Program-made: the position numbers and the translations under genes
In this document: piece by piece, positions 1-64,000 of the stretch
Layout of the letters: the number at the start of each line of letters is the position of its first letter
Numbering within the stretch: position 1 is the first letter of the stretch
DNA from: a phage
Assembly: GCA_025812035.1 (NCBI GenBank)
Contig: GCA_025812035.1_4719.1
Reading direction: 5' to 3' (one strand)
Length of the DNA: 64,000 bases
Notes under the pieces: model-generated
Databases searched by the model: none
What the model was told of the DNA's origin: nothing
The model's input: only the letters and a program-made list of their open reading frames with translations

Positions 1-542
1 TGGATACGGTTTGCGGTGTAGTACGGGAAATTGAGACCAGCCATCACAGTGGTCTTCATCATTCCCGCAATATCGCGTGCGCCATCGAGGAGATAGAACG
101 TAACGCTCCCCGTCCAAGCCAATCCGGTTGTTTTCAATTCTACGACGTGCGGGAACGGGTACGTATCTCCTCGCACAATCGGAGAATCGACACAACTATC
201 CTGATCGATAACGATTCCGTACGTTGATTGGATCAGAGGGATAAGGTCATGTGTTGTTTTAACGCCAGCATCGATAGCGAGCTTCGGTTCCATCCCCAAG
301 AAGAAGTCTTGGATAGGAATACGGTCGTACCATACGTAGCTGCTTTCGCGATACAACGCTGGTGTGACTGTTGCTGAAGGTGATACCTTAGCACGAGTAT
401 TTCGGTTATACGCATGGTTTCCGTTTTCAGCAACATCCGTGATATCAAGCGCGTCGAAGTTAAAGTCGAAGTCAGGATTGGCGGCCTGAATAAGCTCGGC
501 GACCAGTACTTTAGGACTTTTGTTTAACAATTTCTGACTCAT
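1..542 (-). CDS. hypothetical protein, N-terminal part only (gene runs off the left edge)
   Basis: ATG at 540-542 (minus) with AAGGAA SD 6 nt upstream, overlapping the stop of the upstream gene; hand translation stays open for >120 codons (MSQKLLNKSPKVLVAELIQAANPDFDF...); absent from ORF track, presumably because edge-truncated. Confidence 0.5.
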   Translation of the reverse strand, partial: MSQKLLNKSPKVLVAELIQAANPDFDFNFDALDITDVAENGNHAYNRNTRAKVSPSATVTPALYRESSYVWYDRIPIQDFFLGMEPKLAIDAGVKTTHDLIPLIQSTYGIVIDQDSCVDSPIVRGDTYPFPHVVELKTTGLAWTGSVTFYLLDGARDIAGMMKTTVMAGLNFPYYTANRI

Positions 543-552
543 TGTTTATTCC

Positions 553-1488
553 TTAGCCTTGTTCTTCAGGAGAACGACCCTGGAGGCTTGCGGTATGTCC
601 GTCGACATTGTAATAGAAAATCAATGGACCACCGACAGCAGTGCAGTAGTTTTCATCCAGACCGATTTCGATACCGTATTGGTAACCAGCTCGTGCTGGA
701 ATGCGCCCGCCTAATTCACCGTTGAAATCCACTCTAGCGTTATACAAGTTGTACGGTGCTGTGTTGTCGTCGAGTACCCAACGATCGGCAGTCATTTCAG
801 CCAGAAGATCGGCGACCATCACATCACTAATAACGGTACCCGTTACCAGCGAAGCCAACAATTCGCCGTAATTAGACGTATCGCGACTGTAACTATAGAT
901 CTCACCGCTAGCACGTACACCTTGCCCGAAGAACTTAAGACCGTCCAGCTCTTTGATCGCGATAATATCATCAAGATTCGGTACACGCGATTTCATCAAG
1001 ATGCGAACGCTCCCCGTCCAAGCCAGACAGTTAGATACGACACGAAGCAACTGCCCGTTAACGGTATCCCAGTTAAGTTCGTCATTGACGATTTCTTCGG
1101 CGGTAAGACCAAGACCGAAACGTTCCTTGATGATAGGCCAGATATCACGCATCTTGGTGGCGTCTGGCGCATCAATAAGAATAGGTGCTACGTTACGCAG
1201 ATATGCACCGATGTTAATACGATCGTAATACAGCGTCGTTGAACCTTCATAATCGTCTAACTCGGTAAGCTTAGCGGTTGCCGTTGCTGTAATCTGGGTG
1301 TCGCGCTCGTAGGCGCTTTGGTTGGTGGTTGGTGTTCCTAAAACCAATAATTCAGGTGTTAGAACATGTTCTCCGTTCTGAGGTGGGTTATCATGGTTGA
1401 TAAGACCATACACGAGATCGGATGAGGGTAAAGAGACGTCGACCGGGTAAAGTTCGGTGTCGTCAATAGTTGTTACCGTATCACTCAC
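553..1488 (-). CDS. hypothetical protein (311 aa)
   Basis: ORF track; GTG start preceded by GAGGAGG SD; same strand as neighbours. Confidence 0.6.
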   Translation of the reverse strand: MSDTVTTIDDTELYPVDVSLPSSDLVYGLINHDNPPQNGEHVLTPELLVLGTPTTNQSAYERDTQITATATAKLTELDDYEGSTTLYYDRINIGAYLRNVAPILIDAPDATKMRDIWPIIKERFGLGLTAEEIVNDELNWDTVNGQLLRVVSNCLAWTGSVRILMKSRVPNLDDIIAIKELDGLKFFGQGVRASGEIYSYSRDTSNYGELLASLVTGTVISDVMVADLLAEMTADRWVLDDNTAPYNLYNARVDFNGELGGRIPARAGYQYGIEIGLDENYCTAVGGPLIFYYNVDGHTASLQGRSPEEQG

Positions 1489-1547
1489 GGTGGCCTCCTC
1501 GCCAGGAAATAGTTAAAAAAGACATTACGATTTGCTGCGCTATCACG

Positions 1548-3959
1548 TTAAGCGTCCTTGGTAGGCAAAGGTTTAACAATCAAACGATTGAGCGTATTCG
1601 ATAAACGCATGCCAATAGGCTTGTACGCAACATGATTCGTTTCACTTAGAACCGCGGATTTGAAACGACCATTCAACTGTTTGTAAATCGGCTCTATCCA
1701 GAGACCCTGAAGATCACGTTTACGGAAACGTTGCTCAAACGGTTTGATTGGGTTTACGGTCAGACCATGCAACGATTCTGATAGCAGACGTTCACGAAGA
1801 TCACGCGGTGCTCTACCTGGGAACGGTGCAAGCCACAACCCGTTGAGCGGGTTTTTACGGAAACGCAACGAGACAGGATCGGTAATAACTTGCGCCCAAT
1901 ATTGCGTACTGAATCGTACGGTTTGAGTATTCTCGTAACCGCTACAATCACACCAGGTTGGTTTTGGAGGCGCTTCCAAACTTTCAACCGCCGATTCACG
2001 CCAGTTCGTCATCGGGTTGTTATCGTGTACGAATTTGATAACTTCCGTAGCCTGGTTATCCGTATCATGAACGCATGCTTGTGCCCAGTCCTCCCACAGT
2101 TCTTCACTACCGCTTACTAAACTCGAACCAAGACGGATGGCAATTTTGTTCAGCGGTTTGATAGGATCGCTGTTGATTGTCTGGATAAAATGGATGGTGT
2201 AACTACTCAATGTCTTGAGCAATTGCAACATTCCGTATTGAATATCCTTAAGGCTGGTGACATCTTCCAAGTCTTGACCGGTGGCCTTTGTGAAGATATC
2301 GAGAGCCAGAATTCCCGCCTCTTCTTGACTGATTGCGTCAAGCTCCCAATCCATCGCTAAGAACCATTCCTTGTAAAGCTGTCCAATACCGAAGTCGACA
2401 CCAACATCCATGTAGAAATTCTCAACGATCGCTTCAGCCATACCTCGAGCTTGATAATGCTCTTGGAGCTGATACATGAATTGATGGCGACGCCAGCCCT
2501 GGTAGATCTCGGTAACGACGTTGAGAAACTCTTCAGTACTGACGACCGGACGCAATGTTACTTGCTTATCTAAACACCACCAGATCAGTTTATCGGGAAT
2601 GATAACAGGATCGGTAATACTGCGGAGATGGTCGAATGTCGGTAACGTTAACACCCGGACATGATTGGCATGTATCTTAGGTACTTCAATCAGCGTCATG
2701 CCCATCGAATAGTTCAGCAAATACAAGAACAGCTTGTAGGCATCTTTCATCGACATCGTCATGGTATCACCCGTCACCGGGTTGGTTGTCGTCAACCGTG
2801 ACTGATACATGCCTATCGCGCTAAGATGGATCCACTCATTCAGCAGGAAATCATACTTAGGATACAATTCACTGTCTGTAAGGTCTTCTGCTTCACTTTC
2901 CAATACCTTGGTCGTTAAGGTATTGTTGTCGTGCATCGACATCTTCTCTATCGTGCGGTTAAGCTCGGTATAATACTCTGCTTCGTTATCCCGCGCTAAA
3001 GGGAACTGTTGCTGCATGACGGTGGTGACCTTACGTCTAACCGTACCGTTGCCGACGATCTCTTGAAGGTTCAGCGGTTTACGCTCCATGTAAACGGTAG
3101 GTTTTAACGTCTGAGGTATCTCGGAAGCGTCTTGTTTGATTGAGAACGCACCGATTGGAATTCCACGATCGGTTAATACCTTTTGAATGAGCTTATCGTA
3201 GTTTTCCGTTCTACCCATGTTTCTTTCAACGTAAGCGATGTTACGATAGAACCAGAGCATCTGGGATTCCGTCATGTATCGCTCGAATCGATCAAGACCC
3301 TGATGGCTTGCCAGATAACTCCAGATATGGAAGCTATGGGCATAATGGGTATGACAGTTTTCCCAACGAATACCTTTTATCATCTCAGGTATTTGTGTGA
3401 ATAGAATGGCGTATAACGCAGGCCAATGAAGCATATCGACGCTTTCATACGCCGGATGTTCCCAACGTCTAAAGTAATCGTCGATTTCCTGCTGTAATCG
3501 CGGGATAAGGTTGGCCTCGCGTGACTCAACCTCTCGTGTATCGTACCAGAGAATCTCATGATTGCGAGCCGCAATTGCTTTCTCGATATCGATGGGGTTA
3601 AGGATACCCAAAATCAACATACGTTGTTCTGGGTACCGCGCAATTAAACGATTGAAATAATCTCCGCCGTACGCGTATTCTCTTGCGGTCATGCGATGCC
3701 GTAGCATGTTTTCCTTGGTGAACTCGATCTCCTCGAGCGTATCCAGGGAATTTACGGTCATCATTGTCTGACAAGGATGATACTCGCCAGCGAGATTCAT
3801 GTAGTATAACCACGTGCGTGGGTCGTCCCCGACGGCCATCTGGTAGACTTCGGAAACCTTGAGGTTTAACCGTTCTGCCGTGATGTCACTTTTAATAATC
3901 AGGGTGTCCGTTAGACGCTGCACGCTTTCCGAATAAAGCTGATAGTCAGTGTTGGACAC
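1548..3959 (-). CDS. hypothetical large protein (~803 aa; track ORF extends to 4028 with a TTG)
   Basis: ORF track 1548..4028; first start with a good SD is the in-frame GTG at 3957-3959 (GGAGGA 6 nt upstream); C-terminal tandem peptide repeat RFRKNPLNGLWLAPF / RFRKRDLQGLWIEPI; no Walker A seen, so not called terminase. Confidence 0.5.
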   Translation of the reverse strand: MSNTDYQLYSESVQRLTDTLIIKSDITAERLNLKVSEVYQMAVGDDPRTWLYYMNLAGEYHPCQTMMTVNSLDTLEEIEFTKENMLRHRMTAREYAYGGDYFNRLIARYPEQRMLILGILNPIDIEKAIAARNHEILWYDTREVESREANLIPRLQQEIDDYFRRWEHPAYESVDMLHWPALYAILFTQIPEMIKGIRWENCHTHYAHSFHIWSYLASHQGLDRFERYMTESQMLWFYRNIAYVERNMGRTENYDKLIQKVLTDRGIPIGAFSIKQDASEIPQTLKPTVYMERKPLNLQEIVGNGTVRRKVTTVMQQQFPLARDNEAEYYTELNRTIEKMSMHDNNTLTTKVLESEAEDLTDSELYPKYDFLLNEWIHLSAIGMYQSRLTTTNPVTGDTMTMSMKDAYKLFLYLLNYSMGMTLIEVPKIHANHVRVLTLPTFDHLRSITDPVIIPDKLIWWCLDKQVTLRPVVSTEEFLNVVTEIYQGWRRHQFMYQLQEHYQARGMAEAIVENFYMDVGVDFGIGQLYKEWFLAMDWELDAISQEEAGILALDIFTKATGQDLEDVTSLKDIQYGMLQLLKTLSSYTIHFIQTINSDPIKPLNKIAIRLGSSLVSGSEELWEDWAQACVHDTDNQATEVIKFVHDNNPMTNWRESAVESLEAPPKPTWCDCSGYENTQTVRFSTQYWAQVITDPVSLRFRKNPLNGLWLAPFPGRAPRDLRERLLSESLHGLTVNPIKPFEQRFRKRDLQGLWIEPIYKQLNGRFKSAVLSETNHVAYKPIGMRLSNTLNRLIVKPLPTKDA

Positions 3960-3986
3960 GATCGGTCCTCCAAGGAGCCAGTGTAA
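3960..3986. promoter_or_regulatory. 27-bp divergent intergenic region with back-to-back Shine-Dalgarno sequences
   Basis: GGTCCTCCAAGGAGCC reads AAGGAG on plus (for 3987 ATG) and GGAGGA on minus (for 3959 GTG). Confidence 0.4.
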
Positions 3987-6893
3987 ATGAACGATATAAA
4001 TAAAGGGCGCGTCGCCCTCGAACGTCAAATGAGCAATAATGACGTTGCGAAGGCACTCATGAACAAATTTGTCGCTCCTGCCCCGCAGTCACGTCTTTAT
4101 AATACACGTGAGGCGGAAGGAGGGAACGGTCGTTTCGGGTTAGTTGTTCCCGACCAGATGACGATGAACACGGTTACGCGTGCGACAGCGACAAACATCG
4201 AGGATAATAAAAACATTCTCGAGTTGTTCCCTGAACTTAAACGCGTGATGCAGATCTATGTTGCCGCGTTGACGAACCCTAACGATCTTAAGACGGTCGA
4301 GATGTTTATCGATAGCGAAGATTTCCCCGGCAGAGTCGCAGAAATCGTTCAGCCGATGATCGATACCATCGACACGCATTTTAAGAATATCTATAAAATA
4401 AAGACGCTTATCCCTCGTATCATCGAAGACGTCTTCTTTATCAAGGGTAGTTATAACTTCGTTGTTCTGCCCGAAAGTACGCTCGATCGTGCTATTAACG
4501 GTAACGGCCAACTGAAACTTGAAGAATACGGATTCAGAGATAACCATTTTGCAAGTTGGGGGCTTTTAGGTAACGATAGTCGCAAGCGTCAAGAAAACCA
4601 ACTGCCCGCGACGGTTTCGATGGAAGATTATTTCTCAGGCGTTAACGAAACCTTATCGTACGATCCGGTTGTTCGTATAGACAGCATTAAGTTTACCAAT
4701 ACCCTGCTTCGTGATAAGGATGGTAAATTCATTGAAGCGAAGATCGATATTCCGGATATGGTTACGGTTGTCGATAACCCGGATATCCTCCGCATGCCCA
4801 TTTTGCATCAGCGTCGAGCAGCGACAGCGGTGCAACGTGCGTTACGTGCAAACACATTAGGAGGTAGTGGTCTGGTAACGCTGTCTGGTGATCCGACTCA
4901 AACCGCAAACCGGCGTGAGCTGACGCAAGAACAGGTTAACGAGATCTGGAATAAACTCAACATCCAGCGTCATACCAAGGTATCTCCCGTTTACGCGTTG
5001 GCAACCCCAGATACGCTTGACCGTCAAAGCGTTGGTCACCCCGGCGTGATGCATGTACCGCCTGAGGCATTAGAACCAGTACATGCGCCAGGTGATCCGG
5101 AGAACCATATCGGGTATTTAGTTCAGTTGGATGAGTTTGGTTATCCGGTGCGTTTGGTTGAAGATGCGGCGTATTACAAGCAGTTGGAAGGTCGGTTGTC
5201 GAAGATCACCGCGGATATCGCAGGTACTTCAAGCAATGGCATGGCGAGCGAGATGATTGGTGCGGCCAAGAACATGGTCCAAGGTACGTCATGTAATCAG
5301 GTAGACATGTCGGCCTTCGTATCATCGTACGAATCACTGATGCAACGCTACATCGTTGAACGTATTGTCAACGGTTATCTAGGTAGTGCAGTGGAGATCG
5401 GTGCGACATCATCGTTTTACCTATCGATGCTTGCTCGTAGTCTCGCCCACAAGCAGACTCGTGTTTTGTTTATTCCTCGAGAGATGGTTACATACATCGC
5501 TTATGAATACAACAAATACGGTATCGGCCGTTCGTTGCTTGAAAGCACGAAGATGATCTCGTCACAACGCGCCATGCTCATGGTTCAGGAACTGATGGCG
5601 AAAATCAAGAGTTCGTTGAACTACACAACGCTAAGTGTAATGCTTGAAGACACCGACAGAAACCCGGTCGATACCGTCGAACAAGCGTTACATAGCTTCG
5701 CTCGTGTTTACCAGTCTGGTTTCCCACTGGGTGAAACTAACCCAATGGATATCATCAATGCGTACGAACGAAGCTCGATTCGATTGAAGGTCGAGGGGAA
5801 TAACCCACGTTTCCCGAAATTGAATACCGATGTTAGCGTCGAGCAGCGTAACTATCAGTCCCCTGATAATGAATTGATGGATCGTTACCGTCGTGACCAT
5901 TTCATGGGTCTGGGTGTTTCTCCAGAGATCGTTGATACTTCTTACCAATCTGAATTCGCAGCTTCTGTGATTACAGCTAACGCGATGCAAGAGAAACAGT
6001 TCACGGTTTGTCGTGAGGTTATCGTGAATGGGTTAACCGATCACATCAAGAAGTACACGGCTTACAGTCCTGTACTGCTGACGTCGCTGCGAAACACGGT
6101 TCGTGCGAACATGTCTAAGCTCTCCCAAGCACAATTGAAGCAGCTTTTTGGTAGCGATTTCGAAAACGGTGTCATTCGTAACGTTAACGCTTACCAGGAG
6201 ATCGATGACCAGTCAGCAACGATGGATCTGGATTACTCTAAACCAGAAGTTCAGGAAGTTATTGCCGATGCTTACGTATCCATGTTCTTAAACAGTCTGC
6301 AGGTACGTTTACCGGATAGCAATGCTCGCCGCCTTGAAGATCAGGTGCGGGAATATAATCAGTACAAGGAAGCGATTACCGCACAACTTGATGATTATTT
6401 AACGCCTGATTACGTTATGGGTCTGGGTGGAGTCGATGAAACAACATTGCAGATGATTCGTGCGTGCATTATCGGTACTGCAATGCGTACTTGGGCAAAA
6501 GAGAACAACTTCAATCAGGAGTTAGCGGATCTCTTCAGTCTCGATGATAAGAAGAATGCCGTGCAAGATTGGAAACGTGCATCCATGGAACATATCGAAA
6601 TCATGGGTAAATGCATGGGTGATTTTGCACTGTATATTCAGAATCTGACGAAGAAGATTGAAGAGAAGATGGGAGATCAAGCGCAGGACGGTAGCGTTTC
6701 ATCTGATGGCTCTTGGTCGTCTGATTCAAGTAGCGATACAGGTTCTTCTGATGACTTCGGTGGTGATGATTTCGGGGATACCGATTTCGATACCGAAACG
6801 GTGGAGGAAACCTCAACAGAGGAGACAACTACGTCTGAGGATACGACTACCGACACAACGTCGGAAGACGAGACTTCAGGTGATATTGTCTAA
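3987..6893 (+). CDS. hypothetical large protein (968 aa) with acidic Ser/Thr/Asp/Glu-rich C-terminal tail
   Basis: ORF track; AAGGAG SD 9 nt upstream of ATG; last ~75 residues are low-complexity (SSDGSWSSDSSSDTGSSDDFGGDDFGDTDFDTETVEETSTEETTTSEDTTTDTTSEDETSGD). Confidence 0.65.
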   Translation: MNDINKGRVALERQMSNNDVAKALMNKFVAPAPQSRLYNTREAEGGNGRFGLVVPDQMTMNTVTRATATNIEDNKNILELFPELKRVMQIYVAALTNPNDLKTVEMFIDSEDFPGRVAEIVQPMIDTIDTHFKNIYKIKTLIPRIIEDVFFIKGSYNFVVLPESTLDRAINGNGQLKLEEYGFRDNHFASWGLLGNDSRKRQENQLPATVSMEDYFSGVNETLSYDPVVRIDSIKFTNTLLRDKDGKFIEAKIDIPDMVTVVDNPDILRMPILHQRRAATAVQRALRANTLGGSGLVTLSGDPTQTANRRELTQEQVNEIWNKLNIQRHTKVSPVYALATPDTLDRQSVGHPGVMHVPPEALEPVHAPGDPENHIGYLVQLDEFGYPVRLVEDAAYYKQLEGRLSKITADIAGTSSNGMASEMIGAAKNMVQGTSCNQVDMSAFVSSYESLMQRYIVERIVNGYLGSAVEIGATSSFYLSMLARSLAHKQTRVLFIPREMVTYIAYEYNKYGIGRSLLESTKMISSQRAMLMVQELMAKIKSSLNYTTLSVMLEDTDRNPVDTVEQALHSFARVYQSGFPLGETNPMDIINAYERSSIRLKVEGNNPRFPKLNTDVSVEQRNYQSPDNELMDRYRRDHFMGLGVSPEIVDTSYQSEFAASVITANAMQEKQFTVCREVIVNGLTDHIKKYTAYSPVLLTSLRNTVRANMSKLSQAQLKQLFGSDFENGVIRNVNAYQEIDDQSATMDLDYSKPEVQEVIADAYVSMFLNSLQVRLPDSNARRLEDQVREYNQYKEAITAQLDDYLTPDYVMGLGGVDETTLQMIRACIIGTAMRTWAKENNFNQELADLFSLDDKKNAVQDWKRASMEHIEIMGKCMGDFALYIQNLTKKIEEKMGDQAQDGSVSSDGSWSSDSSSDTGSSDDFGGDDFGDTDFDTETVEETSTEETTTSEDTTTDTTSEDETSGDIV

Positions 6894-6923
6894 ACGGATG
6901 TAAAAAAAATAACACATAGTTAA

Positions 6924-6958
6924 CCTTCTCCCCAACCCGATGAGGGAAGGGGAGAAGG
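6924..6958. terminator. bidirectional hairpin between convergent genes
   Basis: Perfect 10-bp stem CCTTCTCCCC/GGGGAGAAGG around inner CCC-GATGA-GGG; A8 tract upstream and T-rich downstream on plus. Confidence 0.6.
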
Positions 6959-6975
6959 GCTATGCGCTATTTAAT

Positions 6976-7251
6976 TTATTTCGAGGTTAACCACGATTCA
7001 ATTGCGGTGAGGTTGCATTTCAGTTCACGCCAACTAGGGTGTGGTGGGATCACAGCACCTTTGTCGATTATGGTTAGCTGAACCTGGTACTTCTGTTGCA
7101 TACGCGCTACCGTATCGCTTGCCGAGAGGAAAAGCTGGTAACGTTCGTACGCCGTCAGTTCGCGGTCCTGATAAACCGCGTAGGTGGCTAACGTAACTTC
7201 GCGTAAGTCCTTTGCGTCCACAGAGACGGTGATGAGTTTATATTGACTCAT
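6976..7251 (-). CDS. hypothetical small protein (~91 aa)
   Basis: ORF track 6976..7281; internal ATG at 7249-7251 has AAGGAAA SD, first ATG does not. Confidence 0.5.
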   Translation of the reverse strand: MSQYKLITVSVDAKDLREVTLATYAVYQDRELTAYERYQLFLSASDTVARMQQKYQVQLTIIDKGAVIPPHPSWRELKCNLTAIESWLTSK

Positions 7252-7313
7252 ACGGTTTCCTTTGCAACTAGGGTATTGCAAACGACAATACCCATCATCG
7301 GATGATAACTTAA

Positions 7314-9857
7314 TTACTGCTCTTCACGTTCCAACAGATACTCGGAAGCGGTAATACCATTTACCGTACGTACTGCTTTCAGACGAGTATCATCGTTCAG
7401 AATCACGGTAACAGACTGTAGACCTTTTACTTTGGTCTCGAAGGTCTTGAACACCTGATCCAGCATACGAGCAATGCTTGGGTTGGTTGCAGCTGACGCG
7501 TGAGTGTAACCGCTCTGGTTCAGATTCAGAATCTTGGCATTGGTCGGTACGCGAACAACAACATGCGGACGCATAGCGAACACGCTGTGATTGAACCAGT
7601 AAGCATCGTTGCTGTCTTCGTCAGTGACGATGTCTGGATTAACACGCATATCCTCAACAGCCGCATCAGCCAAACGACGTTCGATTTCGTCAGCGTCCAG
7701 AGAGCCATCTTTCTCCAGTTCTGCACGATACTCACTCATGGCAACCAAATGACGTTCACGATTCACCGTAGATTTTTCGTGAGCGACTTTCAGGTAGTCA
7801 TGCATGTTGTACAGTTCTGCCATAGACAGACGAATGTTCCACTGACCATCACCGTCACGGTTGCAGTAGAGACACTTCAGCATGTTGACCCAGGTATGGT
7901 AGCAATTGGAGAACTCATCTTCAATAAACTTCTGATCCATTTTAAGATCGTGAATCAGCCAGCCGGACAGTTCTCCGATATCATCAACGAAGCTAGAGAT
8001 GGTGGTTTCAGAGAAGTCCTTCGGTACGATACGTTTGATCAACTTGTTGACGTCTTTGGTCATGCTATCGTTCAGGAAATGCCAAATACGCAGAGGAATG
8101 ACATCTCGATACTGTTGCATGATCTGACGATAAGCCGCAATATCGTCGCTACGACCTTTATCAATAGACAACGCATCCAGGAATTCATGGATAGCATCCA
8201 GCTCTTTGTCGGTATAAGTTCCCAGATAGGAATTGACCGTGGCAAGGAATGCTAATGCGTCGTTTTGGTTGACGTCGGTGTTGGTCTGCTGGATGATCGC
8301 CACAGCAGCTTTGGTTTCAGCATCCTCAACGCTCGATGCTGCGATCGCATCGGTAACGGTAAACAGTTTCATTTCGCGTTGTTCGCCGACAACGATTGGT
8401 TCACGTTGAACCGGTTTGTTGAGGCTAACGCGGACAACCTCCGATTGCGCGATGCGGTCCAGTTTTATCATTTCCTGCTCTGCCATACGACGAGCGGTTG
8501 GATCTGATTCAAGTTCGATGTATTCCACTTCTTCCTCCGTGAGGGATGTAATGTCAACAATGGTTTCATGAAGAATTCCGTTTTCGTCGATACGTGCTCG
8601 ACGAGCGAAGTGCCTGAAGTCATACAACGTTGGCCAGCGACAATTAGGTGCGTAGTCTTTGGCCTTCAGACGCATCTGCATAAATTCTTCATGTTGAACA
8701 ACACGACCGTAACGCTTAGCATCTTCGGTCGCATCAATGGGATTAACGGTCTTTGTTGCCGTAGCGGAACGAACCGTACGGATGGGTTCCGGTTTAGTCT
8801 GCACAGGTTCAGGTTGAACAGGTTTCTGCTGTCCAGACTTAACATGCCATTCGGGTTCTTCGTACCGTTCAGCGAACTGTTCGGCTGCTGCAAAGATATC
8901 GTTGATACCACCGACGTCTCCTTCGGGATTCGTCGAGTAGATACGTGGTTGTGGTGCCTCGTAACGCGGCGCTGTGGTAGCAGGTGCATCATCAACGATA
9001 GGATCATCACCAACATCATACAAACGGTTGAACGCACAATCCTTCGAATCAATGTACGATGGAGCTTGTGGTTGAACAACCGTCGGTCGAGGTTGTGCGC
9101 CGTATCCTGGCATCGTTGGAGCCATACCACGCATAACCGCTGGACTCGGTTGGTATTGCGGTTGCGGATAGGTTCCATATGCAGGTTGCTGCGGTTGACC
9201 GTACCCGGTGCTGGCCATCGCATTTGCTTGTGGTCCGCGATACGTCATTCCCATCTGCATCACCTGTTGCTTCAAACCACGCGATTTTTGCGCGATTTGC
9301 GCCAGGCTCCCGTTTTTATTGAGCTGTGTATACTTATTCGCGGCTTCCGGGTTAACGCGTGATAACTCAATCGCACGATAATACTCCGGGTATTGATTAG
9401 GTTCAAAGAGCCACGTTACAAGATGATACAGCGCAACCGTGCTCACGGCAGCAGTGACGATCTGGTCGGTGGACGCATTCTGCGGCATCGGGTTGATGTA
9501 AGAGAATACGTTCCAGCAGCAATCTTCAACAAGCGATTCCATCATCATATCGCTATTGGTATAACGCGCGACGAAATCGGTTTGTATCTTATCTTGCTGT
9601 GCGAAGTCTTTCAAGACGTTAAAGATAGCCTGACGGATTTTGACGATCGTTGCTTCTTGGGTGATGAAGTTATAGTTCTGCTGATACGCCGGTTGCTGGT
9701 ATTGTGGTGGTTGATAGGTGTTATTCGGGTATGGGTTGTACGGCGGTTGCTGGTATTGTTGCTGACGTACCTGCTCCGCGGCATAATTAATCGTGCTCGC
9801 ATAAGGGTTTTCGCTATAGCCCATTTGCTGGTACATGTTGTTACTACCATTATACAT
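7314..9857 (-). CDS. hypothetical protein (847 aa) with Gln/Tyr/Pro/Asn-rich low-complexity regions
   Basis: ORF track; AAAGGAT SD; N-terminal ~70 aa (MYNGSNNMYQQMGYSENPY...QQQYQQPPYNPYPNNTYQPPQYQQPAYQQNYNF) and internal GYGQPQQPAYGTYPQPQYQPSP segment. Confidence 0.65.
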   Translation of the reverse strand: MYNGSNNMYQQMGYSENPYASTINYAAEQVRQQQYQQPPYNPYPNNTYQPPQYQQPAYQQNYNFITQEATIVKIRQAIFNVLKDFAQQDKIQTDFVARYTNSDMMMESLVEDCCWNVFSYINPMPQNASTDQIVTAAVSTVALYHLVTWLFEPNQYPEYYRAIELSRVNPEAANKYTQLNKNGSLAQIAQKSRGLKQQVMQMGMTYRGPQANAMASTGYGQPQQPAYGTYPQPQYQPSPAVMRGMAPTMPGYGAQPRPTVVQPQAPSYIDSKDCAFNRLYDVGDDPIVDDAPATTAPRYEAPQPRIYSTNPEGDVGGINDIFAAAEQFAERYEEPEWHVKSGQQKPVQPEPVQTKPEPIRTVRSATATKTVNPIDATEDAKRYGRVVQHEEFMQMRLKAKDYAPNCRWPTLYDFRHFARRARIDENGILHETIVDITSLTEEEVEYIELESDPTARRMAEQEMIKLDRIAQSEVVRVSLNKPVQREPIVVGEQREMKLFTVTDAIAASSVEDAETKAAVAIIQQTNTDVNQNDALAFLATVNSYLGTYTDKELDAIHEFLDALSIDKGRSDDIAAYRQIMQQYRDVIPLRIWHFLNDSMTKDVNKLIKRIVPKDFSETTISSFVDDIGELSGWLIHDLKMDQKFIEDEFSNCYHTWVNMLKCLYCNRDGDGQWNIRLSMAELYNMHDYLKVAHEKSTVNRERHLVAMSEYRAELEKDGSLDADEIERRLADAAVEDMRVNPDIVTDEDSNDAYWFNHSVFAMRPHVVVRVPTNAKILNLNQSGYTHASAATNPSIARMLDQVFKTFETKVKGLQSVTVILNDDTRLKAVRTVNGITASEYLLEREEQ

Positions 9858-9891
9858 TTCTTACGATCCTTTTTATTTATTCGGTTATGTG

Positions 9892-11688
9892 TCAATCGAT
9901 TATGTCACGATCGTTAATTTCTACAATTTCTTCATCGAATCGACCGACGTCTTTCTTCAAGCCTGCATTTGTTGCTGCAACGTCATTTGCAATTTGTGGG
10001 GTAACGATTAACCGACCACGCTCGTCGATAGGTGCGTACATACTGAACTTCTGACGTCCGGTTGGTTCGGAGTGTGGAAGATTCAGATAGCTCGCACAGA
10101 ACGGGATGGAACCACTAACCAAACGACTCTCGTCAGCCAACGCAGCACCGCCTGCGTTTTGGCTCTGGAGAACAACATGCGTGCTCACTTTGAACAGCAT
10201 GCAATCACCCGGTGACTGAATCGATGTTGCCACTTTCTCACGCTTATCACGATTGCTCTGGATATTGAGAATCGCTTCTGTTGCAACTTGATTTCGCAAC
10301 GCCTTCTGTACATCGCGATTGGTCATCTCTTTACGGTTGTTCTGTCGTTTACCACGTTCTGTGGTTTTAAGATGGAACCCCAGTTTAAAGATGCTCTTAC
10401 GCACATCCTCCATGACATATTCCAACACCATCAATTCCTTACCGAACATCGTCGTGGTATCAACACGACTCATTTCGATAGTAACATTGTCAATCAGATA
10501 CGCCATAAATTCGTAGAAGTCATCGCAAGGAATATTTTCCTGTTTGAACTTCTTCTGCTGAATTTCGTCGACGTAAAGATCAAGGCTATCGATGTGGTGG
10601 TTTACATCACGCAACAAACGCGCATCCGCGTTGTTGTTATTAAAGATAATCAAACCGAGTAATGTACGCCAATGGTCTGGCGCATTAGCGAACTCTTCAA
10701 CCGGATAGTCTTCCGGAAAACGATCGTAATAGCGGTCGATGAGATACAAGAACGCACCGACAAGGCCAAGAACAATACGTTCCGTGCCTCCACGTCTTAC
10801 AGCAATTTGAATATCAGGATGTTTATAACGTACAGCGTTAGCGCTACGGCTTTTACCGCTCTTACTAATACTAAAGCCTTTAGGAATAACCCCCATGGTG
10901 CGATAGATTACCCATTGGTCGCGCGGAAAATCGCGTTCAGCAAGATTCCGTCCGGTTACCGCTTCGACACCCGCGAAACGTCGGAAACATTCACCTACCC
11001 CGTACTTCGCAAAGAGATAGTGACCCAATGTGGTTACACTGGTGTGGTTGATGTTGTCACCGTTCACTTTACTTTGTTTGGTAAGATGATAGATTTGCGA
11101 CCAGGGTAACGATAGATAGTGACGATAATCGACACCGGTTGGAGTATCATTACTCAGGAACTGATACGGCGTACGTTTAACTGTGATTTTGTCACGCGGA
11201 AGCATGATGAACGCCATGTCTTTCGTGTAACTGATTACAGGGTCAGCGAGTACCGCACTGAGAATAAAGTTTGCACCACGTAGACGCATTTTACCACCCT
11301 GCCCTACTGCGGGTAATAGGAGAGGGTGTCGGATAATGCAGTAGTCCTTTCCTGGTTCACGACGGTCACCTGATTCCATCGCGCCATACCAGCGGAATTC
11401 TAACATCACCATAAACACATCGGACGGCGCAAGGTCAAAGGTCAGCTTACCGCTATCCTTCCCTTTGGTTTTCTTTCCTCCGCTTAAGTAGTGAAACTGT
11501 TCGCGGGCCACACAACGACGTAGGCCATGATACACCAGATCCTTAGGTAAACTATCTTTGCTGTTCCGCCAAAGACGATCAACATAGGACTCAACATCTT
11601 GCATCTTATCGACGACGATGTTGCGCGCTATCTTCTCGTTCATCTTCGGTGCAAGCCCAGCGACAGCTTTGCAGAATCTAGGATCCAT
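9892..11688 (-). CDS. hypothetical protein (~598 aa)
   Basis: ORF track 9892..11691; ATG at 11686-11688 preceded by AAAGGAG SD; no polymerase or terminase motifs recognised. Confidence 0.6.
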   Translation of the reverse strand: MDPRFCKAVAGLAPKMNEKIARNIVVDKMQDVESYVDRLWRNSKDSLPKDLVYHGLRRCVAREQFHYLSGGKKTKGKDSGKLTFDLAPSDVFMVMLEFRWYGAMESGDRREPGKDYCIIRHPLLLPAVGQGGKMRLRGANFILSAVLADPVISYTKDMAFIMLPRDKITVKRTPYQFLSNDTPTGVDYRHYLSLPWSQIYHLTKQSKVNGDNINHTSVTTLGHYLFAKYGVGECFRRFAGVEAVTGRNLAERDFPRDQWVIYRTMGVIPKGFSISKSGKSRSANAVRYKHPDIQIAVRRGGTERIVLGLVGAFLYLIDRYYDRFPEDYPVEEFANAPDHWRTLLGLIIFNNNNADARLLRDVNHHIDSLDLYVDEIQQKKFKQENIPCDDFYEFMAYLIDNVTIEMSRVDTTTMFGKELMVLEYVMEDVRKSIFKLGFHLKTTERGKRQNNRKEMTNRDVQKALRNQVATEAILNIQSNRDKREKVATSIQSPGDCMLFKVSTHVVLQSQNAGGAALADESRLVSGSIPFCASYLNLPHSEPTGRQKFSMYAPIDERGRLIVTPQIANDVAATNAGLKKDVGRFDEEIVEINDRDIID

Positions 11689-11727
11689 CACACACTCCTT
11701 TCAGAAAGTTGCTTAAGCAGATTAAAG

Positions 11728-13197
11728 TTACTTTTTCGATGAAGCTTTCTCAAGAATCTTGAAAAAGGTCATACCTATACCAACAACGGCCGCGGTTATA
11801 CTCGCAGCGGCTTTCCAGACATCGACGTTACGTTGACGTCGCGCTTCTTCCGCTTCGCGTTGTCTTTTTGCTTCATCATCACGACGGCGTAGCTCAGTTG
11901 TGAATTCATCGTGCTTACGTTTCGCGTCCTCGTCTCGGCGACGCATTTCAGCGATAAGCTCATCATGCTTACGTTTTGCCTCTTCATCACGACGTTTAAG
12001 TTCAGCTTGATGTTCTTCTCGTATTTGTTTACGAAGATCATCTTGACGTTTCATTTCGGCTTGGTGGTGTTCCATCCTACGTTCAGTATCGTCTTTAAGC
12101 TGTTTAACAATTTCCGCATGTTGCTTATTTTGTCGTTCCGCATCGGTTTTATACAATTCGTGTAATTGCTTTATTTCCGATGCGTGAGCGTCAGCCTGTC
12201 GTTTCATTTCGTTGGTATGATCGACCTGCAGTTGCTTTATTTCAGCCATCAGCCCTTTAAGGGTTTCTTCTGTTGACTTACGTTCATAGCTACGTTGGTC
12301 GAAATCATTTTTGTAGGCTTCTTTTTGGATGGGGTCGCGCCAATGCAATGCCGATTCACGTGTCGGAAAAACATTGTACTTCCACATCTCTTTTTCCAAA
12401 TCTTCGACCGGTACGAAGACGGAGTCATTATTCCCGAAGGTAACCAACATACCTGGCGCGCCTGCTCCATTCGTTGGTTTTATTTCGAACGCTTTTCCCA
12501 GAACGTTAACCCATAAGCTATACGGATTATGAAAGTCTGGTGGCGTCCAATGGATAGTGAGTTGCGTTCCGAGAATCCGGAAACCCTCTGTTTTTCCCGT
12601 CAAGCTTCGCGCACACGTTGCGATGTAGGGGTGATCAATCCCTTTCGTAACGTGGTCTGCGCTTTTGTATTCTCCTTTAACTTTTACGACTGCCACGTTG
12701 ATTTGCGCGACATAAATAGGTTGATTAAAGTTCAACGTGTTGAGGTCAATTTGGCATACTTCATCCAGCGTATCGTACCAGTCTTGCTGGTCTAATAGAC
12801 GCGGTATTTTCTCCGTGTTAACGATGCGACGGATATGCGGTTTCCTTATCGCGTAACCTGTGCCGTTTTTAACACGAAGTATATCCCGACGTCTACCCGC
12901 GTAGACGAAGTTTCTGAATGCACCATTCGCATTAGATACGTCATGGCTGTCAACTATTACAGGACTACGAAATTTTGAACGCCTTACGATCCTGAATGTA
13001 TTGCCGTCCTCAACCCTACCAGGAATGTACTGGAACATATTGTCGGAGGTGATAACCAACACGGTATGGTTGGATTCATTAATACACGCCCATCCTAATT
13101 CCAGGTCATATAACGGTTCAGCATAACCGTCAATGCGATATGCGTGCGTACCATCCCACGGTTCGAACGCGGTATCACATATTGGCATGGAGGGCAT
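11728..13197 (-). CDS. hypothetical protein with C-terminal charged coiled-coil repeats and C-terminal transmembrane anchor
   Basis: ORF track 11728..13203 (TTG); ATG at 13195-13197 with GGAGG SD; C-terminal ~150 aa are K/R/E/D-rich heptad-like repeats (ELKRRDEEAKRKHDE / RRRDEDAKRKHDE / RRRDDEAKRQRE) followed by hydrophobic AAASITAAVVGIGMTFFKIL and KK end. Confidence 0.6.
   Translation of the reverse strand: MPSMPICDTAFEPWDGTHAYRIDGYAEPLYDLELGWACINESNHTVLVITSDNMFQYIPGRVEDGNTFRIVRRSKFRSPVIVDSHDVSNANGAFRNFVYAGRRRDILRVKNGTGYAIRKPHIRRIVNTEKIPRLLDQQDWYDTLDEVCQIDLNTLNFNQPIYVAQINVAVVKVKGEYKSADHVTKGIDHPYIATCARSLTGKTEGFRILGTQLTIHWTPPDFHNPYSLWVNVLGKAFEIKPTNGAGAPGMLVTFGNNDSVFVPVEDLEKEMWKYNVFPTRESALHWRDPIQKEAYKNDFDQRSYERKSTEETLKGLMAEIKQLQVDHTNEMKRQADAHASEIKQLHELYKTDAERQNKQHAEIVKQLKDDTERRMEHHQAEMKRQDDLRKQIREEHQAELKRRDEEAKRKHDELIAEMRRRDEDAKRKHDEFTTELRRRDDEAKRQREAEEARRQRNVDVWKAAASITAAVVGIGMTFFKILEKASSKK
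11830..12010 (-). repeat. imperfect tandem DNA repeats (~54-63 bp) encoding the charged coiled-coil repeats
   Basis: Plus-strand units such as TCATCGTGCTTACGTTTCGCGTCCTCGTCTCGGCGACG / TCATCATGCTTACGTTTTGCCTCTTCATCACGACG; in-frame within gene 11728..13197. Confidence 0.5.
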
Positions 13198-13346
13198 CGT
13201 CAACCTCCATCAGATTGAAAACTATCACGCATAATGCATTTCCCTTTTCTTGTTCTTATCGAGCCGACAGCCGACGGTTTCAGCATCGTTCCTAGCGCGA
13301 GAACGACCTTACGTGTTGTCTATGCCTTATTCATCGCAGGCGTCTG

Positions 13347-13403
13347 TCACCTAGGTAATGTAAGCGTCAAATTTTTTCTATTTGCAACGATAAACAGCAT
13401 AGA
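13347..13403 (-). promoter_or_regulatory. conserved intergenic element, copy 1 (candidate promoter, partly diverged)
   Basis: Shares TCACCTAGGTAAT(G/A)TA and ACAGCATAGAA ends with the copies at 21507 and 59630; sits between a terminator hairpin and the next minus-strand gene. Confidence 0.35.
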
Positions 13404-13437
13404 AGCCTCCCCCAACCCTTGCGGGCTGAGGGAGGCT
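13404..13437 (-). terminator. hairpin terminator downstream of the capsid-candidate gene
   Basis: Stem AGCCTCCC/GGGAGGCT with inner CCC-TTGC-GGG; on minus strand followed by TTCTATGCTGTTTATCG. Confidence 0.55.
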
Positions 13438-13534
13438 GACTTATGTATCACGGTGCCGGATGAATGTCCGGTGCAATGAAACCATCTGCAACGTTGTCGT
13501 CAAGAATATCATCCAACGAAGCAGCTACGGTAGT

Positions 13535-15757
13535 TCAGTTAGTCTGAACCGGCAGCTTGATGTTTTCAGTGTAGACCTTACGCAGGTTCACGACGTTAAT
13601 CAGACCCAGCAGCGGGCAGTTGTTAACGAAGCGGCAGCGCGGCTGAACCATGGTTTCTTTAGAAACCTGACCGTTACGGGTAACCTGAGCAACAGATACC
13701 AGTTCCGGTACATACAGGAACATACCGAAGGTCAGCGGATCCGGAGAACCCTGGATACCACGAGACAGGGTCACGAAGATCTTATCACGCAGCAGGACGT
13801 TCGGGTTATCTACAACCACGAAGTTGAAGCTTACACCAACGGTACGGAAATCACCATCGGTCTGCAGGAACTGCGGGATGTAGTTGTCGGTTGCTACTAC
13901 GCAACGCGGTTTCTCATCAGCGTTGGAAGACAGCAGCTGCAGAGCTGGCTGATAACCAGACTCAGAGTACATGCGGTATGCCATCTCACGAATCACGTTC
14001 ATGATCGCAGCGGACACTTCAGCACGACGTTCTGCAGTGGTGGTACCCTGAACGGATTTCGCCAGGTCCAGGTTGATTTCTTCGAACCACGGACGGATCA
14101 GGTAACGACCGAAACCTTCGATCTGGATGTCACCGAACTGACGGAAGCGAGAGGTCGCAACTGCTTTCAGTGCGTCTTTGTAGCTGAACAGTTTCTCAAC
14201 CATCAGGTTGTCGAAACGTGCGTTAGCCGCTTGGATCAGAACGTCCAGGTCAGCAGCGTTTTCTTCCCAATCAAGCGGACGAGGAATGGAGAACGGAGCC
14301 AGCAGACCGATTGCGTAACGCTCTTGCTTCATGTTGAAGTCAAGGTGCTTACCACGTTCACGACGGTTGCTGTTGTTACGACGGATACGCAGTTCGTAAC
14401 CAACCAGTTTGAAGCTCAGGTCGTCAGCCAGGTCTTTGAATTCTTGGCTCTTACGCGGCTGTTCGATGTTGTCCTGATCAACCAGGCGATACAGTTCAGC
14501 GTTAGCGCCGTTAACACGCAGACCCGCTTTCTCTACGTTGGAAGAACCGTAAACTTCGATAGCCAGCTGAGCAGCGGATTTCGCATCGATGATGTCCTGC
14601 AGCGCTTCGGCTTTCGCACCTTTAACGTCAACGGTGTTCTCATCAACGAAGATGGAGTGAGTGTCGAACGCCAGGGTCATTTTGCGGAAGTCGCCTTCCA
14701 GAGATTTCTGGAAACCGTTGGTGATCAGACCGGATACGTCGAACGGAACGTAAGAGGTTTTGCTGTGCTTAGCGGATTTGATTTCCACCAGGATTTTGGT
14801 CAGCGTGATCTGAGCATCCAGCGCGTCGGTGTTGTCGCTGTAACCGTTAGCCAGAATGCTATCGTCTTCAGCGATACCGATCATGTCGATCAGTTTATCA
14901 ACAGCCAGGTAAGACGTTTTATAAGTTACGCCTTTAATTTCGATGTCACGCGGAGCAACGATAGCTTTGTCAACGAAGTACTGCGCGTTAGCATCGTCAG
15001 CACGATAGATCGGGTGCAGGTCGGTCACGTCGTTGGACAGAACGTCGTTGTACATGAACGCGTCCAGCAGCGGACGACGTACCCAATCAGCCGGAGTACC
15101 GTCAGCGTTACGACGCAGATGGTTGAATACCAGCGGACGACGGAAAGATACGTCATAACCGATCTGGTTCGGAGCCAGAACGATGGTGTTGTACAGTTCG
15201 TTACCCATGCGGCTCAGACGAGAAGCCTTCACGTTGAACACAACGGAGTACGGCATCATGTCGCGCAGTTCTTTCTGGTCGTAGGACAGCTGAACCAGTT
15301 CTTCAGATTCGCAACCGCAGGAATCAGCAGCCATCATGACGAAGTTAGAGCTGTCAACTTCACGACCTGACGGAGTGGTGCTGATGTTCATGGAACGTGC
15401 TTGTTTAGCGTATTCCACCGGGTTACCATGAGCCAGCATGATCAGTGCTGCTGCACGAGCCTGCTGTGCGTTCATGGTGAACAGCTGTTCTTCAATACGC
15501 TGCTTCTCTTCCGGAGTGGTGGTTTCGAAGCCCAGCATAGACAGAACCGGTTCTTCTGCTTTACGGATGTCGCTGCTGAAGCTCTTAACATCCATATCGT
15601 TAACCAGTTTGTCCATGGATTTGAAATCAACCTTAGAAGCAGATTCCATAGACAGGAAGGTGTTTTCCAGACCTTTGTCTGCTGGTTTGCTACCATTAGC
15701 GGTCAGGAACTGGCGAGTGGCCGCGACCTGCTGGCTAAGAAGGGTTTTATCATTCAT
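13535..15757 (-). CDS. candidate major capsid protein (740 aa); tail sheath not excluded
   Basis: Strongest codon bias in the window (CGT/CTG/ACC/GGT-rich), implying very high expression; length matches the ~740-750 aa major capsid proteins I recall for phiKZ-like phages; AAAGGA SD; acidic N-terminal region with S-x-E motifs; no homology search run. Confidence 0.5.
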   Translation of the reverse strand: MNDKTLLSQQVAATRQFLTANGSKPADKGLENTFLSMESASKVDFKSMDKLVNDMDVKSFSSDIRKAEEPVLSMLGFETTTPEEKQRIEEQLFTMNAQQARAAALIMLAHGNPVEYAKQARSMNISTTPSGREVDSSNFVMMAADSCGCESEELVQLSYDQKELRDMMPYSVVFNVKASRLSRMGNELYNTIVLAPNQIGYDVSFRRPLVFNHLRRNADGTPADWVRRPLLDAFMYNDVLSNDVTDLHPIYRADDANAQYFVDKAIVAPRDIEIKGVTYKTSYLAVDKLIDMIGIAEDDSILANGYSDNTDALDAQITLTKILVEIKSAKHSKTSYVPFDVSGLITNGFQKSLEGDFRKMTLAFDTHSIFVDENTVDVKGAKAEALQDIIDAKSAAQLAIEVYGSSNVEKAGLRVNGANAELYRLVDQDNIEQPRKSQEFKDLADDLSFKLVGYELRIRRNNSNRRERGKHLDFNMKQERYAIGLLAPFSIPRPLDWEENAADLDVLIQAANARFDNLMVEKLFSYKDALKAVATSRFRQFGDIQIEGFGRYLIRPWFEEINLDLAKSVQGTTTAERRAEVSAAIMNVIREMAYRMYSESGYQPALQLLSSNADEKPRCVVATDNYIPQFLQTDGDFRTVGVSFNFVVVDNPNVLLRDKIFVTLSRGIQGSPDPLTFGMFLYVPELVSVAQVTRNGQVSKETMVQPRCRFVNNCPLLGLINVVNLRKVYTENIKLPVQTN

Positions 15758-15906
15758 TGAAAGTATCCTTTACAGAATTAACTTATATAAGTCGGTCGAT
15801 AGACCATAGCGTACACGCGTGCATGCGCCACTATAGTATCAGTAAACACTTACCGTTGTTTAGGCTGTGATACAACACTAAAAATGCCGCATAACTTTTT
15901 CCTACG

Positions 15907-16527
15907 TCACAAACGACGCAGGCGATAATGGATGGAACGATTGGTGCAATATGAACGGAACAGCGGCAATTGCGCAACTTCCGCAAGACTCATATTAATT
16001 CGCAGGTGTTCAATAACGGCGCTGTAGTTATCAGCAATACGATCGCTCAATAACTCTTCTGCCAATAAAGGAAGACAATCGACAACAATCGCGATCATAT
16101 CCTCATTAACATAACGCACCCGAACACTCAACGGACGTTTGTCTGGGCTGTAAGTTGGATCCGCCAAACGACGTTCAATATCACGCGGATAGCTCGTCAG
16201 TAAATGGTAGTAACCATTATCATAACGATTGATGTACTCACACAGCACATCAACATTCTTTTCTGGCGGCAAACCTGTTTCGTCATAGTGATACGCAAAC
16301 ATACCACCAAGCAGGTTGTTAAGATGAACTGCAGGGTTCGCTTGTTCGTGTTCTTTCGTGATGAAGAAAGGCACGTTCTGAGCTGCGAAATAAAAACCTA
16401 CATCATTGGGCGATAGTATGCCGAAAAGACTTTTAGGATCCAACAGCACCTGTAAGTCATCACGCGCATTTCGAATGATTGCGTGTTCTACCCAATTCGG
16501 AACGACGAGATATCGGAGTTCCTTCAT
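15907..16527 (-). CDS. hypothetical protein (206 aa)
   Basis: ORF track; AGAGGT SD 8 nt upstream of ATG; divergent from the helicase gene. Confidence 0.55.
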   Translation of the reverse strand: MKELRYLVVPNWVEHAIIRNARDDLQVLLDPKSLFGILSPNDVGFYFAAQNVPFFITKEHEQANPAVHLNNLLGGMFAYHYDETGLPPEKNVDVLCEYINRYDNGYYHLLTSYPRDIERRLADPTYSPDKRPLSVRVRYVNEDMIAIVVDCLPLLAEELLSDRIADNYSAVIEHLRINMSLAEVAQLPLFRSYCTNRSIHYRLRRL

Positions 16528-16566
16528 TATGATTACCTCTTTGTAAGTATCGAAAGGATTGAGTCG

Positions 16567-18177
16567 ATGGACCCAAAACAGATAGCCATTAAGATTATTA
16601 CGTTACTGTTTCGTAACGCACAATTGAACCATCCAGATCCCAGTACGATCGACCATGTTAAATCCGTCTTAGATAAAGTCGAACCCCCGAAAAACCATCT
16701 CGCTACGGACATAGATAGAGAGGTTTTCAACAACCTGATGAATACCATTCATTGGATGTTGGAACAACCATTATCGGAACCTTTCGATAAACAACAGTTG
16801 TTACAAAGGATACGTTTGGATTGTCTTGAGCAAAGCAATCTTTACGAGATTCTTGCCGACGGACTGTACGATATCGAAGACGATGCTCATATCAGTAAGG
16901 TCTGTTCGCTTTATTACAACGAATTGCGTAACTTGGTTACCCGTCGTCGTGTTTTCGAAACCTTTAAAAACACATACATGGATATCAGTAATGGGCGTCT
17001 TGGGGATAAAGAATTTTTCGACGCGATGGCGAATTTGAAACTCTCGCTAGACAGTATCGAAATGGATACCGAAAATCCCGAAGAGATGTCGTGTATGATT
17101 GACGGTTTTATCGCCGACAGTGAAGACGATATCGAGAAAGTCGAACGTATGTTCATCAAAGCGATGGAACGTAACAGTCCTGAAGGTGGATTTGTAACCG
17201 GCTGGCAAGGTTTTAATAAAATGCTAGGGTCGGTCGGTGTTTTACGTCGCGGTACCTTAGGACTGATTGGTGCGATGCAGCACAGGAACAAGTCGGGCGT
17301 GCTGTTAAAACTGTTCACACATCTGGCGTTGTACAATAAACCTCATTTCTTTTTTCCGGAGCGAGCAAAGAAAGCATTACTGATTCATTTGTCAACAGAA
17401 AACGAAGTAGAAGAAAACACGCTTCAGATATACAAAAACATGCGAGAACAGGAAACAGGCGAATATGTCGATATTCGTAAGATTGACCCTCGCGAGGCAT
17501 CACGTTATGTGTTGAAGGTTTTCAATGACGCGGGTTTCTCTGTGTGTATGCGTCGTGTTGATGGGATGAGCTATAAACAACTTGCGAACCTCATCGACCA
17601 TTTTGAACGCATGGGCTATGAAGTCATGGCGTTGTTCATCGACTATCTGAAAATGTTCTCATCGGAAGGGCTGGATAGAAACGGACCAACCGGCGCATGG
17701 CTACAAGAACTCTTCAACAAAGTCCGTAACCTCTGCAGCGTTAAACGTATTTTAGGTATGACCGTACACCAGCTATCATCCGACGCGAAGATGCGTGCGC
17801 GTGACGGTAACGATGAAGAGTTTGTTGACCAGGTCGCAGGCTTAAGTTACTGGGATGGCTGTAAAGGGATTGACCGTGAGATCGATCTTGAAGTGATTGT
17901 TGATATCGTTAAGGAACCGGGTAAACGTCAAAGCTGGCAAGTCTTTGCATTAGGGAAAGACCGTCAACCGGATAACGGTTCAACGAAACCTGAGGATAAA
18001 CATTTCACGATGCCGTTCCAAACCATCGGGATGCTTCCTGATGATTACGGTAAGAAAGCAGTATACTGCCGCAAGGTTGGCGGACAACCTGTCTCTGAGG
18101 GAGGCAAAGGTCCGTGGAACAAGTTCGATGAAAACGCAGCGCCGAGCAATGAATTACAATTTGATTTAGAATTTTAA
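16567..18177 (+). CDS. DnaB-like (SF4) replicative DNA helicase
   Basis: ORF track 16483..18177; start moved to ATG 16567 (AAGGA SD) to avoid overlap with the divergent gene. In DnaB order and spacing: GFVTGWQGFNKMLGSVGVLRRGTLGLIGAMQHRNKSG (H1/Walker A region), ALFIDYLKMF (Walker B, cf. DnaB VDYLQLM), MTVHQLSSDAKMRAR (H3, cf. SQLNR..E.R). Confidence 0.6.
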   Translation: MDPKQIAIKIITLLFRNAQLNHPDPSTIDHVKSVLDKVEPPKNHLATDIDREVFNNLMNTIHWMLEQPLSEPFDKQQLLQRIRLDCLEQSNLYEILADGLYDIEDDAHISKVCSLYYNELRNLVTRRRVFETFKNTYMDISNGRLGDKEFFDAMANLKLSLDSIEMDTENPEEMSCMIDGFIADSEDDIEKVERMFIKAMERNSPEGGFVTGWQGFNKMLGSVGVLRRGTLGLIGAMQHRNKSGVLLKLFTHLALYNKPHFFFPERAKKALLIHLSTENEVEENTLQIYKNMREQETGEYVDIRKIDPREASRYVLKVFNDAGFSVCMRRVDGMSYKQLANLIDHFERMGYEVMALFIDYLKMFSSEGLDRNGPTGAWLQELFNKVRNLCSVKRILGMTVHQLSSDAKMRARDGNDEEFVDQVAGLSYWDGCKGIDREIDLEVIVDIVKEPGKRQSWQVFALGKDRQPDNGSTKPEDKHFTMPFQTIGMLPDDYGKKAVYCRKVGGQPVSEGGKGPWNKFDENAAPSNELQFDLEF

Positions 18178-18202
18178 ACGCAAAAAAAAAGAATGTACGG
18201 TT

Positions 18203-18234
18203 CCCTCCTCCAACCCGTAAGGGAAGGAGGAGGG
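18203..18234. terminator. bidirectional intrinsic terminator
   Basis: CCCTCCTCC-AA-CCC-GTAA-GGG-AA-GGAGGAGGG hairpin (GNRA-type loop); A9 tract on plus = U9 after the hairpin on minus; between convergent genes. Confidence 0.7.
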
Positions 18235-18249
18235 TTATGACCGTGTTGG

Positions 18250-18576
18250 CTAACTTATCGTCATGAATTCACTCGGTGAGAATTTCCAACCATTCTCATT
18301 GAGAAGTGTGTTGAGTTTCGCTGCAACGATAAGCCATGCATGCATAGCCGTTACGTCGTATTGGCGATTTACCCGACGTTGGTTTTCGATATTGATTTGC
18401 TCCTGTTCAGTGATGTTTGGATAAAGTGCGATAGCGCTGGGCTTACCCAAAGCGCTAGTCATCACCGCGGTACATTCACTGATAATGTTGTTTAAGTGGT
18501 AGTTGTACACCGTTCCACGCATGACACGATGACGGCATTCGATAATAGCGTCGTAAATGATTTCTCGAGTAATCAT
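18250..18576 (-). CDS. hypothetical small protein (108 aa)
   Basis: ORF track; follows a bidirectional terminator; weak SD. Confidence 0.5.
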   Translation of the reverse strand: MITREIIYDAIIECRHRVMRGTVYNYHLNNIISECTAVMTSALGKPSAIALYPNITEQEQINIENQRRVNRQYDVTAMHAWLIVAAKLNTLLNENGWKFSPSEFMTIS

Positions 18577-18582
18577 GATAAC

Positions 18583-18984
18583 TTAAAACATGCGGTCGTT
18601 TTTAGCACGGGCGTCCATTACGAGATCGTAGATACCTGCGGTTCGTAAACATTCTTCGTAATAACGATGTGTGCCTTCCTCAGCCATCCACGATAATCCT
18701 CGGTTATCCGCAACAATAACCAGTTTGTTATTGTTGAACGCGCACACCACACGGTAGGTCGCGTTGTTATTCGGATCGCGAGTGATAAGCTCGTAGACGC
18801 CATTGACAGGTTTACTGAATTCACCGTTTAACGGGACAAGTTCAGTAGTACCTTCAGCGAACGTCGCGTTGATTGGTGATGGATCTTTAGCGATAACTGT
18901 ATATTCCACGTTATGTTCTTTACTGGTCATAATGCCGAAGTAAGAACTAATAGGGGAACGTGGTACACTAAGAATATTAAACAT
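18583..18984 (-). CDS. hypothetical small protein (~133 aa)
   Basis: ORF track 18583..19086; internal ATG at 18982-18984 has AAGAGGA SD. Confidence 0.5.
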   Translation of the reverse strand: MFNILSVPRSPISSYFGIMTSKEHNVEYTVIAKDPSPINATFAEGTTELVPLNGEFSKPVNGVYELITRDPNNNATYRVVCAFNNNKLVIVADNRGLSWMAEEGTHRYYEECLRTAGIYDLVMDARAKNDRMF

Positions 18985-19039
18985 GAATGTTGTCCTCTTA
19001 TTTGGATTTAGATTGTTGGGTTTGTCATTGAGAAATGAA

Positions 19040-19609
19040 TTAGACGATGAGCGCCCAGGTAGTAAGCACACCGCTTGCGAATTCAAGCTTAAGACGTTTG
19101 CCGATAAGTTGTTGTTGGATCATCTTCTCAGTGGTACGACGATCTTGCTGAACAGCTTTATCGAACGCTTCTTTCGCTTCGGCCTGGTAGAAGTTCGTTT
19201 CTTCGTTTTCATCGATCTCCTCGAGCGTACCCTCGTCGATGTCGGCAAGTTTTACTCGACCGTTCTCATCGGGTTGTTCTGCAGGTTCATTGTCATAAGG
19301 CGTGTCTTTTGTTGGTGCGACACGATGCTGCAACTCGACCTGTGTTAACATGATCTCCATCTCACCATCGATAGGAATGATTTCGTCGGCGCAGCCGTTT
19401 TCGGTCAGCTCTCGACTTTCCAGTAACGTCGTGGTAACAGAGAACACCTCTTCAACAGGAACCTCATCATCGTCGATGGTGTTAACCGTATTGCTGGTAA
19501 CTTCGGCAACAACCATCAAATCGAACGCGTGAGGATCGCCTGGCATTTTGATTCCTGGAAGTTTGTTGAGATACCAAGGATCAAGAATCATGATTTCTGG
19601 ATTGAACAT
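19040..19609 (-). CDS. hypothetical acidic protein (189 aa)
   Basis: ORF track; GAAAGG SD; highly acidic (DDDEVPVEE..., EEIDENEE). Confidence 0.55.
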   Translation of the reverse strand: MFNPEIMILDPWYLNKLPGIKMPGDPHAFDLMVVAEVTSNTVNTIDDDEVPVEEVFSVTTTLLESRELTENGCADEIIPIDGEMEIMLTQVELQHRVAPTKDTPYDNEPAEQPDENGRVKLADIDEGTLEEIDENEETNFYQAEAKEAFDKAVQQDRRTTEKMIQQQLIGKRLKLEFASGVLTTWALIV

Positions 19610-19683
19610 CGTTTTACCTTTCTATGTTAGGTGGGTTGCGGATAGAAGAATCAATGCATAGACTGATTTAAGTTTGTTAAGGT

Positions 19684-20586
19684 TTACTTAGTCTTCGAGT
19701 TACAAGGACTGACCTGTTGTTGTACTCGTTGAATTGTGTCGTAGTACGGGTTAGATTGGTTGAACATGTTGTTGTGTGGATGATAGCCGTATGGCGCATT
19801 TTGCCTTGTTGATGAGAAACCTTGTTGAGAAGGACGATTTGAATTAACCGCGAGTACGTAGTAAACCAAATTTTGACGGTCGAACGTTCCTTCGTTTTTG
19901 AAGGTGTCGGCGTAGGTGCTTATCGCTGGAGCGAGTCTATCACCATCGGCGGTAATAATTGTACCGTCTGGGTAAACTTCACGAACGACGCACCATGTTC
20001 CGATAAGAACGTCTTTGGGTGGCGTATTGCCGTATCCGGTTGTAACGGTAAGGTAAGTATCGAACCCTTCAGAACAACAAGGATGACGATAGATAGGTCC
20101 TGTCATTTCCGTTCTATCGGTATCATCGCATTTCTCTATTGAGAGCGATGATGTGTCGGTTTTGAAATTGTCAAATTCTTTCTTTAAGTCGATTACAGGT
20201 TCTTTCGTATAGTACTTCTTGATTGCTTTGACGTAAAGATCAGGAACGGTTGTCAGCATTCCGTTATACCTGATTCTCAGGTTTTCGAGTAATCCAAAGA
20301 TACTCGCGCATGCTTGTTCGCGAGGTTTTGTAAGATAAGAGATCCCCCCAGGAACGCTGGGATCTTTGAGAAAGAAGATTGCGTTATTGTCGTTGTGTGG
20401 TGCATTGAAGAAAACGATTGATTCGATATATACGGAGCATAGGCTGTCGTTGGCGTCGTCAGATAACACCCAGATGCACTCATCGGTCGTCTTGTTTAAA
20501 AGTTCTGTTTTGTCCACCAAACGTTGTTTCATTGCGAGGAAATGTGCCTGTTGTTCAGCGGATAATTCACGATAAATAGTGGTCAT
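19684..20586 (-). CDS. hypothetical protein, paralog A of a tandem pair (~300 aa)
   Basis: ORF track 19684..20664; ATG 20584-20586 with AAGGAG SD; shares IYRHPCCSEGFDTYLTVTTGY...REVYPDGTI core with the next gene. Confidence 0.6.
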   Translation of the reverse strand: MTTIYRELSAEQQAHFLAMKQRLVDKTELLNKTTDECIWVLSDDANDSLCSVYIESIVFFNAPHNDNNAIFFLKDPSVPGGISYLTKPREQACASIFGLLENLRIRYNGMLTTVPDLYVKAIKKYYTKEPVIDLKKEFDNFKTDTSSLSIEKCDDTDRTEMTGPIYRHPCCSEGFDTYLTVTTGYGNTPPKDVLIGTWCVVREVYPDGTIITADGDRLAPAISTYADTFKNEGTFDRQNLVYYVLAVNSNRPSQQGFSSTRQNAPYGYHPHNNMFNQSNPYYDTIQRVQQQVSPCNSKTK

Positions 20587-20671
20587 ACTCGGCTCCTTGA
20601 TTACGATAAGGATGATTGCGGTTTTGTGATGCTGGTAGGGCCCTAAACAAAGGAGCCCTACCAATATTGGG

Positions 20672-21451
20672 TTACTCAGGATCGGCGTAGAAATGATGGG
20701 GATAGCCGGAGTACGATCCCGCGTTACCGGCTATGGATTTTTTCTGGGAATCGACGACGAGCGCATAGAACTGTCGGGAATTTGTTAGCGTTGAGAAATA
20801 AGAGGAAAGGACTTTTTCATTCAACGCATCGCAAGGTAGACAGGTGCGACCGCAAAACGTCACAATACGACCGTCAGGATAGATCTCACGAATCATTCTC
20901 CATTCGCCGATATCAACCGGCGATGGCGCTGCTACAGCACCCGTTATTGTTAAGTAACGATCGTACGTGGTGTGGCATTCTGGATGAATGTAGATCGGTT
21001 GGGTATCAGTGCTTTCGTTTTCTACCTGATCTTTGCTTACGTATACCTCAAGATAAATCGTTGGTAGTCCGGTTAGAACGCCGGTATCGCGACGTTTTTT
21101 GGTAATCCGGGGACGGATATTATCGAGCACACCTTCCAGTTTTTCTGCGATTTCGTCAGCCGGTAATATATACCCGTATGTTGGTTCTAGATCATCATCG
21201 TGACTGAATAAGATACGACAGTCGTTGTTATTTTCTGGTGCTTCAGGCGGAAAGATGATGGCTTGAACCGTATGACGTTCTGCGATATAAAATCCTTCAG
21301 GTCCCTCAGTTTTGGTAAGTGTAAAGGACCAGGATGAATGATCTTCAAGTGATGTGCCTTCCAGGAAAAAGTTCGTCCGGATTGGTGCGTCCCATTTTGT
21401 GATCATATTGGCGTGACCGATAGCGCCTAACTTTTGATAAATATCTGTCAT
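20672..21451 (-). CDS. hypothetical protein, paralog B of a tandem pair (~260 aa)
   Basis: ORF track 20672..21547; ATG 21449-21451 with GAGGA SD; core IYIHPECHTTYDRYLTITG...REIYPDGRI matches the upstream gene. Confidence 0.6.
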   Translation of the reverse strand: MTDIYQKLGAIGHANMITKWDAPIRTNFFLEGTSLEDHSSWSFTLTKTEGPEGFYIAERHTVQAIIFPPEAPENNNDCRILFSHDDDLEPTYGYILPADEIAEKLEGVLDNIRPRITKKRRDTGVLTGLPTIYLEVYVSKDQVENESTDTQPIYIHPECHTTYDRYLTITGAVAAPSPVDIGEWRMIREIYPDGRIVTFCGRTCLPCDALNEKVLSSYFSTLTNSRQFYALVVDSQKKSIAGNAGSYSGYPHHFYADPE

Positions 21452-21506
21452 GATTGTATCCTCGGTTGTTAAGAGAAATTTACAGCGATAACAGTAACCG
21501 TTGTTA

Positions 21507-21565
21507 TCACCTAGGTAATATAGTCGTGAAATAAACTGGATTAACAAGAATAAGACAGCATAGAA
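21507..21565 (-). promoter_or_regulatory. conserved intergenic element, copy 2 (candidate promoter)
   Basis: ~85% identical over ~59 nt to the copy at 59630-59690 (plus strand TCACCTAGGTAATATAGTCGTGAAATAAACTGGATTAACAAGAATAAGACAGCATAGAA); on minus reads …TTGTTAATCCAGTTTATTTCACGACTATATTACCTAGGTGA, upstream of the gene starting at 21451. Confidence 0.4.
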
Positions 21566-21597
21566 CCCTCTCCCAACCCATCAGGGAAGGGAGAGGG
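21566..21597 (-). terminator. hairpin terminator of the CCCTCC family
   Basis: CCCTCTCCC…GGGAGAGGG with inner CCC-ATCA-GGG; followed on minus by TTCTATGCTGTCTTATTC. Confidence 0.55.
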
Positions 21598-21601
21598 AAT
21601 A

Positions 21602-22969
21602 TTAAACGGTTGGACGAACGGTATTGTCTTTTTCTGGTGCAATCCATAACGTGACTGTGCCATGGCATGTCCACTGTGGTTCGCGTACAGATGAACCTGC
21701 CATTGTGACAGCGCAATCGGTGCGCATGATGACCCCGTACGCTTCGCAGAGGTTGTTATCCTGCATCCACACAACTTTAGCGGGCATACCGGGATACAAC
21801 AGATCCATGTTTGCATACTCCCACACCAACTGCATTGTCCTGCCGCGTAATCCAGCAGTATTACTTAATTCACGCCATCGGTTATCGGTTACGCGCCCCA
21901 TCCCTTTCGCCACCTTCACGTTATCGCTACGTTCTTCAGTTACGTACTCGCTGACGTTTACGGTACGACTGATTATCGTATCGCCTCCTTTTGATAATGT
22001 CATTCCCTGACTCATCTGACTTGCCGAAACAAAACGTCCGCCAGCATTACCTAATAGCGAAGACGCGTTATTGATGTCGCTTACCGACGCCCCTCTCGTA
22101 CATGCAATTTCCACGTATTTATCACGATTGATCCAGGTTTTGTCCATACCTGGAAACATATCGGCAGGATAGTTGTAAAAGATAGCTGTACGTCGACCGT
22201 CAGAGAAACGGGTTTCGTCGTATAACGGATAGATATACAGATACGGAGATTGATAATAACAACCGACATCCGCTGAATAAATACCAACCTGGTTCTGGAT
22301 TTTATCTACGAGATCCATTGCGTTGGTACCGTGGGGGAGAATAAGCAATTTGAATGGGTTGTCGTTATTCGGTGCAACGATATCCACACCCTGCATTTTG
22401 AATCCGGTGTCAGCTTCAACCGCAGAAAGTATCTTACTGAATTCGAGTCGCAATACATCCAGAACTTTCGATCCGGTATAGTTTTCACCGGTTTCTGATT
22501 GCATGAAGCTTTCAAGAACAGGATCGAACAGTTGAAATTGAAGATCGACCATTTGTTCGTAGTCTTTCTTCGAAGAATCGGTTGCGGTGCGTTCATCGGT
22601 AGCAGACATACGGCTGTCTACGGTTGTTAAACAAACCGCCCGATAGACATAGGCTTGTGTAGCATCGTCTACGGTTTGGCGTTGTCCACGCATCAGGCTG
22701 TATGCCTGTACGATGACACGCATCTTAAGTTGTTGTTGATACGGTAAAATGTATTTTCCGTAATTGCCTGGTGGGAACTTTACAGAGATATAAAGTTCAT
22801 CTCCTGCGTTACGTTCGTAGTCCCGATACGTGTGGACTTGAGTCACTAAAGGAACAGACACCGTCATTGACGGCGTGATTAATTCCGCGGTGACTTTATA
22901 CGCAACAGCAACTGCCTCCTGCGCAAACGTACCGATATACCGTCCTAACGGCGTCTGTTTGTAATCCAT
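21602..22969 (-). CDS. hypothetical protein (455 aa); last gene of an overlapping five-gene operon
   Basis: ORF track; start 5 nt from the stop of the upstream gene. Confidence 0.6.
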   Translation of the reverse strand: MDYKQTPLGRYIGTFAQEAVAVAYKVTAELITPSMTVSVPLVTQVHTYRDYERNAGDELYISVKFPPGNYGKYILPYQQQLKMRVIVQAYSLMRGQRQTVDDATQAYVYRAVCLTTVDSRMSATDERTATDSSKKDYEQMVDLQFQLFDPVLESFMQSETGENYTGSKVLDVLRLEFSKILSAVEADTGFKMQGVDIVAPNNDNPFKLLILPHGTNAMDLVDKIQNQVGIYSADVGCYYQSPYLYIYPLYDETRFSDGRRTAIFYNYPADMFPGMDKTWINRDKYVEIACTRGASVSDINNASSLLGNAGGRFVSASQMSQGMTLSKGGDTIISRTVNVSEYVTEERSDNVKVAKGMGRVTDNRWRELSNTAGLRGRTMQLVWEYANMDLLYPGMPAKVVWMQDNNLCEAYGVIMRTDCAVTMAGSSVREPQWTCHGTVTLWIAPEKDNTVRPTV

Positions 22970-22971
22970 GT

Positions 22972-23577
22972 TTAACGACTCCGTTGCTGTTGTTGAATGA
23001 TGAACTCTTCGATCTTCGTACCACGGAATTCGCTGTGACGAACCGCTTGCAGTTGTTCTTCAACGGTTGGGCCAGCATTGAGACCGCCACGACGTGCGCG
23101 GTTGATACCGATTCGGCGACGTTGACCGATCTCACGTAAACGTGAAGATAATCCGCTCATCTCAGTAGGGTCTTTAATACGACCACGTGCGACGTTCCAT
23201 AAACCACCCATGAACTCTTCGAGAATACGGCTGGCTTCGAGGGACGGTACTCGCGCGTTAGGATCGTTTTCAAGATTGTATTTAACGTATTCCGTGTGTT
23301 CCAGAAGAAGCATGAACATCTTCATGGCGTTCACGTCAGGATTTGCGATACGCATAGGGACACCACGAGAATGTTTTTCAGCAGCCTGCGGTACAGTGAG
23401 CTGTGCGGGCACCTCTTCGTTCATGGCCATATCGTCGATTTCTGCAACACCTGAAGAGTAGACACCGCTGACTTCGTTGGTGTAATTATCCACCATGAAT
23501 TTACGGGGGATCCAGAATTCGAATTTACGTTCAAATAGACGTTTGGTTGGGGTATCTTTAACGTGTTGTAGACTCAT
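22972..23577 (-). CDS. hypothetical protein (201 aa)
   Basis: ORF track; overlaps upstream gene by 4 nt. Confidence 0.6.
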   Translation of the reverse strand: MSLQHVKDTPTKRLFERKFEFWIPRKFMVDNYTNEVSGVYSSGVAEIDDMAMNEEVPAQLTVPQAAEKHSRGVPMRIANPDVNAMKMFMLLLEHTEYVKYNLENDPNARVPSLEASRILEEFMGGLWNVARGRIKDPTEMSGLSSRLREIGQRRRIGINRARRGGLNAGPTVEEQLQAVRHSEFRGTKIEEFIIQQQQRSR

Positions 23578-24890
23578 GGTTCAATAGCTCCTGCTCGTAA
23601 CAGCATAATAACGAACGGTGTGAAATAGTAACGATCCAGCGGAGAAAGCAATGGCACTGCGTCAACCATCTGCTTCAGTGCCGGATGGCTGATCGCTTTC
23701 TCATCGACCATATCACGTACCATACTCTCAATGATTGTCATCGGGGGTTGGTTGCGATAGAACGCCTCTGTGAAAACATAGTACGGATCGTCTGTTATTG
23801 ATGGAAACAATGGAACACCGTCATACTCCATCGATGTAAGGTTGGTCACCAACGGGTTTGTTGGGGGCGTGATTTCAGGTACAGCCAATTCTTTACCCAC
23901 ATCTTCGCCGAGTGACGTGGTCGCAGGCCACATACAGAATCGCGCACCACTAAAACGAATCCCGCCTGCAGCCGGGTATTGATAGAAACGCTTGGTTGAC
24001 AGCAGTTTGAATTTCACCGTCATCCGCGCTTCGTCTTCCCGACGTCCTTCCATTACCCATTCAAAGACAGAAATCGCATTCGCTTCCTGGTTGTCATCTA
24101 CGTTAAGGCGTCCGAAGTTCCATGATGGTTTTCCTTCAAGTGCCGACCATAATTTCGTAAACGCGTTAACACACCAGGGATCGTAGGTTGCGGCATCTTG
24201 ACCAGGAACCAGCAACGTGTTTAGTTCACGGCTGTAGAATTCATGGTAGTACGCATAACAAAGTCCCAGCGCGCGACGGAGATAATCATACTTACGATTG
24301 TATTTCTCCGTTGCCATTACGGGATGTTTCCCGTGCTTTAACTGGTCTTGGTCGTACAGTGTATCCTCAACGATTTTCGCTTCCAGTTCGATAAGCTGCT
24401 TTTCATCAAGAATACGCTGGAAGGAAATATCGCATTCGTAAGCCGGTGCTAAGCTGATGTTCTTCGGCGTGATTCTGGTGATCGTGTAAACAGCAATACG
24501 ATGATCGAGACCGGAGATTAACAGCATGTTACCTAAAAGGGGAACCGACACCGCCGGAAGTATACATGTACCCTCGGATTGAAAACGTGCGGTGCCGTTG
24601 TCGTACGACGGTGTCAATGACGACATTAACTTGATAGGGTAATGTCGGATACGACGGTATTGTTGTTCAGCGATATCACGGTTAGCTTGAAAACTGCTTT
24701 GTTCATCATCACGACCGAGAATCTGTTCGTAATAATCACATTCTACGGAATAACCGGATGCGTAATTCACCAACCCGATTTGACTGTTGTATTGCTCATC
24801 CACCACCGCAGAACGATAAACATCATCGCGAGCCTTCGCGGGTTGTTGGGGGTTGATGATAGGTTTCGCGGGCTTCTTAGCGAGCGCCAT
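23574..24890 (-). CDS. hypothetical protein (438 aa)
   Basis: ORF track; overlaps upstream gene by 14 nt. Confidence 0.6.
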   Translation of the reverse strand: MALAKKPAKPIINPQQPAKARDDVYRSAVVDEQYNSQIGLVNYASGYSVECDYYEQILGRDDEQSSFQANRDIAEQQYRRIRHYPIKLMSSLTPSYDNGTARFQSEGTCILPAVSVPLLGNMLLISGLDHRIAVYTITRITPKNISLAPAYECDISFQRILDEKQLIELEAKIVEDTLYDQDQLKHGKHPVMATEKYNRKYDYLRRALGLCYAYYHEFYSRELNTLLVPGQDAATYDPWCVNAFTKLWSALEGKPSWNFGRLNVDDNQEANAISVFEWVMEGRREDEARMTVKFKLLSTKRFYQYPAAGGIRFSGARFCMWPATTSLGEDVGKELAVPEITPPTNPLVTNLTSMEYDGVPLFPSITDDPYYVFTEAFYRNQPPMTIIESMVRDMVDEKAISHPALKQMVDAVPLLSPLDRYYFTPFVIMLLRAGAIEP

Positions 24891-26469
24891 AACGTTTCAC
24901 TCCTACGATGGTACCGACAAGAATTCTCGGCACAAATAAACTACGATGTTTGAACCATGAAGCTGTTGTTGGGATACGTTTGATGGCTTCGATAAGCCCA
25001 GTCAACGTATAGCACCCACGGCTGTTCTTCTTAGGCCAGTATTTCTTATCTAAACCTAATACCGCGAACAGTTCATCCACCAGATCGGGATAACAACATA
25101 ATGCTTCAAGCGTCTCAACCTGTAATTGACTTAAGTCTAACAATATCGCCAGACGAACATGGTAATCACTGCGTAAGTCTAACGGATCTTTCGCTTCAAG
25201 ATCACCAACGTCGGTTAACGTCCACGCGTCTCGTGCGTAACGGTATTTACCCTTCCAAACCTCAAGGAAAAACGGAGATTGGTAATGGCATTTTGACCAT
25301 TCTGGATACTCACGAAACCATCGAACAAGATCGGGATGGAACTCGCCTTCTTCGGCTAACGAATCCAACGTCACCAACAGGTTAGGTTGTTCAGGATCGA
25401 TAGCAAGTAATGCAGTGAAAAGCGTGCTTGATGGAAGCTCGGTCTCTACGCTCGATGGAGGCAACCATTCATCCAGATCAGGATACCGATACGCTTGAAT
25501 CGTCGCACCCTGTTCGGGCAAGAACGAATCGCGAAGAATGTCCTGATACTGTACTACCATACCACCACGACGCACGCGGGATTTATCGCGCACCGAGAGG
25601 CTCGGTTTGTAGAGGTACTCTTCGGGGAGTACCTGCTGGTGCACTTGAACGGGATACCGCGCTACGATGTGTGTTGGTGTGTCGTAGGTGTAACGGTAAG
25701 AGAATGTTGCGTTGTACGATGAACTGTTCTCGTTCTTCTCGGGTTTCGGTGCGTCGGTGAAATCAAATTGACCAGAGATCTCTTCCTGCATTTCCCTGAT
25801 AACCAGTTTAACGCTTTTACCATCACCTGCGACTGTCGTCATGGTGGTTGCACGGTTGTCGAATCCGTCTCTAAGATACTCACTGAATTTATCCCCATAT
25901 CCCGCGATTGCTTCTCGGTGCGTGTGAATAACCTTTAACAGCATGAGAAACTGCGTGGGGATCGCATAGCTGTATTCAGCACTGAGAAACGCTGCAACAT
26001 GCTGACTTGTCAACAAGCGTTTCATGTCGTACCACCAACGTTCGGCGGTGACCTGATCCTCGAAACGTTTGGTGATCTGCATGGTCGCAACCATCGTGCT
26101 GTACGCGGGCACTAACGATACGCCAAGGTTACGGTCTTCGAATACGGGAAGACTGTTTCGTTTATAAACGGTGTCGTACATTGATGCCTGTTCTTCAGGC
26201 ACGATATTGAGTTCAATTTGAATAAACCCGTCTGCTGGACCTTTTACATCTTGGTTGACGACCTGCGGTGGTTGCTCGTTTGCGGCGCTCATTTTAGCGT
26301 GAATCGCTTCGCCACGGAAAAGAATATTTTCGCGATTATAATCCCACCCACAAAGCTCGCTAATCTGTCGCAATACTGCGATCGCGATAGGTCGCGTTAC
26401 TGTCGCATACACGTCATTGATTTTTCGATCAAGTTTAGGCATCGGTGTCGTCCTCGCTAAATTCCTCAT
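24877..26469 (-). CDS. hypothetical protein (530 aa)
   Basis: ORF track; overlaps upstream gene. Confidence 0.6.
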   Translation of the reverse strand: MRNLARTTPMPKLDRKINDVYATVTRPIAIAVLRQISELCGWDYNRENILFRGEAIHAKMSAANEQPPQVVNQDVKGPADGFIQIELNIVPEEQASMYDTVYKRNSLPVFEDRNLGVSLVPAYSTMVATMQITKRFEDQVTAERWWYDMKRLLTSQHVAAFLSAEYSYAIPTQFLMLLKVIHTHREAIAGYGDKFSEYLRDGFDNRATTMTTVAGDGKSVKLVIREMQEEISGQFDFTDAPKPEKNENSSSYNATFSYRYTYDTPTHIVARYPVQVHQQVLPEEYLYKPSLSVRDKSRVRRGGMVVQYQDILRDSFLPEQGATIQAYRYPDLDEWLPPSSVETELPSSTLFTALLAIDPEQPNLLVTLDSLAEEGEFHPDLVRWFREYPEWSKCHYQSPFFLEVWKGKYRYARDAWTLTDVGDLEAKDPLDLRSDYHVRLAILLDLSQLQVETLEALCCYPDLVDELFAVLGLDKKYWPKKNSRGCYTLTGLIEAIKRIPTTASWFKHRSLFVPRILVGTIVGVKRYGAR

Positions 26470-26818
26470 CTCCTTGTTGCCGGTATCCAGTATAATGAAT
26501 CAAACTGCTCTGTAAAAGCTCTTTAACGAGCCCTAGACGCGTTTTATCTACGTCGTTAGCCGTTCCTATTAATGTTTCGATTTCGTTGTTTAAAACGGCG
26601 TATAGCGCTTCTAATGGCAATCCCTGAATGATCGGTTTGTTGATACCTTCTGGTAGGGCCGCAACAGGAATCTGCACGACGGTCTCATGCGCGGTATGTG
26701 GGTTAATACGGCAAATATACATACCCGGTAACGAATGTCGCGGACACGCCGCTACCAAACATGTCTGTTGTTGCGCACCGTTAAGTGCGAGTGGAAGAAA
26801 TTTTGCTTCACGTGTCAT
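26435..26818 (-). CDS. hypothetical protein (127 aa)
   Basis: ORF track; first gene after terminator hairpin at ~26871-26890. Confidence 0.55.
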   Translation of the reverse strand: MTREAKFLPLALNGAQQQTCLVAACPRHSLPGMYICRINPHTAHETVVQIPVAALPEGINKPIIQGLPLEALYAVLNNEIETLIGTANDVDKTRLGLVKELLQSSLIHYTGYRQQGDEEFSEDDTDA

Positions 26819-26870
26819 CGCAGATTCCTGTTTGAAAGATAAGATATCACATGATGGTTGACAGCATAAA

Positions 26871-26890
26871 GCCCACCCCGAAGGGCGGGC
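26871..26890 (-). terminator. hairpin terminator
   Basis: GCCCACCC-CGAA-GGGCGGGC (one mismatch); followed on minus by TTTATGCTGTCAACC. Confidence 0.5.
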
Positions 26891-26906
26891 TGTTTATGCG
26901 TACTGG

Positions 26907-29900
26907 TTACTTGTAGGCACCGCAATGTGCTTTGATGAGGAAAAGCACCGCTTGCATCGGCTTATTGAACTGCTGCCATAACGTCAATGCAGGATGGAAC
27001 AACCAATCTTCCAGGCCAAGAACAATACCATAGTTAACGACATTATTAACATCGTTCTCAACGTTGAGTTCGCTATCCAGGAATTTATCGATTGAACGCA
27101 GGGTCTGCATGGCGTTGTCAGCGATGAGCCAAGCCTCATGCGCTTCACGAGCCGCACGTAGCAACGCATCCAGCTCGCTGACGCTGGCTACCGGTAATTC
27201 CTCGCTGGTGAGGTCGTCAGAAACCGTGAAGCTGCGGTTGATACCGGTATAGATCCACTGCATCAGTTTCGCTGCTTCCTCGTTCGGGTTGTTACGCGTT
27301 GTCGCATAGGTTGCGCTCACCTTCACGATATGCGTTTCACCGAGATACGCTTTGGAACCAACACCTTTACGATCGCTGTCTTTCCATGGCTGTACGGTAG
27401 CAACCATAAGCTTATCCCATTTCTGGATAGGAATACGCTTCAGACCAACAACCGAGCCAGTGGACGTGTCGGACTGGTTGCTCTTCCGCACTTCGCTGAG
27501 CTCACGATCGATAGCGACGATTAATTCGCGTGCCATGTTACCGAGCATTTTGATTTCACCCAACGCAGCGATGAGTTTCTTCACATCGGTAACAGGCTCA
27601 CCACCGATGGTAAGATGACGGATGAATCGTTTCAGAATAATCCGTTCCGCAGCTGGGTTACCGTGACGCGCTTTAGCTAGTGCTTGCTGTGTTTCGGCGA
27701 ACAGCTTATCCCATGGAGCCGTAGCAGCAGTGTAGTAACGGTGATTGGTTTCGATCCAATTCCCGATACGGTTAACCGCGTTCTTAACGGTATCCATGAA
27801 TCCTTCCATCGCGATTTCGGTAGCTTCAACGTTACCCCGGAAGTTATCAGGACCGATCTCGCGTGCCGCTACCAGAATACCTTCCACCGCACTTACCGCA
27901 TGGCGACCGATAGCCAGATTTCGCTGTGCTTCTTCAGCACGCTCAACGAATTCCACCACAGCCGGATCGTCAACGATTTCCGCTTCGGCAACAGCACGTG
28001 TACCTGCATCGCCTTCCAACGTCTCGATGGTGACAACAGGATCGTTTTCACCAGCAACGTCCTGATACTCTTCCTGTTTGAGATCGCCGTTATCAGCCGC
28101 TGCGACAGCGGTGAGTATACGGACAGTAACATCGCCGAGTTCTTTCGCTGCGAATCCGTAGACGGTGCATGCTGTTGTCGCAAAGTTCATCAGCGTACGT
28201 GTACGTTTAACGATGTAACCAACACCATAATCGCTACCGCTCTTATCGATGTCGCGGATTAACTGTTCAGCCGTCTCCTGAAGTTGAGTAGCTGCTTTCA
28301 GAAGGTTTTCGTCAAACAGTTTCGTTGATGCACTGATCAGCATTTCAACGCTGACATTGGACGGCACAGCATCGTCCTGCTGTTTCATGGCGCTAAGTTC
28401 GTCACGGAACTTACGAATACCGTCTAAAGCGGCATCGGCGTTATGTCCGAATGCGGCTACGCCCGACATTGTTGTTGCTGACAACATATCCGAATCGGCG
28501 TTTGGACTTTCGCCTTCTTTAAGATCCTTCAATTGGTCGAAGAATTTACGGGACGCGTCGGCAATACGTTTACTGTCTTTGACTGCGTTTACGATTTTAT
28601 CGACCGATTTAGCATCGTTCGCAAGCAGCGTATCGAGCTTGTTCCATTCGACGTCGACTTTCTTCGCATCCGCAGTATTACTCGGCGGAGGAAGCAGTTT
28701 CATCACTGGCGTTGTGCGTTGTTCTTTGGTGAGCTTACCAGCCTTCTCATCGATTTTCTTTTTACTAACACCGAAGAGCTTTCTTAGGCGTGCTACGAGG
28801 GCTTTTAAGAACTTCACAACCGCTTCGTAAACCGACTTCAGGATCTGCTTAAAGCGACCTGGCTGTTTTTCCCCGTCTTCCAGATTGAGATCGCTGTTCA
28901 ATGCGATATCAAGCTGTTTGTACGATTCCATGATGTATTCGTCTTTGATTTCAGGACGAATCTCGAAGCTTTCCATCGGACCTTCAGCCGGACGGAATTC
29001 CATTTTCAGTTCGCCTTGCAGGGTAGGGTCGACAATAGCGATAGCTTCGCCCTGGCCATCCGCATTAAAACGTTCAGCGTAACGAGTACGACGAACGATA
29101 ACGCTCTTATCCCCTTCAAAACGACGTACCACCATGGTGCCTGGAATGTACGGTTGTTCTGTTTCGATAACGGTAACGCCTGTTTCACCTTCACCGAGAA
29201 TAACGGAGGCCTGCTGCTCAACAACAGGAACATCTAAAACACCACGTGCTTCCAGCTCTTGACGAATTTCGAACGACTCTTGTTTCAGATCTTCATCTTC
29301 TTCGTTTTCGTCGTCTTCATCGTCGTCACCTTCGGTGTTTTCATTACCCTCGGTGGTTGTGGTGTCTGTGTTGGTAGGTTCTTCGGACGCAGGTTCGGTG
29401 GTGCTGTCTTCGGCAGGCGTTTCGTCAGCGTTATCGACGTCAACATCACCTTGCAGCTCCGTTTCTTGAGCAACTGCTTCGGCTTTCTGCTCGCCGGTAT
29501 TGCCGTCATTAGCGTCAACAACCGGTTGTTCGTCAGCGACGGTATCTTCAACCTTTTCTACTTTCTCCACGACGCGTTTAATCACGGTGACTTTGATGGG
29601 TTCTTCCGTCGTTTTGGTTTCTGGTGTTACATCGGCTGCCGTGGCTGTTGTTTCAGCTGCAGGTTCTTCTTTTTCCGGTTCGACGACATTACCTTTAACC
29701 CCTTGGGTGGTTTCTGCCGGTTGCGCAGCCTGTTCGATTTGTGCCGGGTTGGTTGGATCGATGGCGTTAGCCGCATCCTGAATCTTGTTCTTCAGGTTGT
29801 CGCGGTCAGCGCTGATGGTCGGGTCATTGGTCACTTTCGGTGCCGGTGTTTCGGTCGGTGCGTTTGCCGGATACGGGTTCTTCGGTTCTTCGCCTGGTGC

Positions 29901-30272
29901 GGTCGGTACCGCGATCAGAACGAACGGCTGAACATCGTTACCGTCTTCCATGGTTACACCGCCGTTACTTGGTGTGAAACGAATGCGCAAACTCCCATCA
30001 ATAGGACGGGTTACAATAACAGCACGTACGACGTCTTCACCGTTCTCATCCGTGCTACGAATCACACGAACGGCATCATCAACGGTGGTCCCTTCCTCGA
30101 GCGTATCTGATTCGATCGTCGCTTCGATGCTGTCTGGCCGTGCCGCGGTAGGTAACGCGATCACTTGCTCTTCTTTATCGGTAGAAAGCGTTGCTTTGAC
30201 TTCGATAGGGGTATCGCCGCTTTCCAGGTTAAGATGCGACTTACGCATCAGATCAGCTAACGATTTTTTCAT
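26907..30272 (-). CDS. large virion-type protein (1121 aa) with internal acidic Thr/Glu/Asp-rich linker; member of the EGF-helix paralog family
   Basis: ORF track; AAGAGGAA SD; ~120-aa low-complexity acidic segment (…TEPASEEPTNTDTTTTEGNENTEGDDDEDDENEEDEDLK…); core ESFEIRPEIKDEYIMESYKQLDIAL…VYEAVVKFLKALVARLRKLFG resembles the paralogs at 30.3-36.9 kb. Confidence 0.6.
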   Translation of the reverse strand: MKKSLADLMRKSHLNLESGDTPIEVKATLSTDKEEQVIALPTAARPDSIEATIESDTLEEGTTVDDAVRVIRSTDENGEDVVRAVIVTRPIDGSLRIRFTPSNGGVTMEDGNDVQPFVLIAVPTAPGEEPKNPYPANAPTETPAPKVTNDPTISADRDNLKNKIQDAANAIDPTNPAQIEQAAQPAETTQGVKGNVVEPEKEEPAAETTATAADVTPETKTTEEPIKVTVIKRVVEKVEKVEDTVADEQPVVDANDGNTGEQKAEAVAQETELQGDVDVDNADETPAEDSTTEPASEEPTNTDTTTTEGNENTEGDDDEDDENEEDEDLKQESFEIRQELEARGVLDVPVVEQQASVILGEGETGVTVIETEQPYIPGTMVVRRFEGDKSVIVRRTRYAERFNADGQGEAIAIVDPTLQGELKMEFRPAEGPMESFEIRPEIKDEYIMESYKQLDIALNSDLNLEDGEKQPGRFKQILKSVYEAVVKFLKALVARLRKLFGVSKKKIDEKAGKLTKEQRTTPVMKLLPPPSNTADAKKVDVEWNKLDTLLANDAKSVDKIVNAVKDSKRIADASRKFFDQLKDLKEGESPNADSDMLSATTMSGVAAFGHNADAALDGIRKFRDELSAMKQQDDAVPSNVSVEMLISASTKLFDENLLKAATQLQETAEQLIRDIDKSGSDYGVGYIVKRTRTLMNFATTACTVYGFAAKELGDVTVRILTAVAAADNGDLKQEEYQDVAGENDPVVTIETLEGDAGTRAVAEAEIVDDPAVVEFVERAEEAQRNLAIGRHAVSAVEGILVAAREIGPDNFRGNVEATEIAMEGFMDTVKNAVNRIGNWIETNHRYYTAATAPWDKLFAETQQALAKARHGNPAAERIILKRFIRHLTIGGEPVTDVKKLIAALGEIKMLGNMARELIVAIDRELSEVRKSNQSDTSTGSVVGLKRIPIQKWDKLMVATVQPWKDSDRKGVGSKAYLGETHIVKVSATYATTRNNPNEEAAKLMQWIYTGINRSFTVSDDLTSEELPVASVSELDALLRAAREAHEAWLIADNAMQTLRSIDKFLDSELNVENDVNNVVNYGIVLGLEDWLFHPALTLWQQFNKPMQAVLFLIKAHCGAYK

Positions 30273-30287
30273 AAAGCGTTATTCCTC

Positions 30288-31394
30288 TTAAAAGTAGTAT
30301 TTCAGCGCCTCGCGAGAGACCTCAAGCATAGCCGCCGTTGAATTCGTAAAGAACTCGGCATAGCCCACAAGCGGCACCTTGATCCACGCGGTATACGCTG
30401 TAAGGTATCGAGAAAGGGCTACCATAGCATCATCAGAAGCAGTAGCAACTGACAACTGACCTTGTTGACGATAAACGTCGTTAAGTTTTGCTTGTAGATT
30501 CCCTGCAATTTCGAGTAACTCGTTGGCGTACTTTTTACGGTGGTAAGCAACCAGCAAATCAACGCCCGTATTTACCGACTCGAGTAGAACACCAACTTGT
30601 TCTAATGATGGCATCGTAACCACCATATCTCGTTCAACGGATGGTATATCCTGAACTTCAAACCGCGCCGATTGAATAGCGAGGGATTGTTGAATTGAAC
30701 CAGAACCCGAGGTGGTAACCTGATCGAGTCGCAACATACGGTTACCCAGTAACGTGACGTTGACGAGTCTCGATTCGTTCAGTGTGTTGTAGACTTTATA
30801 CAGTAACGTATACGCATCACGGTTAATCACATCGATTAATGCGGTATCCGTCTGTTTTAAGATAATGTCGAGTGCTCTATCTAACGTATTAGCGAACTGC
30901 TTGAAATCGTCACGGAACGACGAAGACAAGAGATATTCAGCGATTGCTAAATTCTGCTTGTATAACGTATTCCCGGTTGTGAAGTCGAACCCAAAACTGT
31001 TTCCATACCGTAGGTGCGGAGCCAGCGTCGACGATGCTTCGAAGCTTTGCGCGATGGGTTTACGACCAACGGCTTTTGTATAATGGCGACGGATGTTACT
31101 GAGTTCGAGCTGTAGTGCGCGACTACGATCGATAAACCGTGCGATAAAAGCAGTAATATTCCGCAACGTTGTCCAGATTGCATCAATGATGGCTTTGATG
31201 ATTTTCATCGCAAGTTGACTGTGCGATTCCATCGTGAGGAGATCAGCACTTTCTGTGGTGTAACCGGTTACCTGGATACCACCTGCTTGCTGATAAATAA
31301 GCTGGTGAATTTCTCGTTGCGTTGCTGTCTCTGGTACAGGTAATGTCTTTAACAAGCTTAACGCTTGAATCTGTCCGTCATAGGTCTGCAGCAT
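30288..31394 (-). CDS. paralogous virion (inner-body/ejection-like) protein 1 (~368 aa)
   Basis: ORF track 30288..31457; ATG 31392-31394 with GAGGAAA SD; amphipathic KIIKAIIDAIWTTLRNITAFIARFIDR segment as in neighbours. Confidence 0.55.
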   Translation of the reverse strand: MLQTYDGQIQALSLLKTLPVPETATQREIHQLIYQQAGGIQVTGYTTESADLLTMESHSQLAMKIIKAIIDAIWTTLRNITAFIARFIDRSRALQLELSNIRRHYTKAVGRKPIAQSFEASSTLAPHLRYGNSFGFDFTTGNTLYKQNLAIAEYLLSSSFRDDFKQFANTLDRALDIILKQTDTALIDVINRDAYTLLYKVYNTLNESRLVNVTLLGNRMLRLDQVTTSGSGSIQQSLAIQSARFEVQDIPSVERDMVVTMPSLEQVGVLLESVNTGVDLLVAYHRKKYANELLEIAGNLQAKLNDVYRQQGQLSVATASDDAMVALSRYLTAYTAWIKVPLVGYAEFFTNSTAAMLEVSREALKYYF

Positions 31395-32679
31395 TGCTGG
31401 TTTCCTCAAGTTCGAGATGCGCGTCAAGATAATCATTAAGACCATCGATGACGTCACAGACAGTTAACAGGAATCGGGCAAAAGCGACCGCCTGGAAGCC
31501 GACGACGTTACGCGCGATACCCACACGTTGAACGATGGCGGATGATGCGGTATCGCTGCTGTCCATCTGTTGTAGCAAACGCTCGTAAGGTTGAATCCAT
31601 TCGTCCTGGTCGGCAAGGCTTGCTTCAAGACAACGTTTGAATTCCAACTGTCGTAGCGTAGACCATAACGTACTTAGTGCGTTGATTATCGCGTTGGTTC
31701 CGTCGATAACATCGTTTAACGGTAAGAAACGGAATCCGTCTTTTGCTGATTGGAACGGTGCAGCTTCCCACACAACGCTGAACTGCGTTCCTGTTGCGTC
31801 TTCGATGTTGTGTAATTTAAGATAGGAAGCACCGACGGGTACGTCAACGACGATATCGTCTGTTCCGATAGACGTTAACGGCTTCTCGCATAACGCATCG
31901 TTGATGACCTCGAGAATATTCTCCCAGCACGCTTCGTTCTCCGCTGCGATACCTTCTTTGTTATCCGCTGACGGCGCTTTTAGTAGCTTCATTAATAACG
32001 GATCAAGTTGACGGTGCCATGTTGCGAGTATTCCCGTGTTCGTTACGATGTTTTCTGCTGTTTGCTGTAAATCAGCAATACTGCTTACCGCACCCCCTTT
32101 CGGATGAAGATATCGCCAGTTGTAAGGAAAGTTCTCCCAGAATGCGTTATCTTCATTAACGTCGTATTCGGTAATGCTTTTCAGCTTAGCCGCTTTCTTT
32201 AATAACGGCTTCACCTGACGAACGAATCGACGGTAACAGCGATTACAGATATCGATCGCGTAGCGGTATAGCTCATTCATGTAAAGCCATAACGCTCGGG
32301 TTGCTTCTTTTGCGGTCTGGTCAAAACTTTCCATGTTCAGACTCATTCCGTTGGAAGTCTCCTCTTCCATACCCTCGATGATTTGGTTTGGATCCATTCC
32401 CATCCCAGCCGCTGCGGTTGATGCGATATGCTTGATGGTGTTGATATCGCGTTCTTCAACCTCAGTCATGTTTGGGACAATATCCAGCCTGAGTTTATTT
32501 AGTGTTTGAAGATGTTGTTCACCTTCTTTCATCACCGTGTTTGTTTCGTCGATTGAGTGAAACTGATTCTCAATATTACCGGCGTCGAGAATATTGCCAG
32601 CGATACCGAACGATTCTACAGGTTCATCATCAATCCCTTGAAACAACGATGACATGGGTTGTTGCATCACGTTTTCCAT
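31378..32679 (-). CDS. paralogous virion (inner-body/ejection-like) protein 2 (433 aa)
   Basis: ORF track; GGAG SD; shared core HIASTAAAGMGMDPNQII…MESFDQTAKEATRALWLYMNELYRYAIDI. Confidence 0.6.
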   Translation of the reverse strand: MENVMQQPMSSLFQGIDDEPVESFGIAGNILDAGNIENQFHSIDETNTVMKEGEQHLQTLNKLRLDIVPNMTEVEERDINTIKHIASTAAAGMGMDPNQIIEGMEEETSNGMSLNMESFDQTAKEATRALWLYMNELYRYAIDICNRCYRRFVRQVKPLLKKAAKLKSITEYDVNEDNAFWENFPYNWRYLHPKGGAVSSIADLQQTAENIVTNTGILATWHRQLDPLLMKLLKAPSADNKEGIAAENEACWENILEVINDALCEKPLTSIGTDDIVVDVPVGASYLKLHNIEDATGTQFSVVWEAAPFQSAKDGFRFLPLNDVIDGTNAIINALSTLWSTLRQLEFKRCLEASLADQDEWIQPYERLLQQMDSSDTASSAIVQRVGIARNVVGFQAVAFARFLLTVCDVIDGLNDYLDAHLELEETSNAADL

Positions 32680-32699
32680 TTGGGACTCCTACGTAGGGA

Positions 32700-32780
32700 A
32701 ATCTTGGCGGGTGATCATGTCCGCCATTTACCTTCTGAATCATTAATTCAGAATGCGGAATATGAAGCAAGGCTTCATAC
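32700..32780 (-). promoter_or_regulatory. structured 5' leader with three consecutive stem-loops upstream of gene 31378..32679
   Basis: GGCGG-GTGATCATGT-CCGCC; TTCTGAAT-CATTA-ATTCAGAA; TGAAGC-AAG-GCTTCA, between the terminator hairpin and the SD. Confidence 0.35.
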
Positions 32781-32818
32781 CCAAGTCAAAAGATAACCGG
32801 ATGTTAACAGCATAATCA

Positions 32819-32850
32819 CCTCCTCCAACCCGTAAGGGAAGGAGGAGGGT
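32819..32850 (-). terminator. hairpin terminator of the CCCTCC family
   Basis: CCTCCTCC-AACCCGTAAGGGAA-GGAGGAGGG; followed on minus by GATTATGCTGTTAACATCC. Confidence 0.55.
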
Positions 32851-32858
32851 TATGGTGG

Positions 32859-34148
32859 TTATGCTTTTTCGGTCACAGCGTTGAAGTATTTCTCTGCAGC
32901 AAATACAGCATCCGCATATTGACGTACGGAGGCACGAAGGATCTTGGTTGACAGTACGGTACTTAAACGCGCCATTTCAGAAACCGCACCCACATAAGGA
33001 CGGATGGTTTCACGATCGGCTTCAGGCAGCTTGTCAAGCATGTCGCCCCACTTCGTTTTGATTTTCATACCGTTGAGTTTAGCGGTACGCTCCACAGAAC
33101 CAGCTAAAGCTTCAACCATGTGGAAATAAGAGGGGTCGATCGTACGGAACACGTTAAGATAGGAAGTTAACGCACCTTTCAGTTCGTTATCATCTTTGAA
33201 AATGTTTGCGTTCTCTATCTCACCGGCCACCGTCATCTCGGCTTCAACACGAATATTTTTCACCAACGCATAGGCTTTAATCGCGTCACGTTCGTTTTCA
33301 ACAGCATCGAGACCTTGAATAACGAATTCCTTCCCACCGCTCTCTGGAAAAACAACTTTATTCAGCGCGGATTTGATCGCCAGCAGGTATTTGTCTAAGA
33401 TAGATGGAAGCAGTGTGATGTCGGTGAGGTCTGCGACCTTTTTATTGATATCAGCTACTTGCTTAAACAATGAATCTACACCGCTTGCGCTTCCAGCGAG
33501 TTGTTCGATATGCTTGCTTGCGAACATGGCATTCGCTGACTTCGCATTAGGGAACATATTGACCATATTTTCAGTGGGCTTATCCAGTTGTTTGATATGG
33601 CGTTCACCTTTATTCACGGCGGTTGCGATGCCGACAATTTTGTTGTATGCGACGACCAGGTTCTTGAACAGTACCTGGAGCAGTTTGAACAGCTGCTCAG
33701 CGATATTTGCAATGATTACCCAAACCGCATATAACGCTTGTGCTGCGCGTTCTTTAAAGCCTTCCAATACAATGGCTTGCCCTTCCACTAACTTATCATT
33801 AGCCTGGAACATGTCTTCATCGGACATCCCCAGGTTTGCTGCTGACGTCGAAGCAATCTGACGGATAAGTGCGACGTCGCTAGGACGCGCTTCCGAGATC
33901 GTTGGTGCGATCATGTACGCTGTATCTTCCAGCGTTGCTGAGGTACGCACTGCGATTTCAGCCAGTTCGCTGGATTCATCGATTGTTTCGTCGGTACGTT
34001 GAATCACCAACTCAACTTCGTCCTCTTCGATTTCTGCGTTAGGGTCGTTCTGCTCCGCCGGAATCGCTGCGAGGAGATCTTCAGCACTCAGTAGAGAGAG
34101 TTCGAATGCGTTTTTATTGATGTTATCAAAAAGAGAAATACGAGCCAT
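32859..34148 (-). CDS. paralogous virion (inner-body/ejection-like) protein 3 (429 aa)
   Basis: ORF track; AAGGAA SD; core APTISEARPSDVALIRQIASTSAANLGM…VLEGFKERAAQALYAVWVIIANIAEQLFKLL. Confidence 0.65.
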   Translation of the reverse strand: MARISLFDNINKNAFELSLLSAEDLLAAIPAEQNDPNAEIEEDEVELVIQRTDETIDESSELAEIAVRTSATLEDTAYMIAPTISEARPSDVALIRQIASTSAANLGMSDEDMFQANDKLVEGQAIVLEGFKERAAQALYAVWVIIANIAEQLFKLLQVLFKNLVVAYNKIVGIATAVNKGERHIKQLDKPTENMVNMFPNAKSANAMFASKHIEQLAGSASGVDSLFKQVADINKKVADLTDITLLPSILDKYLLAIKSALNKVVFPESGGKEFVIQGLDAVENERDAIKAYALVKNIRVEAEMTVAGEIENANIFKDDNELKGALTSYLNVFRTIDPSYFHMVEALAGSVERTAKLNGMKIKTKWGDMLDKLPEADRETIRPYVGAVSEMARLSTVLSTKILRASVRQYADAVFAAEKYFNAVTEKA

Positions 34149-34157
34149 GTTAGTTCC

Positions 34158-35474
34158 TTAACCTTTGGTATAAGCGTTAACGAGAGTGTTGATGAATGAA
34201 GTCAATGCACGAAGATATTGATAAGCGAATTGGTTTTCAAGGCGGTTCTCTTTACCACAAAGTAGAATCGCGCGTTTAACGAGCTTAGGATAGATCTCGA
34301 CGTACGGTTGATAGCTTGTATCAAAATTCTGCTCGTTGAAGCGTTTCATGGTGATTTCCTGGATACGCTCCATGGTGCGAATTTTATTGCGAGAGAACAT
34401 CTCAGAGAAAGCACGTCCACGTTTTGTTACCATCAGCAAATCTTTCGCGAACGTAAGTTGTCGAACACTACGTAATTCGTCAGGTGTTGGCAGGACGTAT
34501 GTTTCTGGATCGCTATCCCATTCAACATCTTCAACGACGATATCCAAGTCAAGGTAGTGTTTAACCGCATCGATGATATTGTCTTTTGACGCATCGAATT
34601 CTTTCAGGAAGACCGCCCCGTTGATGTAACGGATGCGTTTCCCGGAAACCGTTGGAGTGATAACGTCAGCACCTTCCACGGAACCGCGATTTTCCAGTGT
34701 CGATTTGACAGCGTTTAAGAAAGACAGATAATCAACGGGAAGTTTTTCAACCTTATCTAAATGGAAGTCGATGATGTTTAATCCTAACCCATCAATAACC
34801 GAATAGCCGTCCGATTTAAGGAACATCTGATTGAAGGTTTCGATGTTGCTTTTCAGCGCGTCTACACCCCCAACTTTGTTACGGTTAGGGAAAAGCGTCC
34901 GCCACCCCGCTTTAAACGCAACCTCTTTATTTTCCTTGTATTTGCCTTTGGGCATCTGTTCGAGGGCCGCAACGGCTTTCTGAAAATTGCGTGTTTCGTC
35001 GTAAACAAGATGGGTAAGCTTCTCGAAGGCCGCTGCCAGGGTCAGGGCAATATCAACTATGATATCCCAGATCTTTTTCATGGCTTTTACAACGGTGTCC
35101 TTAAACCCTTCAACAACCAAAGCTTCTCCAACTTCAACACGATCGGTTGGAGCTAACAGTGTTTCAGAGGGTAGACCCAAGGCAATCGATGCGGATTCTT
35201 GAACGTTACGAACCAATGCAACGTCGCTGTAATTGGCCGATTCGATCGTCGGGGCAACATCAAAACTGATTTCCCGTAACGCCTCAACAGCAGGGAAAGC
35301 ACGATCAAGCGCATCCTCATGTTCGTCGATTGTCACCAAACGTAATTCAACGCCGTCCGCGTCGATGACTTCAGCTGTCGGTTCCACAGCAAGTGCTTCG
35401 GCAACGACGGGATCTTTTTCAAAAGCTTCAAGGCTAATATCGCCTTGTGTTTTAAATAGTGGTATACGTACCAT
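34158..35474 (-). CDS. paralogous virion (inner-body/ejection-like) protein 4 (~438 aa)
   Basis: ORF track 34158..35498; ATG 35472-35474 with GGAGA SD; N-terminus MVRIPLF parallels MARISLF of protein 3; core APTIESANYSDVALVRNVQESASIALGL…VVEGFKDTVVKAMKKIWDIIVDIALTL. Confidence 0.65.
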   Translation of the reverse strand: MVRIPLFKTQGDISLEAFEKDPVVAEALAVEPTAEVIDADGVELRLVTIDEHEDALDRAFPAVEALREISFDVAPTIESANYSDVALVRNVQESASIALGLPSETLLAPTDRVEVGEALVVEGFKDTVVKAMKKIWDIIVDIALTLAAAFEKLTHLVYDETRNFQKAVAALEQMPKGKYKENKEVAFKAGWRTLFPNRNKVGGVDALKSNIETFNQMFLKSDGYSVIDGLGLNIIDFHLDKVEKLPVDYLSFLNAVKSTLENRGSVEGADVITPTVSGKRIRYINGAVFLKEFDASKDNIIDAVKHYLDLDIVVEDVEWDSDPETYVLPTPDELRSVRQLTFAKDLLMVTKRGRAFSEMFSRNKIRTMERIQEITMKRFNEQNFDTSYQPYVEIYPKLVKRAILLCGKENRLENQFAYQYLRALTSFINTLVNAYTKG

Positions 35475-35521
35475 GTGTTGTCTCCAGTAACAATTCAAAA
35501 GATAAACCAGAACGGCATAAA

Positions 35522-35553
35522 CCCCTCTCCCAACCCGTAAGGGAAGGGAGAGG
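35522..35553 (-). terminator. hairpin terminator of the CCCTCC family
   Basis: CCCTCTCCC-AACCCGTAAGGGAA-GGGAGAGGG; followed on minus by U-rich TTTATGCCGTTCTGGTTTATCTTTTG. Confidence 0.6.
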
Positions 35554-35576
35554 GAATATATCAGTTTATTAACCGA

Positions 35577-36905
35577 TTATTGCTGTGCTGCGTCAGCCGG
35601 TTTCTCAGCCGCCTGGCCGCCGTACTCTTTCAGCATTTTAGCAGCGCCATCCAGTACAGCATTACCTGCCTGAACACCGTACTTCATCAGGCCGGTCTGC
35701 GGATTCACGTAGCAGGAACGTGCGTCTTTCAGAGCAGACAGTACAGCTTGAACACGCTGTTTTTCCTGAGCGGAAACTTCGCCTTTCTTAGACAGATCAG
35801 CTTCCATATCGTCGCCGAATTTAACAGCGTCTTTGAAGCCCTGGGATTTCTTACCGATGTTGCCTTTCAGCGCCAGCAGTTTGTCAGCCAGTACTTCAAC
35901 ACTGCTAACTGCGGCAGCCAGCTGATTCAGAGACAGTACAGTTGCTTCAACTTCTTTCGCTTCACCGGAACGTTCCCAGGTTACTTTACCGTCGTTGGTT
36001 TTGAAACCCCAACCCGCCGGGCCAGCAACGTCAGCAATCGCCGGTGCGTTCAGTTTATCTGCGTACTCGGTGTGGGACTTAGCAACAACGGTGTTGACGA
36101 ATTTATCAGCACGGTCGTCAGCAGCCTTCATTGCTTTCTCGAAGGTGTCAGCGATTTTAGTTGCACCGGTAACCAGATCGTCACCGCCGATATAACCTGA
36201 AACGCCGCTACCCAGTTTAACTTTGGCATTTTTAGCAGCGCCTTTACGTTTGGCGATCATTTCTTTCAGTTTAGCGGCACGTGCTTTCAGTTTGGTTGCG
36301 CCGTCGAAGATACGATCCATGAACTTCACGAAGGTTTCCCAGGAAGTTTTCAGGAAGTTCTTGATGGTTGCCCACAGTTTCTGCCACCATTTTTGTTCTT
36401 CCAGGAAGATCATGTTGGTTGCATCGTAACGGGAAGCGGAGCCACCGAAGCTTTCGAAGGACGGCATGGTTTCCGGCAGTTTGAAACCGATAGTACCACA
36501 CAGGCGTTTCAGGTTACGCATGTGTTCCTGAGCGGTTTGTGCAGACATACCACCGTCTTTCAGGTAGCTTTCGGTTGCAACAACGGTTTCCGTCAGTTCG
36601 TCCATGGCTTCGTCCATGGCTTCTGCGGTTTCGTCGTCTTTTGCAATTTCGATAACAACAGCATCAACCTGCTCGATATCGCCACGAACTTCGATAGCCA
36701 GTTCGGTTTCAGCTGCGGTATCTTCAGCGATTTCAGCGCGTTCGGTCAGTTCAGCTACAACGGTTTCATCATCTGCTGCTGCTGCGGCATCAGCTGCCGG
36801 TTCTGCTTCAACGGTTGCCGCTGCATCCGGATCGATCTCAGCAGCCAGTTGAACCAGCTGTGCGTTAGATGGATTTGCGACAAGACGATCAAAAATAGAA
36901 GGCAT
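35577..36905 (-). CDS. paralogous virion protein 5 (442 aa), very highly expressed by codon usage, Ala/Glu-rich N-terminal region
   Basis: ORF track; AAAGGAAA SD; codon bias like the capsid candidate; core ESFGGSASRY…WWQKLWATIKNFLKTSWETFVKFMDRIF. Confidence 0.65.
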   Translation of the reverse strand: MPSIFDRLVANPSNAQLVQLAAEIDPDAAATVEAEPAADAAAAADDETVVAELTERAEIAEDTAAETELAIEVRGDIEQVDAVVIEIAKDDETAEAMDEAMDELTETVVATESYLKDGGMSAQTAQEHMRNLKRLCGTIGFKLPETMPSFESFGGSASRYDATNMIFLEEQKWWQKLWATIKNFLKTSWETFVKFMDRIFDGATKLKARAAKLKEMIAKRKGAAKNAKVKLGSGVSGYIGGDDLVTGATKIADTFEKAMKAADDRADKFVNTVVAKSHTEYADKLNAPAIADVAGPAGWGFKTNDGKVTWERSGEAKEVEATVLSLNQLAAAVSSVEVLADKLLALKGNIGKKSQGFKDAVKFGDDMEADLSKKGEVSAQEKQRVQAVLSALKDARSCYVNPQTGLMKYGVQAGNAVLDGAAKMLKEYGGQAAEKPADAAQQ

Positions 36906-36948
36906 AATTTGTTTCCTTTACAATAAATTGCACATTAGCTAATGCGGC

Positions 36949-36973
36949 TTAAGTGAACCGTTAGCTCACTTAA
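36949..36973 (-). terminator. AT-rich hairpin overlapping the stop of gene 36970..37500
   Basis: TTAAGTGA-ACCGTTAGC-TCACTTAA, 8-bp stem; weaker than the G+C-rich family. Confidence 0.3.
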
Positions 36974-37500
36974 AAGCCCTTAAAACCCGGTGCCATAGGT
37001 TGCCCAAACACCGCATTCAAAGTACATATGATGTCCTGGATGCCATTGTCCCAATGGAGCCAAGTACGCACCATCTCTTCGTCTGACAACGTGATATAAC
37101 TCATAAGTTTACCGCTGCTTTCCAGACGTTGGTGGGAACTTAATGATTGACGATCTGACCAGTTATCAATCAATTGTCCAGCAATCTGTACGTTCGTGTC
37201 TCGTCTACCCGTATGAATAAACCGTAGCGTATCACGGATAAACTCCAGACTGGTGAAGTTCAGATTTGGGTTATGGCTGTTCATTTCCACCCAGTCGGTA
37301 ATGGGGTACATCAAACGATAAAGGGTGGAAAGAACCTGACGTTCATATTTCCAGTCGTCGAGAGGAGTACCGTCAACCAGACGCTGATACAGACTAACAA
37401 CGTCACGATCGAAGTTCTCTTGGCGTTTTACACCGTTAACAGGAAAACCAAAGAACCCGGTACCGTATAACGTTAAAGGGACGTCACGAAGTGCACTCAT
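36970..37500 (-). CDS. hypothetical protein (176 aa)
   Basis: ORF track; 4-nt overlap with upstream gene. Confidence 0.55.
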   Translation of the reverse strand: MSALRDVPLTLYGTGFFGFPVNGVKRQENFDRDVVSLYQRLVDGTPLDDWKYERQVLSTLYRLMYPITDWVEMNSHNPNLNFTSLEFIRDTLRFIHTGRRDTNVQIAGQLIDNWSDRQSLSSHQRLESSGKLMSYITLSDEEMVRTWLHWDNGIQDIICTLNAVFGQPMAPGFKGF

Positions 37501-38399
37501 ACAGCCGCCTCTTCTTTTCGTTTGATATCATAACGAAGTTTCTTCAGTCGGTCTTCGTGATATTCGATCTGCTGTTGGATTTTCGGATCGTTACCTGCAT
37601 TCTGTTGCTTTTGCTTCAGCGACAAAATCCAATACTCCAACGCCTGGGCTTCTTCTTTGGCTGCCTGTAACGATGCTTCTTCACGCTCGCTGCGCCAGAT
37701 ACGGAAACGGTAAACAAGCGTGTCGGTTACATCACCATTAGCCCATGAACCCATACGCATCGGGTCGGTGTTACCTGCATTATACAGACCGTTACCAACG
37801 CCGTCTTCATCAGAAACCACAACATCCGGGATTTTATCCAACCCAGCCAGGATCTGTTGTTTCTGCCCACACAACACTTCGGTGGCAACGGCGAAACCGT
37901 ACATATTGGCGGTCAGGTAAGCAATCTCATTTTTGGTGAAGAATTCACCAAGTGCTTTATCACCACCTGGCATGCTTTCACAGATGACTGTTGCACGAAG
38001 CAACGTACGGGCATAGCTAACGTAGAAGCCCAGGGACTCAACAAGACGTACCAGAGCGGCTTCTTTGAAACTTAGACCGTCAGCAGCGACATCGATTTCC
38101 AGGTTTTTATTAACACGTTTAACGATTTCTGGAATCAGGTCAACCGCATTACGTAGTGCTAAGTGAACATTTTCGACCCAGTTTCCAGAACGAACGCGGG
38201 TTAGGCGTTGATGTAGATCCTTATCAGCAAGTTTCCATAACGCGCTTTCTCCCTTCTGGAGAAGCGAAGCGGATGTCTCGTAGTAAGGAATCGCGGTGTT
38301 GTTGATTTCGTCGCGGATTGATTCAAGTGCGTCAGCAACACCGGTGCGTTTAAAAAGCGGTTTCAGACCGCGAATGAATTCTTTAAAATCAATTGCCAT
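37497..38399 (-). CDS. hypothetical protein (300 aa)
   Basis: ORF track. Confidence 0.55.
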   Translation of the reverse strand: MAIDFKEFIRGLKPLFKRTGVADALESIRDEINNTAIPYYETSASLLQKGESALWKLADKDLHQRLTRVRSGNWVENVHLALRNAVDLIPEIVKRVNKNLEIDVAADGLSFKEAALVRLVESLGFYVSYARTLLRATVICESMPGGDKALGEFFTKNEIAYLTANMYGFAVATEVLCGQKQQILAGLDKIPDVVVSDEDGVGNGLYNAGNTDPMRMGSWANGDVTDTLVYRFRIWRSEREEASLQAAKEEAQALEYWILSLKQKQQNAGNDPKIQQQIEYHEDRLKKLRYDIKRKEEAAV

Positions 38400-38438
38400 G
38401 AGTGAGCACCTATGCTATTTCGAAACAGGTTACGTGTA

Positions 38439-39545
38439 TTAACGAATCTGTGGGACGTTTCCGGTACGGAGCGCCTGGAGGATCGTCAGAAGATCGGAAC
38501 CCGAGGTTGACGAACTGTTTGATTTTTCCAGTTGTTTGAAGCTTACGGTGGTCCCTTGATCCAGACTGTGGAAATAGAAGGTCACCATCTCCTCAGCTTC
38601 GTCGATGATGATCAGTTGCATTGCAAGGGCTTCAGCCATGACTTTCTGGCGTGTATTGTAATCAGATAAACGACGTCCGATCTTACGCTCGATGGCTTCC
38701 TGGTTAGCCTTAGAGATGATATAGGTGGAGGCGATTGCTCCAGAAGAAGGGATCTTTGTGCTCGCTGCCGCTTTTGCAGCATTGATGCGCGCAGCATTCA
38801 CCGCTTTACGGATACCCTCTTTATCCATGCGTGAGATTCGTTTATGTTCACGAACCAAATCGCTAAGCAGGATCATATCACTCCAGAAAGATAGCTCACC
38901 GGCCATCATGCGATGCCAGCGTGCTCGCCAGGTGTTCTGTGGGCCACCGATTGCTAAAATCGATGCAAGCACTTCCGCTGGTGAACTTGCGATACGCATG
39001 CTGATGTTCAACGGCATTTTCATTGTTGCCTGACCGTCGGTCAGCGTCACCGTTAAGAACTTGCCGGTGACCGCGTTTGCATCTTTGTTCAGCAGTTCGA
39101 TCGCAGCGTCGCTGGCTCCAACATCGATGCTATTTTTTTGTTTCCCCTGCAGGTTGAATCCTTTGTCGTCAAGGAAAACAAGGCTTTTGCTATCCGCACT
39201 TTCCAGTGCTAATTTAACAGCCTTATCCATCAGGTTAGCGTTACGATTTGGGTTAACACGACCCAGCGTTTTATCTACACTGATGTTACCCACCTGCATG
39301 ATGGTGTTCAACGCCAGTAAATAGAACCCGGTATACATGTTTTCAGCGGTGCGCATGCAGTTGCCTAACGCATTGCGTGCGTCGCTATAATACAACTCAC
39401 GTTCAAAGATCAGCGGTGCGATAACGCGTGAAGGTTGTGAGAGTTCAACCAGCGAACCTGGTTGGATAAGTTTATTGACTTCGTAGACTTTAGCGATACC
39501 GGACGCAACAACGTTAACAGCGTCGGCAATTTCTGATGCTACCAT
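38439..39545 (-). CDS. hypothetical protein (368 aa)
   Basis: ORF track; AAGGA SD 8 nt upstream of ATG; divergent from the gene at 39580. Confidence 0.6.
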   Translation of the reverse strand: MVASEIADAVNVVASGIAKVYEVNKLIQPGSLVELSQPSRVIAPLIFERELYYSDARNALGNCMRTAENMYTGFYLLALNTIMQVGNISVDKTLGRVNPNRNANLMDKAVKLALESADSKSLVFLDDKGFNLQGKQKNSIDVGASDAAIELLNKDANAVTGKFLTVTLTDGQATMKMPLNISMRIASSPAEVLASILAIGGPQNTWRARWHRMMAGELSFWSDMILLSDLVREHKRISRMDKEGIRKAVNAARINAAKAAASTKIPSSGAIASTYIISKANQEAIERKIGRRLSDYNTRQKVMAEALAMQLIIIDEAEEMVTFYFHSLDQGTTVSFKQLEKSNSSSTSGSDLLTILQALRTGNVPQIR

Positions 39546-39579
39546 ATTGAAATCCTTATTTACAAATAAAGGAAAGAAA

Positions 39580-40785
39580 ATGTCTAATTACTACGACCAA
39601 GCTATTCAAACCATTCAGGAGAATAATGCGTCGTTAACACCCGAAGCTGTGGAGGCAGCGGGTAACGCGGCGTTATTCACCGATTCGGATTGGGCAATAG
39701 CGCGGAAGAATATTCGTACCAGTGTCGGTCAAGGGACATACGAGGACAGTATCGCCAGACGGTATCGGAATGTGTCACCTATTCCGGGTAACAGCCCGAT
39801 TCCGATTAACCGCGATCATGCCGGTATTACCTTCTTCACACGACCTAATTTACATCTTACCGACGCGAACTTAAAACGAGATCGACGTTTGTGGTCGTTA
39901 CGCACGGATAACCCTAACAGCATTCAGGCTGTTGTCCGTGACTACTTGGACCCTGTGGGTGCCAGAAAGCGAAACCATCGAGGACGTGCCATCGTCGATG
40001 AGCGCAATCCATTCATAAGTATACTGACGGATAACCTGACGGATATCAGTGGTTTCAACGACATGGAAATGCAGGTCTATCAGGGTAAACCAGGATTACG
40101 CCAAGAAACCGTTGTGATGGCCGACGGTTCGGTGGATATGTTCCAGCCATATAACCTGAACGCGACGTTCAAGAACATCATGGGTAACCCCATCATGTTC
40201 CTTCATTATATTTGGTTAATTTACATCGCAGGTGTGCATAACGGTGAACTGACACCAAGCCCTCAGGCCATCGTTGATAATGAAATGGATTACTGGACAA
40301 GATGCTATCGCATCATCCTGGATCCGACCGGGATGTATGTTCGTTATATCTTCGCACCGACCGCGATGTTTCCTGTTGGGCTACCGATTGGTAATATGGC
40401 TAACTACAGCGTTGACAAACCCTTCACGCAAGATAACGAACGTATCACTATTCCATATCAAGCGGTTGGCAACAACGCGTTCGATGAGATTCTGAAGGAT
40501 GAATTCAATCGACTTGTCCTGATGTTCTATTACGGTGAGAACGATACCCGTACGTTCCTTGAAGATGAGGAGCTGGTACCTATCTCACCCTACGAGCGTC
40601 GAATCATGTCTTATCGTGTTGATATGTATCCGTTCATTCATCCGTTAACCTCAGAGCTTCTCTGGTTCGTACCCGCTGATGATTACAACGAATTCTATCT
40701 GGACCTTGAACCGTCAGCGTTACCACCGGATACGTTCAGTCGCGATCTTGTCCGTACCACCATTCCGCAAAATTACGAGGGATAA
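39580..40785 (+). CDS. hypothetical protein (~401 aa)
   Basis: ORF track 39547..40785; ATG at 39580 has AAGGAAA SD and avoids overlap with the divergent gene. Confidence 0.55.
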   Translation: MSNYYDQAIQTIQENNASLTPEAVEAAGNAALFTDSDWAIARKNIRTSVGQGTYEDSIARRYRNVSPIPGNSPIPINRDHAGITFFTRPNLHLTDANLKRDRRLWSLRTDNPNSIQAVVRDYLDPVGARKRNHRGRAIVDERNPFISILTDNLTDISGFNDMEMQVYQGKPGLRQETVVMADGSVDMFQPYNLNATFKNIMGNPIMFLHYIWLIYIAGVHNGELTPSPQAIVDNEMDYWTRCYRIILDPTGMYVRYIFAPTAMFPVGLPIGNMANYSVDKPFTQDNERITIPYQAVGNNAFDEILKDEFNRLVLMFYYGENDTRTFLEDEELVPISPYERRIMSYRVDMYPFIHPLTSELLWFVPADDYNEFYLDLEPSALPPDTFSRDLVRTTIPQNYEG

Positions 40786-40788
40786 TAA

Positions 40789-43782
40789 ATGAGCGTAACC
40801 AACAAAGATCTTGCTGAACAGCTCAATCGCTACATGCTTTCACCTATTGAAATGCAGGCTGTTGCAAGCGATATGATCCGTTTGGCTTCTGACGGCGAGT
40901 TAACCTTGGTTGATCCCAGCTGTCCGTTTGTCTATCTGCTGGAGGTTGCAACGGCAACGGCGGCGAACCAGAATGCACGGGATGAATCACGTGTTCGCGA
41001 ACTGTATCCGAAACTTGCAACGAACTGGAGCCAGCTCTATCGTTGGATGTATGACGAGTCGTACGTCGGTCGTTTCGCGATGCCGGGTAAAACAGAAATC
41101 ATTTATTCGTTAGGGTACCAGGAAATCCTTGATCGCGCTGTAGAAATTCCAAACACCGCTGCCTCCGACGATTTAAGTCGTTCCTACAGCCGTAAGTTAG
41201 TGATACCGCGTACAACGGCGTTTACGGTAGCCGGAATGGATTTCGGATTGCATTACCCTATCGAAATCCAAGTGCAAGCGCACGATCAGATACGTGCTGT
41301 TTATAACACCGACAACATCAGCCCGTTACAAACCTTGGAGAGTAACCAGGTCGAATACGGGGTTGTTCGCGTAAAAGCGGGTAAGGTGTTGGTTATGCGT
41401 ATCCCGCTGTTCCAGTTTAAAACGCTGGTAAAAGATGTGCCGTTTAACAGCATTCACGGGATGAACAGCAGCATTACCTTCGAAGATCAGTTTTACCATT
41501 GCCGTGCGTATATGTCGTCGGATAACGATACCTGGACGGAGATAGCGACAACACACAGCCAGCAGATCTATGATCCGTTAACACCAACCATCGCGTTACA
41601 AGTAGAAGGGAATAAACTTAACTGGCGTGTTCCTGAAATTTATTTGTCTCAAGGTACGATGGATAAAAGCACCATTCGACTTGAGGTGTTGACGACGAAA
41701 GGGAAAATCAGCGTCGACCCATCCGATTACGATGTGACCGATTGGAAAGATAACTACATCGATTTGTCGCCAAAAGCTGAACAGAAATACAGTGCGCCGT
41801 TAAGTGCGTTCAACATTAAAGGGATTTATAGTGAAGGAGCGTTGTCGGGTGGACGATCCGCGTTAACGTTCGAGGAACAACGTGAGCGTGTTATGGCGGG
41901 CGTGAACAAAACCAAGATACCTATCACGGGTACGCAGGTAGAGCTGGTGCTTCAAGATGCGGGTTACGGGATGGTGACCACCATCGACAACGTAACCAAT
42001 CGTTCGTTCCTGGCAACCCGAGATTTACCGCAACTGAGCGATAGCGTGCCTCAAGCCGGTTCGTTGATGGGGTCTTTCTATACGTCAGCTGCAGCATTGG
42101 TGAAAAGTAAGTTTGTCGCTGATAACGGCGATCGCATTACGATTAAACCGGATTGTTTGTATCGCGATAGTAACGGAAGCATTACGTTGTTACCGGACGA
42201 TGAAATCGATCGAATTAACGCGAGTGATTCGGACACTAAGCTGAATGCGGTAAACAATGCCATGCTTTGCTATAGTCCGTTTCATTACGTATTAGACACA
42301 TCTGGTGATTTTGACATCCATGCTTATTACTTGGATAATCCTAAAATCGGCACGCAGGCTTTCCTCGACGCGAACGAGACAATCCCGTTAACCGCCATGG
42401 TAACCGGATACCGTCTGGATCGTATTGCTGAAGGATATCGCCTGAGCCTCATTGTAGAGGGTAACGACGCATGGAAAGCGCTCGACGATAAAAACGTGCA
42501 CGTACAGCTGGGGTTCAATCCGCGGGGTGAGGGTGACTACGCTACGATGTTAGCGTCACCTACAACCGATGAGCAGGGTCGTCGTTTGTTCACCTTCGAC
42601 ATCACCACGAACTATGATTTTACGCGTATCCTGTCTGACGATTCCACGGCGTATGAACCGTATATCGCGTTGACTTCGTTCTCGATGTATGAATCAACGC
42701 CACGGGATTATTGGGCATCGCTGCAGCAGTATCTGGAAATCTTCCACGTGGTGACGGATTATGCGCCAGAAGACGTCGATGGTATTTTACACAGTGCTTC
42801 CGATAATTACCTGGTTAAGAAACTCACGCTTCAAAACGGGTATTGTTTCTACCGTGAACGTCTTACCGCAACCTTTGGTTATGATCTGGATGGTCTCTGG
42901 ATGCGTTCTCGTACGGTGGCCTCGGAGATTACGTATAAGCGTTATACCGAGAACATTCCGTGGTTATACGAAGAAGATATTCCAGCAACCGATGAGACCG
43001 GTTCTGTTATCATTGAACAAGGTGATGATGGTACATTATCGGTTAAATATCTACACCGTAAGGGAGATCCGAAATTAAACAGTGATGGAAGCCAAGCCTA
43101 TCGCTACCTGAAAGGCGACATCATGAAAGATAATTACGGTAATCCGATCCCTGTCGATGAGCGTGAGGTTCTGCGTAACCTGGACATGTTCTTTATTGAT
43201 GCGTCGTATCTGTTAGCGAACGATACAGACGTGATTGCGTATCGTAATGCGATCCCTACGCAACTTATCGAGTGGATCCAGAATGATATCAGCACGTTCA
43301 GGAATTTCTGTTATGAAGAAACAGAGATTTCGCTGTATCCTAAACAATCGCTGGGGTATGTGGATGTTATTGTGGAAAACGGATTGGAAACAACGCTTCC
43401 TGCTGCCCTATCGTTCAACGTGACGCTTTACTTACCGGCTAAGCAATACGCTGACTTGGATTTACGTCAAGTCCTTCAAGCGATGGTGTCGAGAGTCATT
43501 AATGAATGCTTAACATCCCGTACAGTGGCTAAAGCAGAAATGATCGCGATGATTCGTGAGGAAGGAGGTGACGATATCCTGAACGTTGAAATCGATGATT
43601 TTGGACCAGGTAAGAACCTCAGTGTTTATACGGCGAAGAACGATGGCGTTCGTTGTGCTGTGAAGAAAGAGCTTTATGTGAAAGCGGATGGTATCTTGTC
43701 CGTACGCGAAGCGATTGATGTGAGTTTTGTGAAACACGCACAAAGCAACAGCACCGCGTTAGCGCAAGGTCTTCGGATCTAA
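40789..43782 (+). CDS. hypothetical large protein (997 aa), probably structural
   Basis: ORF track; starts 4 nt after the upstream stop; ends at a bidirectional terminator. Confidence 0.6.
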   Translation: MSVTNKDLAEQLNRYMLSPIEMQAVASDMIRLASDGELTLVDPSCPFVYLLEVATATAANQNARDESRVRELYPKLATNWSQLYRWMYDESYVGRFAMPGKTEIIYSLGYQEILDRAVEIPNTAASDDLSRSYSRKLVIPRTTAFTVAGMDFGLHYPIEIQVQAHDQIRAVYNTDNISPLQTLESNQVEYGVVRVKAGKVLVMRIPLFQFKTLVKDVPFNSIHGMNSSITFEDQFYHCRAYMSSDNDTWTEIATTHSQQIYDPLTPTIALQVEGNKLNWRVPEIYLSQGTMDKSTIRLEVLTTKGKISVDPSDYDVTDWKDNYIDLSPKAEQKYSAPLSAFNIKGIYSEGALSGGRSALTFEEQRERVMAGVNKTKIPITGTQVELVLQDAGYGMVTTIDNVTNRSFLATRDLPQLSDSVPQAGSLMGSFYTSAAALVKSKFVADNGDRITIKPDCLYRDSNGSITLLPDDEIDRINASDSDTKLNAVNNAMLCYSPFHYVLDTSGDFDIHAYYLDNPKIGTQAFLDANETIPLTAMVTGYRLDRIAEGYRLSLIVEGNDAWKALDDKNVHVQLGFNPRGEGDYATMLASPTTDEQGRRLFTFDITTNYDFTRILSDDSTAYEPYIALTSFSMYESTPRDYWASLQQYLEIFHVVTDYAPEDVDGILHSASDNYLVKKLTLQNGYCFYRERLTATFGYDLDGLWMRSRTVASEITYKRYTENIPWLYEEDIPATDETGSVIIEQGDDGTLSVKYLHRKGDPKLNSDGSQAYRYLKGDIMKDNYGNPIPVDEREVLRNLDMFFIDASYLLANDTDVIAYRNAIPTQLIEWIQNDISTFRNFCYEETEISLYPKQSLGYVDVIVENGLETTLPAALSFNVTLYLPAKQYADLDLRQVLQAMVSRVINECLTSRTVAKAEMIAMIREEGGDDILNVEIDDFGPGKNLSVYTAKNDGVRCAVKKELYVKADGILSVREAIDVSFVKHAQSNSTALAQGLRI

Positions 43783-43803
43783 AACAAAATAGCAAGTACA
43801 TAA

Positions 43804-43835
43804 CCCTCCTCCAACCCGTAAGGGAAGGAGGAGGG
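43804..43835. terminator. bidirectional hairpin between convergent large genes
   Basis: CCCTCCTCC-AACCCGTAAGGGAA-GGAGGAGGG, same inner loop as the 18203 copy. Confidence 0.65.
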
Positions 43836-43844
43836 AATATGTTG

Positions 43845-46800
43845 TTATCTTACGTTAGTACTATTCTGCTGTTCGCTGAACCAACCATAAACCTTGAGAT
43901 CGGTACCGTATTTCAGTGCGATATACGCATTCAGTGCTGCACAGAACAAAGACGCGAATGCCCATACCAGCGAAGGATCGACATCTTCCGTTACCGCCAC
44001 CAGGGTAGCCTCTGGTTCCCATGACGGAGAACTGTCTGTAAACGTCGTGAACCATGCCCGACGTTGTTCTTCAGTGGTAAAGTCGCTATGTGGCTCCAAC
44101 GCTTCTTTTGCCAAACGTCGATATTCGGTCATATGAATCGCGAGAGCCGCTGAGCTATCATATTTGCATTCATAGTTCGGATCAACAGCACAACAGAGTT
44201 CTGCGGAATCCAACAAAGCAAGCGCTTGTTTGATGCTGTCGGTGGTGCCTGCACTATAAAGCTCGATAGACTGCGAAAGCTTTTCACAGAACGCATTTAA
44301 CGCGGCAGGATCGGATACCTGAAGGTCAAGACCTAATGTCCACGGATAGTTACTGAACACACCCGTAAACTGCGGCATAACACCCAACAGATGTTGTCCG
44401 ATTACAGCGCGGTTATAAGTAGCCCGATTATAGACTTGAAACGCGGCCTCCAATGCTTGGTTATAATGACGACGAAGTTCGTCACGCGTGTTGCGGAATC
44501 TGTTCGCCGCGAGACTCGTAGCTGCGACGCTACAAACATCGTAACCAGTGGACGAGAGCACAACGTCGTTAAGATCGAACGCTTCCTGTTTCAACGATCC
44601 ATTAACAGCTACCGCTTCGCTGTTCGCTTTATCGACAACCGTACTCAACGCGTTGATATAACGTTTAGCGCGGACTTCCAACCATTGTGCAATACCGAGA
44701 ATATCTACCGCGGCTTTAGCAAGATCGCGTGCGTTCACGATTTCGTTCTTCAAGGCACCCAACCCTTTATTCTCAGGCGAAGAGGCTTGTTGACGAATCA
44801 TGCTGTTTAACATGGTAAGCAGATTATCCAACTCATGTCCGCTGACCTTGTTACGCGCATCGGTAATCGGCCCTTGCAGGAATTTACGGCAACCATCGTT
44901 GTATCGAATCAGTTTATCCACATCGATCGACTCGTTAGCGGATTCCTTGAACTGATTCTTCAATTCTTCACGGTAATCATGAATTTCACTTGCAAGATTG
45001 TCGACAGTGATACCATCATGTTCGAGAAGAACTTTATTGAAGTTACCTTTCTCGAATGCAAGAGCAAGACCTTCGCGAATCTTAGCGAGTTTATCCTGAT
45101 CGAGTTCACGACCGTTTGATAACTCTTTCACTTCCGAGCTGATTAATGCTGCAACGTTACCCAGATTGTCGGTAACCCCTTTGAATGTCCCCGACCAAAT
45201 CGTTCCCGCTTCAGCATATTTCGCAATGGTCTGAATACCGACGGTATGCAATGACGCTAAACGTTTCTTCGTGCCTTCGGTAAGCAGTGCGTCTTTAGCT
45301 CGCGTAAGCTGGCTGTTATTAGCTTCCGCTTGCTGAATCGCTGCTTTCGCATTTCCATTACGCCAGCTCTTAACCAACCAATCAACCAGACGTTTTAGGA
45401 TGTTGACGGTATATTCCATCGTCCGCCGTAACGTCTCCCACGCGCTTTCAGCGGTATAAATGCCGTACCCTTCCATCGTCAACGCTTTCAAGCTTGTTTG
45501 ACGTGCCAGCCATTCTACCGTTGCAGAGCAAACGTTTACTAATGCTTCCAGGTAGTTGTAATAGACGTCTGTTGCCGACGTTTCGTTGAACTTTGAATGC
45601 AGATAGAACTGATCGTAAAGTTCGTCGTCATCACCGAAGGCATCATAGTTCCACAGTTCTGTATCACAACCTGTGCCGCAGAAGACGTCAGCTGTCGTAA
45701 ACTCTTTAAGCGCTTTAGCGGCGTCATTTGTCAGGAATTTACCTGTTTCAACTACATCGTCGACATTAAGTTTGGGGAGTTCGTCGGTGACCGGCTCTTC
45801 CAACATCAGCATATTGAAGAATGTGCTATACTTGTATCCGAGCCATTTTGGATAGCTGCTTTCAGGGATCGTAGACAGCGGCTTGATTTTCTTGGCTTCA
45901 GCCAACGTGTCTTTTGCGACCTGATATTGGTTTTCCCCAGCCTTGACGCGACGTAATGCTTTTTCTTCCAACTGCTTGAGTTTGGTATGTCGTGCTTGTG
46001 CTGGAGCTTCAACAAGTTTTTGTACGGACCGCATTGCTGATATCGCTTCTTTTAATACGATCATCGGCATACGAACTTTACCGTCGTCGAAACTAAGAGC
46101 GCGAGCGACACGTTTACTTACGACAGGCTTATCATGGATATTTCGTTCCACCCACGATTTGTTTGCGTAAGTTTGAGCGATCTGCTGTTGGATATTTTCA
46201 AGGTATTTCCAGCCGTTGGAAGCTTTGTTATCCAGAAGCGGATTCGGTCCCTTCTTATCGAAAAGTTTCAGAATCGGACCAAAGAAACCTTCCTGTACGA
46301 GTTCGATACGCGTGTATCCGTCAGCCGCTTCGATTTCTTCTTGGGTTTTGTCCCAGAGCTGTTCACTACGGACAGCAGTAGCTGTTTCAGATACCGACAT
46401 AACAAGCTCGGCAACAACTTCAGCGCAGGTCAGTACGGTACGCACGCATTGCAGTAGCATACGCTGGTAAACGATACGTGCGTTTTGTAGACGTGCGATA
46501 ACCGCTAAATAACCGATATTGTCAAGACGTTCGTCGGCTTGAGCAGAGTCAACACGTTCTATCAGTTGTTTCACCAACGCGGCTGTTTCCGGATAATCGT
46601 TCACGACGTCACGCATAATTCGTGATGCGAAAACCGCGGTACCTAAAACGTTAAGAAGTGTTTTACCGTCCCATTCTTTTGGTGTCGCTACCGATTCGGT
46701 AGGGATGAGATTTCCCGCTTGGTCGAAGTACGGCATAAGGACATTGATATCCGTAGACGGTACTGCGGTGACTGCGTTGTACTCTTCATCCGCACCATCG

Positions 46801-47450
46801 TCGCCGGATGGTTGTATAGCGAGTGCCTGTTCAAGGATTTTGCGGTCAACAGCATAAAGCGCTGATAGGGCCTGTGTTACCGCAACCAGATCAACAACCG
46901 GTGACCAGAGCTGTGCGAGTTTATCCTTGTATTTCTGTACAGCAATAACGAGGTCTTCTTTTACGTCAGGATGATTGATTAAACCACCCAACGCTTCATG
47001 GACTGCAGAAAAACGTTCAGAATGCGCTTGAGTTAATGCGACAAAATCGTCAACGTACGATGCATTTTCTTCAAGGCGTGCAAGTTCCTGCTCCAGGAGA
47101 TCTTTTACTTGCGTGGCGGATGCGTTTCTCAACTGTTCCCCGATAATCGCGATGGCTTTATCGACAACACGACAAGCTTCATTGAACCCGGTCGTTGATG
47201 GTAACTCGGTCCATAATGCCAGCGGCTTACCTTCCATTGCGTCAGGAAGGGAGTACGACAGCATTGTTAGTTGCTGACGCGATACCTGTTTATCACGATG
47301 TAGCGTTTCTTTCAACGCCAGAAGCTCATCAAGACCCACACTGCTGGGGATCGTGGGATGTGATACAGCGTTGATGTTTTCTGCTAATGACTCAAGAACC
47401 AATAAACCATTTTCAGCGGTAGAGAAACCTGCTTTAAGGTATTTGTTCAT
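43845..47450 (-). CDS. hypothetical very large protein (1201 aa), probably virion-associated
   Basis: ORF track; GGAG SD; start immediately follows a 12-bp-stem hairpin. Confidence 0.6.
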   Translation of the reverse strand: MNKYLKAGFSTAENGLLVLESLAENINAVSHPTIPSSVGLDELLALKETLHRDKQVSRQQLTMLSYSLPDAMEGKPLALWTELPSTTGFNEACRVVDKAIAIIGEQLRNASATQVKDLLEQELARLEENASYVDDFVALTQAHSERFSAVHEALGGLINHPDVKEDLVIAVQKYKDKLAQLWSPVVDLVAVTQALSALYAVDRKILEQALAIQPSGDDGADEEYNAVTAVPSTDINVLMPYFDQAGNLIPTESVATPKEWDGKTLLNVLGTAVFASRIMRDVVNDYPETAALVKQLIERVDSAQADERLDNIGYLAVIARLQNARIVYQRMLLQCVRTVLTCAEVVAELVMSVSETATAVRSEQLWDKTQEEIEAADGYTRIELVQEGFFGPILKLFDKKGPNPLLDNKASNGWKYLENIQQQIAQTYANKSWVERNIHDKPVVSKRVARALSFDDGKVRMPMIVLKEAISAMRSVQKLVEAPAQARHTKLKQLEEKALRRVKAGENQYQVAKDTLAEAKKIKPLSTIPESSYPKWLGYKYSTFFNMLMLEEPVTDELPKLNVDDVVETGKFLTNDAAKALKEFTTADVFCGTGCDTELWNYDAFGDDDELYDQFYLHSKFNETSATDVYYNYLEALVNVCSATVEWLARQTSLKALTMEGYGIYTAESAWETLRRTMEYTVNILKRLVDWLVKSWRNGNAKAAIQQAEANNSQLTRAKDALLTEGTKKRLASLHTVGIQTIAKYAEAGTIWSGTFKGVTDNLGNVAALISSEVKELSNGRELDQDKLAKIREGLALAFEKGNFNKVLLEHDGITVDNLASEIHDYREELKNQFKESANESIDVDKLIRYNDGCRKFLQGPITDARNKVSGHELDNLLTMLNSMIRQQASSPENKGLGALKNEIVNARDLAKAAVDILGIAQWLEVRAKRYINALSTVVDKANSEAVAVNGSLKQEAFDLNDVVLSSTGYDVCSVAATSLAANRFRNTRDELRRHYNQALEAAFQVYNRATYNRAVIGQHLLGVMPQFTGVFSNYPWTLGLDLQVSDPAALNAFCEKLSQSIELYSAGTTDSIKQALALLDSAELCCAVDPNYECKYDSSAALAIHMTEYRRLAKEALEPHSDFTTEEQRRAWFTTFTDSSPSWEPEATLVAVTEDVDPSLVWAFASLFCAALNAYIALKYGTDLKVYGWFSEQQNSTNVR

Positions 47451-47465
47451 AAAACACTCCGTTGA

Positions 47466-47496
47466 CCTAGGTGGAGGTTATTGGCCTCCACCTAGG
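47466..47496 (-). terminator. hairpin with perfect 12-bp stem, immediately upstream of the 1201-aa gene
   Basis: CCTAGGTGGAGG-TTATTGG-CCTCCACCTAGG; on minus followed by CAACGGAGTGTTTTATG (SD and start of next gene). Confidence 0.5.
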
Positions 47497-47531
47497 GTTG
47501 AACAACACGTACGGTTATACGGTACGCACGA

Positions 47532-50336
47532 TTACGCTAATTTACCGAAACCGGCTTTCTGTAGTTTCTCGTTGATCAGTTTTGCTTCAGCGAAAACATA
47601 ATCACGATATGCGGTAACTAACCCATCCACCCGTGAACGCAAGGCTTCTTCGAAGCTATACCACGCAGCGATTTCACGAATCTGAGCGTTGATATAATCA
47701 ACGGTTGAGCGAAGCTCGGTTGCATTTTCTTGCGGGATGGCTTTCACCTGGCGAGCAACGTCATTTAAACGACGGAACTGTGTTTCGATTTCTTTAAACT
47801 TACTGTCAGCAAGTTTGCTGAATTCGTCACCGGAACGAGTAAATAACAGATAGCTGTTGCCATCAAGTGCGGTCGCTAACTGCTGAAGTACATTGGTGTC
47901 CGGATACACAGGAGTACCGCTTTGCAGTACTTTCTCACCGAATTCCGCGAAGTCCTTCGGCGGTAAGTGTGCAGACGTTGTCAATTCGTTGAAACGGAAA
48001 GTCAGCGAACTATCATACAACATCCGGTACGCTTCCATACCCTGTTTCATGGTACCAGCCAGGTTAGCCAGACGCGGAGCAATTTCACCCTCTTTAGCGC
48101 GCTTCTGGTCTTCTAACGCCCCTTCCAGTTCTTTACACTGGTCGTTCAGATACACGATACGATCGGGACGCAGACGACGCATCTCACGAAGAATAGTATC
48201 CAGCTTACCTTCCTGGAAATAACCTAGCGTTAAAGACGTACACGCTTGTTGAAGACGATCGAACACTGGTAAGGTTACCATCTCTTTACGGATACCATCA
48301 ACAATCGCAGAAACAGCCGAAAGTTTCTGTTCTGTGGTTAATGGAACGTCAGAGACCGACTTGCTGGGCGCACCAACAACGTTACGCATTGCGTCGGTAT
48401 CCTCGGTTTTATCAACCTCTTTACGAACATTCTCGTCGGGAACATAAACGTTCGCATTACGTTTTGCCTGTTTGATGGCATCGCTGGCCGCTTTTTCGGT
48501 GGCCGCTACGCTATCGGCACGTTTCTTCAAGAGTTCAATAATCCAAAGCAACAGACGACGAATCGCAGTGTAGGCTGTCGTGATGATGACGCCGATAACA
48601 GCCATCTTCATGATACCGAACGATTCCATGGTCGGCTCTAACGCCTGGTCAGGCATATACCGTTCACGCAGCTCCAGATAGATCTGCTCATCCGGTTTGC
48701 TGATCTCACCACGATGCGAAGTCCGATAGATGGCTTCGTCAATCTCAACAAGATCTTTACGTGCTTGACGGTCTGTTTCGGTCAAATAAGCGCAGCCGGA
48801 TACGTCGTCTTCAAAACTTTCGAACTTAAAGAAATCGACAACCATCTTGGCAAGCGCCTCTTTCTTAGCAGGATCGAGCGTCTTCGCATCTTCTTTTTGC
48901 TTATCCATTTTTTCCTTGAATTTCTCTTTGTAGTCATTCAAGGGTTTTACCGCTCTTGCCCTCAACGCGTTATAGATAGTTTTCCAACTTTCTTCGCGTT
49001 CTAAGATAAGGAAGTAGTTTTTGAGTTCGAAAGCACGGTAACGTGCAACGAGCTGTTCTACCTGAGCATGAGCGAGTTGTACATCCATCAACCAGCGGGA
49101 CAATGCTGAAACCAAACGACTATAAGCAAGCAGCGTTTGATATGTCAGCTTCATGTGTTTCTCGTAGAGTTCAATATCTCCGCCCCGGATATCAGCTGTC
49201 GGGTTCATCTCCTTAGTTGCTTTGAAGACTTGTTCAGCTTCATTCAACACTTGCTCGAACTTGACTTCATTGAACGCGTTGAATGGTTCGGCCAGTTCAT
49301 CCATCTGTTCGTGAAGCTCGCGAACCCAAGCTTCTTTGTGATTACGAATGACCGCATCAGCGTGGAGCACGGTTTGATGTTTCTGTACCCATTCTTCGAC
49401 GATATCTGCCGCTGCAACAACACCCATGTTGTCGGAAATCAACGGAATAACATTGGAGAGCATACCAGCACACGCTGGTGTTTTCCAATGATCGTTTAAC
49501 GCGTTACGGAACGCAATAATGTCCGTCATAGACGTAGTGATATCGAGGAACGTGTTACCGTTACGACTCATGCTTGCGATATTTGCAGCAAACGTCTTTT
49601 GCTGATCTACAACGAATGGAATCAATAGCATCAACCATTCAGCAACGCATTTTGCTTTGTCTTTCAGGTTTTTGTCGGCTATTTCTTTGAGATTGATTGC
49701 GCTACCATAACCCGCAAGTTCGTTATATACGTCGTTCAAGGTCATCTGCTTATCCAGCATTTCTCTGAAACGCGGATAATCTTCCCCTAACGCATCGATG
49801 ACATCTTGGATAACATCGTCAGTTGTGGCGATAAATTTCTTCGCGTCGACTTTAGATTTCCAGACGTGTCGTACCGCTTTCTTGATTCCTTCAAAGATAA
49901 ACGCCCAGATACGCTTGATGAGTTCCCAGACTTTCTTCGCACCATCGACAAACAGTTTAGAGACTTTGGCAACGAATCCTTCCTGCACCAACTCAACGCC
50001 GTTACGTGATGGAATTTCGGTGAAGAAAGCATCCGGCAGTTGTTTCGGGAACGCATCACCAAGACGCATACGCAATTCGGGTACATCGGCACGAGAAATA
50101 CCACGCGTCGTTAGCTGCTCGTGAAGACGAACGTTTTCTTCACCAGAGGCTACGAATTCGTTAACGTCAAATGAAACCAGTTCTTGATCTTCGGTGGTAA
50201 CGACGCTTGAACCATCACTGGTTTGGATGTCTTCGTCAGGGAATGCCATGAGCATACCGTGACGCATTTCAACCACCCCGTAATCGGTTGCTAAACCGAA
50301 TTCGTTGTGATCGGGGGTAATAACTGGGATACTCAT
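47532..50336 (-). CDS. large virion-type protein (934 aa) with two copies of the EGF/ESF + amphipathic-helix motif
   Basis: ORF track; motifs VQEGFVAKVSKLFVDGAKKVWELIKRIWAFIFEGIKK and MESFGIMKMAVIGVIITTAYTAIRRLLLWIIELLKK resemble the paralog family. Confidence 0.6.
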   Translation of the reverse strand: MSIPVITPDHNEFGLATDYGVVEMRHGMLMAFPDEDIQTSDGSSVVTTEDQELVSFDVNEFVASGEENVRLHEQLTTRGISRADVPELRMRLGDAFPKQLPDAFFTEIPSRNGVELVQEGFVAKVSKLFVDGAKKVWELIKRIWAFIFEGIKKAVRHVWKSKVDAKKFIATTDDVIQDVIDALGEDYPRFREMLDKQMTLNDVYNELAGYGSAINLKEIADKNLKDKAKCVAEWLMLLIPFVVDQQKTFAANIASMSRNGNTFLDITTSMTDIIAFRNALNDHWKTPACAGMLSNVIPLISDNMGVVAAADIVEEWVQKHQTVLHADAVIRNHKEAWVRELHEQMDELAEPFNAFNEVKFEQVLNEAEQVFKATKEMNPTADIRGGDIELYEKHMKLTYQTLLAYSRLVSALSRWLMDVQLAHAQVEQLVARYRAFELKNYFLILEREESWKTIYNALRARAVKPLNDYKEKFKEKMDKQKEDAKTLDPAKKEALAKMVVDFFKFESFEDDVSGCAYLTETDRQARKDLVEIDEAIYRTSHRGEISKPDEQIYLELRERYMPDQALEPTMESFGIMKMAVIGVIITTAYTAIRRLLLWIIELLKKRADSVAATEKAASDAIKQAKRNANVYVPDENVRKEVDKTEDTDAMRNVVGAPSKSVSDVPLTTEQKLSAVSAIVDGIRKEMVTLPVFDRLQQACTSLTLGYFQEGKLDTILREMRRLRPDRIVYLNDQCKELEGALEDQKRAKEGEIAPRLANLAGTMKQGMEAYRMLYDSSLTFRFNELTTSAHLPPKDFAEFGEKVLQSGTPVYPDTNVLQQLATALDGNSYLLFTRSGDEFSKLADSKFKEIETQFRRLNDVARQVKAIPQENATELRSTVDYINAQIREIAAWYSFEEALRSRVDGLVTAYRDYVFAEAKLINEKLQKAGFGKLA

Positions 50337-50773
50337 GCATTCTCTCCTTGCAGTGCGTTAGCGAAAGCCGTTGCGAGTTGCGCAACCAGCTTAGGATCAA
50401 CACCTTCGATAACGTCAGGCAGCCCTGCGGTTTCTTGGTCACGAACAGCGGAGGCTAATAACAGCATGGTTTCAGGTGCGGTTGGCTCATGCACCATGCG
50501 GTAACGCAGGCACCAGAAGTAGCGGGCAACGTCTAACGCATCAGTCAGCCCAATAACCAGTACCTTGTTCAGCTTATCCAACCCGTCACGGATTTTAGGG
50601 AGATGTTCACGAACGAAGATGCTATCCGCAGTCAGATCTTCTTTTTCAGCGAATACTGGCATGCTGTAACCGGCGATGTAACCTGCAGCAATACTTAATG
50701 CGCGGGTCTGTTGTTCGGCTGGGAAGTCACGTACCAGGTCTTTCAGCTGAACGGCGAAATCAGAAATATTCAT
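50333..50773 (-). CDS. hypothetical protein (146 aa)
   Basis: ORF track; 4-nt overlap with downstream gene. Confidence 0.55.
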   Translation of the reverse strand: MNISDFAVQLKDLVRDFPAEQQTRALSIAAGYIAGYSMPVFAEKEDLTADSIFVREHLPKIRDGLDKLNKVLVIGLTDALDVARYFWCLRYRMVHEPTAPETMLLLASAVRDQETAGLPDVIEGVDPKLVAQLATAFANALQGENA

Positions 50774-50806
50774 GTTAAATTCCTTTATAGTAGAAGGTGA
50801 ATTAGG

Positions 50807-52117
50807 TTACGCGACGACAGAGTCGAGTTTCGCTGACACTTTGAACAGATCGTTGTTCATTGTGGAAGAAAGGACTTGTTGAATTTCTTCCTGTTTAACG
50901 GCTTTACGAACCCCAGGGCGAAGGATAAGCGTAACCATCTGTGAGAAGGTACGGTTATTGTTCATCACACTCAGTGTTTCATCGATTGTTTTGATGGTAT
51001 CCAACGTCATGGAACGAACGTCGCTTGGGACATCACGATCTTTCAGACGTATGATTAAATCTTGTTTGATTTTACGGAATCGTTCCATGTCGTTATCGTA
51101 AATGCTGTATGTTGGATCTAACCAAACAGAAAGCGCGGTTACGGCTACAACAACGAACACACCGATAGCGCCAACAGAAGCTAAACCTATCGCCATCATA
51201 GAGGCTATAGTAGCATCCATGATGAAGGAGAGCCAGAACATCGTTTTAGACTTCATGGAGTTGGTACCATAAAGCCGAAACATTTTAGCAAGCCCGCTAA
51301 CAAGATACTCCCCACCACCATGACGCGTAGCGAACTGATCAGCCATGAATTCGGAAGCAACGTCAGTGTATCGTCCAGCATTGTTTACGTTTCTTAACTG
51401 CATTGCTTTGTTAGAAACATAAACCGTATACCAGACACTACCGTCGTCTGAGTCGCTGATTTTGTTTACATCAACGTTAGTATCCAGCGTTTTGTTTAAC
51501 GCTTTAGCCAGTTCGATACGTTTTACTTTATCGGTTGTTCCCAACAGTTCACGCTGTACGGTCATGATCGAGGCTTCGACACGAACCGTTTCCGATAATG
51601 TTTCAAGGAAAGTAAATGCGTGACCGATTTCATGCAGCATTATGGCTGCTTTTTCTTCCGGAAGAAAGGGTTCTGTCGCTGTTAGCAGTTCATACGTGAT
51701 GGCAGAACGAATCTTCAACTCTTCAAAGATCCCGTAAACACGACCTTTTTCTAAATCGACATAACCGACAGGCGTATCTTTAATCTTCTTAAGGAGCGCA
51801 ATACCATCGACACCACGCATCCATAATCGATGATAGTCTGCCATGATTGTGTTGTTTGTCGAAATATCCGGTGGGTATACGTAGGCATTCATCTGACCCA
51901 TTTTCACGTCAACCGAAAATTCGATGTTCAACCCAGTATAGCGTTTAACCATCTCGGTTAAATGGCCGTCCTTGAAAACGTTTAAAACATCTTTTTTATC
52001 CAGTCCCTGTTTGCTTCTGAAGAACTCGGTCATCTCCTTGAACAAAGAGCCATCTTGAAAATTGATGGCCTCCATCTTTAATTCATCATGACCATACACA
52101 CGTTGTAATAATGACAT
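50807..52117 (-). CDS. membrane-associated Zn metalloprotease, M48 (HtpX/Ste24)-like
   Basis: ORF track; HEIGH (HExxH) followed ~95 aa later by SEFMADQFA (E-x-x-A-D-x-x-A type third ligand motif as I recall for M48), then a ~40-aa hydrophobic stretch (MFWLSFIMDATIASMMAIGLASVGAIGVFVVVAVTALSVWL). Confidence 0.55.
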   Translation of the reverse strand: MSLLQRVYGHDELKMEAINFQDGSLFKEMTEFFRSKQGLDKKDVLNVFKDGHLTEMVKRYTGLNIEFSVDVKMGQMNAYVYPPDISTNNTIMADYHRLWMRGVDGIALLKKIKDTPVGYVDLEKGRVYGIFEELKIRSAITYELLTATEPFLPEEKAAIMLHEIGHAFTFLETLSETVRVEASIMTVQRELLGTTDKVKRIELAKALNKTLDTNVDVNKISDSDDGSVWYTVYVSNKAMQLRNVNNAGRYTDVASEFMADQFATRHGGGEYLVSGLAKMFRLYGTNSMKSKTMFWLSFIMDATIASMMAIGLASVGAIGVFVVVAVTALSVWLDPTYSIYDNDMERFRKIKQDLIIRLKDRDVPSDVRSMTLDTIKTIDETLSVMNNNRTFSQMVTLILRPGVRKAVKQEEIQQVLSSTMNNDLFKVSAKLDSVVA

Positions 52118-52338
52118 TGTACACTCTCTAAATTTACGTAAATTTAAGGGCTAACGGATCGGCTGGCCGCACCAATCACAATGTGTTCGTTGCTATGCAA
52201 CGGCATTCATAGAAATACCTTTTGACGGTAACATCACCTTTCACACCCCAAGCAATAAGAGTGGTCGGTTAAAAACAACAGAACGTGAGGATGATATAGA
52301 AATTCACCTTTTAACACCTATTACGAGTTTATCAAGCC

Positions 52339-54090
52339 ATGAGCGAACAAGAACGAAAACCTAAGAAGAAACTGCTCGGTATTCAATGTCGACACATCAG
52401 TTATAACGAAGCGAACGATGGCAGTAAGAACGATCTCATGATTGCAAAAGAGATCATGTTCTTTGATGATAATACGCAGGCAACGAACCTTCGATTCTTC
52501 GAGAATTACAAACGTCCATTTTGGGTGACGGTAGAGAGTAAACGTAAGAACAAATATAAAAAGGAAAGCGAGAAGCTCTCGCATGTACGTCGCTATGATG
52601 TCCGTCAAAGTGAACTGGTCGATAAAATCAGTTCGGTGCTTTATAAAAGACGTGCTGATGATAACACCCGCTTACAACAGCTCGCACGGAGTCCATACCT
52701 CTATGGAACGGACGTTAGCGCTAGCTGTTATTTAAAAACCCAATACAATACAAAATGGCCGGAATACGCCGATAAATTACCTGCCACCATCGCATGTTTC
52801 GATATCGAAACCGACGTTGTTCATGGGCACGGTAAGATCGTTTGTATGTCTATTACAATGGGCTACAATGCGATACTTTGCTATACCAAGGACTTCGTTG
52901 GTCATATTCCGAATGCGATCGAGAAAACCCACGAGAAGATTCGATATTACCTGGCCGAACGTCTGAACACCAAAGAGGATCCTCACGCGTTCGAAAAATA
53001 TCATTACGATGTTCGAATCGTAGAAAGCCCAGCACAAGCGGTCATCCAATGCATGCAGAAGGTTCACGAATGGCAGCCGGATTATCTCCTTGGCTGGAAT
53101 ATCGCGTTCGATATTCCACGTATGCTCCAGGCGCTGAACGAGGAAGGGTATCGTCCCGAGGATGTTTTCTCCGATCCTCGCGTACCCCCTAAGTATCGCA
53201 TTGCTCGCTGGGTACCACCGAAGACCGACAAGGTATCTGCTTCAGGTCGTAAAACCAACCTTACCCTTGAGCAGACCTGGCCGATGTTTTATACGATGGC
53301 TACATACCAGGTTATGGATGCGATGTGTGGTTATAAGTTCGTTCGTTTAGGAAGACCGGATGAAGGACGTTATTCACTCGATGCGGTGTTAGAGCGTAAT
53401 AAATGTCATACGAAACTAAAAGCGATTCCTGGTACAGAAGGGTTCACGGAGCTCGCCTGGCACGAAGAGATGCAAACGAACCATCAAATCGACTACGGCG
53501 TATATAACCTTTGGGATAACCAAGGTATTGAGGCATTGGACCAGAAAACAAAAGACTATTCGATGACCATCCCTATTCGTTTAGCGGCGTCGGATTTGAA
53601 AGATTTCAGTTCCAACCCTAAACGTATCTGTGATAAACTTTTCTTCGTTTATCTTAACCGTGGGGAAGTCATGGGATGCACCGCCGACGACATGACCCAG
53701 GAAGAAGATAAATGGGTTATCTCACGAGCAGGACATATCGTCACATTACCATGCGATCTCATGGCAGACAACGGCATACATCTCTTCTGGGATATGCCGA
53801 ACTTGAGAAGTTATATCCGTCTATTCGTTGCAGACCTTGACATAAGCAGTTCATACCCGAATGGGCAGATCCTGCTCAATCTATCCAGGGCGTGTGTTTT
53901 TCGTGAGCTCTCACGTATTGAGGGCGTCTCTGACTATCAATTCAGGAAGCTAGGTATCAACTTTATTACCGGAGGTAAAACGAACGCGGTAGACTTCTGT
54001 AGAATCGTTTATAAAGCACCATCGATGTTCGAACTCTTAGAACATTTCGATGCGACGCGTCCGAAAGAGGAAGCGCGAACCATCGAATGA
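52339..54090 (+). CDS. family B DNA polymerase, N-terminal part (3'-5' exonuclease domain plus palm motif A); motifs B and C not encoded here
   Basis: ORF track; Exo I ACFDIETD, Exo II LGWNIAFDIPRM, Exo III YGVYNLWD, motif A-like DLDISSSYPNG (cf. DxxSLYPS); ORF ends ~70 aa after motif A with no YGDTDS-type motif; followed by a hairpin and T-rich tract. Confidence 0.6.
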   Translation: MSEQERKPKKKLLGIQCRHISYNEANDGSKNDLMIAKEIMFFDDNTQATNLRFFENYKRPFWVTVESKRKNKYKKESEKLSHVRRYDVRQSELVDKISSVLYKRRADDNTRLQQLARSPYLYGTDVSASCYLKTQYNTKWPEYADKLPATIACFDIETDVVHGHGKIVCMSITMGYNAILCYTKDFVGHIPNAIEKTHEKIRYYLAERLNTKEDPHAFEKYHYDVRIVESPAQAVIQCMQKVHEWQPDYLLGWNIAFDIPRMLQALNEEGYRPEDVFSDPRVPPKYRIARWVPPKTDKVSASGRKTNLTLEQTWPMFYTMATYQVMDAMCGYKFVRLGRPDEGRYSLDAVLERNKCHTKLKAIPGTEGFTELAWHEEMQTNHQIDYGVYNLWDNQGIEALDQKTKDYSMTIPIRLAASDLKDFSSNPKRICDKLFFVYLNRGEVMGCTADDMTQEEDKWVISRAGHIVTLPCDLMADNGIHLFWDMPNLRSYIRLFVADLDISSSYPNGQILLNLSRACVFRELSRIEGVSDYQFRKLGINFITGGKTNAVDFCRIVYKAPSMFELLEHFDATRPKEEARTIE

Positions 54091-54138
54091 TTAAAGTATG
54101 TTGATCCTCGTTTAACAAAAAAGAAAACGCATGCGAAG

Positions 54139-54170
54139 CCCCTCCCCCTGGCGGAAGCCGGAGGGAGGGG
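54139..54170. terminator. hairpin terminator after the polymerase gene
   Basis: CCCCTCCC…CGG-AAG-CCG…GGGAGGGG imperfect nested stem, then TGGAGGTTTTATGTGTTTTTAATT on plus; convergent with the first gene of the small-paralog array. Confidence 0.6.
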
Positions 54171-54188
54171 TGGAGGTTTTATGTGTTT

Positions 54189-54638
54189 TTAATTATTATT
54201 GGTGGGGTTATCGTCCGGTTTATATTCAATGCCGTAGGCGACGTAACGGTCTGTTGTATGGACGACAAGCGAGATAGGGAAATCATAATGCATAGTTTTG
54301 TCTCGAACGAGCTGAGTAAAGAGATCCATATAACGTATTAAGTCTTCACTGGTGTAATCAGAAGGGAAGAAGACATCGATGGTTATTGAATCTTCATAGA
54401 GGCGTACGACCAACTTATCCAGAAGGTCGGCATATTGGTTAGCCGGGGTGACGTCCATCTGACAGATGCCACGATCTCCTTCGTCTCGCGATACCCACAT
54501 CGTGGTATCCTGTAATGAGGTTTCAAGGATCTCGAAAATACATTTTGCTGTAAGTCTTAGTTTATTTGTTACGTCATGGTTAGGTGAATAATGGTCACGG
54601 ATGTTTTTCACTGCGTCTTTGATAGAGAAAGTCATCAT
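54189..54638 (-). CDS. small acidic protein, member 1 of tandem paralog array (149 aa)
   Basis: ORF track; C-terminal signature HYDFPISLVVHTTDRYVAYGIEYKPDDNP shared with neighbours. Confidence 0.6.
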   Translation of the reverse strand: MMTFSIKDAVKNIRDHYSPNHDVTNKLRLTAKCIFEILETSLQDTTMWVSRDEGDRGICQMDVTPANQYADLLDKLVVRLYEDSITIDVFFPSDYTSEDLIRYMDLFTQLVRDKTMHYDFPISLVVHTTDRYVAYGIEYKPDDNPTNNN

Positions 54639-54648
54639 TGATGCTCCT

Positions 54649-55158
54649 TCAAATGAAATTAATACGTGCGGCTGTCGAAACGAGTTCGCTTGTAAAGCAA
54701 TGCTTACCGTCGGGATTTACCGTGTGGGTAAGTTTACAAACCTTAGCGGCAGGGTTAGCGCCGATGACAAGGACGGTCGTCATATCGAACAGTTCCACAC
54801 GTTGAAGAAATGCCGTATCGGCTACCTTCTGTAAACCGGTTGCTTCAAAATCGATGTGGTCGTTAAGAGGCACCAATTGGATTTCAATACGTTCTTTGAA
54901 AAGTTTAAACGTTACTGAAAACCGATGAGGTTCGGCATTAAGCCATAAAGGTCCGCGTTGGAAGTGCTGATATGCTTCATTCGCGGTGTTCTCGAAAACC
55001 CAGCAGTCGTGGACAAGAGAAGCCTCTTGTAACGATGATTCCAGGTAGTCAAATACCTTGTTTATCGTTTTCTCAAGCATAGGTGCTAGTGAACCAGGGT
55101 ATCCAGCAAATGCTGCTTCGGCAATCGATTTTATTGATACGATGTTGTTCTGACTCAT
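54649..55158 (-). CDS. small protein, member 2 of tandem paralog array (~169 aa)
   Basis: ORF track 54649..55185; ATG 55156-55158 with AAGGAA SD; N-terminal helix LEKTINKVFDYLESSL and FDMTTVLVIG…VNPDG weak family signature. Confidence 0.5.
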   Translation of the reverse strand: MSQNNIVSIKSIAEAAFAGYPGSLAPMLEKTINKVFDYLESSLQEASLVHDCWVFENTANEAYQHFQRGPLWLNAEPHRFSVTFKLFKERIEIQLVPLNDHIDFEATGLQKVADTAFLQRVELFDMTTVLVIGANPAAKVCKLTHTVNPDGKHCFTSELVSTAARINFI

Positions 55159-55162
55159 TTCT

Positions 55163-55615
55163 TTATTCCTTGTTGGCTTCTTCAATGTACTTGGTGTCGT
55201 AAGACAAATGCTGAATTAATTTTCTAGGCTCGATGAAAATACGACACGTGATAAACACATCAGGGTTGTATTGTTCCACGCAACGTCCGAAGGCTTGTTT
55301 TGCGGCGTGACGCATCAACACTAATTCCCGATCGTTCATCTCATCATCAAATTCGATATGTATCGTGATTTTATCGGGAAATAAATAGATAGAGTAATCG
55401 CTACCAATACCGTCGTCGTCAAAGCGATAATCGTTGTGGTAATGGTGAAGTTTACCTTCGTGTACCGTCTGGTACCACCCGACGATACTATCAAGACCCA
55501 TACCCAGGCGTCCGAATGCCTGATTAATAATATCCTCGACGACGGATGCGGGGGTGGGACCATTGAACAATCTATCCAGACGTTTTTTCATCGATTTGTC
55601 TGTTTTCACATTCAT
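55163..55615 (-). CDS. small protein, member 3 of tandem paralog array (~150 aa)
   Basis: ORF track 55163..55666; ATG 55613-55615 with AGGAA SD avoids the hairpin at ~55646-55681; C-terminal FITCRIFIEP…. Confidence 0.5.
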   Translation of the reverse strand: MNVKTDKSMKKRLDRLFNGPTPASVVEDIINQAFGRLGMGLDSIVGWYQTVHEGKLHHYHNDYRFDDDGIGSDYSIYLFPDKITIHIEFDDEMNDRELVLMRHAAKQAFGRCVEQYNPDVFITCRIFIEPRKLIQHLSYDTKYIEEANKE

Positions 55616-55645
55616 CGATTCTGTTCCTGTTATAGTCAGTATAAA

Positions 55646-55681
55646 CCCTCCTTCCCTAGCCATCAAGGCCGGGGAAGGGGG
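55646..55681 (-). terminator. imperfect hairpin inside the small-paralog array
   Basis: CCCTCCTTCCC…GGGGAAGGGGG with mismatches; lies between members 3 and 4. Confidence 0.4.
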
Positions 55682-55693
55682 TATGTGCGTTAT

Positions 55694-56101
55694 TTATGCT
55701 TCGTTGTCAACTAAAGGTGCTGTATGTTTCTTACCGTCGATGTGCCAAATGAGACACGCTGGATAGAGGTTAACATCTAGAGAGCAGGGGAGGCCATATT
55801 TCTCTTCCAGTTCGTAAAGACGTTCAGCGAGCTGCTTCCGTCCATCATCATCGTTTTGCAATGCATGATGGCCGAATCGTTGCTGGTCGTTCTTTACATA
55901 CGCCTCGAAAAGTATATGTTGTTGAAAAACGATGATTCTTACACCTTCAAGTATGTCGGTGTCGAGCATGCGAGAAAAACTCATACATGCCTCTGATGCC
56001 GAAGACGAGTTTTCCTCTTTAACAATATCAATCATCGCGGTGATACGTGGCTGATCGATGTTGTCGTTAACCGCTTTAACGATGGAATCTACAATACTCA
56101 T
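55694..56101 (-). CDS. small protein, member 4 of tandem paralog array (135 aa)
   Basis: ORF track; N-terminal helix SIVDSIVKAVNDNI; weak C-terminal signature LPCSLDVNLYP. Confidence 0.5.
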   Translation of the reverse strand: MSIVDSIVKAVNDNIDQPRITAMIDIVKEENSSSASEACMSFSRMLDTDILEGVRIIVFQQHILFEAYVKNDQQRFGHHALQNDDDGRKQLAERLYELEEKYGLPCSLDVNLYPACLIWHIDGKKHTAPLVDNEA

Positions 56102-56138
56102 TTTTTATCCTTAATGTTACCGGTTTAGAAATATTATT

Positions 56139-56903
56139 TTATTTACTGTTATCCTTATCGACAGTTGTTACCCATGATGGGAAAGCCGGATGGAAACAGA
56201 GCGTGAACGTAACCTTCGCATCGTATTTAAGCGCGTGGTTCACTAACCGGGTATCGAACGTTTTCCTTAGCCCGTCATCATCATTATCGATGATAGTCAT
56301 ATCCCTTAATATCCCAAGCACGTTAACGCCATCGGGTGTCTGGGTTACGACGACTCGTCGTAACGGCCCATGTGTATAGTCACGTACGTATCCTTTCTTC
56401 GGGTCCGATACTCTGTTTAACGCATCGCGATTTTCGATGAGTTCATCAGCAATACGATAGATGTGTTCCCTTGCTTTATCGTGATCGTATTCTGCTAATA
56501 GTTCCTTTGTATCGAACGATATCGCGTTACTATCATTCGATTCAGAAGGGAAATAAAGAACTAAACGAACAGGGTATTCGTATTGATCCGTTCTCGTTTC
56601 GAAAACACCGGCTAAACATGGTTTATATGCCTTTGCGTCGACGTTGTCTAAACACGGATGCAATAATGCGTGAATAACGACACCATCGTCAGTTAAACCG
56701 AATTCCAGAAATTGTGTTTCATCGGTATCTGTTACCGTTTTCTGAAGATACGCTTTACCGTTAACGATATCGGTATCCCATATATCGTCGTTTAATGATT
56801 CTTCAAACTTATCGAATATAAGGTTTACGGTATCGATGAGTCCATCGATACGCCACTGCTGATTGCTCTCAATTAATTGCTGAACCTTATCTTTGATAGA
56901 CAT
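56139..56903 (-). CDS. member 5 of tandem paralog array, apparently duplicated-domain form (254 aa)
   Basis: ORF track; two signature-like segments (EYPVRLVLYFPSESNDSNAISFD and KVTFTLCFHP). Confidence 0.55.
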   Translation of the reverse strand: MSIKDKVQQLIESNQQWRIDGLIDTVNLIFDKFEESLNDDIWDTDIVNGKAYLQKTVTDTDETQFLEFGLTDDGVVIHALLHPCLDNVDAKAYKPCLAGVFETRTDQYEYPVRLVLYFPSESNDSNAISFDTKELLAEYDHDKAREHIYRIADELIENRDALNRVSDPKKGYVRDYTHGPLRRVVVTQTPDGVNVLGILRDMTIIDNDDDGLRKTFDTRLVNHALKYDAKVTFTLCFHPAFPSWVTTVDKDNSK

Positions 56904-56905
56904 GA

Positions 56906-57364
56906 TTACTCCTTAGTTCCTTCTTCGTCAGGTGTATACGCCAATGTGAAGAATTCATAACCATCAACAAACTTGAATGTTACTGTAATAGGGAAATCGC
57001 ACGGCATGACGGATTTCATAAATGCATCATTAGCAACCTCAGATAACCGACGTATGACATCTCCCCTGCTGGCGTTGAATGGTAGTTTTATGTCGATAAG
57101 GATGCGGTGCTTGTAAACATAGAAAACAACGGTACTGTCAAGATAAATACCAGAGAGCTGCGTTGTTGGGATGCGTTCCACAATGGAAAAATACGTCCCA
57201 TCAGTATCGCTATTTCCCACCGACCATTTATCGGATTTGCGTAGATTTTCTTTGAGGGATTCGACACTTCGAGTGATGACCTCAACGATAGGCGTGACGT
57301 AAGCGTCTTTATGCGTGTCGAAAAGTTCGTTAACAGTAGACTTGAATGAATATTCTGTTGTCAT
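56906..57364 (-). CDS. small acidic protein, member 6 of tandem paralog array (152 aa)
   Basis: ORF track; signature CDFPITVTFKFVDGYEFFTLAYTPDEEG. Confidence 0.6.
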   Translation of the reverse strand: MTTEYSFKSTVNELFDTHKDAYVTPIVEVITRSVESLKENLRKSDKWSVGNSDTDGTYFSIVERIPTTQLSGIYLDSTVVFYVYKHRILIDIKLPFNASRGDVIRRLSEVANDAFMKSVMPCDFPITVTFKFVDGYEFFTLAYTPDEEGTKE

Positions 57365-57825
57365 TATTCTACCTCTTTCTTCATCTTCATCGGAACAGAG
57401 AGTGTTGTTACCTCTGTTCCATTATCCGGCTCATATTCCAATGTAACGAGATCGTAACCATCCGATAATTCATAATCGATCGCTAGGGGGAACGAGATAC
57501 CGTGCGACTTTATGCATTTACCAAATGTCTCATTGGCCGTATACATTAGAAGTTGCTTTGCGGCAAGCCCGTTTACGCTGAAAGGTAATCGTGCTGTCGC
57601 AGCGATACGATTATTGTAAACTCTGATATCGGTGATATCTACAATCGTAGCATTGCTATGTTGTAATGTTGGAACGGATAGGCTGTAGAAGTAAGGTTTA
57701 GATCCGGAATCGGGTTCATTAAATAATTCCCAACATCCGTCCTCCTGCAATCTTACCTCGAGTATTTCAAAGCTTTTAATTATCGATTCTACCAGCTGCT
57801 CACCGTAAGAATCCCATGTCGTCAT
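57364..57825 (-). CDS. small acidic protein, member 7 of tandem paralog array (~153 aa)
   Basis: ORF track 57364..57879; ATG 57823-57825 with GAAGGTG SD; signature ISFPLAIDYELSDGYDLVTLEYEPDNG. Confidence 0.6.
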   Translation of the reverse strand: MTTWDSYGEQLVESIIKSFEILEVRLQEDGCWELFNEPDSGSKPYFYSLSVPTLQHSNATIVDITDIRVYNNRIAATARLPFSVNGLAAKQLLMYTANETFGKCIKSHGISFPLAIDYELSDGYDLVTLEYEPDNGTEVTTLSVPMKMKKEVE

Positions 57826-57894
57826 TTTAGCACCTTCGATACCTTTTAACCGACACGTGCCCCACTTAACAAGGGACACGAAGTCGTTGATTAA

Positions 57895-58389
57895 TTACTC
57901 TTCTGTGTTTTCATTGTCAGGATCGTAGTGGAATTCGAACAGCCCTGAACCGTCATGCCCATTGATTGTTAGTATAACGGGCATATCGAATCCTCGGACG
58001 CGCGAATGAAAACACTGTGCTAATTTTAGTTTGGCGTATGCCGCTATTTCATTGATGGCAATACACGACTCACCTGTTATACTCAGTATAACGTCGATAC
58101 TAACAATGTTGTTGTGCAACGCAAAACGCCAACGATCGATATGATTATTATCTTTAGCGGTTGTCTCGTTTACGAGATAGACTTTATCGTCAGCCGACAA
58201 AGCGGGGCTCCAGCAACGTTCGTTTATTAAATTCGCCTGGAGTTTTAGTATCGTCTGATCAATAATATCCCAACACGTAACCAGCGTGGCGTCAGACACT
58301 GAATTGAGAAGGGCGAGCACTTTATCCTTTATTTTAAGTGCTTCCGCAGGACGCCCGCAAATACCATGCATTTCAACTTTCTTATTCAT
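57895..58389 (-). CDS. small acidic protein, member 8 of tandem paralog array (~164 aa)
   Basis: ORF track 57895..58395 (GTG); ATG 58387-58389 with AAAAGAGG SD; signature FDMPVILTINGHDGSGLFEFHYDPDNENTEE. Confidence 0.6.
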   Translation of the reverse strand: MNKKVEMHGICGRPAEALKIKDKVLALLNSVSDATLVTCWDIIDQTILKLQANLINERCWSPALSADDKVYLVNETTAKDNNHIDRWRFALHNNIVSIDVILSITGESCIAINEIAAYAKLKLAQCFHSRVRGFDMPVILTINGHDGSGLFEFHYDPDNENTEE

Positions 58390-58432
58390 ATTCACCTCTT
58401 TTTTAATCTAAATGTTAGTTGGGATAGGGCGA

Positions 58433-59065
58433 TCACATGCTTTCTAACATATTGACGATCATGGAACCCATACCGAAACTCGGTCTCTCGCCGATGTACT
58501 CAGCAAGCTGACGATGAACGTCTTTTGGATTCCCTTCTTCACCGTCGGCATCGATGTAAACCGAAAAAGAAAATGAATCGGAATCCACGCTGATAACCAG
58601 ACGACGTTCATTGCGTTCCTTGAGTGTATCGACAATAGCTGCTTTCAGTACTGTGATCGCGTTCATCGCGTGCAAGATATCTCCATCAGGTCTCGCCAGA
58701 TCGATCTTTTCTTTCAGGTCGATATTGATGTTGGTTACAATTGGATTGAGATCGACTTTGACATAATCGTTAGGGGACACGCGAATAATTGCACGATCGA
58801 TATCTGAACCGTAAAAGTCGATACGTGGCTTTAACACTTCTTTGTTTGGATCCATGTTTTCATCCATACCCGCCTGTAGAAAGCGTTCTACGTTATCCAG
58901 TTCACGATAAACTGACGCTTCGATTTCTTTCAGATAGTTGGCTGCGGTTTCATGTTCTTTGCGTAGCTCGTCTTTAAGGAGCTGTACGGTGACTTCACTG
59001 GAACGAATGCTGTTCGCGAATTGTGTAATTGACATATCGAATTCCTTAAGTTCTCTTGAGTTCAA
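58433..59065 (-). CDS. hypothetical protein (210 aa), possibly a distant member of the array
   Basis: ORF track; C-terminal LVISVDSDSFSFSVYIDADGEEG loosely fits the family pattern. Confidence 0.5.
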   Translation of the reverse strand: MNSRELKEFDMSITQFANSIRSSEVTVQLLKDELRKEHETAANYLKEIEASVYRELDNVERFLQAGMDENMDPNKEVLKPRIDFYGSDIDRAIIRVSPNDYVKVDLNPIVTNINIDLKEKIDLARPDGDILHAMNAITVLKAAIVDTLKERNERRLVISVDSDSFSFSVYIDADGEEGNPKDVHRQLAEYIGERPSFGMGSMIVNMLESM

Positions 59066-59094
59066 TTAATGATGAAATGCTGTAAAAAAAAAAT

Positions 59095-59112
59095 GGTGGG
59101 GCGAACCCCACC
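59095..59112 (-). terminator. intrinsic terminator downstream of gene 59137..59562
   Basis: On minus: GGTGGGG-UUCG-CCCCACC followed by U10. Confidence 0.75.
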
Positions 59113-59136
59113 GAAACGTCAGACACACGCAGAAAA

Positions 59137-59562
59137 TCAATTCAGTGATGCATACAACGCATAACGACTGTAGATCTCAACCGCTGGCCCGTTATGCGTT
59201 AACAGACCATCTCGGTTGTAATACTGGAAAAAGGAATAGCGTTTGTCGAAGTGATAAACGAAAGCAATGTCTTTACCGTTAAGACCCGTGATGCGTGGTC
59301 TGTTTTTATCTAGCAATGCTTTGACTTTTAACAGTGTTGCCGCACGTGCTTTAACATTAGGGATTAATCCATCACAGTCGATATAAACCGTGTAACCTGT
59401 TTCAGATGTTGCGACGGTTGTATTGCGATTGACGCGGAAGATTTTTGTTTTGTATGTATTATCTTCAAGGATTGGGTTTTGTTTTTCGTATTTTCGTTTA
59501 TGCAGAAATCCTACAACGGTAATATAGTTAGCGGTAATATGTCCGGTTATAGCCTGTAACAT
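59137..59562 (-). CDS. hypothetical protein (141 aa)
   Basis: ORF track; followed on the minus strand by a hairpin with UUCG loop and a U10 tract. Confidence 0.55.
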   Translation of the reverse strand: MLQAITGHITANYITVVGFLHKRKYEKQNPILEDNTYKTKIFRVNRNTTVATSETGYTVYIDCDGLIPNVKARAATLLKVKALLDKNRPRITGLNGKDIAFVYHFDKRYSFFQYYNRDGLLTHNGPAVEIYSRYALYASLN

Positions 59563-59629
59563 TTTGACATCCTCTTATATTGGATTGATTACAGTTATCT
59601 TAAATAGGCGATAAGATATCTTGCTCTTA

Positions 59630-59690
59630 TCACCTTAGTAATATAGCCGTGAAATAAATTGTGTTAACAAGAAATAAAACAGCATAGAAC
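59630..59690 (-). promoter_or_regulatory. conserved intergenic element, copy 3 (candidate promoter)
   Basis: Plus strand TCACCTTAGTAATATAGCCGTGAAATAAATTGTGTTAACAAGAAATAAAACAGCATAGAA; between a hairpin and the gene starting at 59562. Confidence 0.4.
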
Positions 59691-59730
59691 CCTCCTCCCC
59701 CATCCTTCAAGAGGACGGTGGGAAGAGGGA
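59690..59730 (-). terminator. imperfect nested hairpin of the CCCTCC family
   Basis: CCCTCCTCC…CCATCCT-TCAAG-AGGACGG…GGAAGAGGG; followed on minus by TTCTATGCTGTTTTATTTC. Confidence 0.45.
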
Positions 59731-59736
59731 GAGAGA

Positions 59737-60138
59737 TTAAATGTCGTGGACGGCAACGCTGTTTAACCAGCAATACAGCTTAACGCGACACGGATACCGC
59801 TTCATTGCAGCAACCATTTCATCGCGTAAACGCTGGTAGATTTCATCCTGGTGTTCACGTTCAATGGGGTAATCAGCCCAACATTCGATCATGACGTCAC
59901 CATTAGTCAGAATCGTCGTACGCATCCTGTCCTGGACACGACGATCTTTCCCAGCATTAGGGAAATACATCCCTTCAGTACGAATAAGGTCGCCGCAGGG
60001 CATGACTAACCATTCGTTCGTTTTGCCGGTATTCTTATAATCCATTACAGCTTGCATTGCGGTGTCAACGCTAAAAGAAACATAATTCCAAACGGGTGTC
60101 CAACGATAGATTGCAGGTTGTTCAAGTGTTTCGTTCAT
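59737..60138 (-). CDS. hypothetical protein (133 aa)
   Basis: ORF track; AGGAAAAG SD. Confidence 0.55.
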   Translation of the reverse strand: MNETLEQPAIYRWTPVWNYVSFSVDTAMQAVMDYKNTGKTNEWLVMPCGDLIRTEGMYFPNAGKDRRVQDRMRTTILTNGDVMIECWADYPIEREHQDEIYQRLRDEMVAAMKRYPCRVKLYCWLNSVAVHDI

Positions 60139-60193
60139 GAGGCGCTTTTCCTATTTTTTATTTTCTGCACAGGATAAATTCAACGGCATAAAG

Positions 60194-60225
60194 CCCTTCC
60201 CTGCCCTTATATGGGGCGGGAAGAG
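60194..60225 (-). terminator. imperfect hairpin in a 215-bp noncoding gap
   Basis: CCCTTCCCTGCCC-TTATAT-GGGGCGGGAAGAG; followed on minus by CTTTATGCCGTTGAATTT. Confidence 0.4.
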
Positions 60226-60353
60226 TTTATGACCGCAATGAGAATCTCTCACGACAAGCTCACGACGATTATCGCATCACCCCGCGAGTGAGGGAGATCA
60301 GGATCACCTCCTACGTCGTAATGACAGCAATCCTGTTAACGCCGCCTTAGACG

Positions 60354-60992
60354 TTATGCAAAGCGACGCATGTAACCTGCCAGGTAGTTACGTGTATCGA
60401 AGTAGGCAATTTCAGGAATTGCGATATTAAGGTCGATAGCACGGATTTCAACCTGGCGACGGCTTTCATCATAGATCGCATCCATCAGACGCAGTACTGT
60501 CAGGAAAGCCATGCGGGTATGGTAGTCCAGCGGCATGTTATCGATGCCACGATACAGGTAACGATTTGCGTTGAATGCCCCTTCGCTGTTATCTTTCCAG
60601 ATCTTCAGAATATCAGCAAAGGCGGTGCGGAAAACCTCAGGATTATCCACATCCAGTAACGCACGGAAAGCAGACATTAAAGATCGCTGATGACGGATCA
60701 AGGACTGCGGCGTTTGCGGCATGGTCGGACCCATTTCTTCCGCATATTTCTGGAACGGGGCAACCAGGGTTGCGGCGCGAGAAGCAACGATAGAAATAGC
60801 AGGCGATTCATTCACCGCTGGTTTCGCAGGCTTTTCTTCAACTGCGGTTTCCTTCTTCTCAACAACGACCGTTTTCGGTTGTGCTACAACGTTGTTGGTC
60901 GGAGCAGCAGCCGCACCATTTTCCACGGCGGTCTCTACTGCTGTAATCTTTTCGTCCATTTGTGCGGAACGTTGGTCTTTATTCTTGCTCAT
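60354..60992 (-). CDS. hypothetical protein (212 aa), highly expressed by codon usage, Lys/Glu/Ala/Pro-rich N-terminal region
   Basis: ORF track; AAAGGAAA SD; codon bias similar to the capsid candidate. Confidence 0.6.
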   Translation of the reverse strand: MSKNKDQRSAQMDEKITAVETAVENGAAAAPTNNVVAQPKTVVVEKKETAVEEKPAKPAVNESPAISIVASRAATLVAPFQKYAEEMGPTMPQTPQSLIRHQRSLMSAFRALLDVDNPEVFRTAFADILKIWKDNSEGAFNANRYLYRGIDNMPLDYHTRMAFLTVLRLMDAIYDESRRQVEIRAIDLNIAIPEIAYFDTRNYLAGYMRRFA

Positions 60993-61017
60993 GTTTATTT
61001 CCTTTCATTTAACAAGG

Positions 61018-62319
61018 TTAACTAATATAAAGTTCAGGATCGTAAGGCGCTAACGATACACTGGCGTTATGCATTGCTTTCATCATAGTGTTCATGAAAA
61101 CGTTGTTTACACCGGTGATCTCTGCCCCGATCGCGTCTGGGGTTGGAGCCATCGCGTTACCGCAACAGGTAGCACAGTATTCCAACGGACCCGCTTTACA
61201 GCGCTGAGGATCGCGTAACTTGATGGTCTGTCCTTCCAAGGAAGCAAGTAAGTCAGCATCAATAAGTTTAAGCGCTGCACCGTCGATCATATAACGTCCG
61301 ACAAGCAGCTTATCTTTGATGTGATCACGGTTCACCGTGAACAGGATATGTTCTTGGGTACCGCAGTCGTCCATCGTGATTTTAAGGTTCTGTGTCGCAC
61401 GTTGTGATTCCTTAGCTGTTTGTCCAGCTAAAGCGGTCAACGCACCACGTGAGAACGAACCAGCACGCGCACTGTTGTTATACTCTGCCCAATGGTCGAC
61501 ACGCATCCCTTCAGCCAGGCTGTGTGTGATAACGTTACGTTTACCAGGGTCAACGAAGTCAGCTTCAACCCCCATCATGATGTGCGTTTTCTTTCGAGTA
61601 TTACCGAAACTCTTGCCAGGGTTAATATAGAACCCTTCCGACTCATCACCCTTAAAGGATTCCTTATCCATTTTGGTTAGCGTGGCCTCGAGTTTGATCA
61701 GTTCTTCAGGTGTGAACTTACCTTCTTCTTGTAGACGTGCTAACTCTTTATCACGATAGGCGATAATATCGTCATCGACCGTTAACGCTTTATCGCTCAT
61801 CGATGGAACAATTAAACGGTTGATGGCGGTTAATGCGCTGATATTGTTGGTGAATTTCTTCACCTCGCTCGCATACAACGGACCAATCGGACGTTCGTTA
61901 GGATCAGGTATCCCCTCTTCAGGATCATCCGCTACGCGTGGTGCAATCAATGATTCCAATGTACCGCTGGTCAACCGTCCCGCCTGGTATTCAATCTGAA
62001 TCCCGAAAGCGTCATAAAGGACGTACATATTGAACAACGCTTCACCGAAGGTTGTGGTGGTTGTGTTCTTAACCGACGGTAGATCACCAGGCGCAAGCTC
62101 CAACGGATCCCAGAAATTCAACAAGGGTTTTGTTGGCTCTGTTTCCCATTGATGTTCTTCACCGTCGATGGTAACCGTAACGATGTTTCCCTGACGACGT
62201 AATTTAGGCTGATACTTCTCAGCGCCACCTTCCGTAAAAGCAAATGCGTCGTTAATCCACTCAAGATAACGGTAGTGCCCTTCACGCAACGCGTAAAGGA
62301 AATAATCACGAGGTGTCAT
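61018..62319 (-). CDS. multisubunit RNA polymerase beta' subunit fragment (region F bridge helix to start of trigger loop)
   Basis: ORF track; AAAGGAG SD. Segment order and wording parallel E. coli beta': PDG…ARxG…ALTALAGQTAK (bridge helix, cf. GARKGLADTALKTANSG), TMDDCGTQEHIL (cf. TEDDCGTHEGIM), RCKAGPLEYCATCCGN (cf. CDTDFGVCAHCYGR Zn motif), PDAIGAEITG…TMMKAMH (cf. [25 protein letters not shown]). No NADFDGD, and the protein ends just after the trigger-loop start. Confidence 0.5.
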   Translation of the reverse strand: MTPRDYFLYALREGHYRYLEWINDAFAFTEGGAEKYQPKLRRQGNIVTVTIDGEEHQWETEPTKPLLNFWDPLELAPGDLPSVKNTTTTTFGEALFNMYVLYDAFGIQIEYQAGRLTSGTLESLIAPRVADDPEEGIPDPNERPIGPLYASEVKKFTNNISALTAINRLIVPSMSDKALTVDDDIIAYRDKELARLQEEGKFTPEELIKLEATLTKMDKESFKGDESEGFYINPGKSFGNTRKKTHIMMGVEADFVDPGKRNVITHSLAEGMRVDHWAEYNNSARAGSFSRGALTALAGQTAKESQRATQNLKITMDDCGTQEHILFTVNRDHIKDKLLVGRYMIDGAALKLIDADLLASLEGQTIKLRDPQRCKAGPLEYCATCCGNAMAPTPDAIGAEITGVNNVFMNTMMKAMHNASVSLAPYDPELYIS

Positions 62320-62332
62320 GTAGTAACTCCTT

Positions 62333-63205
62333 TTAAACGTGGGTCAGGTCACCGTGACGTGAAACGAACTCTGATAACGCTCGGATTGCTTCTTTGGATT
62401 CTTCAGCCATCGGGAAGTTGACGGTAACAAGTTCTCGTAAGACAGGAATGATTTCATTGTCTTCGAGATCGGAAGCTAAGGCGAACGCGATCAGTTCTTG
62501 GGCGTATGCGTACGGTTGCTGGCGTAAAGCAGCAAGCTGATTCCGACACTGCGCTATCAGCAGGTCCAGCGGAACCGCTATCGTACCCCCTTCGTCAACA
62601 TATTGGCTGAATACCGGTGGGAATGCATCACTGATTACACGAATTCGTCTGCGAATGCGATCAGGGATCTGGATGTTTTCTTCATCGGCTACGTTTTCGC
62701 TATCTTTCTCCAGCTTCTTGGTCAGCACCTGCTGGATGCGTGGAAGCAGACTTGAATGCACGAAACTGATCAATGGGGTTACGTTAACAGCGTCGACGCC
62801 GTAAATATGTCGTGCGCATTCTGCTAACGCTTCAGCTGCGGTGTAGTCTTCGTCTTCAACGATAGCGAGTAGAAAATCGGTATCGTCATGTGTTTCCAGG
62901 TCTAATAACGTAGACGCTAACGCATGAAGATACTTCAGGCTATCCAGAGATAGTTGCCCTTCGTTAACTCGGATCCCGAAGGCAAGCAATTGTTGTTTAT
63001 AAAGTTCGATACACCCGTTTGTTAAAATGACATCTAATTCGTTTAAATCGTACTGTTCTCCAGCACCTGACAACATTGTACTACAAAACGTTTCCAGTTG
63101 CTCGCATTTAAAATCTTGGTATAAACGATACATGCAGTGCTGTAACAGCGTACGCCTTGTTTCAGGGATTTTACCTTCTAACAAAGCCAAGACGGAATCA
63201 ATCAT
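62333..63205 (-). CDS. hypothetical protein (~291 aa)
   Basis: ORF track 62333..63211 (GTG); ATG 63203-63205 with GGAG SD. Confidence 0.55.
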   Translation of the reverse strand: MIDSVLALLEGKIPETRRTLLQHCMYRLYQDFKCEQLETFCSTMLSGAGEQYDLNELDVILTNGCIELYKQQLLAFGIRVNEGQLSLDSLKYLHALASTLLDLETHDDTDFLLAIVEDEDYTAAEALAECARHIYGVDAVNVTPLISFVHSSLLPRIQQVLTKKLEKDSENVADEENIQIPDRIRRRIRVISDAFPPVFSQYVDEGGTIAVPLDLLIAQCRNQLAALRQQPYAYAQELIAFALASDLEDNEIIPVLRELVTVNFPMAEESKEAIRALSEFVSRHGDLTHV

Positions 63206-63301
63206 ATCCACTCCGATGCGGTAAATGTCTACTAGCTCTCATAATCTATTGAAGAAACTACCGGCTGACGCCAACTTAGATCAATCAGGAGTAACCATCC
63301 C

Positions 63302-63775
63302 ATGCCAGTTTCATCCAAACCAAGAAAAAAATCAGTAGGAAAACCTAAAGCTCAGGAAACAACAGCAATTCGTTGGGACGAGTTACGCGAACCTATCGAA
63401 AACTGCGAATTGTTATTGAGCACCCTGGGTGCGGCTATTTACCAAGCAACGCAACCCTGCCGTTTACGATTAACCCAAAACAAGCGCGATGAGTTCGTTG
63501 CGTTATCAACAAGCACGAATAAAGATCTTACCGAACTTCAAACCGAATTGACGACGATCAAGAACTCCGTCACGCCGATGTACGGTAAAGAAGTTGATGA
63601 ACAAAGTATTCTGTTACAGTACAACTACGGGATGTCGTTAATGAACATCCTGGAACGCGCATCCGATATTCTACGTCCTGACGTCGCACGCCTGAGTCAA
63701 CTGCGTGTTGAAGGGATGGAGAACCAGATCCGATTCGCTAACAGTGTTAAATCTCAAGGAGCCACCGAAGCATGA
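63302..63775 (+). CDS. hypothetical protein (157 aa)
   Basis: ORF track; AGGAGTAA SD 7 nt upstream. Confidence 0.6.
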   Translation: MPVSSKPRKKSVGKPKAQETTAIRWDELREPIENCELLLSTLGAAIYQATQPCRLRLTQNKRDEFVALSTSTNKDLTELQTELTTIKNSVTPMYGKEVDEQSILLQYNYGMSLMNILERASDILRPDVARLSQLRVEGMENQIRFANSVKSQGATEA

Positions 63776-64000
63776 GCGAACAAGAAAAAGAAATTGTGAC
63801 GAGCCAGGAAGATAAGGTTGAGGTAACGGCTCAACCTGTTCATGAAGGTAATACTTCTACGCAGCAGGAAAGTAAAGAAGTTGCTGACGCTCCAGAAGCA
63901 ACCCATGAAGAAGAACCGTCACATCCGCCGCTGATCGATTTCTCAAAAGCAACGATACGTTTCCAGTGCGAAGATATTCGCCCTAAGAGCCCAAAGAAAA
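63772..64000 (+). CDS. hypothetical protein, N-terminal part only (runs off the right edge)
   Basis: ATG overlapping the upstream stop (ATGA); open to the window end (MSEQEKEIVTSQEDKVEVTAQPVHEG…); absent from track because edge-truncated. Confidence 0.5.
   Translation, partial: MSEQEKEIVTSQEDKVEVTAQPVHEGNTSTQQESKEVADAPEATHEEEPSHPPLIDFSKATIRFQCEDIRPKSPKK

Follow-up and report, generated by a model that had tools for sequence, protein, structure and literature searches.

The described systems closest to the element reported here are the STAB-SD sequences, the ribosome standby sites and the TURBS motifs. STAB-SD sequences are known from the cryIIIA leader of B. thuringiensis and, as a polypurine stabiliser, from the B. 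subtilis phage SP82, so that one of these examples is phage-derived; the bound 30S subunit affects the fate of the RNA rather than its translation. These stabilisers are single-stranded, lie near the 5' end and shield the downstream RNA from 5'-3' decay in Firmicutes. Standby sites have been proposed in a model for the MS2 coat gene and for the tisB mRNA, and those described lack structure, and none of them depends on a complement of 12-16 nt to the rRNA. The TURBS motifs of caliciviruses and influenza B are eukaryotic, pair with helix 26 of 18S rRNA and are thought to tether the post-termination small subunit. For the post-termination step of bacterial translation, to our knowledge, no dedicated mRNA signals are known.

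The STAB-SD and polypurine stabilisers of mRNA 5' ends have been reviewed (PMC4113751, PMC3997798). For S. aureus icaR, pairing of an anti-SD motif in the 3' UTR with the gene's own 5' SD was described (PMC3868564). In phages, uncharacterised 'csRNAs' were reported upstream of GP20 (scaffold) genes, in a collection of 10,006 models not published in Rfam (PMC10690425).

The window analysed in this work is a stretch of 64,000 nucleotides from a relative of the E. coli jumbo phage Goslar. A gap at 60139-60353 separates two minus-strand ORFs, the homologues of Goslar_00077 (gp77) and Goslar_00076 (gp76), which are lineage-restricted ORFans. The gp77 stop codon TAA occupies 60356-60354 on the minus strand, and the distal part of the gap, 60139..60186 (minus), is the AU-rich gp76 leader with its own weak Shine-Dalgarno (SD) sequence, AGGAAAA, whose predicted duplex with 16S rRNA reaches only -5.6 kcal/mol. 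The minus-strand RNA of the gap folds at -79.8 kcal/mol (z = -4.0), and none of 200 shuffles was as stable. The gap sequence was located at a single place in the Goslar genome, and no match was obtained in E. coli DNA, in which a captured rRNA or sRNA fragment was sought.

The initial annotation had reported a 12-nt copy of the 16S rRNA 3' end in this gap. This was confirmed: GGATCACCTCCT at 60301-60312 on the plus strand is the sole exact copy in the window, where one such match is expected by chance about 0.008 times. In the sense of the genes, 60301..60312 on the minus strand reads AGGAGGUGAUCC, an orphan extended SD that forms a perfect 12-nt complement of the 16S rRNA 3' tail. Each of the 5426 E. 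coli genomes compared contains the 38-nt 3' end of E. coli 16S rRNA, with the terminus GGATCACCTCCTTA, at 100% identity, and it carries a 16S rRNA annotation in them. With up to two mismatches, GGATCACCTCCT has seven matches in the window (2.9 expected), and the 9-mer AGGAGGTGA occurs three times against 0.27 expected, a count reached in none of 100 shuffles. When each 16-nt segment of both strands of the 64 kb was scored by its energy with the 16S tail, 60298-60313 (minus) was predicted to be the strongest binder at -23.8 kcal/mol, followed by a runner-up at -20.7 kcal/mol; for the real SDs of gp76-78 the predicted values are -5.6 to -8.2 kcal/mol. With an opening cost of +7.9 kcal/mol, the predicted net gain for the 12-mer is about -16 kcal/mol.

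At functional spacing, 5-9 nt past the SD core, no ATG, GTG or TTG is present; only a GTG internal to the SD and the triplets ATC and CTG were found. The earlier description of an extended SD without a start codon is accurate, and the site is also conserved. A very strong SD would befit a very short coding gene, for which four candidates exist: the minus-strand GTG frame MILISLTRGVMR, the minicistron ATG-CGA-TAA at 60277-60269 (minus), 28 nt from the SD, a 33-aa minus-strand ORF at 60151-60252, and a plus-strand ORF at 60229-60291, MTAMRISHDKLTTIIASPRE. The divergent relative L010 carries two synonymous substitutions in the GTG frame and two in the plus-strand ORF, as coding sequence might. 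Such a gene is nevertheless most improbable. The GTG overlaps the SD and leaves a spacing of zero, the start of the minicistron that the initial annotation had pointed out becomes ACG in the divergent pair L010/L014, 1-nt indels in relatives shift the frame of the 33-aa ORF, and the plus-strand ORF, which has no SD, ends early at a stop codon in L010 and shows M4V in L011. Across the wider family introduced below, the spacer past GAUCC is 2, 3 or 4 nt long, so that no reading frame is kept, and the GTG-frame ORFs vary from 12 to 81 codons; a conserved short ORF using this SD, which the initial annotation had considered, was not found there.

Conservation of the gap in related phages had likewise been suggested as a check, and was examined among the Goslar-like phages. 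All 12 Goslar-like genomes compared carry the 12-mer unchanged. A block of 95 nt, 60227..60321 (minus), carries no substitution between the window, Goslar and two IMG/VR relatives; in this four-genome alignment one variable site was counted in 89 core positions. The density just upstream is 9/39, or about 0.23 per site, and the third codon positions of the neighbouring genes give 0.21-0.37. Since invariant runs of similar length, 103 and 85 nt, are also present inside gp78 and gp77, local conservation taken alone is weak evidence. In the divergent pair L010/L014, the sequence upstream of the 12-mer is exchanged for an unrelated one, and pairing with the 12-mer is retained. These data bear on the proposal that the site is left over from a lost gene start or is a chance match without function, to which the ORFan character of the neighbours and the fact that a lone 12-mer match can arise by chance would lend some colour. 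It is barely credible: the 12-mer stays unchanged next to non-coding sequence that varies, masking survives replacement of the arm, and, as described below, an independent model supports the membership of the site in a family whose architecture recurs in unrelated phages. The comparative data effectively refute it.

Four points had been overlooked in the initial annotation: the masking of the SD by folding, the part of the direct repeat as 3' arm in an RNA helix, the recurrence of the imperfect hairpin as a terminator-like module of this phage, and the existence of distant relatives. Upstream of the 12-mer, a masking arm, CAGGAUUGCU...GU at 60313..60335 (minus), pairs with AGGAGGUGAUCCUG in a predicted 16-bp hairpin of -12.8 kcal/mol. 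The complementarity between arm and SD amounts to -14.1 kcal/mol in the window, against -7.0 +/- 2.4 kcal/mol in shuffles, of which 12 of 1000 reach it. In L010/L014 the unrelated arm, GGGUAGCUCC, also pairs with the SD (-12.2 against -7.6 +/- 2.3 kcal/mol; 37 of 1000 shuffles). In all predicted folds the SD is paired, and opening it would cost +6.4 to +7.9 kcal/mol. Further upstream, a small variable hairpin, UAACGUC/GGCGUUA, includes the gp77 stop codon (60337..60356, minus); relatives vary in it and stay pairable (C-G to U-G, U-G to C-G, U-G to U-A), but it is dispensable, being deleted in L010/L014.

On the 3' side of the 12-mer, the blocks follow in the order GGUGAUCC-UG-AUCUCCC-UCAC-[UCGC GGGGUGAU GCGA]. 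The AUCUCCC block at 60292..60298 (minus) is an internal anti-SD-like strand that pairs with GGAGGU, or alternatively with GGUGAU, to form the helix H1, for which a fold of -7.2 kcal/mol with the loop GAUCC+NN is predicted. It is followed by the hairpin H2 at 60272..60287 (minus), composed of UCGC, the loop GGGGUGAU and GCGA, which corresponds to the second hairpin of the family with its G-rich, GGGUUA-type loop. The 4-bp stem UCGC/GCGA is invariant within the Goslar-like phages, so it carries no covariation information there. In L010/L014 the H2 loop reads AGGGUUAC, which is the family consensus, and the score of the family model rises from 29.8 to 38.3 bits. A long inner pairing, 'P2', seen in the minimum free energy (MFE) fold of the window, was dropped in favour of the short H2, the changes in L010 being located in the H2 loop.

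The direct repeat noticed in the initial annotation is present, with both copies of CTCACGAC on the plus strand at 60248-60255 and 60259-60266, 11 nt from start to start. In the minus-strand RNA it reads GUCGUGAG-CUU-GUCGUGAG (60248..60266) and supplies the 3' strands for an outer helix specific to Goslar, whose partners in the MFE folds are CUCAC (60292-60288) and AUCUC. The substitutions of L010 in this helix all retain or improve pairing (C-G to U-G and G-U to A-U among them) in this comparison of two sequences. The distance of 11 bp, one helical turn, could also point to a DNA-level site, in which the repeats and imperfect palindromes are bound by a replication, packaging or transcription protein of the phage; the block is invariant in four genomes, and a promoter-like TATG is close by. 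We regard this as very unlikely. The repeat is restricted to the Goslar lineage and absent from the family, one copy is altered in L010 (CTCACAAC), and the 8-mer CTCACGAC, with 3 occurrences in the window against an expected 2.5, shows no enrichment, while the hairpin covariation and the fixed orientation to genes and stop codons speak for RNA.

The minus-strand RNA at 60265-60335 was found to be, with high confidence, a member of a conserved structured-RNA family in phages. Members of this family contain (a) a 16S-tail complement that ends in GGUGAUCC and in the window includes the uninterrupted 12-mer, (b) a spacer of 2-4 nt, (c) the AUCUCCC block, which folds back on the tail complement, and (d) a single C followed by a covarying hairpin with the loop GGGUUA or a G-rich variant; in addition, (e) an upstream stop codon is usually located at the 5' edge, and (f) a terminator often lies at or just past H2. 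Carriers are Erwinia/Dickeya Alexandravirus phages, the Streptococcus phage SM1 and IMG/VR contigs, with 46 IMG/VR stretches matching an exact 20-nt pattern and at least 120 contigs matching a gapped one. Most members were retrieved with patterns that fix parts of the motif, the SD part being relaxed in one scan only, and at the fixed parts invariance is therefore by construction. The covariance model R1, built from 43 members with no Goslar sequences, matched 60265..60319 (minus) with 29.8 bits and an E-value of 3.3e-7, which is the only significant match in the 64 kb (both strands, filters off). The element of the S. mitis phage SM1 scored 44 bits, and TP901-1, searched as a studied carrier, gave no match. 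The Alexandravirus copies lie between non-homologous genes; synteny as their explanation was ruled out, the flanking proteins being unrelated.

Bacterial genomes were considered as a home of the motif as well. In 596 Gb of sequence, 56 pattern matches were obtained, which are mostly located within coding sequence of high-GC genomes and encode peptides such as KEVIRIS, and most of them were rejected as chance; a small number of copies, prophage-like or from MAGs, seem to be genuine. The element is present once per genome.

For H2, six of seven pairs changed on both sides (76 cells), and the covariation score of 0.234 compares to 0.065 +/- 0.011 in shuffles, none of 500 of which reached it, and to at most 0.10 in slid controls. 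The invariance of GGUGAUCC, AUCUCCC and GGGUUA means that covariation is uninformative for H1 and for a proposed loop-loop contact between UGAUCC and GGGUUA. These blocks are complementary to one another: GGAGGU to AUCUCC, GGUGAU to AUCUCC with a U.U mismatch, and UGAUCC to GGGUUA. The internal partners of the tail complement are always imperfect mimics. AUCUCC instead of ACCUCC was present in 117 of 118 matches with a pattern that permitted both, and the loop was GGGUUA or GGGUCA in 118 cases and GGAUCA in none. In the SD-unbiased scan, the GGAGG core was interrupted in about two thirds of the members (GGCGG, GGA-C-GG, GGA-UAA-GG), which retain a purine block, for example AGAAAGGA, just past the stop codon. 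This weakens H1 as a defining helix GGAGGU/AUCUCC, the A of GGAGG often being a C or an insertion. The signal for a general upstream helix on UCC and the spacer that holds the SD in its loop is weak and specific to a subset: 20 full helices were counted, and shuffles gave 8.8 +/- 2.0.

The mutual complementarity and the interrupted cores would fit a cis-acting structured RNA, a switch or a protein site, in which the purine strand pairs with AUCUCCC and the GGGUUA loop and the likeness to an SD is a by-product that involves no 16S pairing. Either the fold alone or a protein of phage or host that binds it would then act on 3'-end formation, on terminator read-through, or on a neighbouring cistron through its stability or translation. 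The rare variants GGUAAUCC, GGUGGUCC and, in SM1, GAUCU fit the loop-loop pairing. We consider this explanation unlikely, if far from negligible. In members with interrupted cores, the extra purine block, for example AGAAAGGA, keeps the predicted duplex with the full 16-nt tail at about -22 to -25 kcal/mol although the fold offers this block no partner, and a purely internal helix should covary across phages of Firmicute, Proteobacteria and high-GC type, whereas the blocks are invariant, as expected for a universal partner. With the Firmicute 16S tail, interrupted cores gave a mean predicted duplex of -21.5 kcal/mol and intact ones of -24.7 kcal/mol, compared to -10.0 kcal/mol for the real SD regions of the downstream genes, and in 93 of 93 cases the element is predicted to bind more strongly than the SD region of the downstream gene.

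Of 164 instances in the family, 102 have an ORF of 50 aa or more that terminates within about 11 nt on the upstream side of GGAGG; for 100 of these, the end of the stop codon lies -1 to +3 nt ahead of GGAGG. In SM1 and in a pneumococcal prophage, the element abuts a stop codon and a terminase gene lies downstream. A terminator-like hairpin follows the element in 79 of 144 members, compared to 79 of 363 control windows; in about 40% of the members H2 itself is terminator-like (stem and U run), which would suit the cis-acting explanation. Other members have a downstream cistron within 40-140 nt, in many cases without a terminator. Genes flanking the copies include holins, DUF6275, Tad2-like, scaffold, lysin and terminase genes, a set too diverse for one dedicated regulatory protein. 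A cis-regulatory function is in turn favoured by the scaffold genes that lie downstream in 11 of 43 contexts and by the Rfam cis-regulatory motif GP20-b, which is located directly 3' of the element in one member, L144. In the Goslar lineage the stop codon is not abutting, TAA and 12-mer being separated by 41 nt in the window and 19 nt in L010, which makes this lineage an atypical member of the family on this point.

From the complementarity and the energies, the element may be a masked, very high-affinity 30S docking site in the 3' UTR of gp77, which we propose tentatively. In favour of this are the invariant 12-mer, its masking by two unrelated arms, the frequent closeness of a stop codon in the family, the imperfect internal mimics and the strong predicted duplexes of members with interrupted cores; the last two suggest that tail pairing is the selected trait. 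The tail complement would be held in metastable intramolecular pairings, always with wobbles or mismatches, by the upstream arm, AUCUCCC and possibly the UGAUCC-GGGUUA loop-loop contact; once the fold opens, the perfect duplex of 12-16 bp with the 16S tail should prevail. The likeliest opener would be a ribosome that reaches the adjacent or nearby stop codon, and the docked 30S subunit would find no start codon. Candidate outcomes are a hand-over to the next cistron by standby or re-initiation, a protection of the flanking RNA from nucleases in the manner of STAB-SD, or an interference with the following terminator hairpin. In the Goslar lineage a terminator-like hairpin, not a cistron, follows the element, so that hand-over is not a full explanation. 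Against docking, the invariant blocks could instead be protein contacts or belong to a tertiary fold, and many members do without the canonical GGAGG core. The stop codon of the Goslar lineage is not adjacent, and an rRNA duplex of 12-16 bp might trap subunits, the benefit of which to the phage is not evident.

A broader form of this proposal, which is possible but rather doubtful, is a dedicated RNA device common to phages with widely different bacterial hosts. It would pair with the whole free 3' tail of 16S rRNA over 12-16 bp, be kept latent by imperfect mimics, be armed by upstream translation and capture the post-termination 30S subunit. Such a device would be a counterpart of TURBS, or a programmed ribosome trap that meters genes such as holins, and it would represent a new class of ribosome-directed viral RNA element. 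Like TURBS, the element is a viral mRNA motif at a stop codon with complementarity to small-subunit rRNA. However, TURBS are located upstream of an overlapping stop/start and serve re-initiation, while the element lies downstream of the stop, with a start codon 40-140 nt away or absent.

With STAB-SD the element shares an SD of extensive complementarity to the 16S 3' end and the absence of a start codon at functional spacing. In contrast to STAB-SD it is folded and masked, contains the additional invariant blocks AUCUCCC and the GGGUUA loop, lies just past a stop codon, often has a terminator immediately behind it and is also present in phages whose hosts, E. coli and Erwinia, lack RNase J. 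The position in the window, in a 3' UTR upstream of a terminator-like hairpin, has no obvious fit to STAB-SD. With standby sites it has in common a predicted non-initiating 30S site upstream of a structured region or cistron, but in the window no cistron comes ahead of the terminator-like hairpin. The initial annotation had offered a standby or sequestration site as one possibility. A ribosome-binding role of this kind remains the best reading. With regard to standby for gp76, the SD is predicted to be paired, and gp76 is located beyond the terminator-like hairpin and a possible promoter; elsewhere in the family a cistron is present within 40-140 nt. The icaR 3' UTR resembles the element in its pyrimidine-rich, anti-SD-like sequence, comparable to AUCUCCC, with the difference that here this strand is paired locally with the orphan SD of the same element.

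The stability of the gap RNA and the common arrangement of element plus terminator would also be consistent with a trans-acting small RNA, processed from the 3' UTR or transcribed separately and extending from the masked SD to the terminator hairpin, that serves as a 30S sponge or uses AUCUCCC as an anti-SD seed. When 12 other member loci were searched against Rfam 15 at E up to 1, the only family returned was a sub-threshold match to CC2171, a Caulobacter sRNA, with 30.6 bits against a gathering score of 75; CC2171 was rejected as the identity of the element, the match resting on the GAAAGGAGGUGAUCC 5' end (SD) and the terminator alone. A trans-acting small RNA is improbable: there is no evident promoter between stop codon and element, which are only 19 nt apart in L010, and with a single copy per genome a stoichiometric titration of ribosomes is doubtful. 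Many members have an overlapping stop codon and a cistron with no terminator, to which a cis role is better suited.

No Rfam match over the element was obtained in the window at E up to 10, and at gathering thresholds none of the families in Rfam 15, GP20-a and GP20-b included, covered the element in 19 member loci. In the literature on the RNA sequence, on orphan SDs or STAB-SD in phages and on Goslar transcription, no description of the element was found. Judged by Rfam 15 and this literature, the family is new and apparently undescribed. GP20-a, GP20-b and the csRNAs are likewise computationally found phage RNA motifs of the same intergenic niche; GP20-a and GP20-b do not match the element, and none of the GP20 or csRNA motifs is known to be linked to 16S complementarity.

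If the docking reading is true, phages from gut siphoviruses of Firmicutes up to the E. coli jumbo phages that form a nucleus exploit rRNA complementarity far beyond a normal SD, and this complementarity would manage ribosomes after termination. It would also offer synthetic biology a compact natural 'toehold-masked' ribosome-binding module. Goslar is a genetically tractable model of the phage nucleus, in which mRNA meets ribosomes only after export, and the element would provide a testable handle there. For phage annotation, the new RNA family would mark where holin and other late genes have their 3' edge and, for scaffold and terminase genes, the 5' side. Should the link to the ribosome fail, the family would still be a well-supported structured RNA in want of a function.

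The imperfect hairpin of the initial annotation was located at 60187..60231 (minus), where CAUAAACUCUUCCCGCCCC, AUAUAA and GGGCAGGGAAGGGCUUUAUG form a strong stem that is preserved by the substitutions of divergent relatives. That this is an ordinary terminator-like hairpin, separate from the family element, is well supported. Its tail, CUUUAUGCC, lacks a clean U run, and a consensus terminator scanner for this reason made no call. At its 3' end it carries TATG (60190-60187), which is the late-promoter consensus of the phiKZ nvRNAP (PMC7618050). The hairpin is one copy of a recurring module, a GC-rich hairpin followed by TTATGCYGT, that was identified in at least six gaps of the window; TATGCYGT occurs 11 times in the window against 3.6 expected, always on the minus strand. 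A further gap of 674 nt at 30273-30946 turned out to be an apparent one only and is spanned by a 389-aa ORF.

Across positions 59700-61000, the window shares 97% identity with the nucleus-forming jumbo phage vB_EcoM_Goslar (Escherichia phage). The gap at 60139-60353 lies between the homologues of Goslar_00077 (gp77, 60354-60992, minus strand) and Goslar_00076 (gp76, 59737-60138, minus strand), and an RNA-polymerase beta-like gene was identified just upstream. In the phage collection, the flanking proteins have no relatives other than those of Goslar. All neighbours of the gap are encoded on the minus strand, which is therefore the expected RNA sense. In this sense, the whole gap RNA folds better than 200 of 200 shuffled sequences (z = -4.0). 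Apart from a terminator-like module, the gap constitutes the 3' UTR of gp77 (60232-60353, minus).

The orphan Shine-Dalgarno (SD) sequence reported for this gap in the initial annotation proved to be real. The 12-mer GGATCACCTCCT is present on the plus strand at 60301-60312, its sole copy in the window, and its identity to the 16S rRNA terminus was borne out: the 38-nt 3' end of E. coli 16S rRNA, terminating in GGATCACCTCCTTA, was found in 5426 of 5426 E. coli genomes. No canonical start codon follows the SD at functional spacing, and both the direct repeat (CTCACGAC, two copies) and the hairpin are located in the gap as described. The sequence AGGAGGTGA occurs three times in the window, compared to 0.27 copies expected. 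When all 16-nt windows of both strands were scanned against the 14-nt 16S tail, the 12-mer site was the top-ranked binder, with a predicted duplex of -23.8 kcal/mol versus a cost of about +7.9 kcal/mol for opening the 12-mer in the window. For the SDs of gp76, gp77 and gp78, -5.6 to -8.2 kcal/mol was predicted. The second-best binder, GGAGGAGGTGATTATG at 32811-32826 (minus, -20.7 kcal/mol), is merely the 3' arm of a recurring-module terminator hairpin; GGAGGAGG and CCTCCTCC are building blocks of several terminator stems in this phage.

Eleven further Goslar-like loci were obtained from IMG/VR and metagenome scans. In a four-genome alignment spanning 2.7 kb, a block of 95 nt (60321-60227) shows zero substitutions; 9 variable sites are present in the 39 nt just upstream, 6 of 46 sites vary in the terminator hairpin, and third codon positions have a variability of 0.21-0.37. 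Because gp78 and gp77 likewise contain invariant runs, of 103 and 85 positions respectively, the 95-nt block alone is only suggestive. The 103-nt run (61008-61110, minus), which spans the end of the gp78 homologue and its junction with gp77, exceeds that of the element, despite a rate of 0.22 at the other third codon positions of gp78; it could reflect an overlapping signal, for example the gp77 initiation region or an RNA structure, or a recent recombination tract.

Conservation of the gap in related phages had been suggested as a check, and the 12-mer is unchanged even in the divergent Goslar-like pair L010/L014. There, the upstream 22 nt are swapped for unrelated sequence, ATG-CGA-TAA is changed to ACG-CGA-TAA, and several further positions differ. 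The masking arm located 5' of the 12-mer (60313-60335, minus) is predicted to pair with the SD at -14.1 kcal/mol in the window (shuffled arms -7.0 +/- 2.4; 12/1000) and at -12.2 kcal/mol in L010 (shuffled -7.6 +/- 2.3; 37/1000). The direct repeat supplies one strand of a helix specific to this lineage. At the position of the second hairpin, H2, the window reads UCGC-GGGGUGAU-GCGA and L010 reads UCGC-AGGGUUAC-GCGA, so that the substitutions in L010 shift the loop onto the family consensus; a first reading of them as helix changes was dropped, because they fall in the H2 loop.

The element is not restricted to Goslar: the exact pattern AGGAGGTGATCCNNATCTCC was identified in 46 stretches in IMG/VR, and a scan with a Goslar-specific 20-mer from the repeat retrieved three Goslar-like contigs only. 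About 12 of the 46 matches are on contigs of 260-268 kb, identical or close to Erwinia/Dickeya Alexandravirus phages (pEa_SNUABM_1, vB_DsoM_AD1), in which the element fills the gp210/gp209 gap between genes unrelated to Goslar gp77 and gp76. The remaining matches, on small and mid-size contigs, share one design, in which a stop codon precedes AGGAGGUGAUCC, two nucleotides that vary, AUCUCC, a single C and a short hairpin, often with an (A/G)GGGUUA(N) loop; after this comes either a terminator or the downstream gene. The same 20-nt pattern gave 56 stretches in bacterial and archaeal genomes (596 Gb), mostly within coding sequence of high-GC organisms; the full architecture is present in a small number of prophage or MAG copies. 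A gapped pattern (GGAGGTGATCC N1-4 AYCTCC N3-25 GGRTYA) gave at least 120 matches. Among the 118 matches listed, AUCUCC versus ACCUCC was found 117 to 1, the loop was GGGUUA in 108 and GGGUCA in 10, never GGAUCA or GGAUUA though the pattern permits both, and the spacer was mostly 3 or 4 nt.

In a MAFFT alignment of 43 distinct members, both-sided changes were identified in 6 of 7 H2 pairs (76 cells), with a covariation score of 0.234 versus 0.065 +/- 0.011 for shuffled alignments (0/500) and at most 0.10 for slid controls. The first hairpin, H1 (GGAGGU or GGUGAU paired with AUCUCC), is invariant by construction and thus uninformative. A covariance model of the same 43 sequences, with the Goslar and Alexandravirus sequences left out, gave one significant match in the window (60265-60319, minus; 29.8 bits, E 3.3e-7, filters off). 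The score was 38.3 bits for L010, 29.8 for Goslar, 20-24 for the Alexandravirus copies and 44.1 for S. mitis phage SM1, where the element lies between gp37 (DUF6275) and the terminase; TP901-1 gave no match to the model. No family in Rfam 15 matches the element, and no published description was found in the literature, the catalogue of uncharacterised csRNAs (PMC10690425) lying outside this comparison. Within this large phage RNA family, which is apparently unannotated, the Goslar copy is somewhat atypical.

Several features are restricted to some members. A perfect 14-nt palindrome, TTGCGACGTCGCAA, about 10 nt 3' of H2 in seven gut phage contigs (L120, L124, L138, L152, L185, L193, L216; variant TTGTGACATCACAA in L215) marks one subfamily and might form another hairpin or act as a protein operator. 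In the pEa_SNUABM_1 group, the UGACUACU loop could pair with a downstream AGUAG in a pseudoknot-like arrangement; the Alexandravirus-like L134 (4212-4272; IMGVR_UViG_2974797171, 267 kb) has the canonical GGGUUA loop. Among the element-bearing contigs L125, L150, L236 and L120, large tRNA arrays were flagged on several (at least 17 tRNAs in L125, at least 13 in L150), and a tmRNA gene on L120.

Coding as the main explanation of the element is excluded, because the spacer (2, 3 or 4 nt) and the GTG-frame ORFs (12 to 81 codons) vary in length across the family, the minicistron noted initially is lost in L010, a 33-aa minus-strand ORF is frame-shifted in relatives, and a plus-strand ORF is truncated. 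The latter (60229-60291, 20 aa, MTAMRISHDKLTTIIASPRE) overlaps the element and starts at TTTATG, mirroring the minus-strand TATG across the hairpin. It has no SD, and in L010 two substitutions are synonymous but another turns codon 17 into a stop; the ORF is considered spurious.

The complementarity to 16S rRNA was assessed in a scan which fixed only CC-NNN-TATCTCCC...AGGGTTA and left the SD open. In the 143 instances, the 9-mer before CC was GGAGGTGAT (49), GGCGGTGAT (30), GACGGTGAT (26), TAAGGTGAT (9) or a rarer sequence, with GGTGAT retained in about 130; this leaves GGUGAUCC as the invariant core, with frequent interruptions of the canonical GGAGG. The interrupted variants (UAG-AAAGGA-C-GGUGAUCC, AGAAAGG-C-GGUGAUCC, GGAAGGA-UAA-GGUGAUCC) form two blocks complementary to the two halves of a Firmicute 16S tail (3'-UCUUUCCUCCACUAGG-5') with a bulge or mismatch between them. 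Mean predicted duplexes with this tail were -21.5 kcal/mol for interrupted and -24.7 kcal/mol for intact cores, versus -10.0 kcal/mol for the SD regions of downstream genes, which the element is predicted to out-bind in 93 of 93 comparisons. By these predicted energies, the affinity of the element for the 16S tail is exceptional.

According to the main rival explanation, the three invariant blocks build a fold whose binding partner is not the ribosome. Covariation is silent on this reading, because the block positions are invariant. A UGAUCC/GGGUUA loop-loop contact would fit a few rare variants (GGUAAUCC, GGUGGUCC, GAUCU). However, nothing inside the element pairs with the 5' purine block, so that its retention is the best argument for a conserved pairing with the rRNA tail, and the internal partners (AUCUCCC, GGGUUA, the Goslar arms) show wobbles or mismatches in every pairing. 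The element was shown to be a conserved, structured, non-coding minus-strand member of a broad phage family with a masked 16S-complementary sequence. The family appears to be directed at the 16S rRNA 3' tail, or to mimic the partner of this tail.

In 102 of 164 instances, GGAGG is preceded, at a distance of no more than about 11 nt, by the end of an ORF of at least 50 aa, and in 100 of these 102 the distance from the end of the stop codon to GGAGG is -1 to +3 nt; the 41 nt between stop codon and 12-mer in the Goslar copy are atypical for the family. Upstream proteins include holins (20 of 52 distinct), DUF6275, DUF4406 and Tad2-like proteins, and downstream proteins include scaffold proteins (GP20, 11 of 43), about six endolysins, terminases and tail tube proteins. 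A terminator-like hairpin with a U run was identified within 140 nt in 79 of 144 members, versus 79 of 363 control windows. Sixty of the 79 end 0-40 nt after AUCUCCC and so are H2 itself or the next hairpin; the Goslar order of element and terminator-like hairpin is thus common.

For the pairing with the 16S tail, it is proposed that the element docks a 30S subunit, most likely once a ribosome finishing the upstream gene opens the fold, and that the docked subunit would not initiate translation. As candidate effects, docking might hand the subunit over to the next cistron, protect against nucleases, or interfere with the terminator hairpin that follows, the 5' strand of which would lie inside the footprint of the docked subunit.

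At L144 (10758-10821, minus), the Rfam motif GP20-b (46.6 bits) was identified about 10 nt 3' of the element, ahead of a scaffold gene, and the observation was also noted for L248 and L170-type contigs. The Alexandravirus copy contains a loosely similar ACUUAACAGUCGG segment, yet without a GP20-b match. Possibly, the published motif represents the 3' segment of a larger leader of composite type.

In the Goslar gap, the minus-strand reading of 60231-60187 is a GC-rich hairpin with CUUUAUG at its end. This module, a hairpin, often CCCTCCTCCTTCCC-TTAC-GGGTTGGAGGAGGG, directly followed by (T)TTATGC(C/T)GT, has copies in six or more further gaps of the window (21548-21601, 26819-26906, 32680-32858, 35499-35576, 43783-43844 and 59563-59736, all minus, as is 60187-60231). 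TATGCYGT occurs 11 times in the window versus 3.6 expected, always on the minus strand. Late promoters of the phiKZ non-virion RNAP (nvRNAP) have the consensus TATG, with G as +1 (PMC7618050). Because of this consensus, the recurrence and the strand-specific excess, the module resembles a terminator, perhaps joined to a TATG restart or start site for an nvRNAP of the phiKZ type, and the middle/late promoter of Goslar may be defined by it. The terminator-like 3' third of the gap is an ordinary feature of this phage. In the IMG/VR relatives L002 (6270-6723) and L003, an extra ORF of about 150 aa, absent in the window and Goslar, separates the gp76 homologue from the next terminator module. Similar hairpins bordered by CATAA and, on the opposite side, by a long T run (6894-6975, 18178-18249, 54091-54188, 59066-59136) are located between convergent genes or at operon ends and look like bidirectional intrinsic terminators.

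Follow-up and report, generated by a model that had tools for sequence, protein, structure and literature searches.

Genomic context of the gene

Within the 64,000-nucleotide stretch of phage DNA analysed here (the window), a gene at positions 61018..62319 on the minus strand encodes a protein of 433 amino acids followed by a stop codon. The open reading frame list, homology and a structural model all point to the Mid-β′ (β′M) subunit of a virion RNA polymerase. The start codon is the ATG at 62319-62317, and a Shine-Dalgarno sequence (AAGGAG, 62327..62332, minus strand), read from the sequence, is placed 7 nt 5′ of it, overlapping the region of the upstream gene's stop codon. That co-oriented gene (62333..63211, minus strand) ends in a stop codon at 62335-62333, 13 nt before the Mid-β′ ATG, and encodes a 292 amino acid homologue of Goslar gp79, phiKZ gp79 and SPN3US gp41, a conserved neighbour of Mid-β′. 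On the other side, the next gene begins 25 nt past the Mid-β′ stop codon; in the Escherichia coli jumbo phage Goslar the gene at this place is that of the capsid decorator gp77. A terminator scan identified a strong terminator-like hairpin of the intrinsic type (GGTGGGG-TTCG-CCCCACC followed by T9; 59095..59112, minus strand), which probably marks the end of the transcription unit holding the Mid-β′ gene. The equivalent place in Goslar, after gp075, carries an annotated terminator.

The DNA around the gene closely resembles that of Goslar: positions 50000-64000 of the window are 92% identical to Goslar DNA across 81% of these 14 kb, in the same orientation, and the Goslar gp78 locus has the same neighbours, with gp79 upstream and gp77 downstream. 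Judged by this comparison, the window comes from a close relative of Goslar, and the match places the window at approximately 27-91 kb of a Goslar-like genome. IMG/VR holds two more Goslar-like contigs, neither of them identical to the window.

Identification of the 433 amino acid protein

Searching cultured phage genomes with tblastn returned Goslar gp078 as the best match, covering the full length of the protein at 98.6% identity, with 6 substitutions. Goslar gp78 (YP_009820763.1, 433 aa) carries the RefSeq label “RNA polymerase beta subunit”. PHROG 2962, described in the same words, also matches: its profile positions 1-432 (of 433) align with residues 1-432 of our protein (E 2e-106). BLASTP aligned the protein end to end with phiKZ gp80 at 32% identity (E 1e-50); gp80 is annotated as a structural head protein and is a subunit of the virion enzyme. 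A Pfam scan of the 433 amino acid protein matched no family even at E ≤ 10, RNA polymerase domains included, and its placement in a family thus depends on comparing profiles and structures.

The subunit is already known: its near-identical counterpart in Goslar has an annotation, is counted among the parts of the virion RNA polymerase and has been detected in virions. Goslar gp078, found in virions by mass spectrometry, is labelled “vRNAP” in a supplementary table, with an estimated ~14–33 copies per virion. The phiKZ (gp80, 449 aa) and SPN3US (gp42, 431 aa) proteins belong to the same length class, have the same gp79-like gene directly upstream and are virion proteins; they differ by sequence divergence only, such that the DDCGT motif discussed below reads EDCNT in phiKZ gp80. 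SPN3US gp42 was named β′M in 2016 (PMC5105663). We conclude that the gene almost certainly encodes the Mid-β′ subunit of the multisubunit RNA polymerase packaged in the virions of a nucleus-forming jumbo phage similar to Goslar, and that Goslar gp78, phiKZ gp80 and SPN3US gp42 are its orthologues. A preliminary description of this DNA had proposed a stand-alone internal fragment of β′ from a split polymerase of the phiKZ type, and the matches to phiKZ gp80, Goslar gp78 and PHROG 2962 bear this out.

Active-centre elements and predicted fold

To compare the protein with RNA polymerases of known structure, we used a family profile derived from an alignment of 142 sequences, which served for the PDB search, for hhalign and for AlphaFold. 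A phmmer search of PDB sequences with the single sequence was marginal (E 0.03), and the family profile was therefore needed to see the homology. With the profile, only RNA polymerase β′ and phage β′-like chains were returned: the best bacterial β′ at E 2.7e-10, the non-virion β′-C chain of AR9 (7S00_D) at E 1.7e-8 and phiKZ gp74 (7OGP_D) at E 7.5e-7. The profile search suggested earlier as a check thus places the protein in the RpoC family.

Aligning the family profile with E. coli RpoC in hhalign set residues 260-417 against β′ 755-936 (probability 91.7%, E 7.7e-7), and throughout the ungapped block, adding 495 to a residue number gives its E. coli β′ counterpart. The bridge helix (61393..61500, minus strand) is a helix of 36 residues in the model, residues 274-309, with R285, R291, T295 and G299 conserved. 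R285, T295 and G299 align with E. coli R780, T790 and G794, while R291, T295 and G299 occur without exception in the 142 relatives. The second zinc-binding module of β′ follows (61165..61365, minus strand), in which hhalign pairs C319, C374, C382 and C385 with the E. coli zinc ligands C814, C888, C895 and C898; all four are invariant in 142/142 sequences. The first of them is part of DDCGT at residues 317-321, equivalent to E. coli β′ 812-816, and the other three belong to a C-x7-C-x2-C cluster at residues 374-385. The same zinc module has been described for phiKZ gp74 (PMC8287921).

The trigger loop's first helix (residues 397-417; 61069..61131, minus strand) was assigned from a helix in the model and from hhalign, which equates M413 with E. 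coli M932 and H417 with H936. H417 is invariant (142/142), and position 413 is Met or Leu throughout. Opposite E. coli R933, no more than 74 of the 142 relatives have Lys, which we counted against the assignment. The hhalign register and the invariant residues confirm what had been proposed by eye, that DDCGT, the cysteine cluster, the bridge helix and the start of the trigger loop are in register with E. coli β′. The NADFDGD catalytic loop was correctly described as absent: no D.DGD motif was found in the 433 amino acid protein, and it holds no element able to bind the catalytic magnesium.

AlphaFold, run with the family alignment, gave a model with a mean pLDDT of 94.3. Foldseek aligned this model with bacterial β′ chains and AR9 β′-C in the PDB over ~390–440 columns (E ~1e-10), and the top matches were all β′.

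Extent and end points of the fragment

The N-terminal 260 residues (61540..62319, minus strand) correspond to the segment of β′ that separates the catalytic barrel from the F-loop, according to HMM, hhalign and Foldseek alignments. The preliminary description had the homology start at region F. It starts well before that, near E. coli residue 520, as a collinear HMM alignment reaches back to profile position 96, matching positions 96-337 with Streptomyces β′ 659-901 (E 6e-9). Against E. coli β′ 460-760 alone hhalign gave a weak alignment (E 0.11), with residues 78-152 opposite 561-623 in the same register; in this weak alignment the nearly invariant G92, within a TTxG..N motif at residues 88-97, stands opposite E. 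coli G575. Combined with the near-full-length Foldseek alignments, these results indicate that the homology begins soon after the double-psi barrel. A helix pair at residues 183-221 lies opposite the rim helices of the secondary channel and may be their equivalent. Overall, the protein corresponds to E. coli β′ ~520–950, from just past the catalytic double-psi barrel to the tip of the trigger loop. This stretch of RpoC is collinear with Mid-β′ and contains the same active-centre elements.

At the C-terminus, 16 residues follow the trigger-loop histidine (61021..61068, minus strand) and the chain ends inside the trigger loop. The earlier observation that the protein stops just past the start of this loop therefore stands, the end lying 16 residues after H417. 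The tail is exactly 16 residues long in 136 of the 142 relatives (range 15–19), and because the same end point recurs so widely, the break in the chain is a fixed structural feature and not a truncation. Presumably, this second break is near the site of the SI3 insertion in E. coli β′.

A short β′-like frame could instead be a decaying remnant, a truncated and functionless pseudogene of a once full-length rpoC, which would account for the missing catalytic loop and C-terminal third of β′ and for the empty Pfam scan. We consider this extremely improbable. Length and end point are kept in those 136 of 142 relatives although they are only ~30% identical, the active-centre residues are invariant, the gene has a strong ribosome site and its orthologue is present in virions; decay is contradicted by this pattern of conservation and by the confident fold (pLDDT 94.3).

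The frame might also be a single exon, resumed after a self-splicing intron, in which case the fragment would be an artefact of annotation. There is precedent in Goslar, where the N-β′ gene, an nvRNAP (non-virion RNA polymerase) β′ gene and a gene for DNA polymerase are broken up by either group I introns or insertions of homing endonucleases. However, no Rfam family, group I introns included, scored anywhere in the window, and no more than 25 nt lie between the Mid-β′ stop codon and the next gene. The end point is moreover fixed across the family, and the C-terminal piece of β′ is a virion protein of its own, whose gene is distant. We give the exon explanation hardly any credence.

Virion or non-virion polymerase

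Phages of the phiKZ type possess two split RNA polymerases, one in the virion and one not. The active-centre elements described above are not peculiar to the virion enzyme: bridge helix, four-cysteine zinc module and first trigger helix follow in the same order in phiKZ gp74 and AR9 gp154 (7OGP, 7S00). The protein could accordingly be read as the C-terminal β′ subunit of a non-virion RNA polymerase of this type, made after infection and acting in the phage nucleus. Besides the shared elements, the family profile matches to 7ogp_D and 7s00_D favour such a reading, as does a partial match to PHROG 3015 (653 positions), limited to residues 261-389 on positions 212-343 (E 1e-10). This partial match would fit the longer, non-virion β′-C type, but BLASTP of the 433 amino acid protein against the non-virion subunit phiKZ gp74 gave no significant alignment, whereas phiKZ gp80 aligns end to end. 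Size argues in the same direction. phiKZ gp74 and AR9 gp154 have 630–680 amino acids, run on through the rest of β′ and are not packaged; our protein has 433 residues against 677 and is without the ~300 residues past the trigger helix. Finally, Goslar gp78 has been found in virions and is listed as a virion RNA polymerase (vRNAP) subunit, and synteny with the gp79 homologue is kept. The non-virion identity is thus contradicted by the comparison with phiKZ gp74, by the merely partial PHROG 3015 match and by detection of the orthologue in virions, and we regard it as very improbable. On these comparisons, Mid-β′ is best placed in the virion set and not in the non-virion set.

Partner subunits and a probable intron in the magnesium-binding motif of Goslar

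The Goslar vRNAP consists of gp78, gp196, gp205, gp207 and gp210, all of which have been detected in virions. The four partners of gp78 are encoded at 204–229 kb, outside the stretch that matches the window. When these partners and the phiKZ nvRNAP subunits gp71, gp73 and gp74 were used as tblastn queries against the window, none was found (gp123 was not among the queries). A homologue of phiKZ gp123 is located within the window. The absence of partners from these 64 kb is expected from the arrangement in Goslar and agrees with the prediction that the remaining parts of β′ are encoded elsewhere; the partner genes of this phage itself would lie beyond its available sequence.

Among the Goslar partners, gp205 (502 aa) is N-β′, gp207 (1448 aa) is the large β piece and gp196 (224 aa) has a C-terminal β motif, recognised by eye through comparison with GEMEVWAL. 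Since these were placed, the fifth listed subunit, gp210 (236 aa, PHROG 2926 “virion structural protein”), would by elimination be the C-β′ piece. Pfam gave no match for the Goslar partner subunits.

No reading frame of the six encodes DFDGD, either in the window or in the Goslar stretches searched, and gp205 of Goslar, as annotated, lacks DxDGD. The null search led us to an unannotated frame of 59 codons in Goslar, which starts FDGDTVSVNV and ends just before gp207, past the homing-endonuclease gene gp206 and an annotated group I intron. We infer that exon 1 of gp205 ends with ...LGGD and exon 2 starts with FDGD..., which would put the intron inside the magnesium-binding motif itself.

Proposed role of Mid-β′ in the virion polymerase

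A five-polypeptide model of the virion RNA polymerase that includes a Mid-β′ piece was presented in a 2020 review (PMC7598289). SPN3US gp42 is lost from heads when the N-β subunit gp241 is missing, and gp244 of the same phage was identified as the missing C-terminal piece (PMC5105663). In phiKZ, co-immunoprecipitation links Gp80 to Gp180, the subunit that carries DFDGD. The orthologous enzyme is described as five polypeptides, at roughly 10–30 copies per virion, which are injected with the DNA and transcribe early genes without the host RNA polymerase.

In the assembly that we propose, Mid-β′ would supply the part of β′ that forms the funnel and secondary channel, as well as the F-loop, bridge helix and second zinc module, together with the first trigger-loop helix and its catalytic histidine. 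Alone it would be catalytically meaningless, and it is expected to assemble with four other phage polypeptides. N-β′ would bring the DFDGD magnesium site and C-β′, a small virion protein, the rest of β′, while N-β and C-β would form the other large subunit, giving an enzyme without α, ω or σ homologues. Because the Mid-β′ chain stops within the trigger loop, C-β′ would have to supply the second trigger helix in trans, such that the mobile catalytic element is formed from two polypeptides. As the literature on close relatives suggests, the complex would be packaged in the capsid and injected together with the DNA, and would transcribe early genes independently of the host polymerase. No virion RNA polymerase of the phiKZ-like type was matched in the PDB by phmmer or by the family profile, and none had been purified as of the 2020 review (PMC7598289); both the five-subunit assembly and the in-trans trigger loop are for this reason inferences.

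Comparison with split β′ subunits of cellular polymerases

Bacterial β′ is a single chain of 1407 amino acids in E. coli that includes NADFDGD and regions G-H, whereas the phage chain is cut after the barrel and again in the trigger loop. A natural split of β′ downstream of the catalytic barrel is also found in cyanobacteria, between RpoC1 and RpoC2, and the cyanobacterial and phage split sites have been said to coincide (PMC7598289). Our alignments suggest otherwise, as RpoC2 residue 142 aligns with position 250 of the family profile. By this rough estimate the cyanobacterial break would fall ~100 residues inside the phage Mid-β′, so that the two sites appear to be near each other but not identical. 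Cyanobacterial RpoC2, furthermore, runs to the end of β′, with no second split.

A conserved gene upstream of Mid-β′

The 292 amino acid protein encoded upstream matched phiKZ gp79 in BLASTP (E 5e-9) and SPN3US gp41 in hhalign (E 1e-20). Its predicted fold is all-helical, with no informative match in the PDB, and Pfam gave no match for the genes neighbouring Mid-β′ except a sub-threshold HEAT hit. We gathered 39 IMG/VR loci with a Mid-β′ homologue, using an alignment of eight sequences. An upstream open reading frame is present in 38 of these, and in 35 of the 38 an iterated HMM identified it as the gp79-like gene, directly upstream of Mid-β′. In nearly all of the 39 loci, a frame of ~275–300 amino acids ends between −35 and +13 nt from the Mid-β′ start, often with an overlap of 4 or 14 nt; SPN3US has the same gene pair, gp41-gp42, with a 14-nt overlap. 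Across these loci Mid-β′ is ~30% identical and the gp79-like protein ~15–20%.

This arrangement raises the possibility that the gp79-like protein is a dedicated partner of Mid-β′, which might serve as accessory subunit, help in assembly or packaging, or be the missing promoter-specificity factor of the virion RNA polymerase. In Goslar virions, gp79 is present at ~10–24 copies, inside the range of the vRNAP subunits (5–33). Against a stable complex, the proteins that gp241-mutant heads of SPN3US lose do not include gp41 (PMC5105663), and in Bacillus phage AR9 the Mid-β′ gene lacks a gp79-like gene upstream. A phiKZ interactome paper does not mention gp79, and the SPN3US supplementary tables examined do not list gp41. 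We hold a dedicated partnership to be rather unlikely, and offer the association of gp79 with Mid-β′ as a lead and not as a finding.

Distribution of the Mid-β′ family

As the gene in this window is a near-copy of a known protein, its interest lies in the family of virion RNA polymerases. These enzymes would assemble from five β and β′ pieces without α or ω, and recognise early promoters without a σ-like factor. Two features described here could help in studying them: the family-wide break in the trigger loop, 16 residues past the catalytic histidine, and the conserved gp79-like gene upstream, which often overlaps the start of Mid-β′.

The family is large. When 1.84 billion representative proteins were searched with a profile, 949 clusters were returned at E ≤ 1e-30, and among the best 150 of these nearly all have a length of 420–460 amino acids. 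Cultured phage genomes with Mid-β′ number 304, and the listed ones are ~200–320 kb in size. Besides Goslar, tblastn gave ~300 matches in jumbo phages at 24–34% identity, with hosts that include Pseudomonas, Erwinia, Salmonella, Vibrio, Serratia, Klebsiella, Ralstonia, Bacillus and Staphylococcus.

Boundaries of the Mid-beta' polypeptide

The C-terminal tail of Mid-beta', a virion RNA polymerase (vRNAP) subunit, comprises 16 residues in the window (61021-61068, minus strand; alignment A2). In 136 of the 142 family representatives in this alignment, the chain ends exactly 16 residues past the invariant trigger-loop His. The trigger-loop break in the Mid-beta' polypeptide is tightly fixed. It presumably lies near the site of the SI3 insertion in E. 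coli beta'.

Residue 142 of cyanobacterial RpoC2 aligns with position 250 of the Mid-beta' family profile. The cyanobacterial beta' split would therefore lie roughly 100 residues inside phage Mid-beta' rather than at its N-terminus, a rough estimate that ignores indels. The cyanobacterial split and the start of phage Mid-beta' seem to be close but not coincident. This sequence-based estimate seems contrary to a 2020 review (PMC7598289), in which the cyanobacterial and phage beta' split sites are said to coincide. A few relatives of Mid-beta' from outside the window (P0014, P0038, P0040 and P0104) have an additional N-terminal domain of ~150 aa (YHGS...FAT...), with a weak match to Pfam DUF6886 (E 1.4e-6). 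These proteins could be fusions or gene-calling artefacts.

A conserved gene neighbour of Mid-beta'

Directly upstream of Mid-beta' lies a gp79-like gene (62333-63211, minus strand) encoding a 292-aa protein that is predicted to be all-helical and has no known fold. This gene pair, whose stop and start codons often overlap, is also found in phiKZ and SPN3US, and is present in 35 of the 38 distant loci having an upstream ORF; the pairing is absent in AR9. Goslar virions contain gp079 at a copy number similar to that of the vRNAP subunits. The gp79-like protein may be an unrecognised vRNAP-associated factor.

Other polymerase genes in the window and in Goslar

The window also encodes a 599-aa homologue of phiKZ gp123 (9892-11691, minus strand; phmmer against 7OGP_E, E 2.6e-40; PHROG 2943), the C-terminal beta-like subunit of the non-virion RNA polymerase. 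It corresponds to Goslar gp039, annotated only as 'polymerase'. Together with Mid-beta', this protein thus gives the window one piece of each of the two phage RNA polymerases.

The 583-aa DNA polymerase gene (52339-54090, plus strand) is a full-length match to PHROG 3011 and is uninterrupted, with the alignment continuous across the Goslar insertion point. In Goslar, by contrast, a ~1.7-kb insertion encoding gp069, a NUMOD1/HNH endonuclease, shortens the product (gp068) to 499 aa. Goslar gp205, the virion N-beta' subunit, ends as annotated with ...LGGD, ahead of a group I intron and of gp206, an HNH gene; the DFDGD motif is missing from the RefSeq protein. An unannotated exon 2 of 59 codons (L005:578-754, equivalent to NC_048170.1 211577-211753, minus strand) begins FDGDTVSVNV... 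From these reading frames, the intron appears to be located within the catalytic DFDGD motif.

Remaining neighbours

Downstream, 25 nt past the Mid-beta' stop codon, is a gene for a 212-aa homologue of Goslar gp77 (60354-60992, minus strand). In a 2026 preprint, gp77 is identified as a capsid decorator protein of the outer capsid surface. Three adjacent small genes (56906-58395, minus strand) encode mutually paralogous proteins of 152, 171 and 166 aa (BLASTP E 1e-15 to 6e-5). Small ORFs neighbouring this cluster, from 54649 to 56903, are apparently weakly related.
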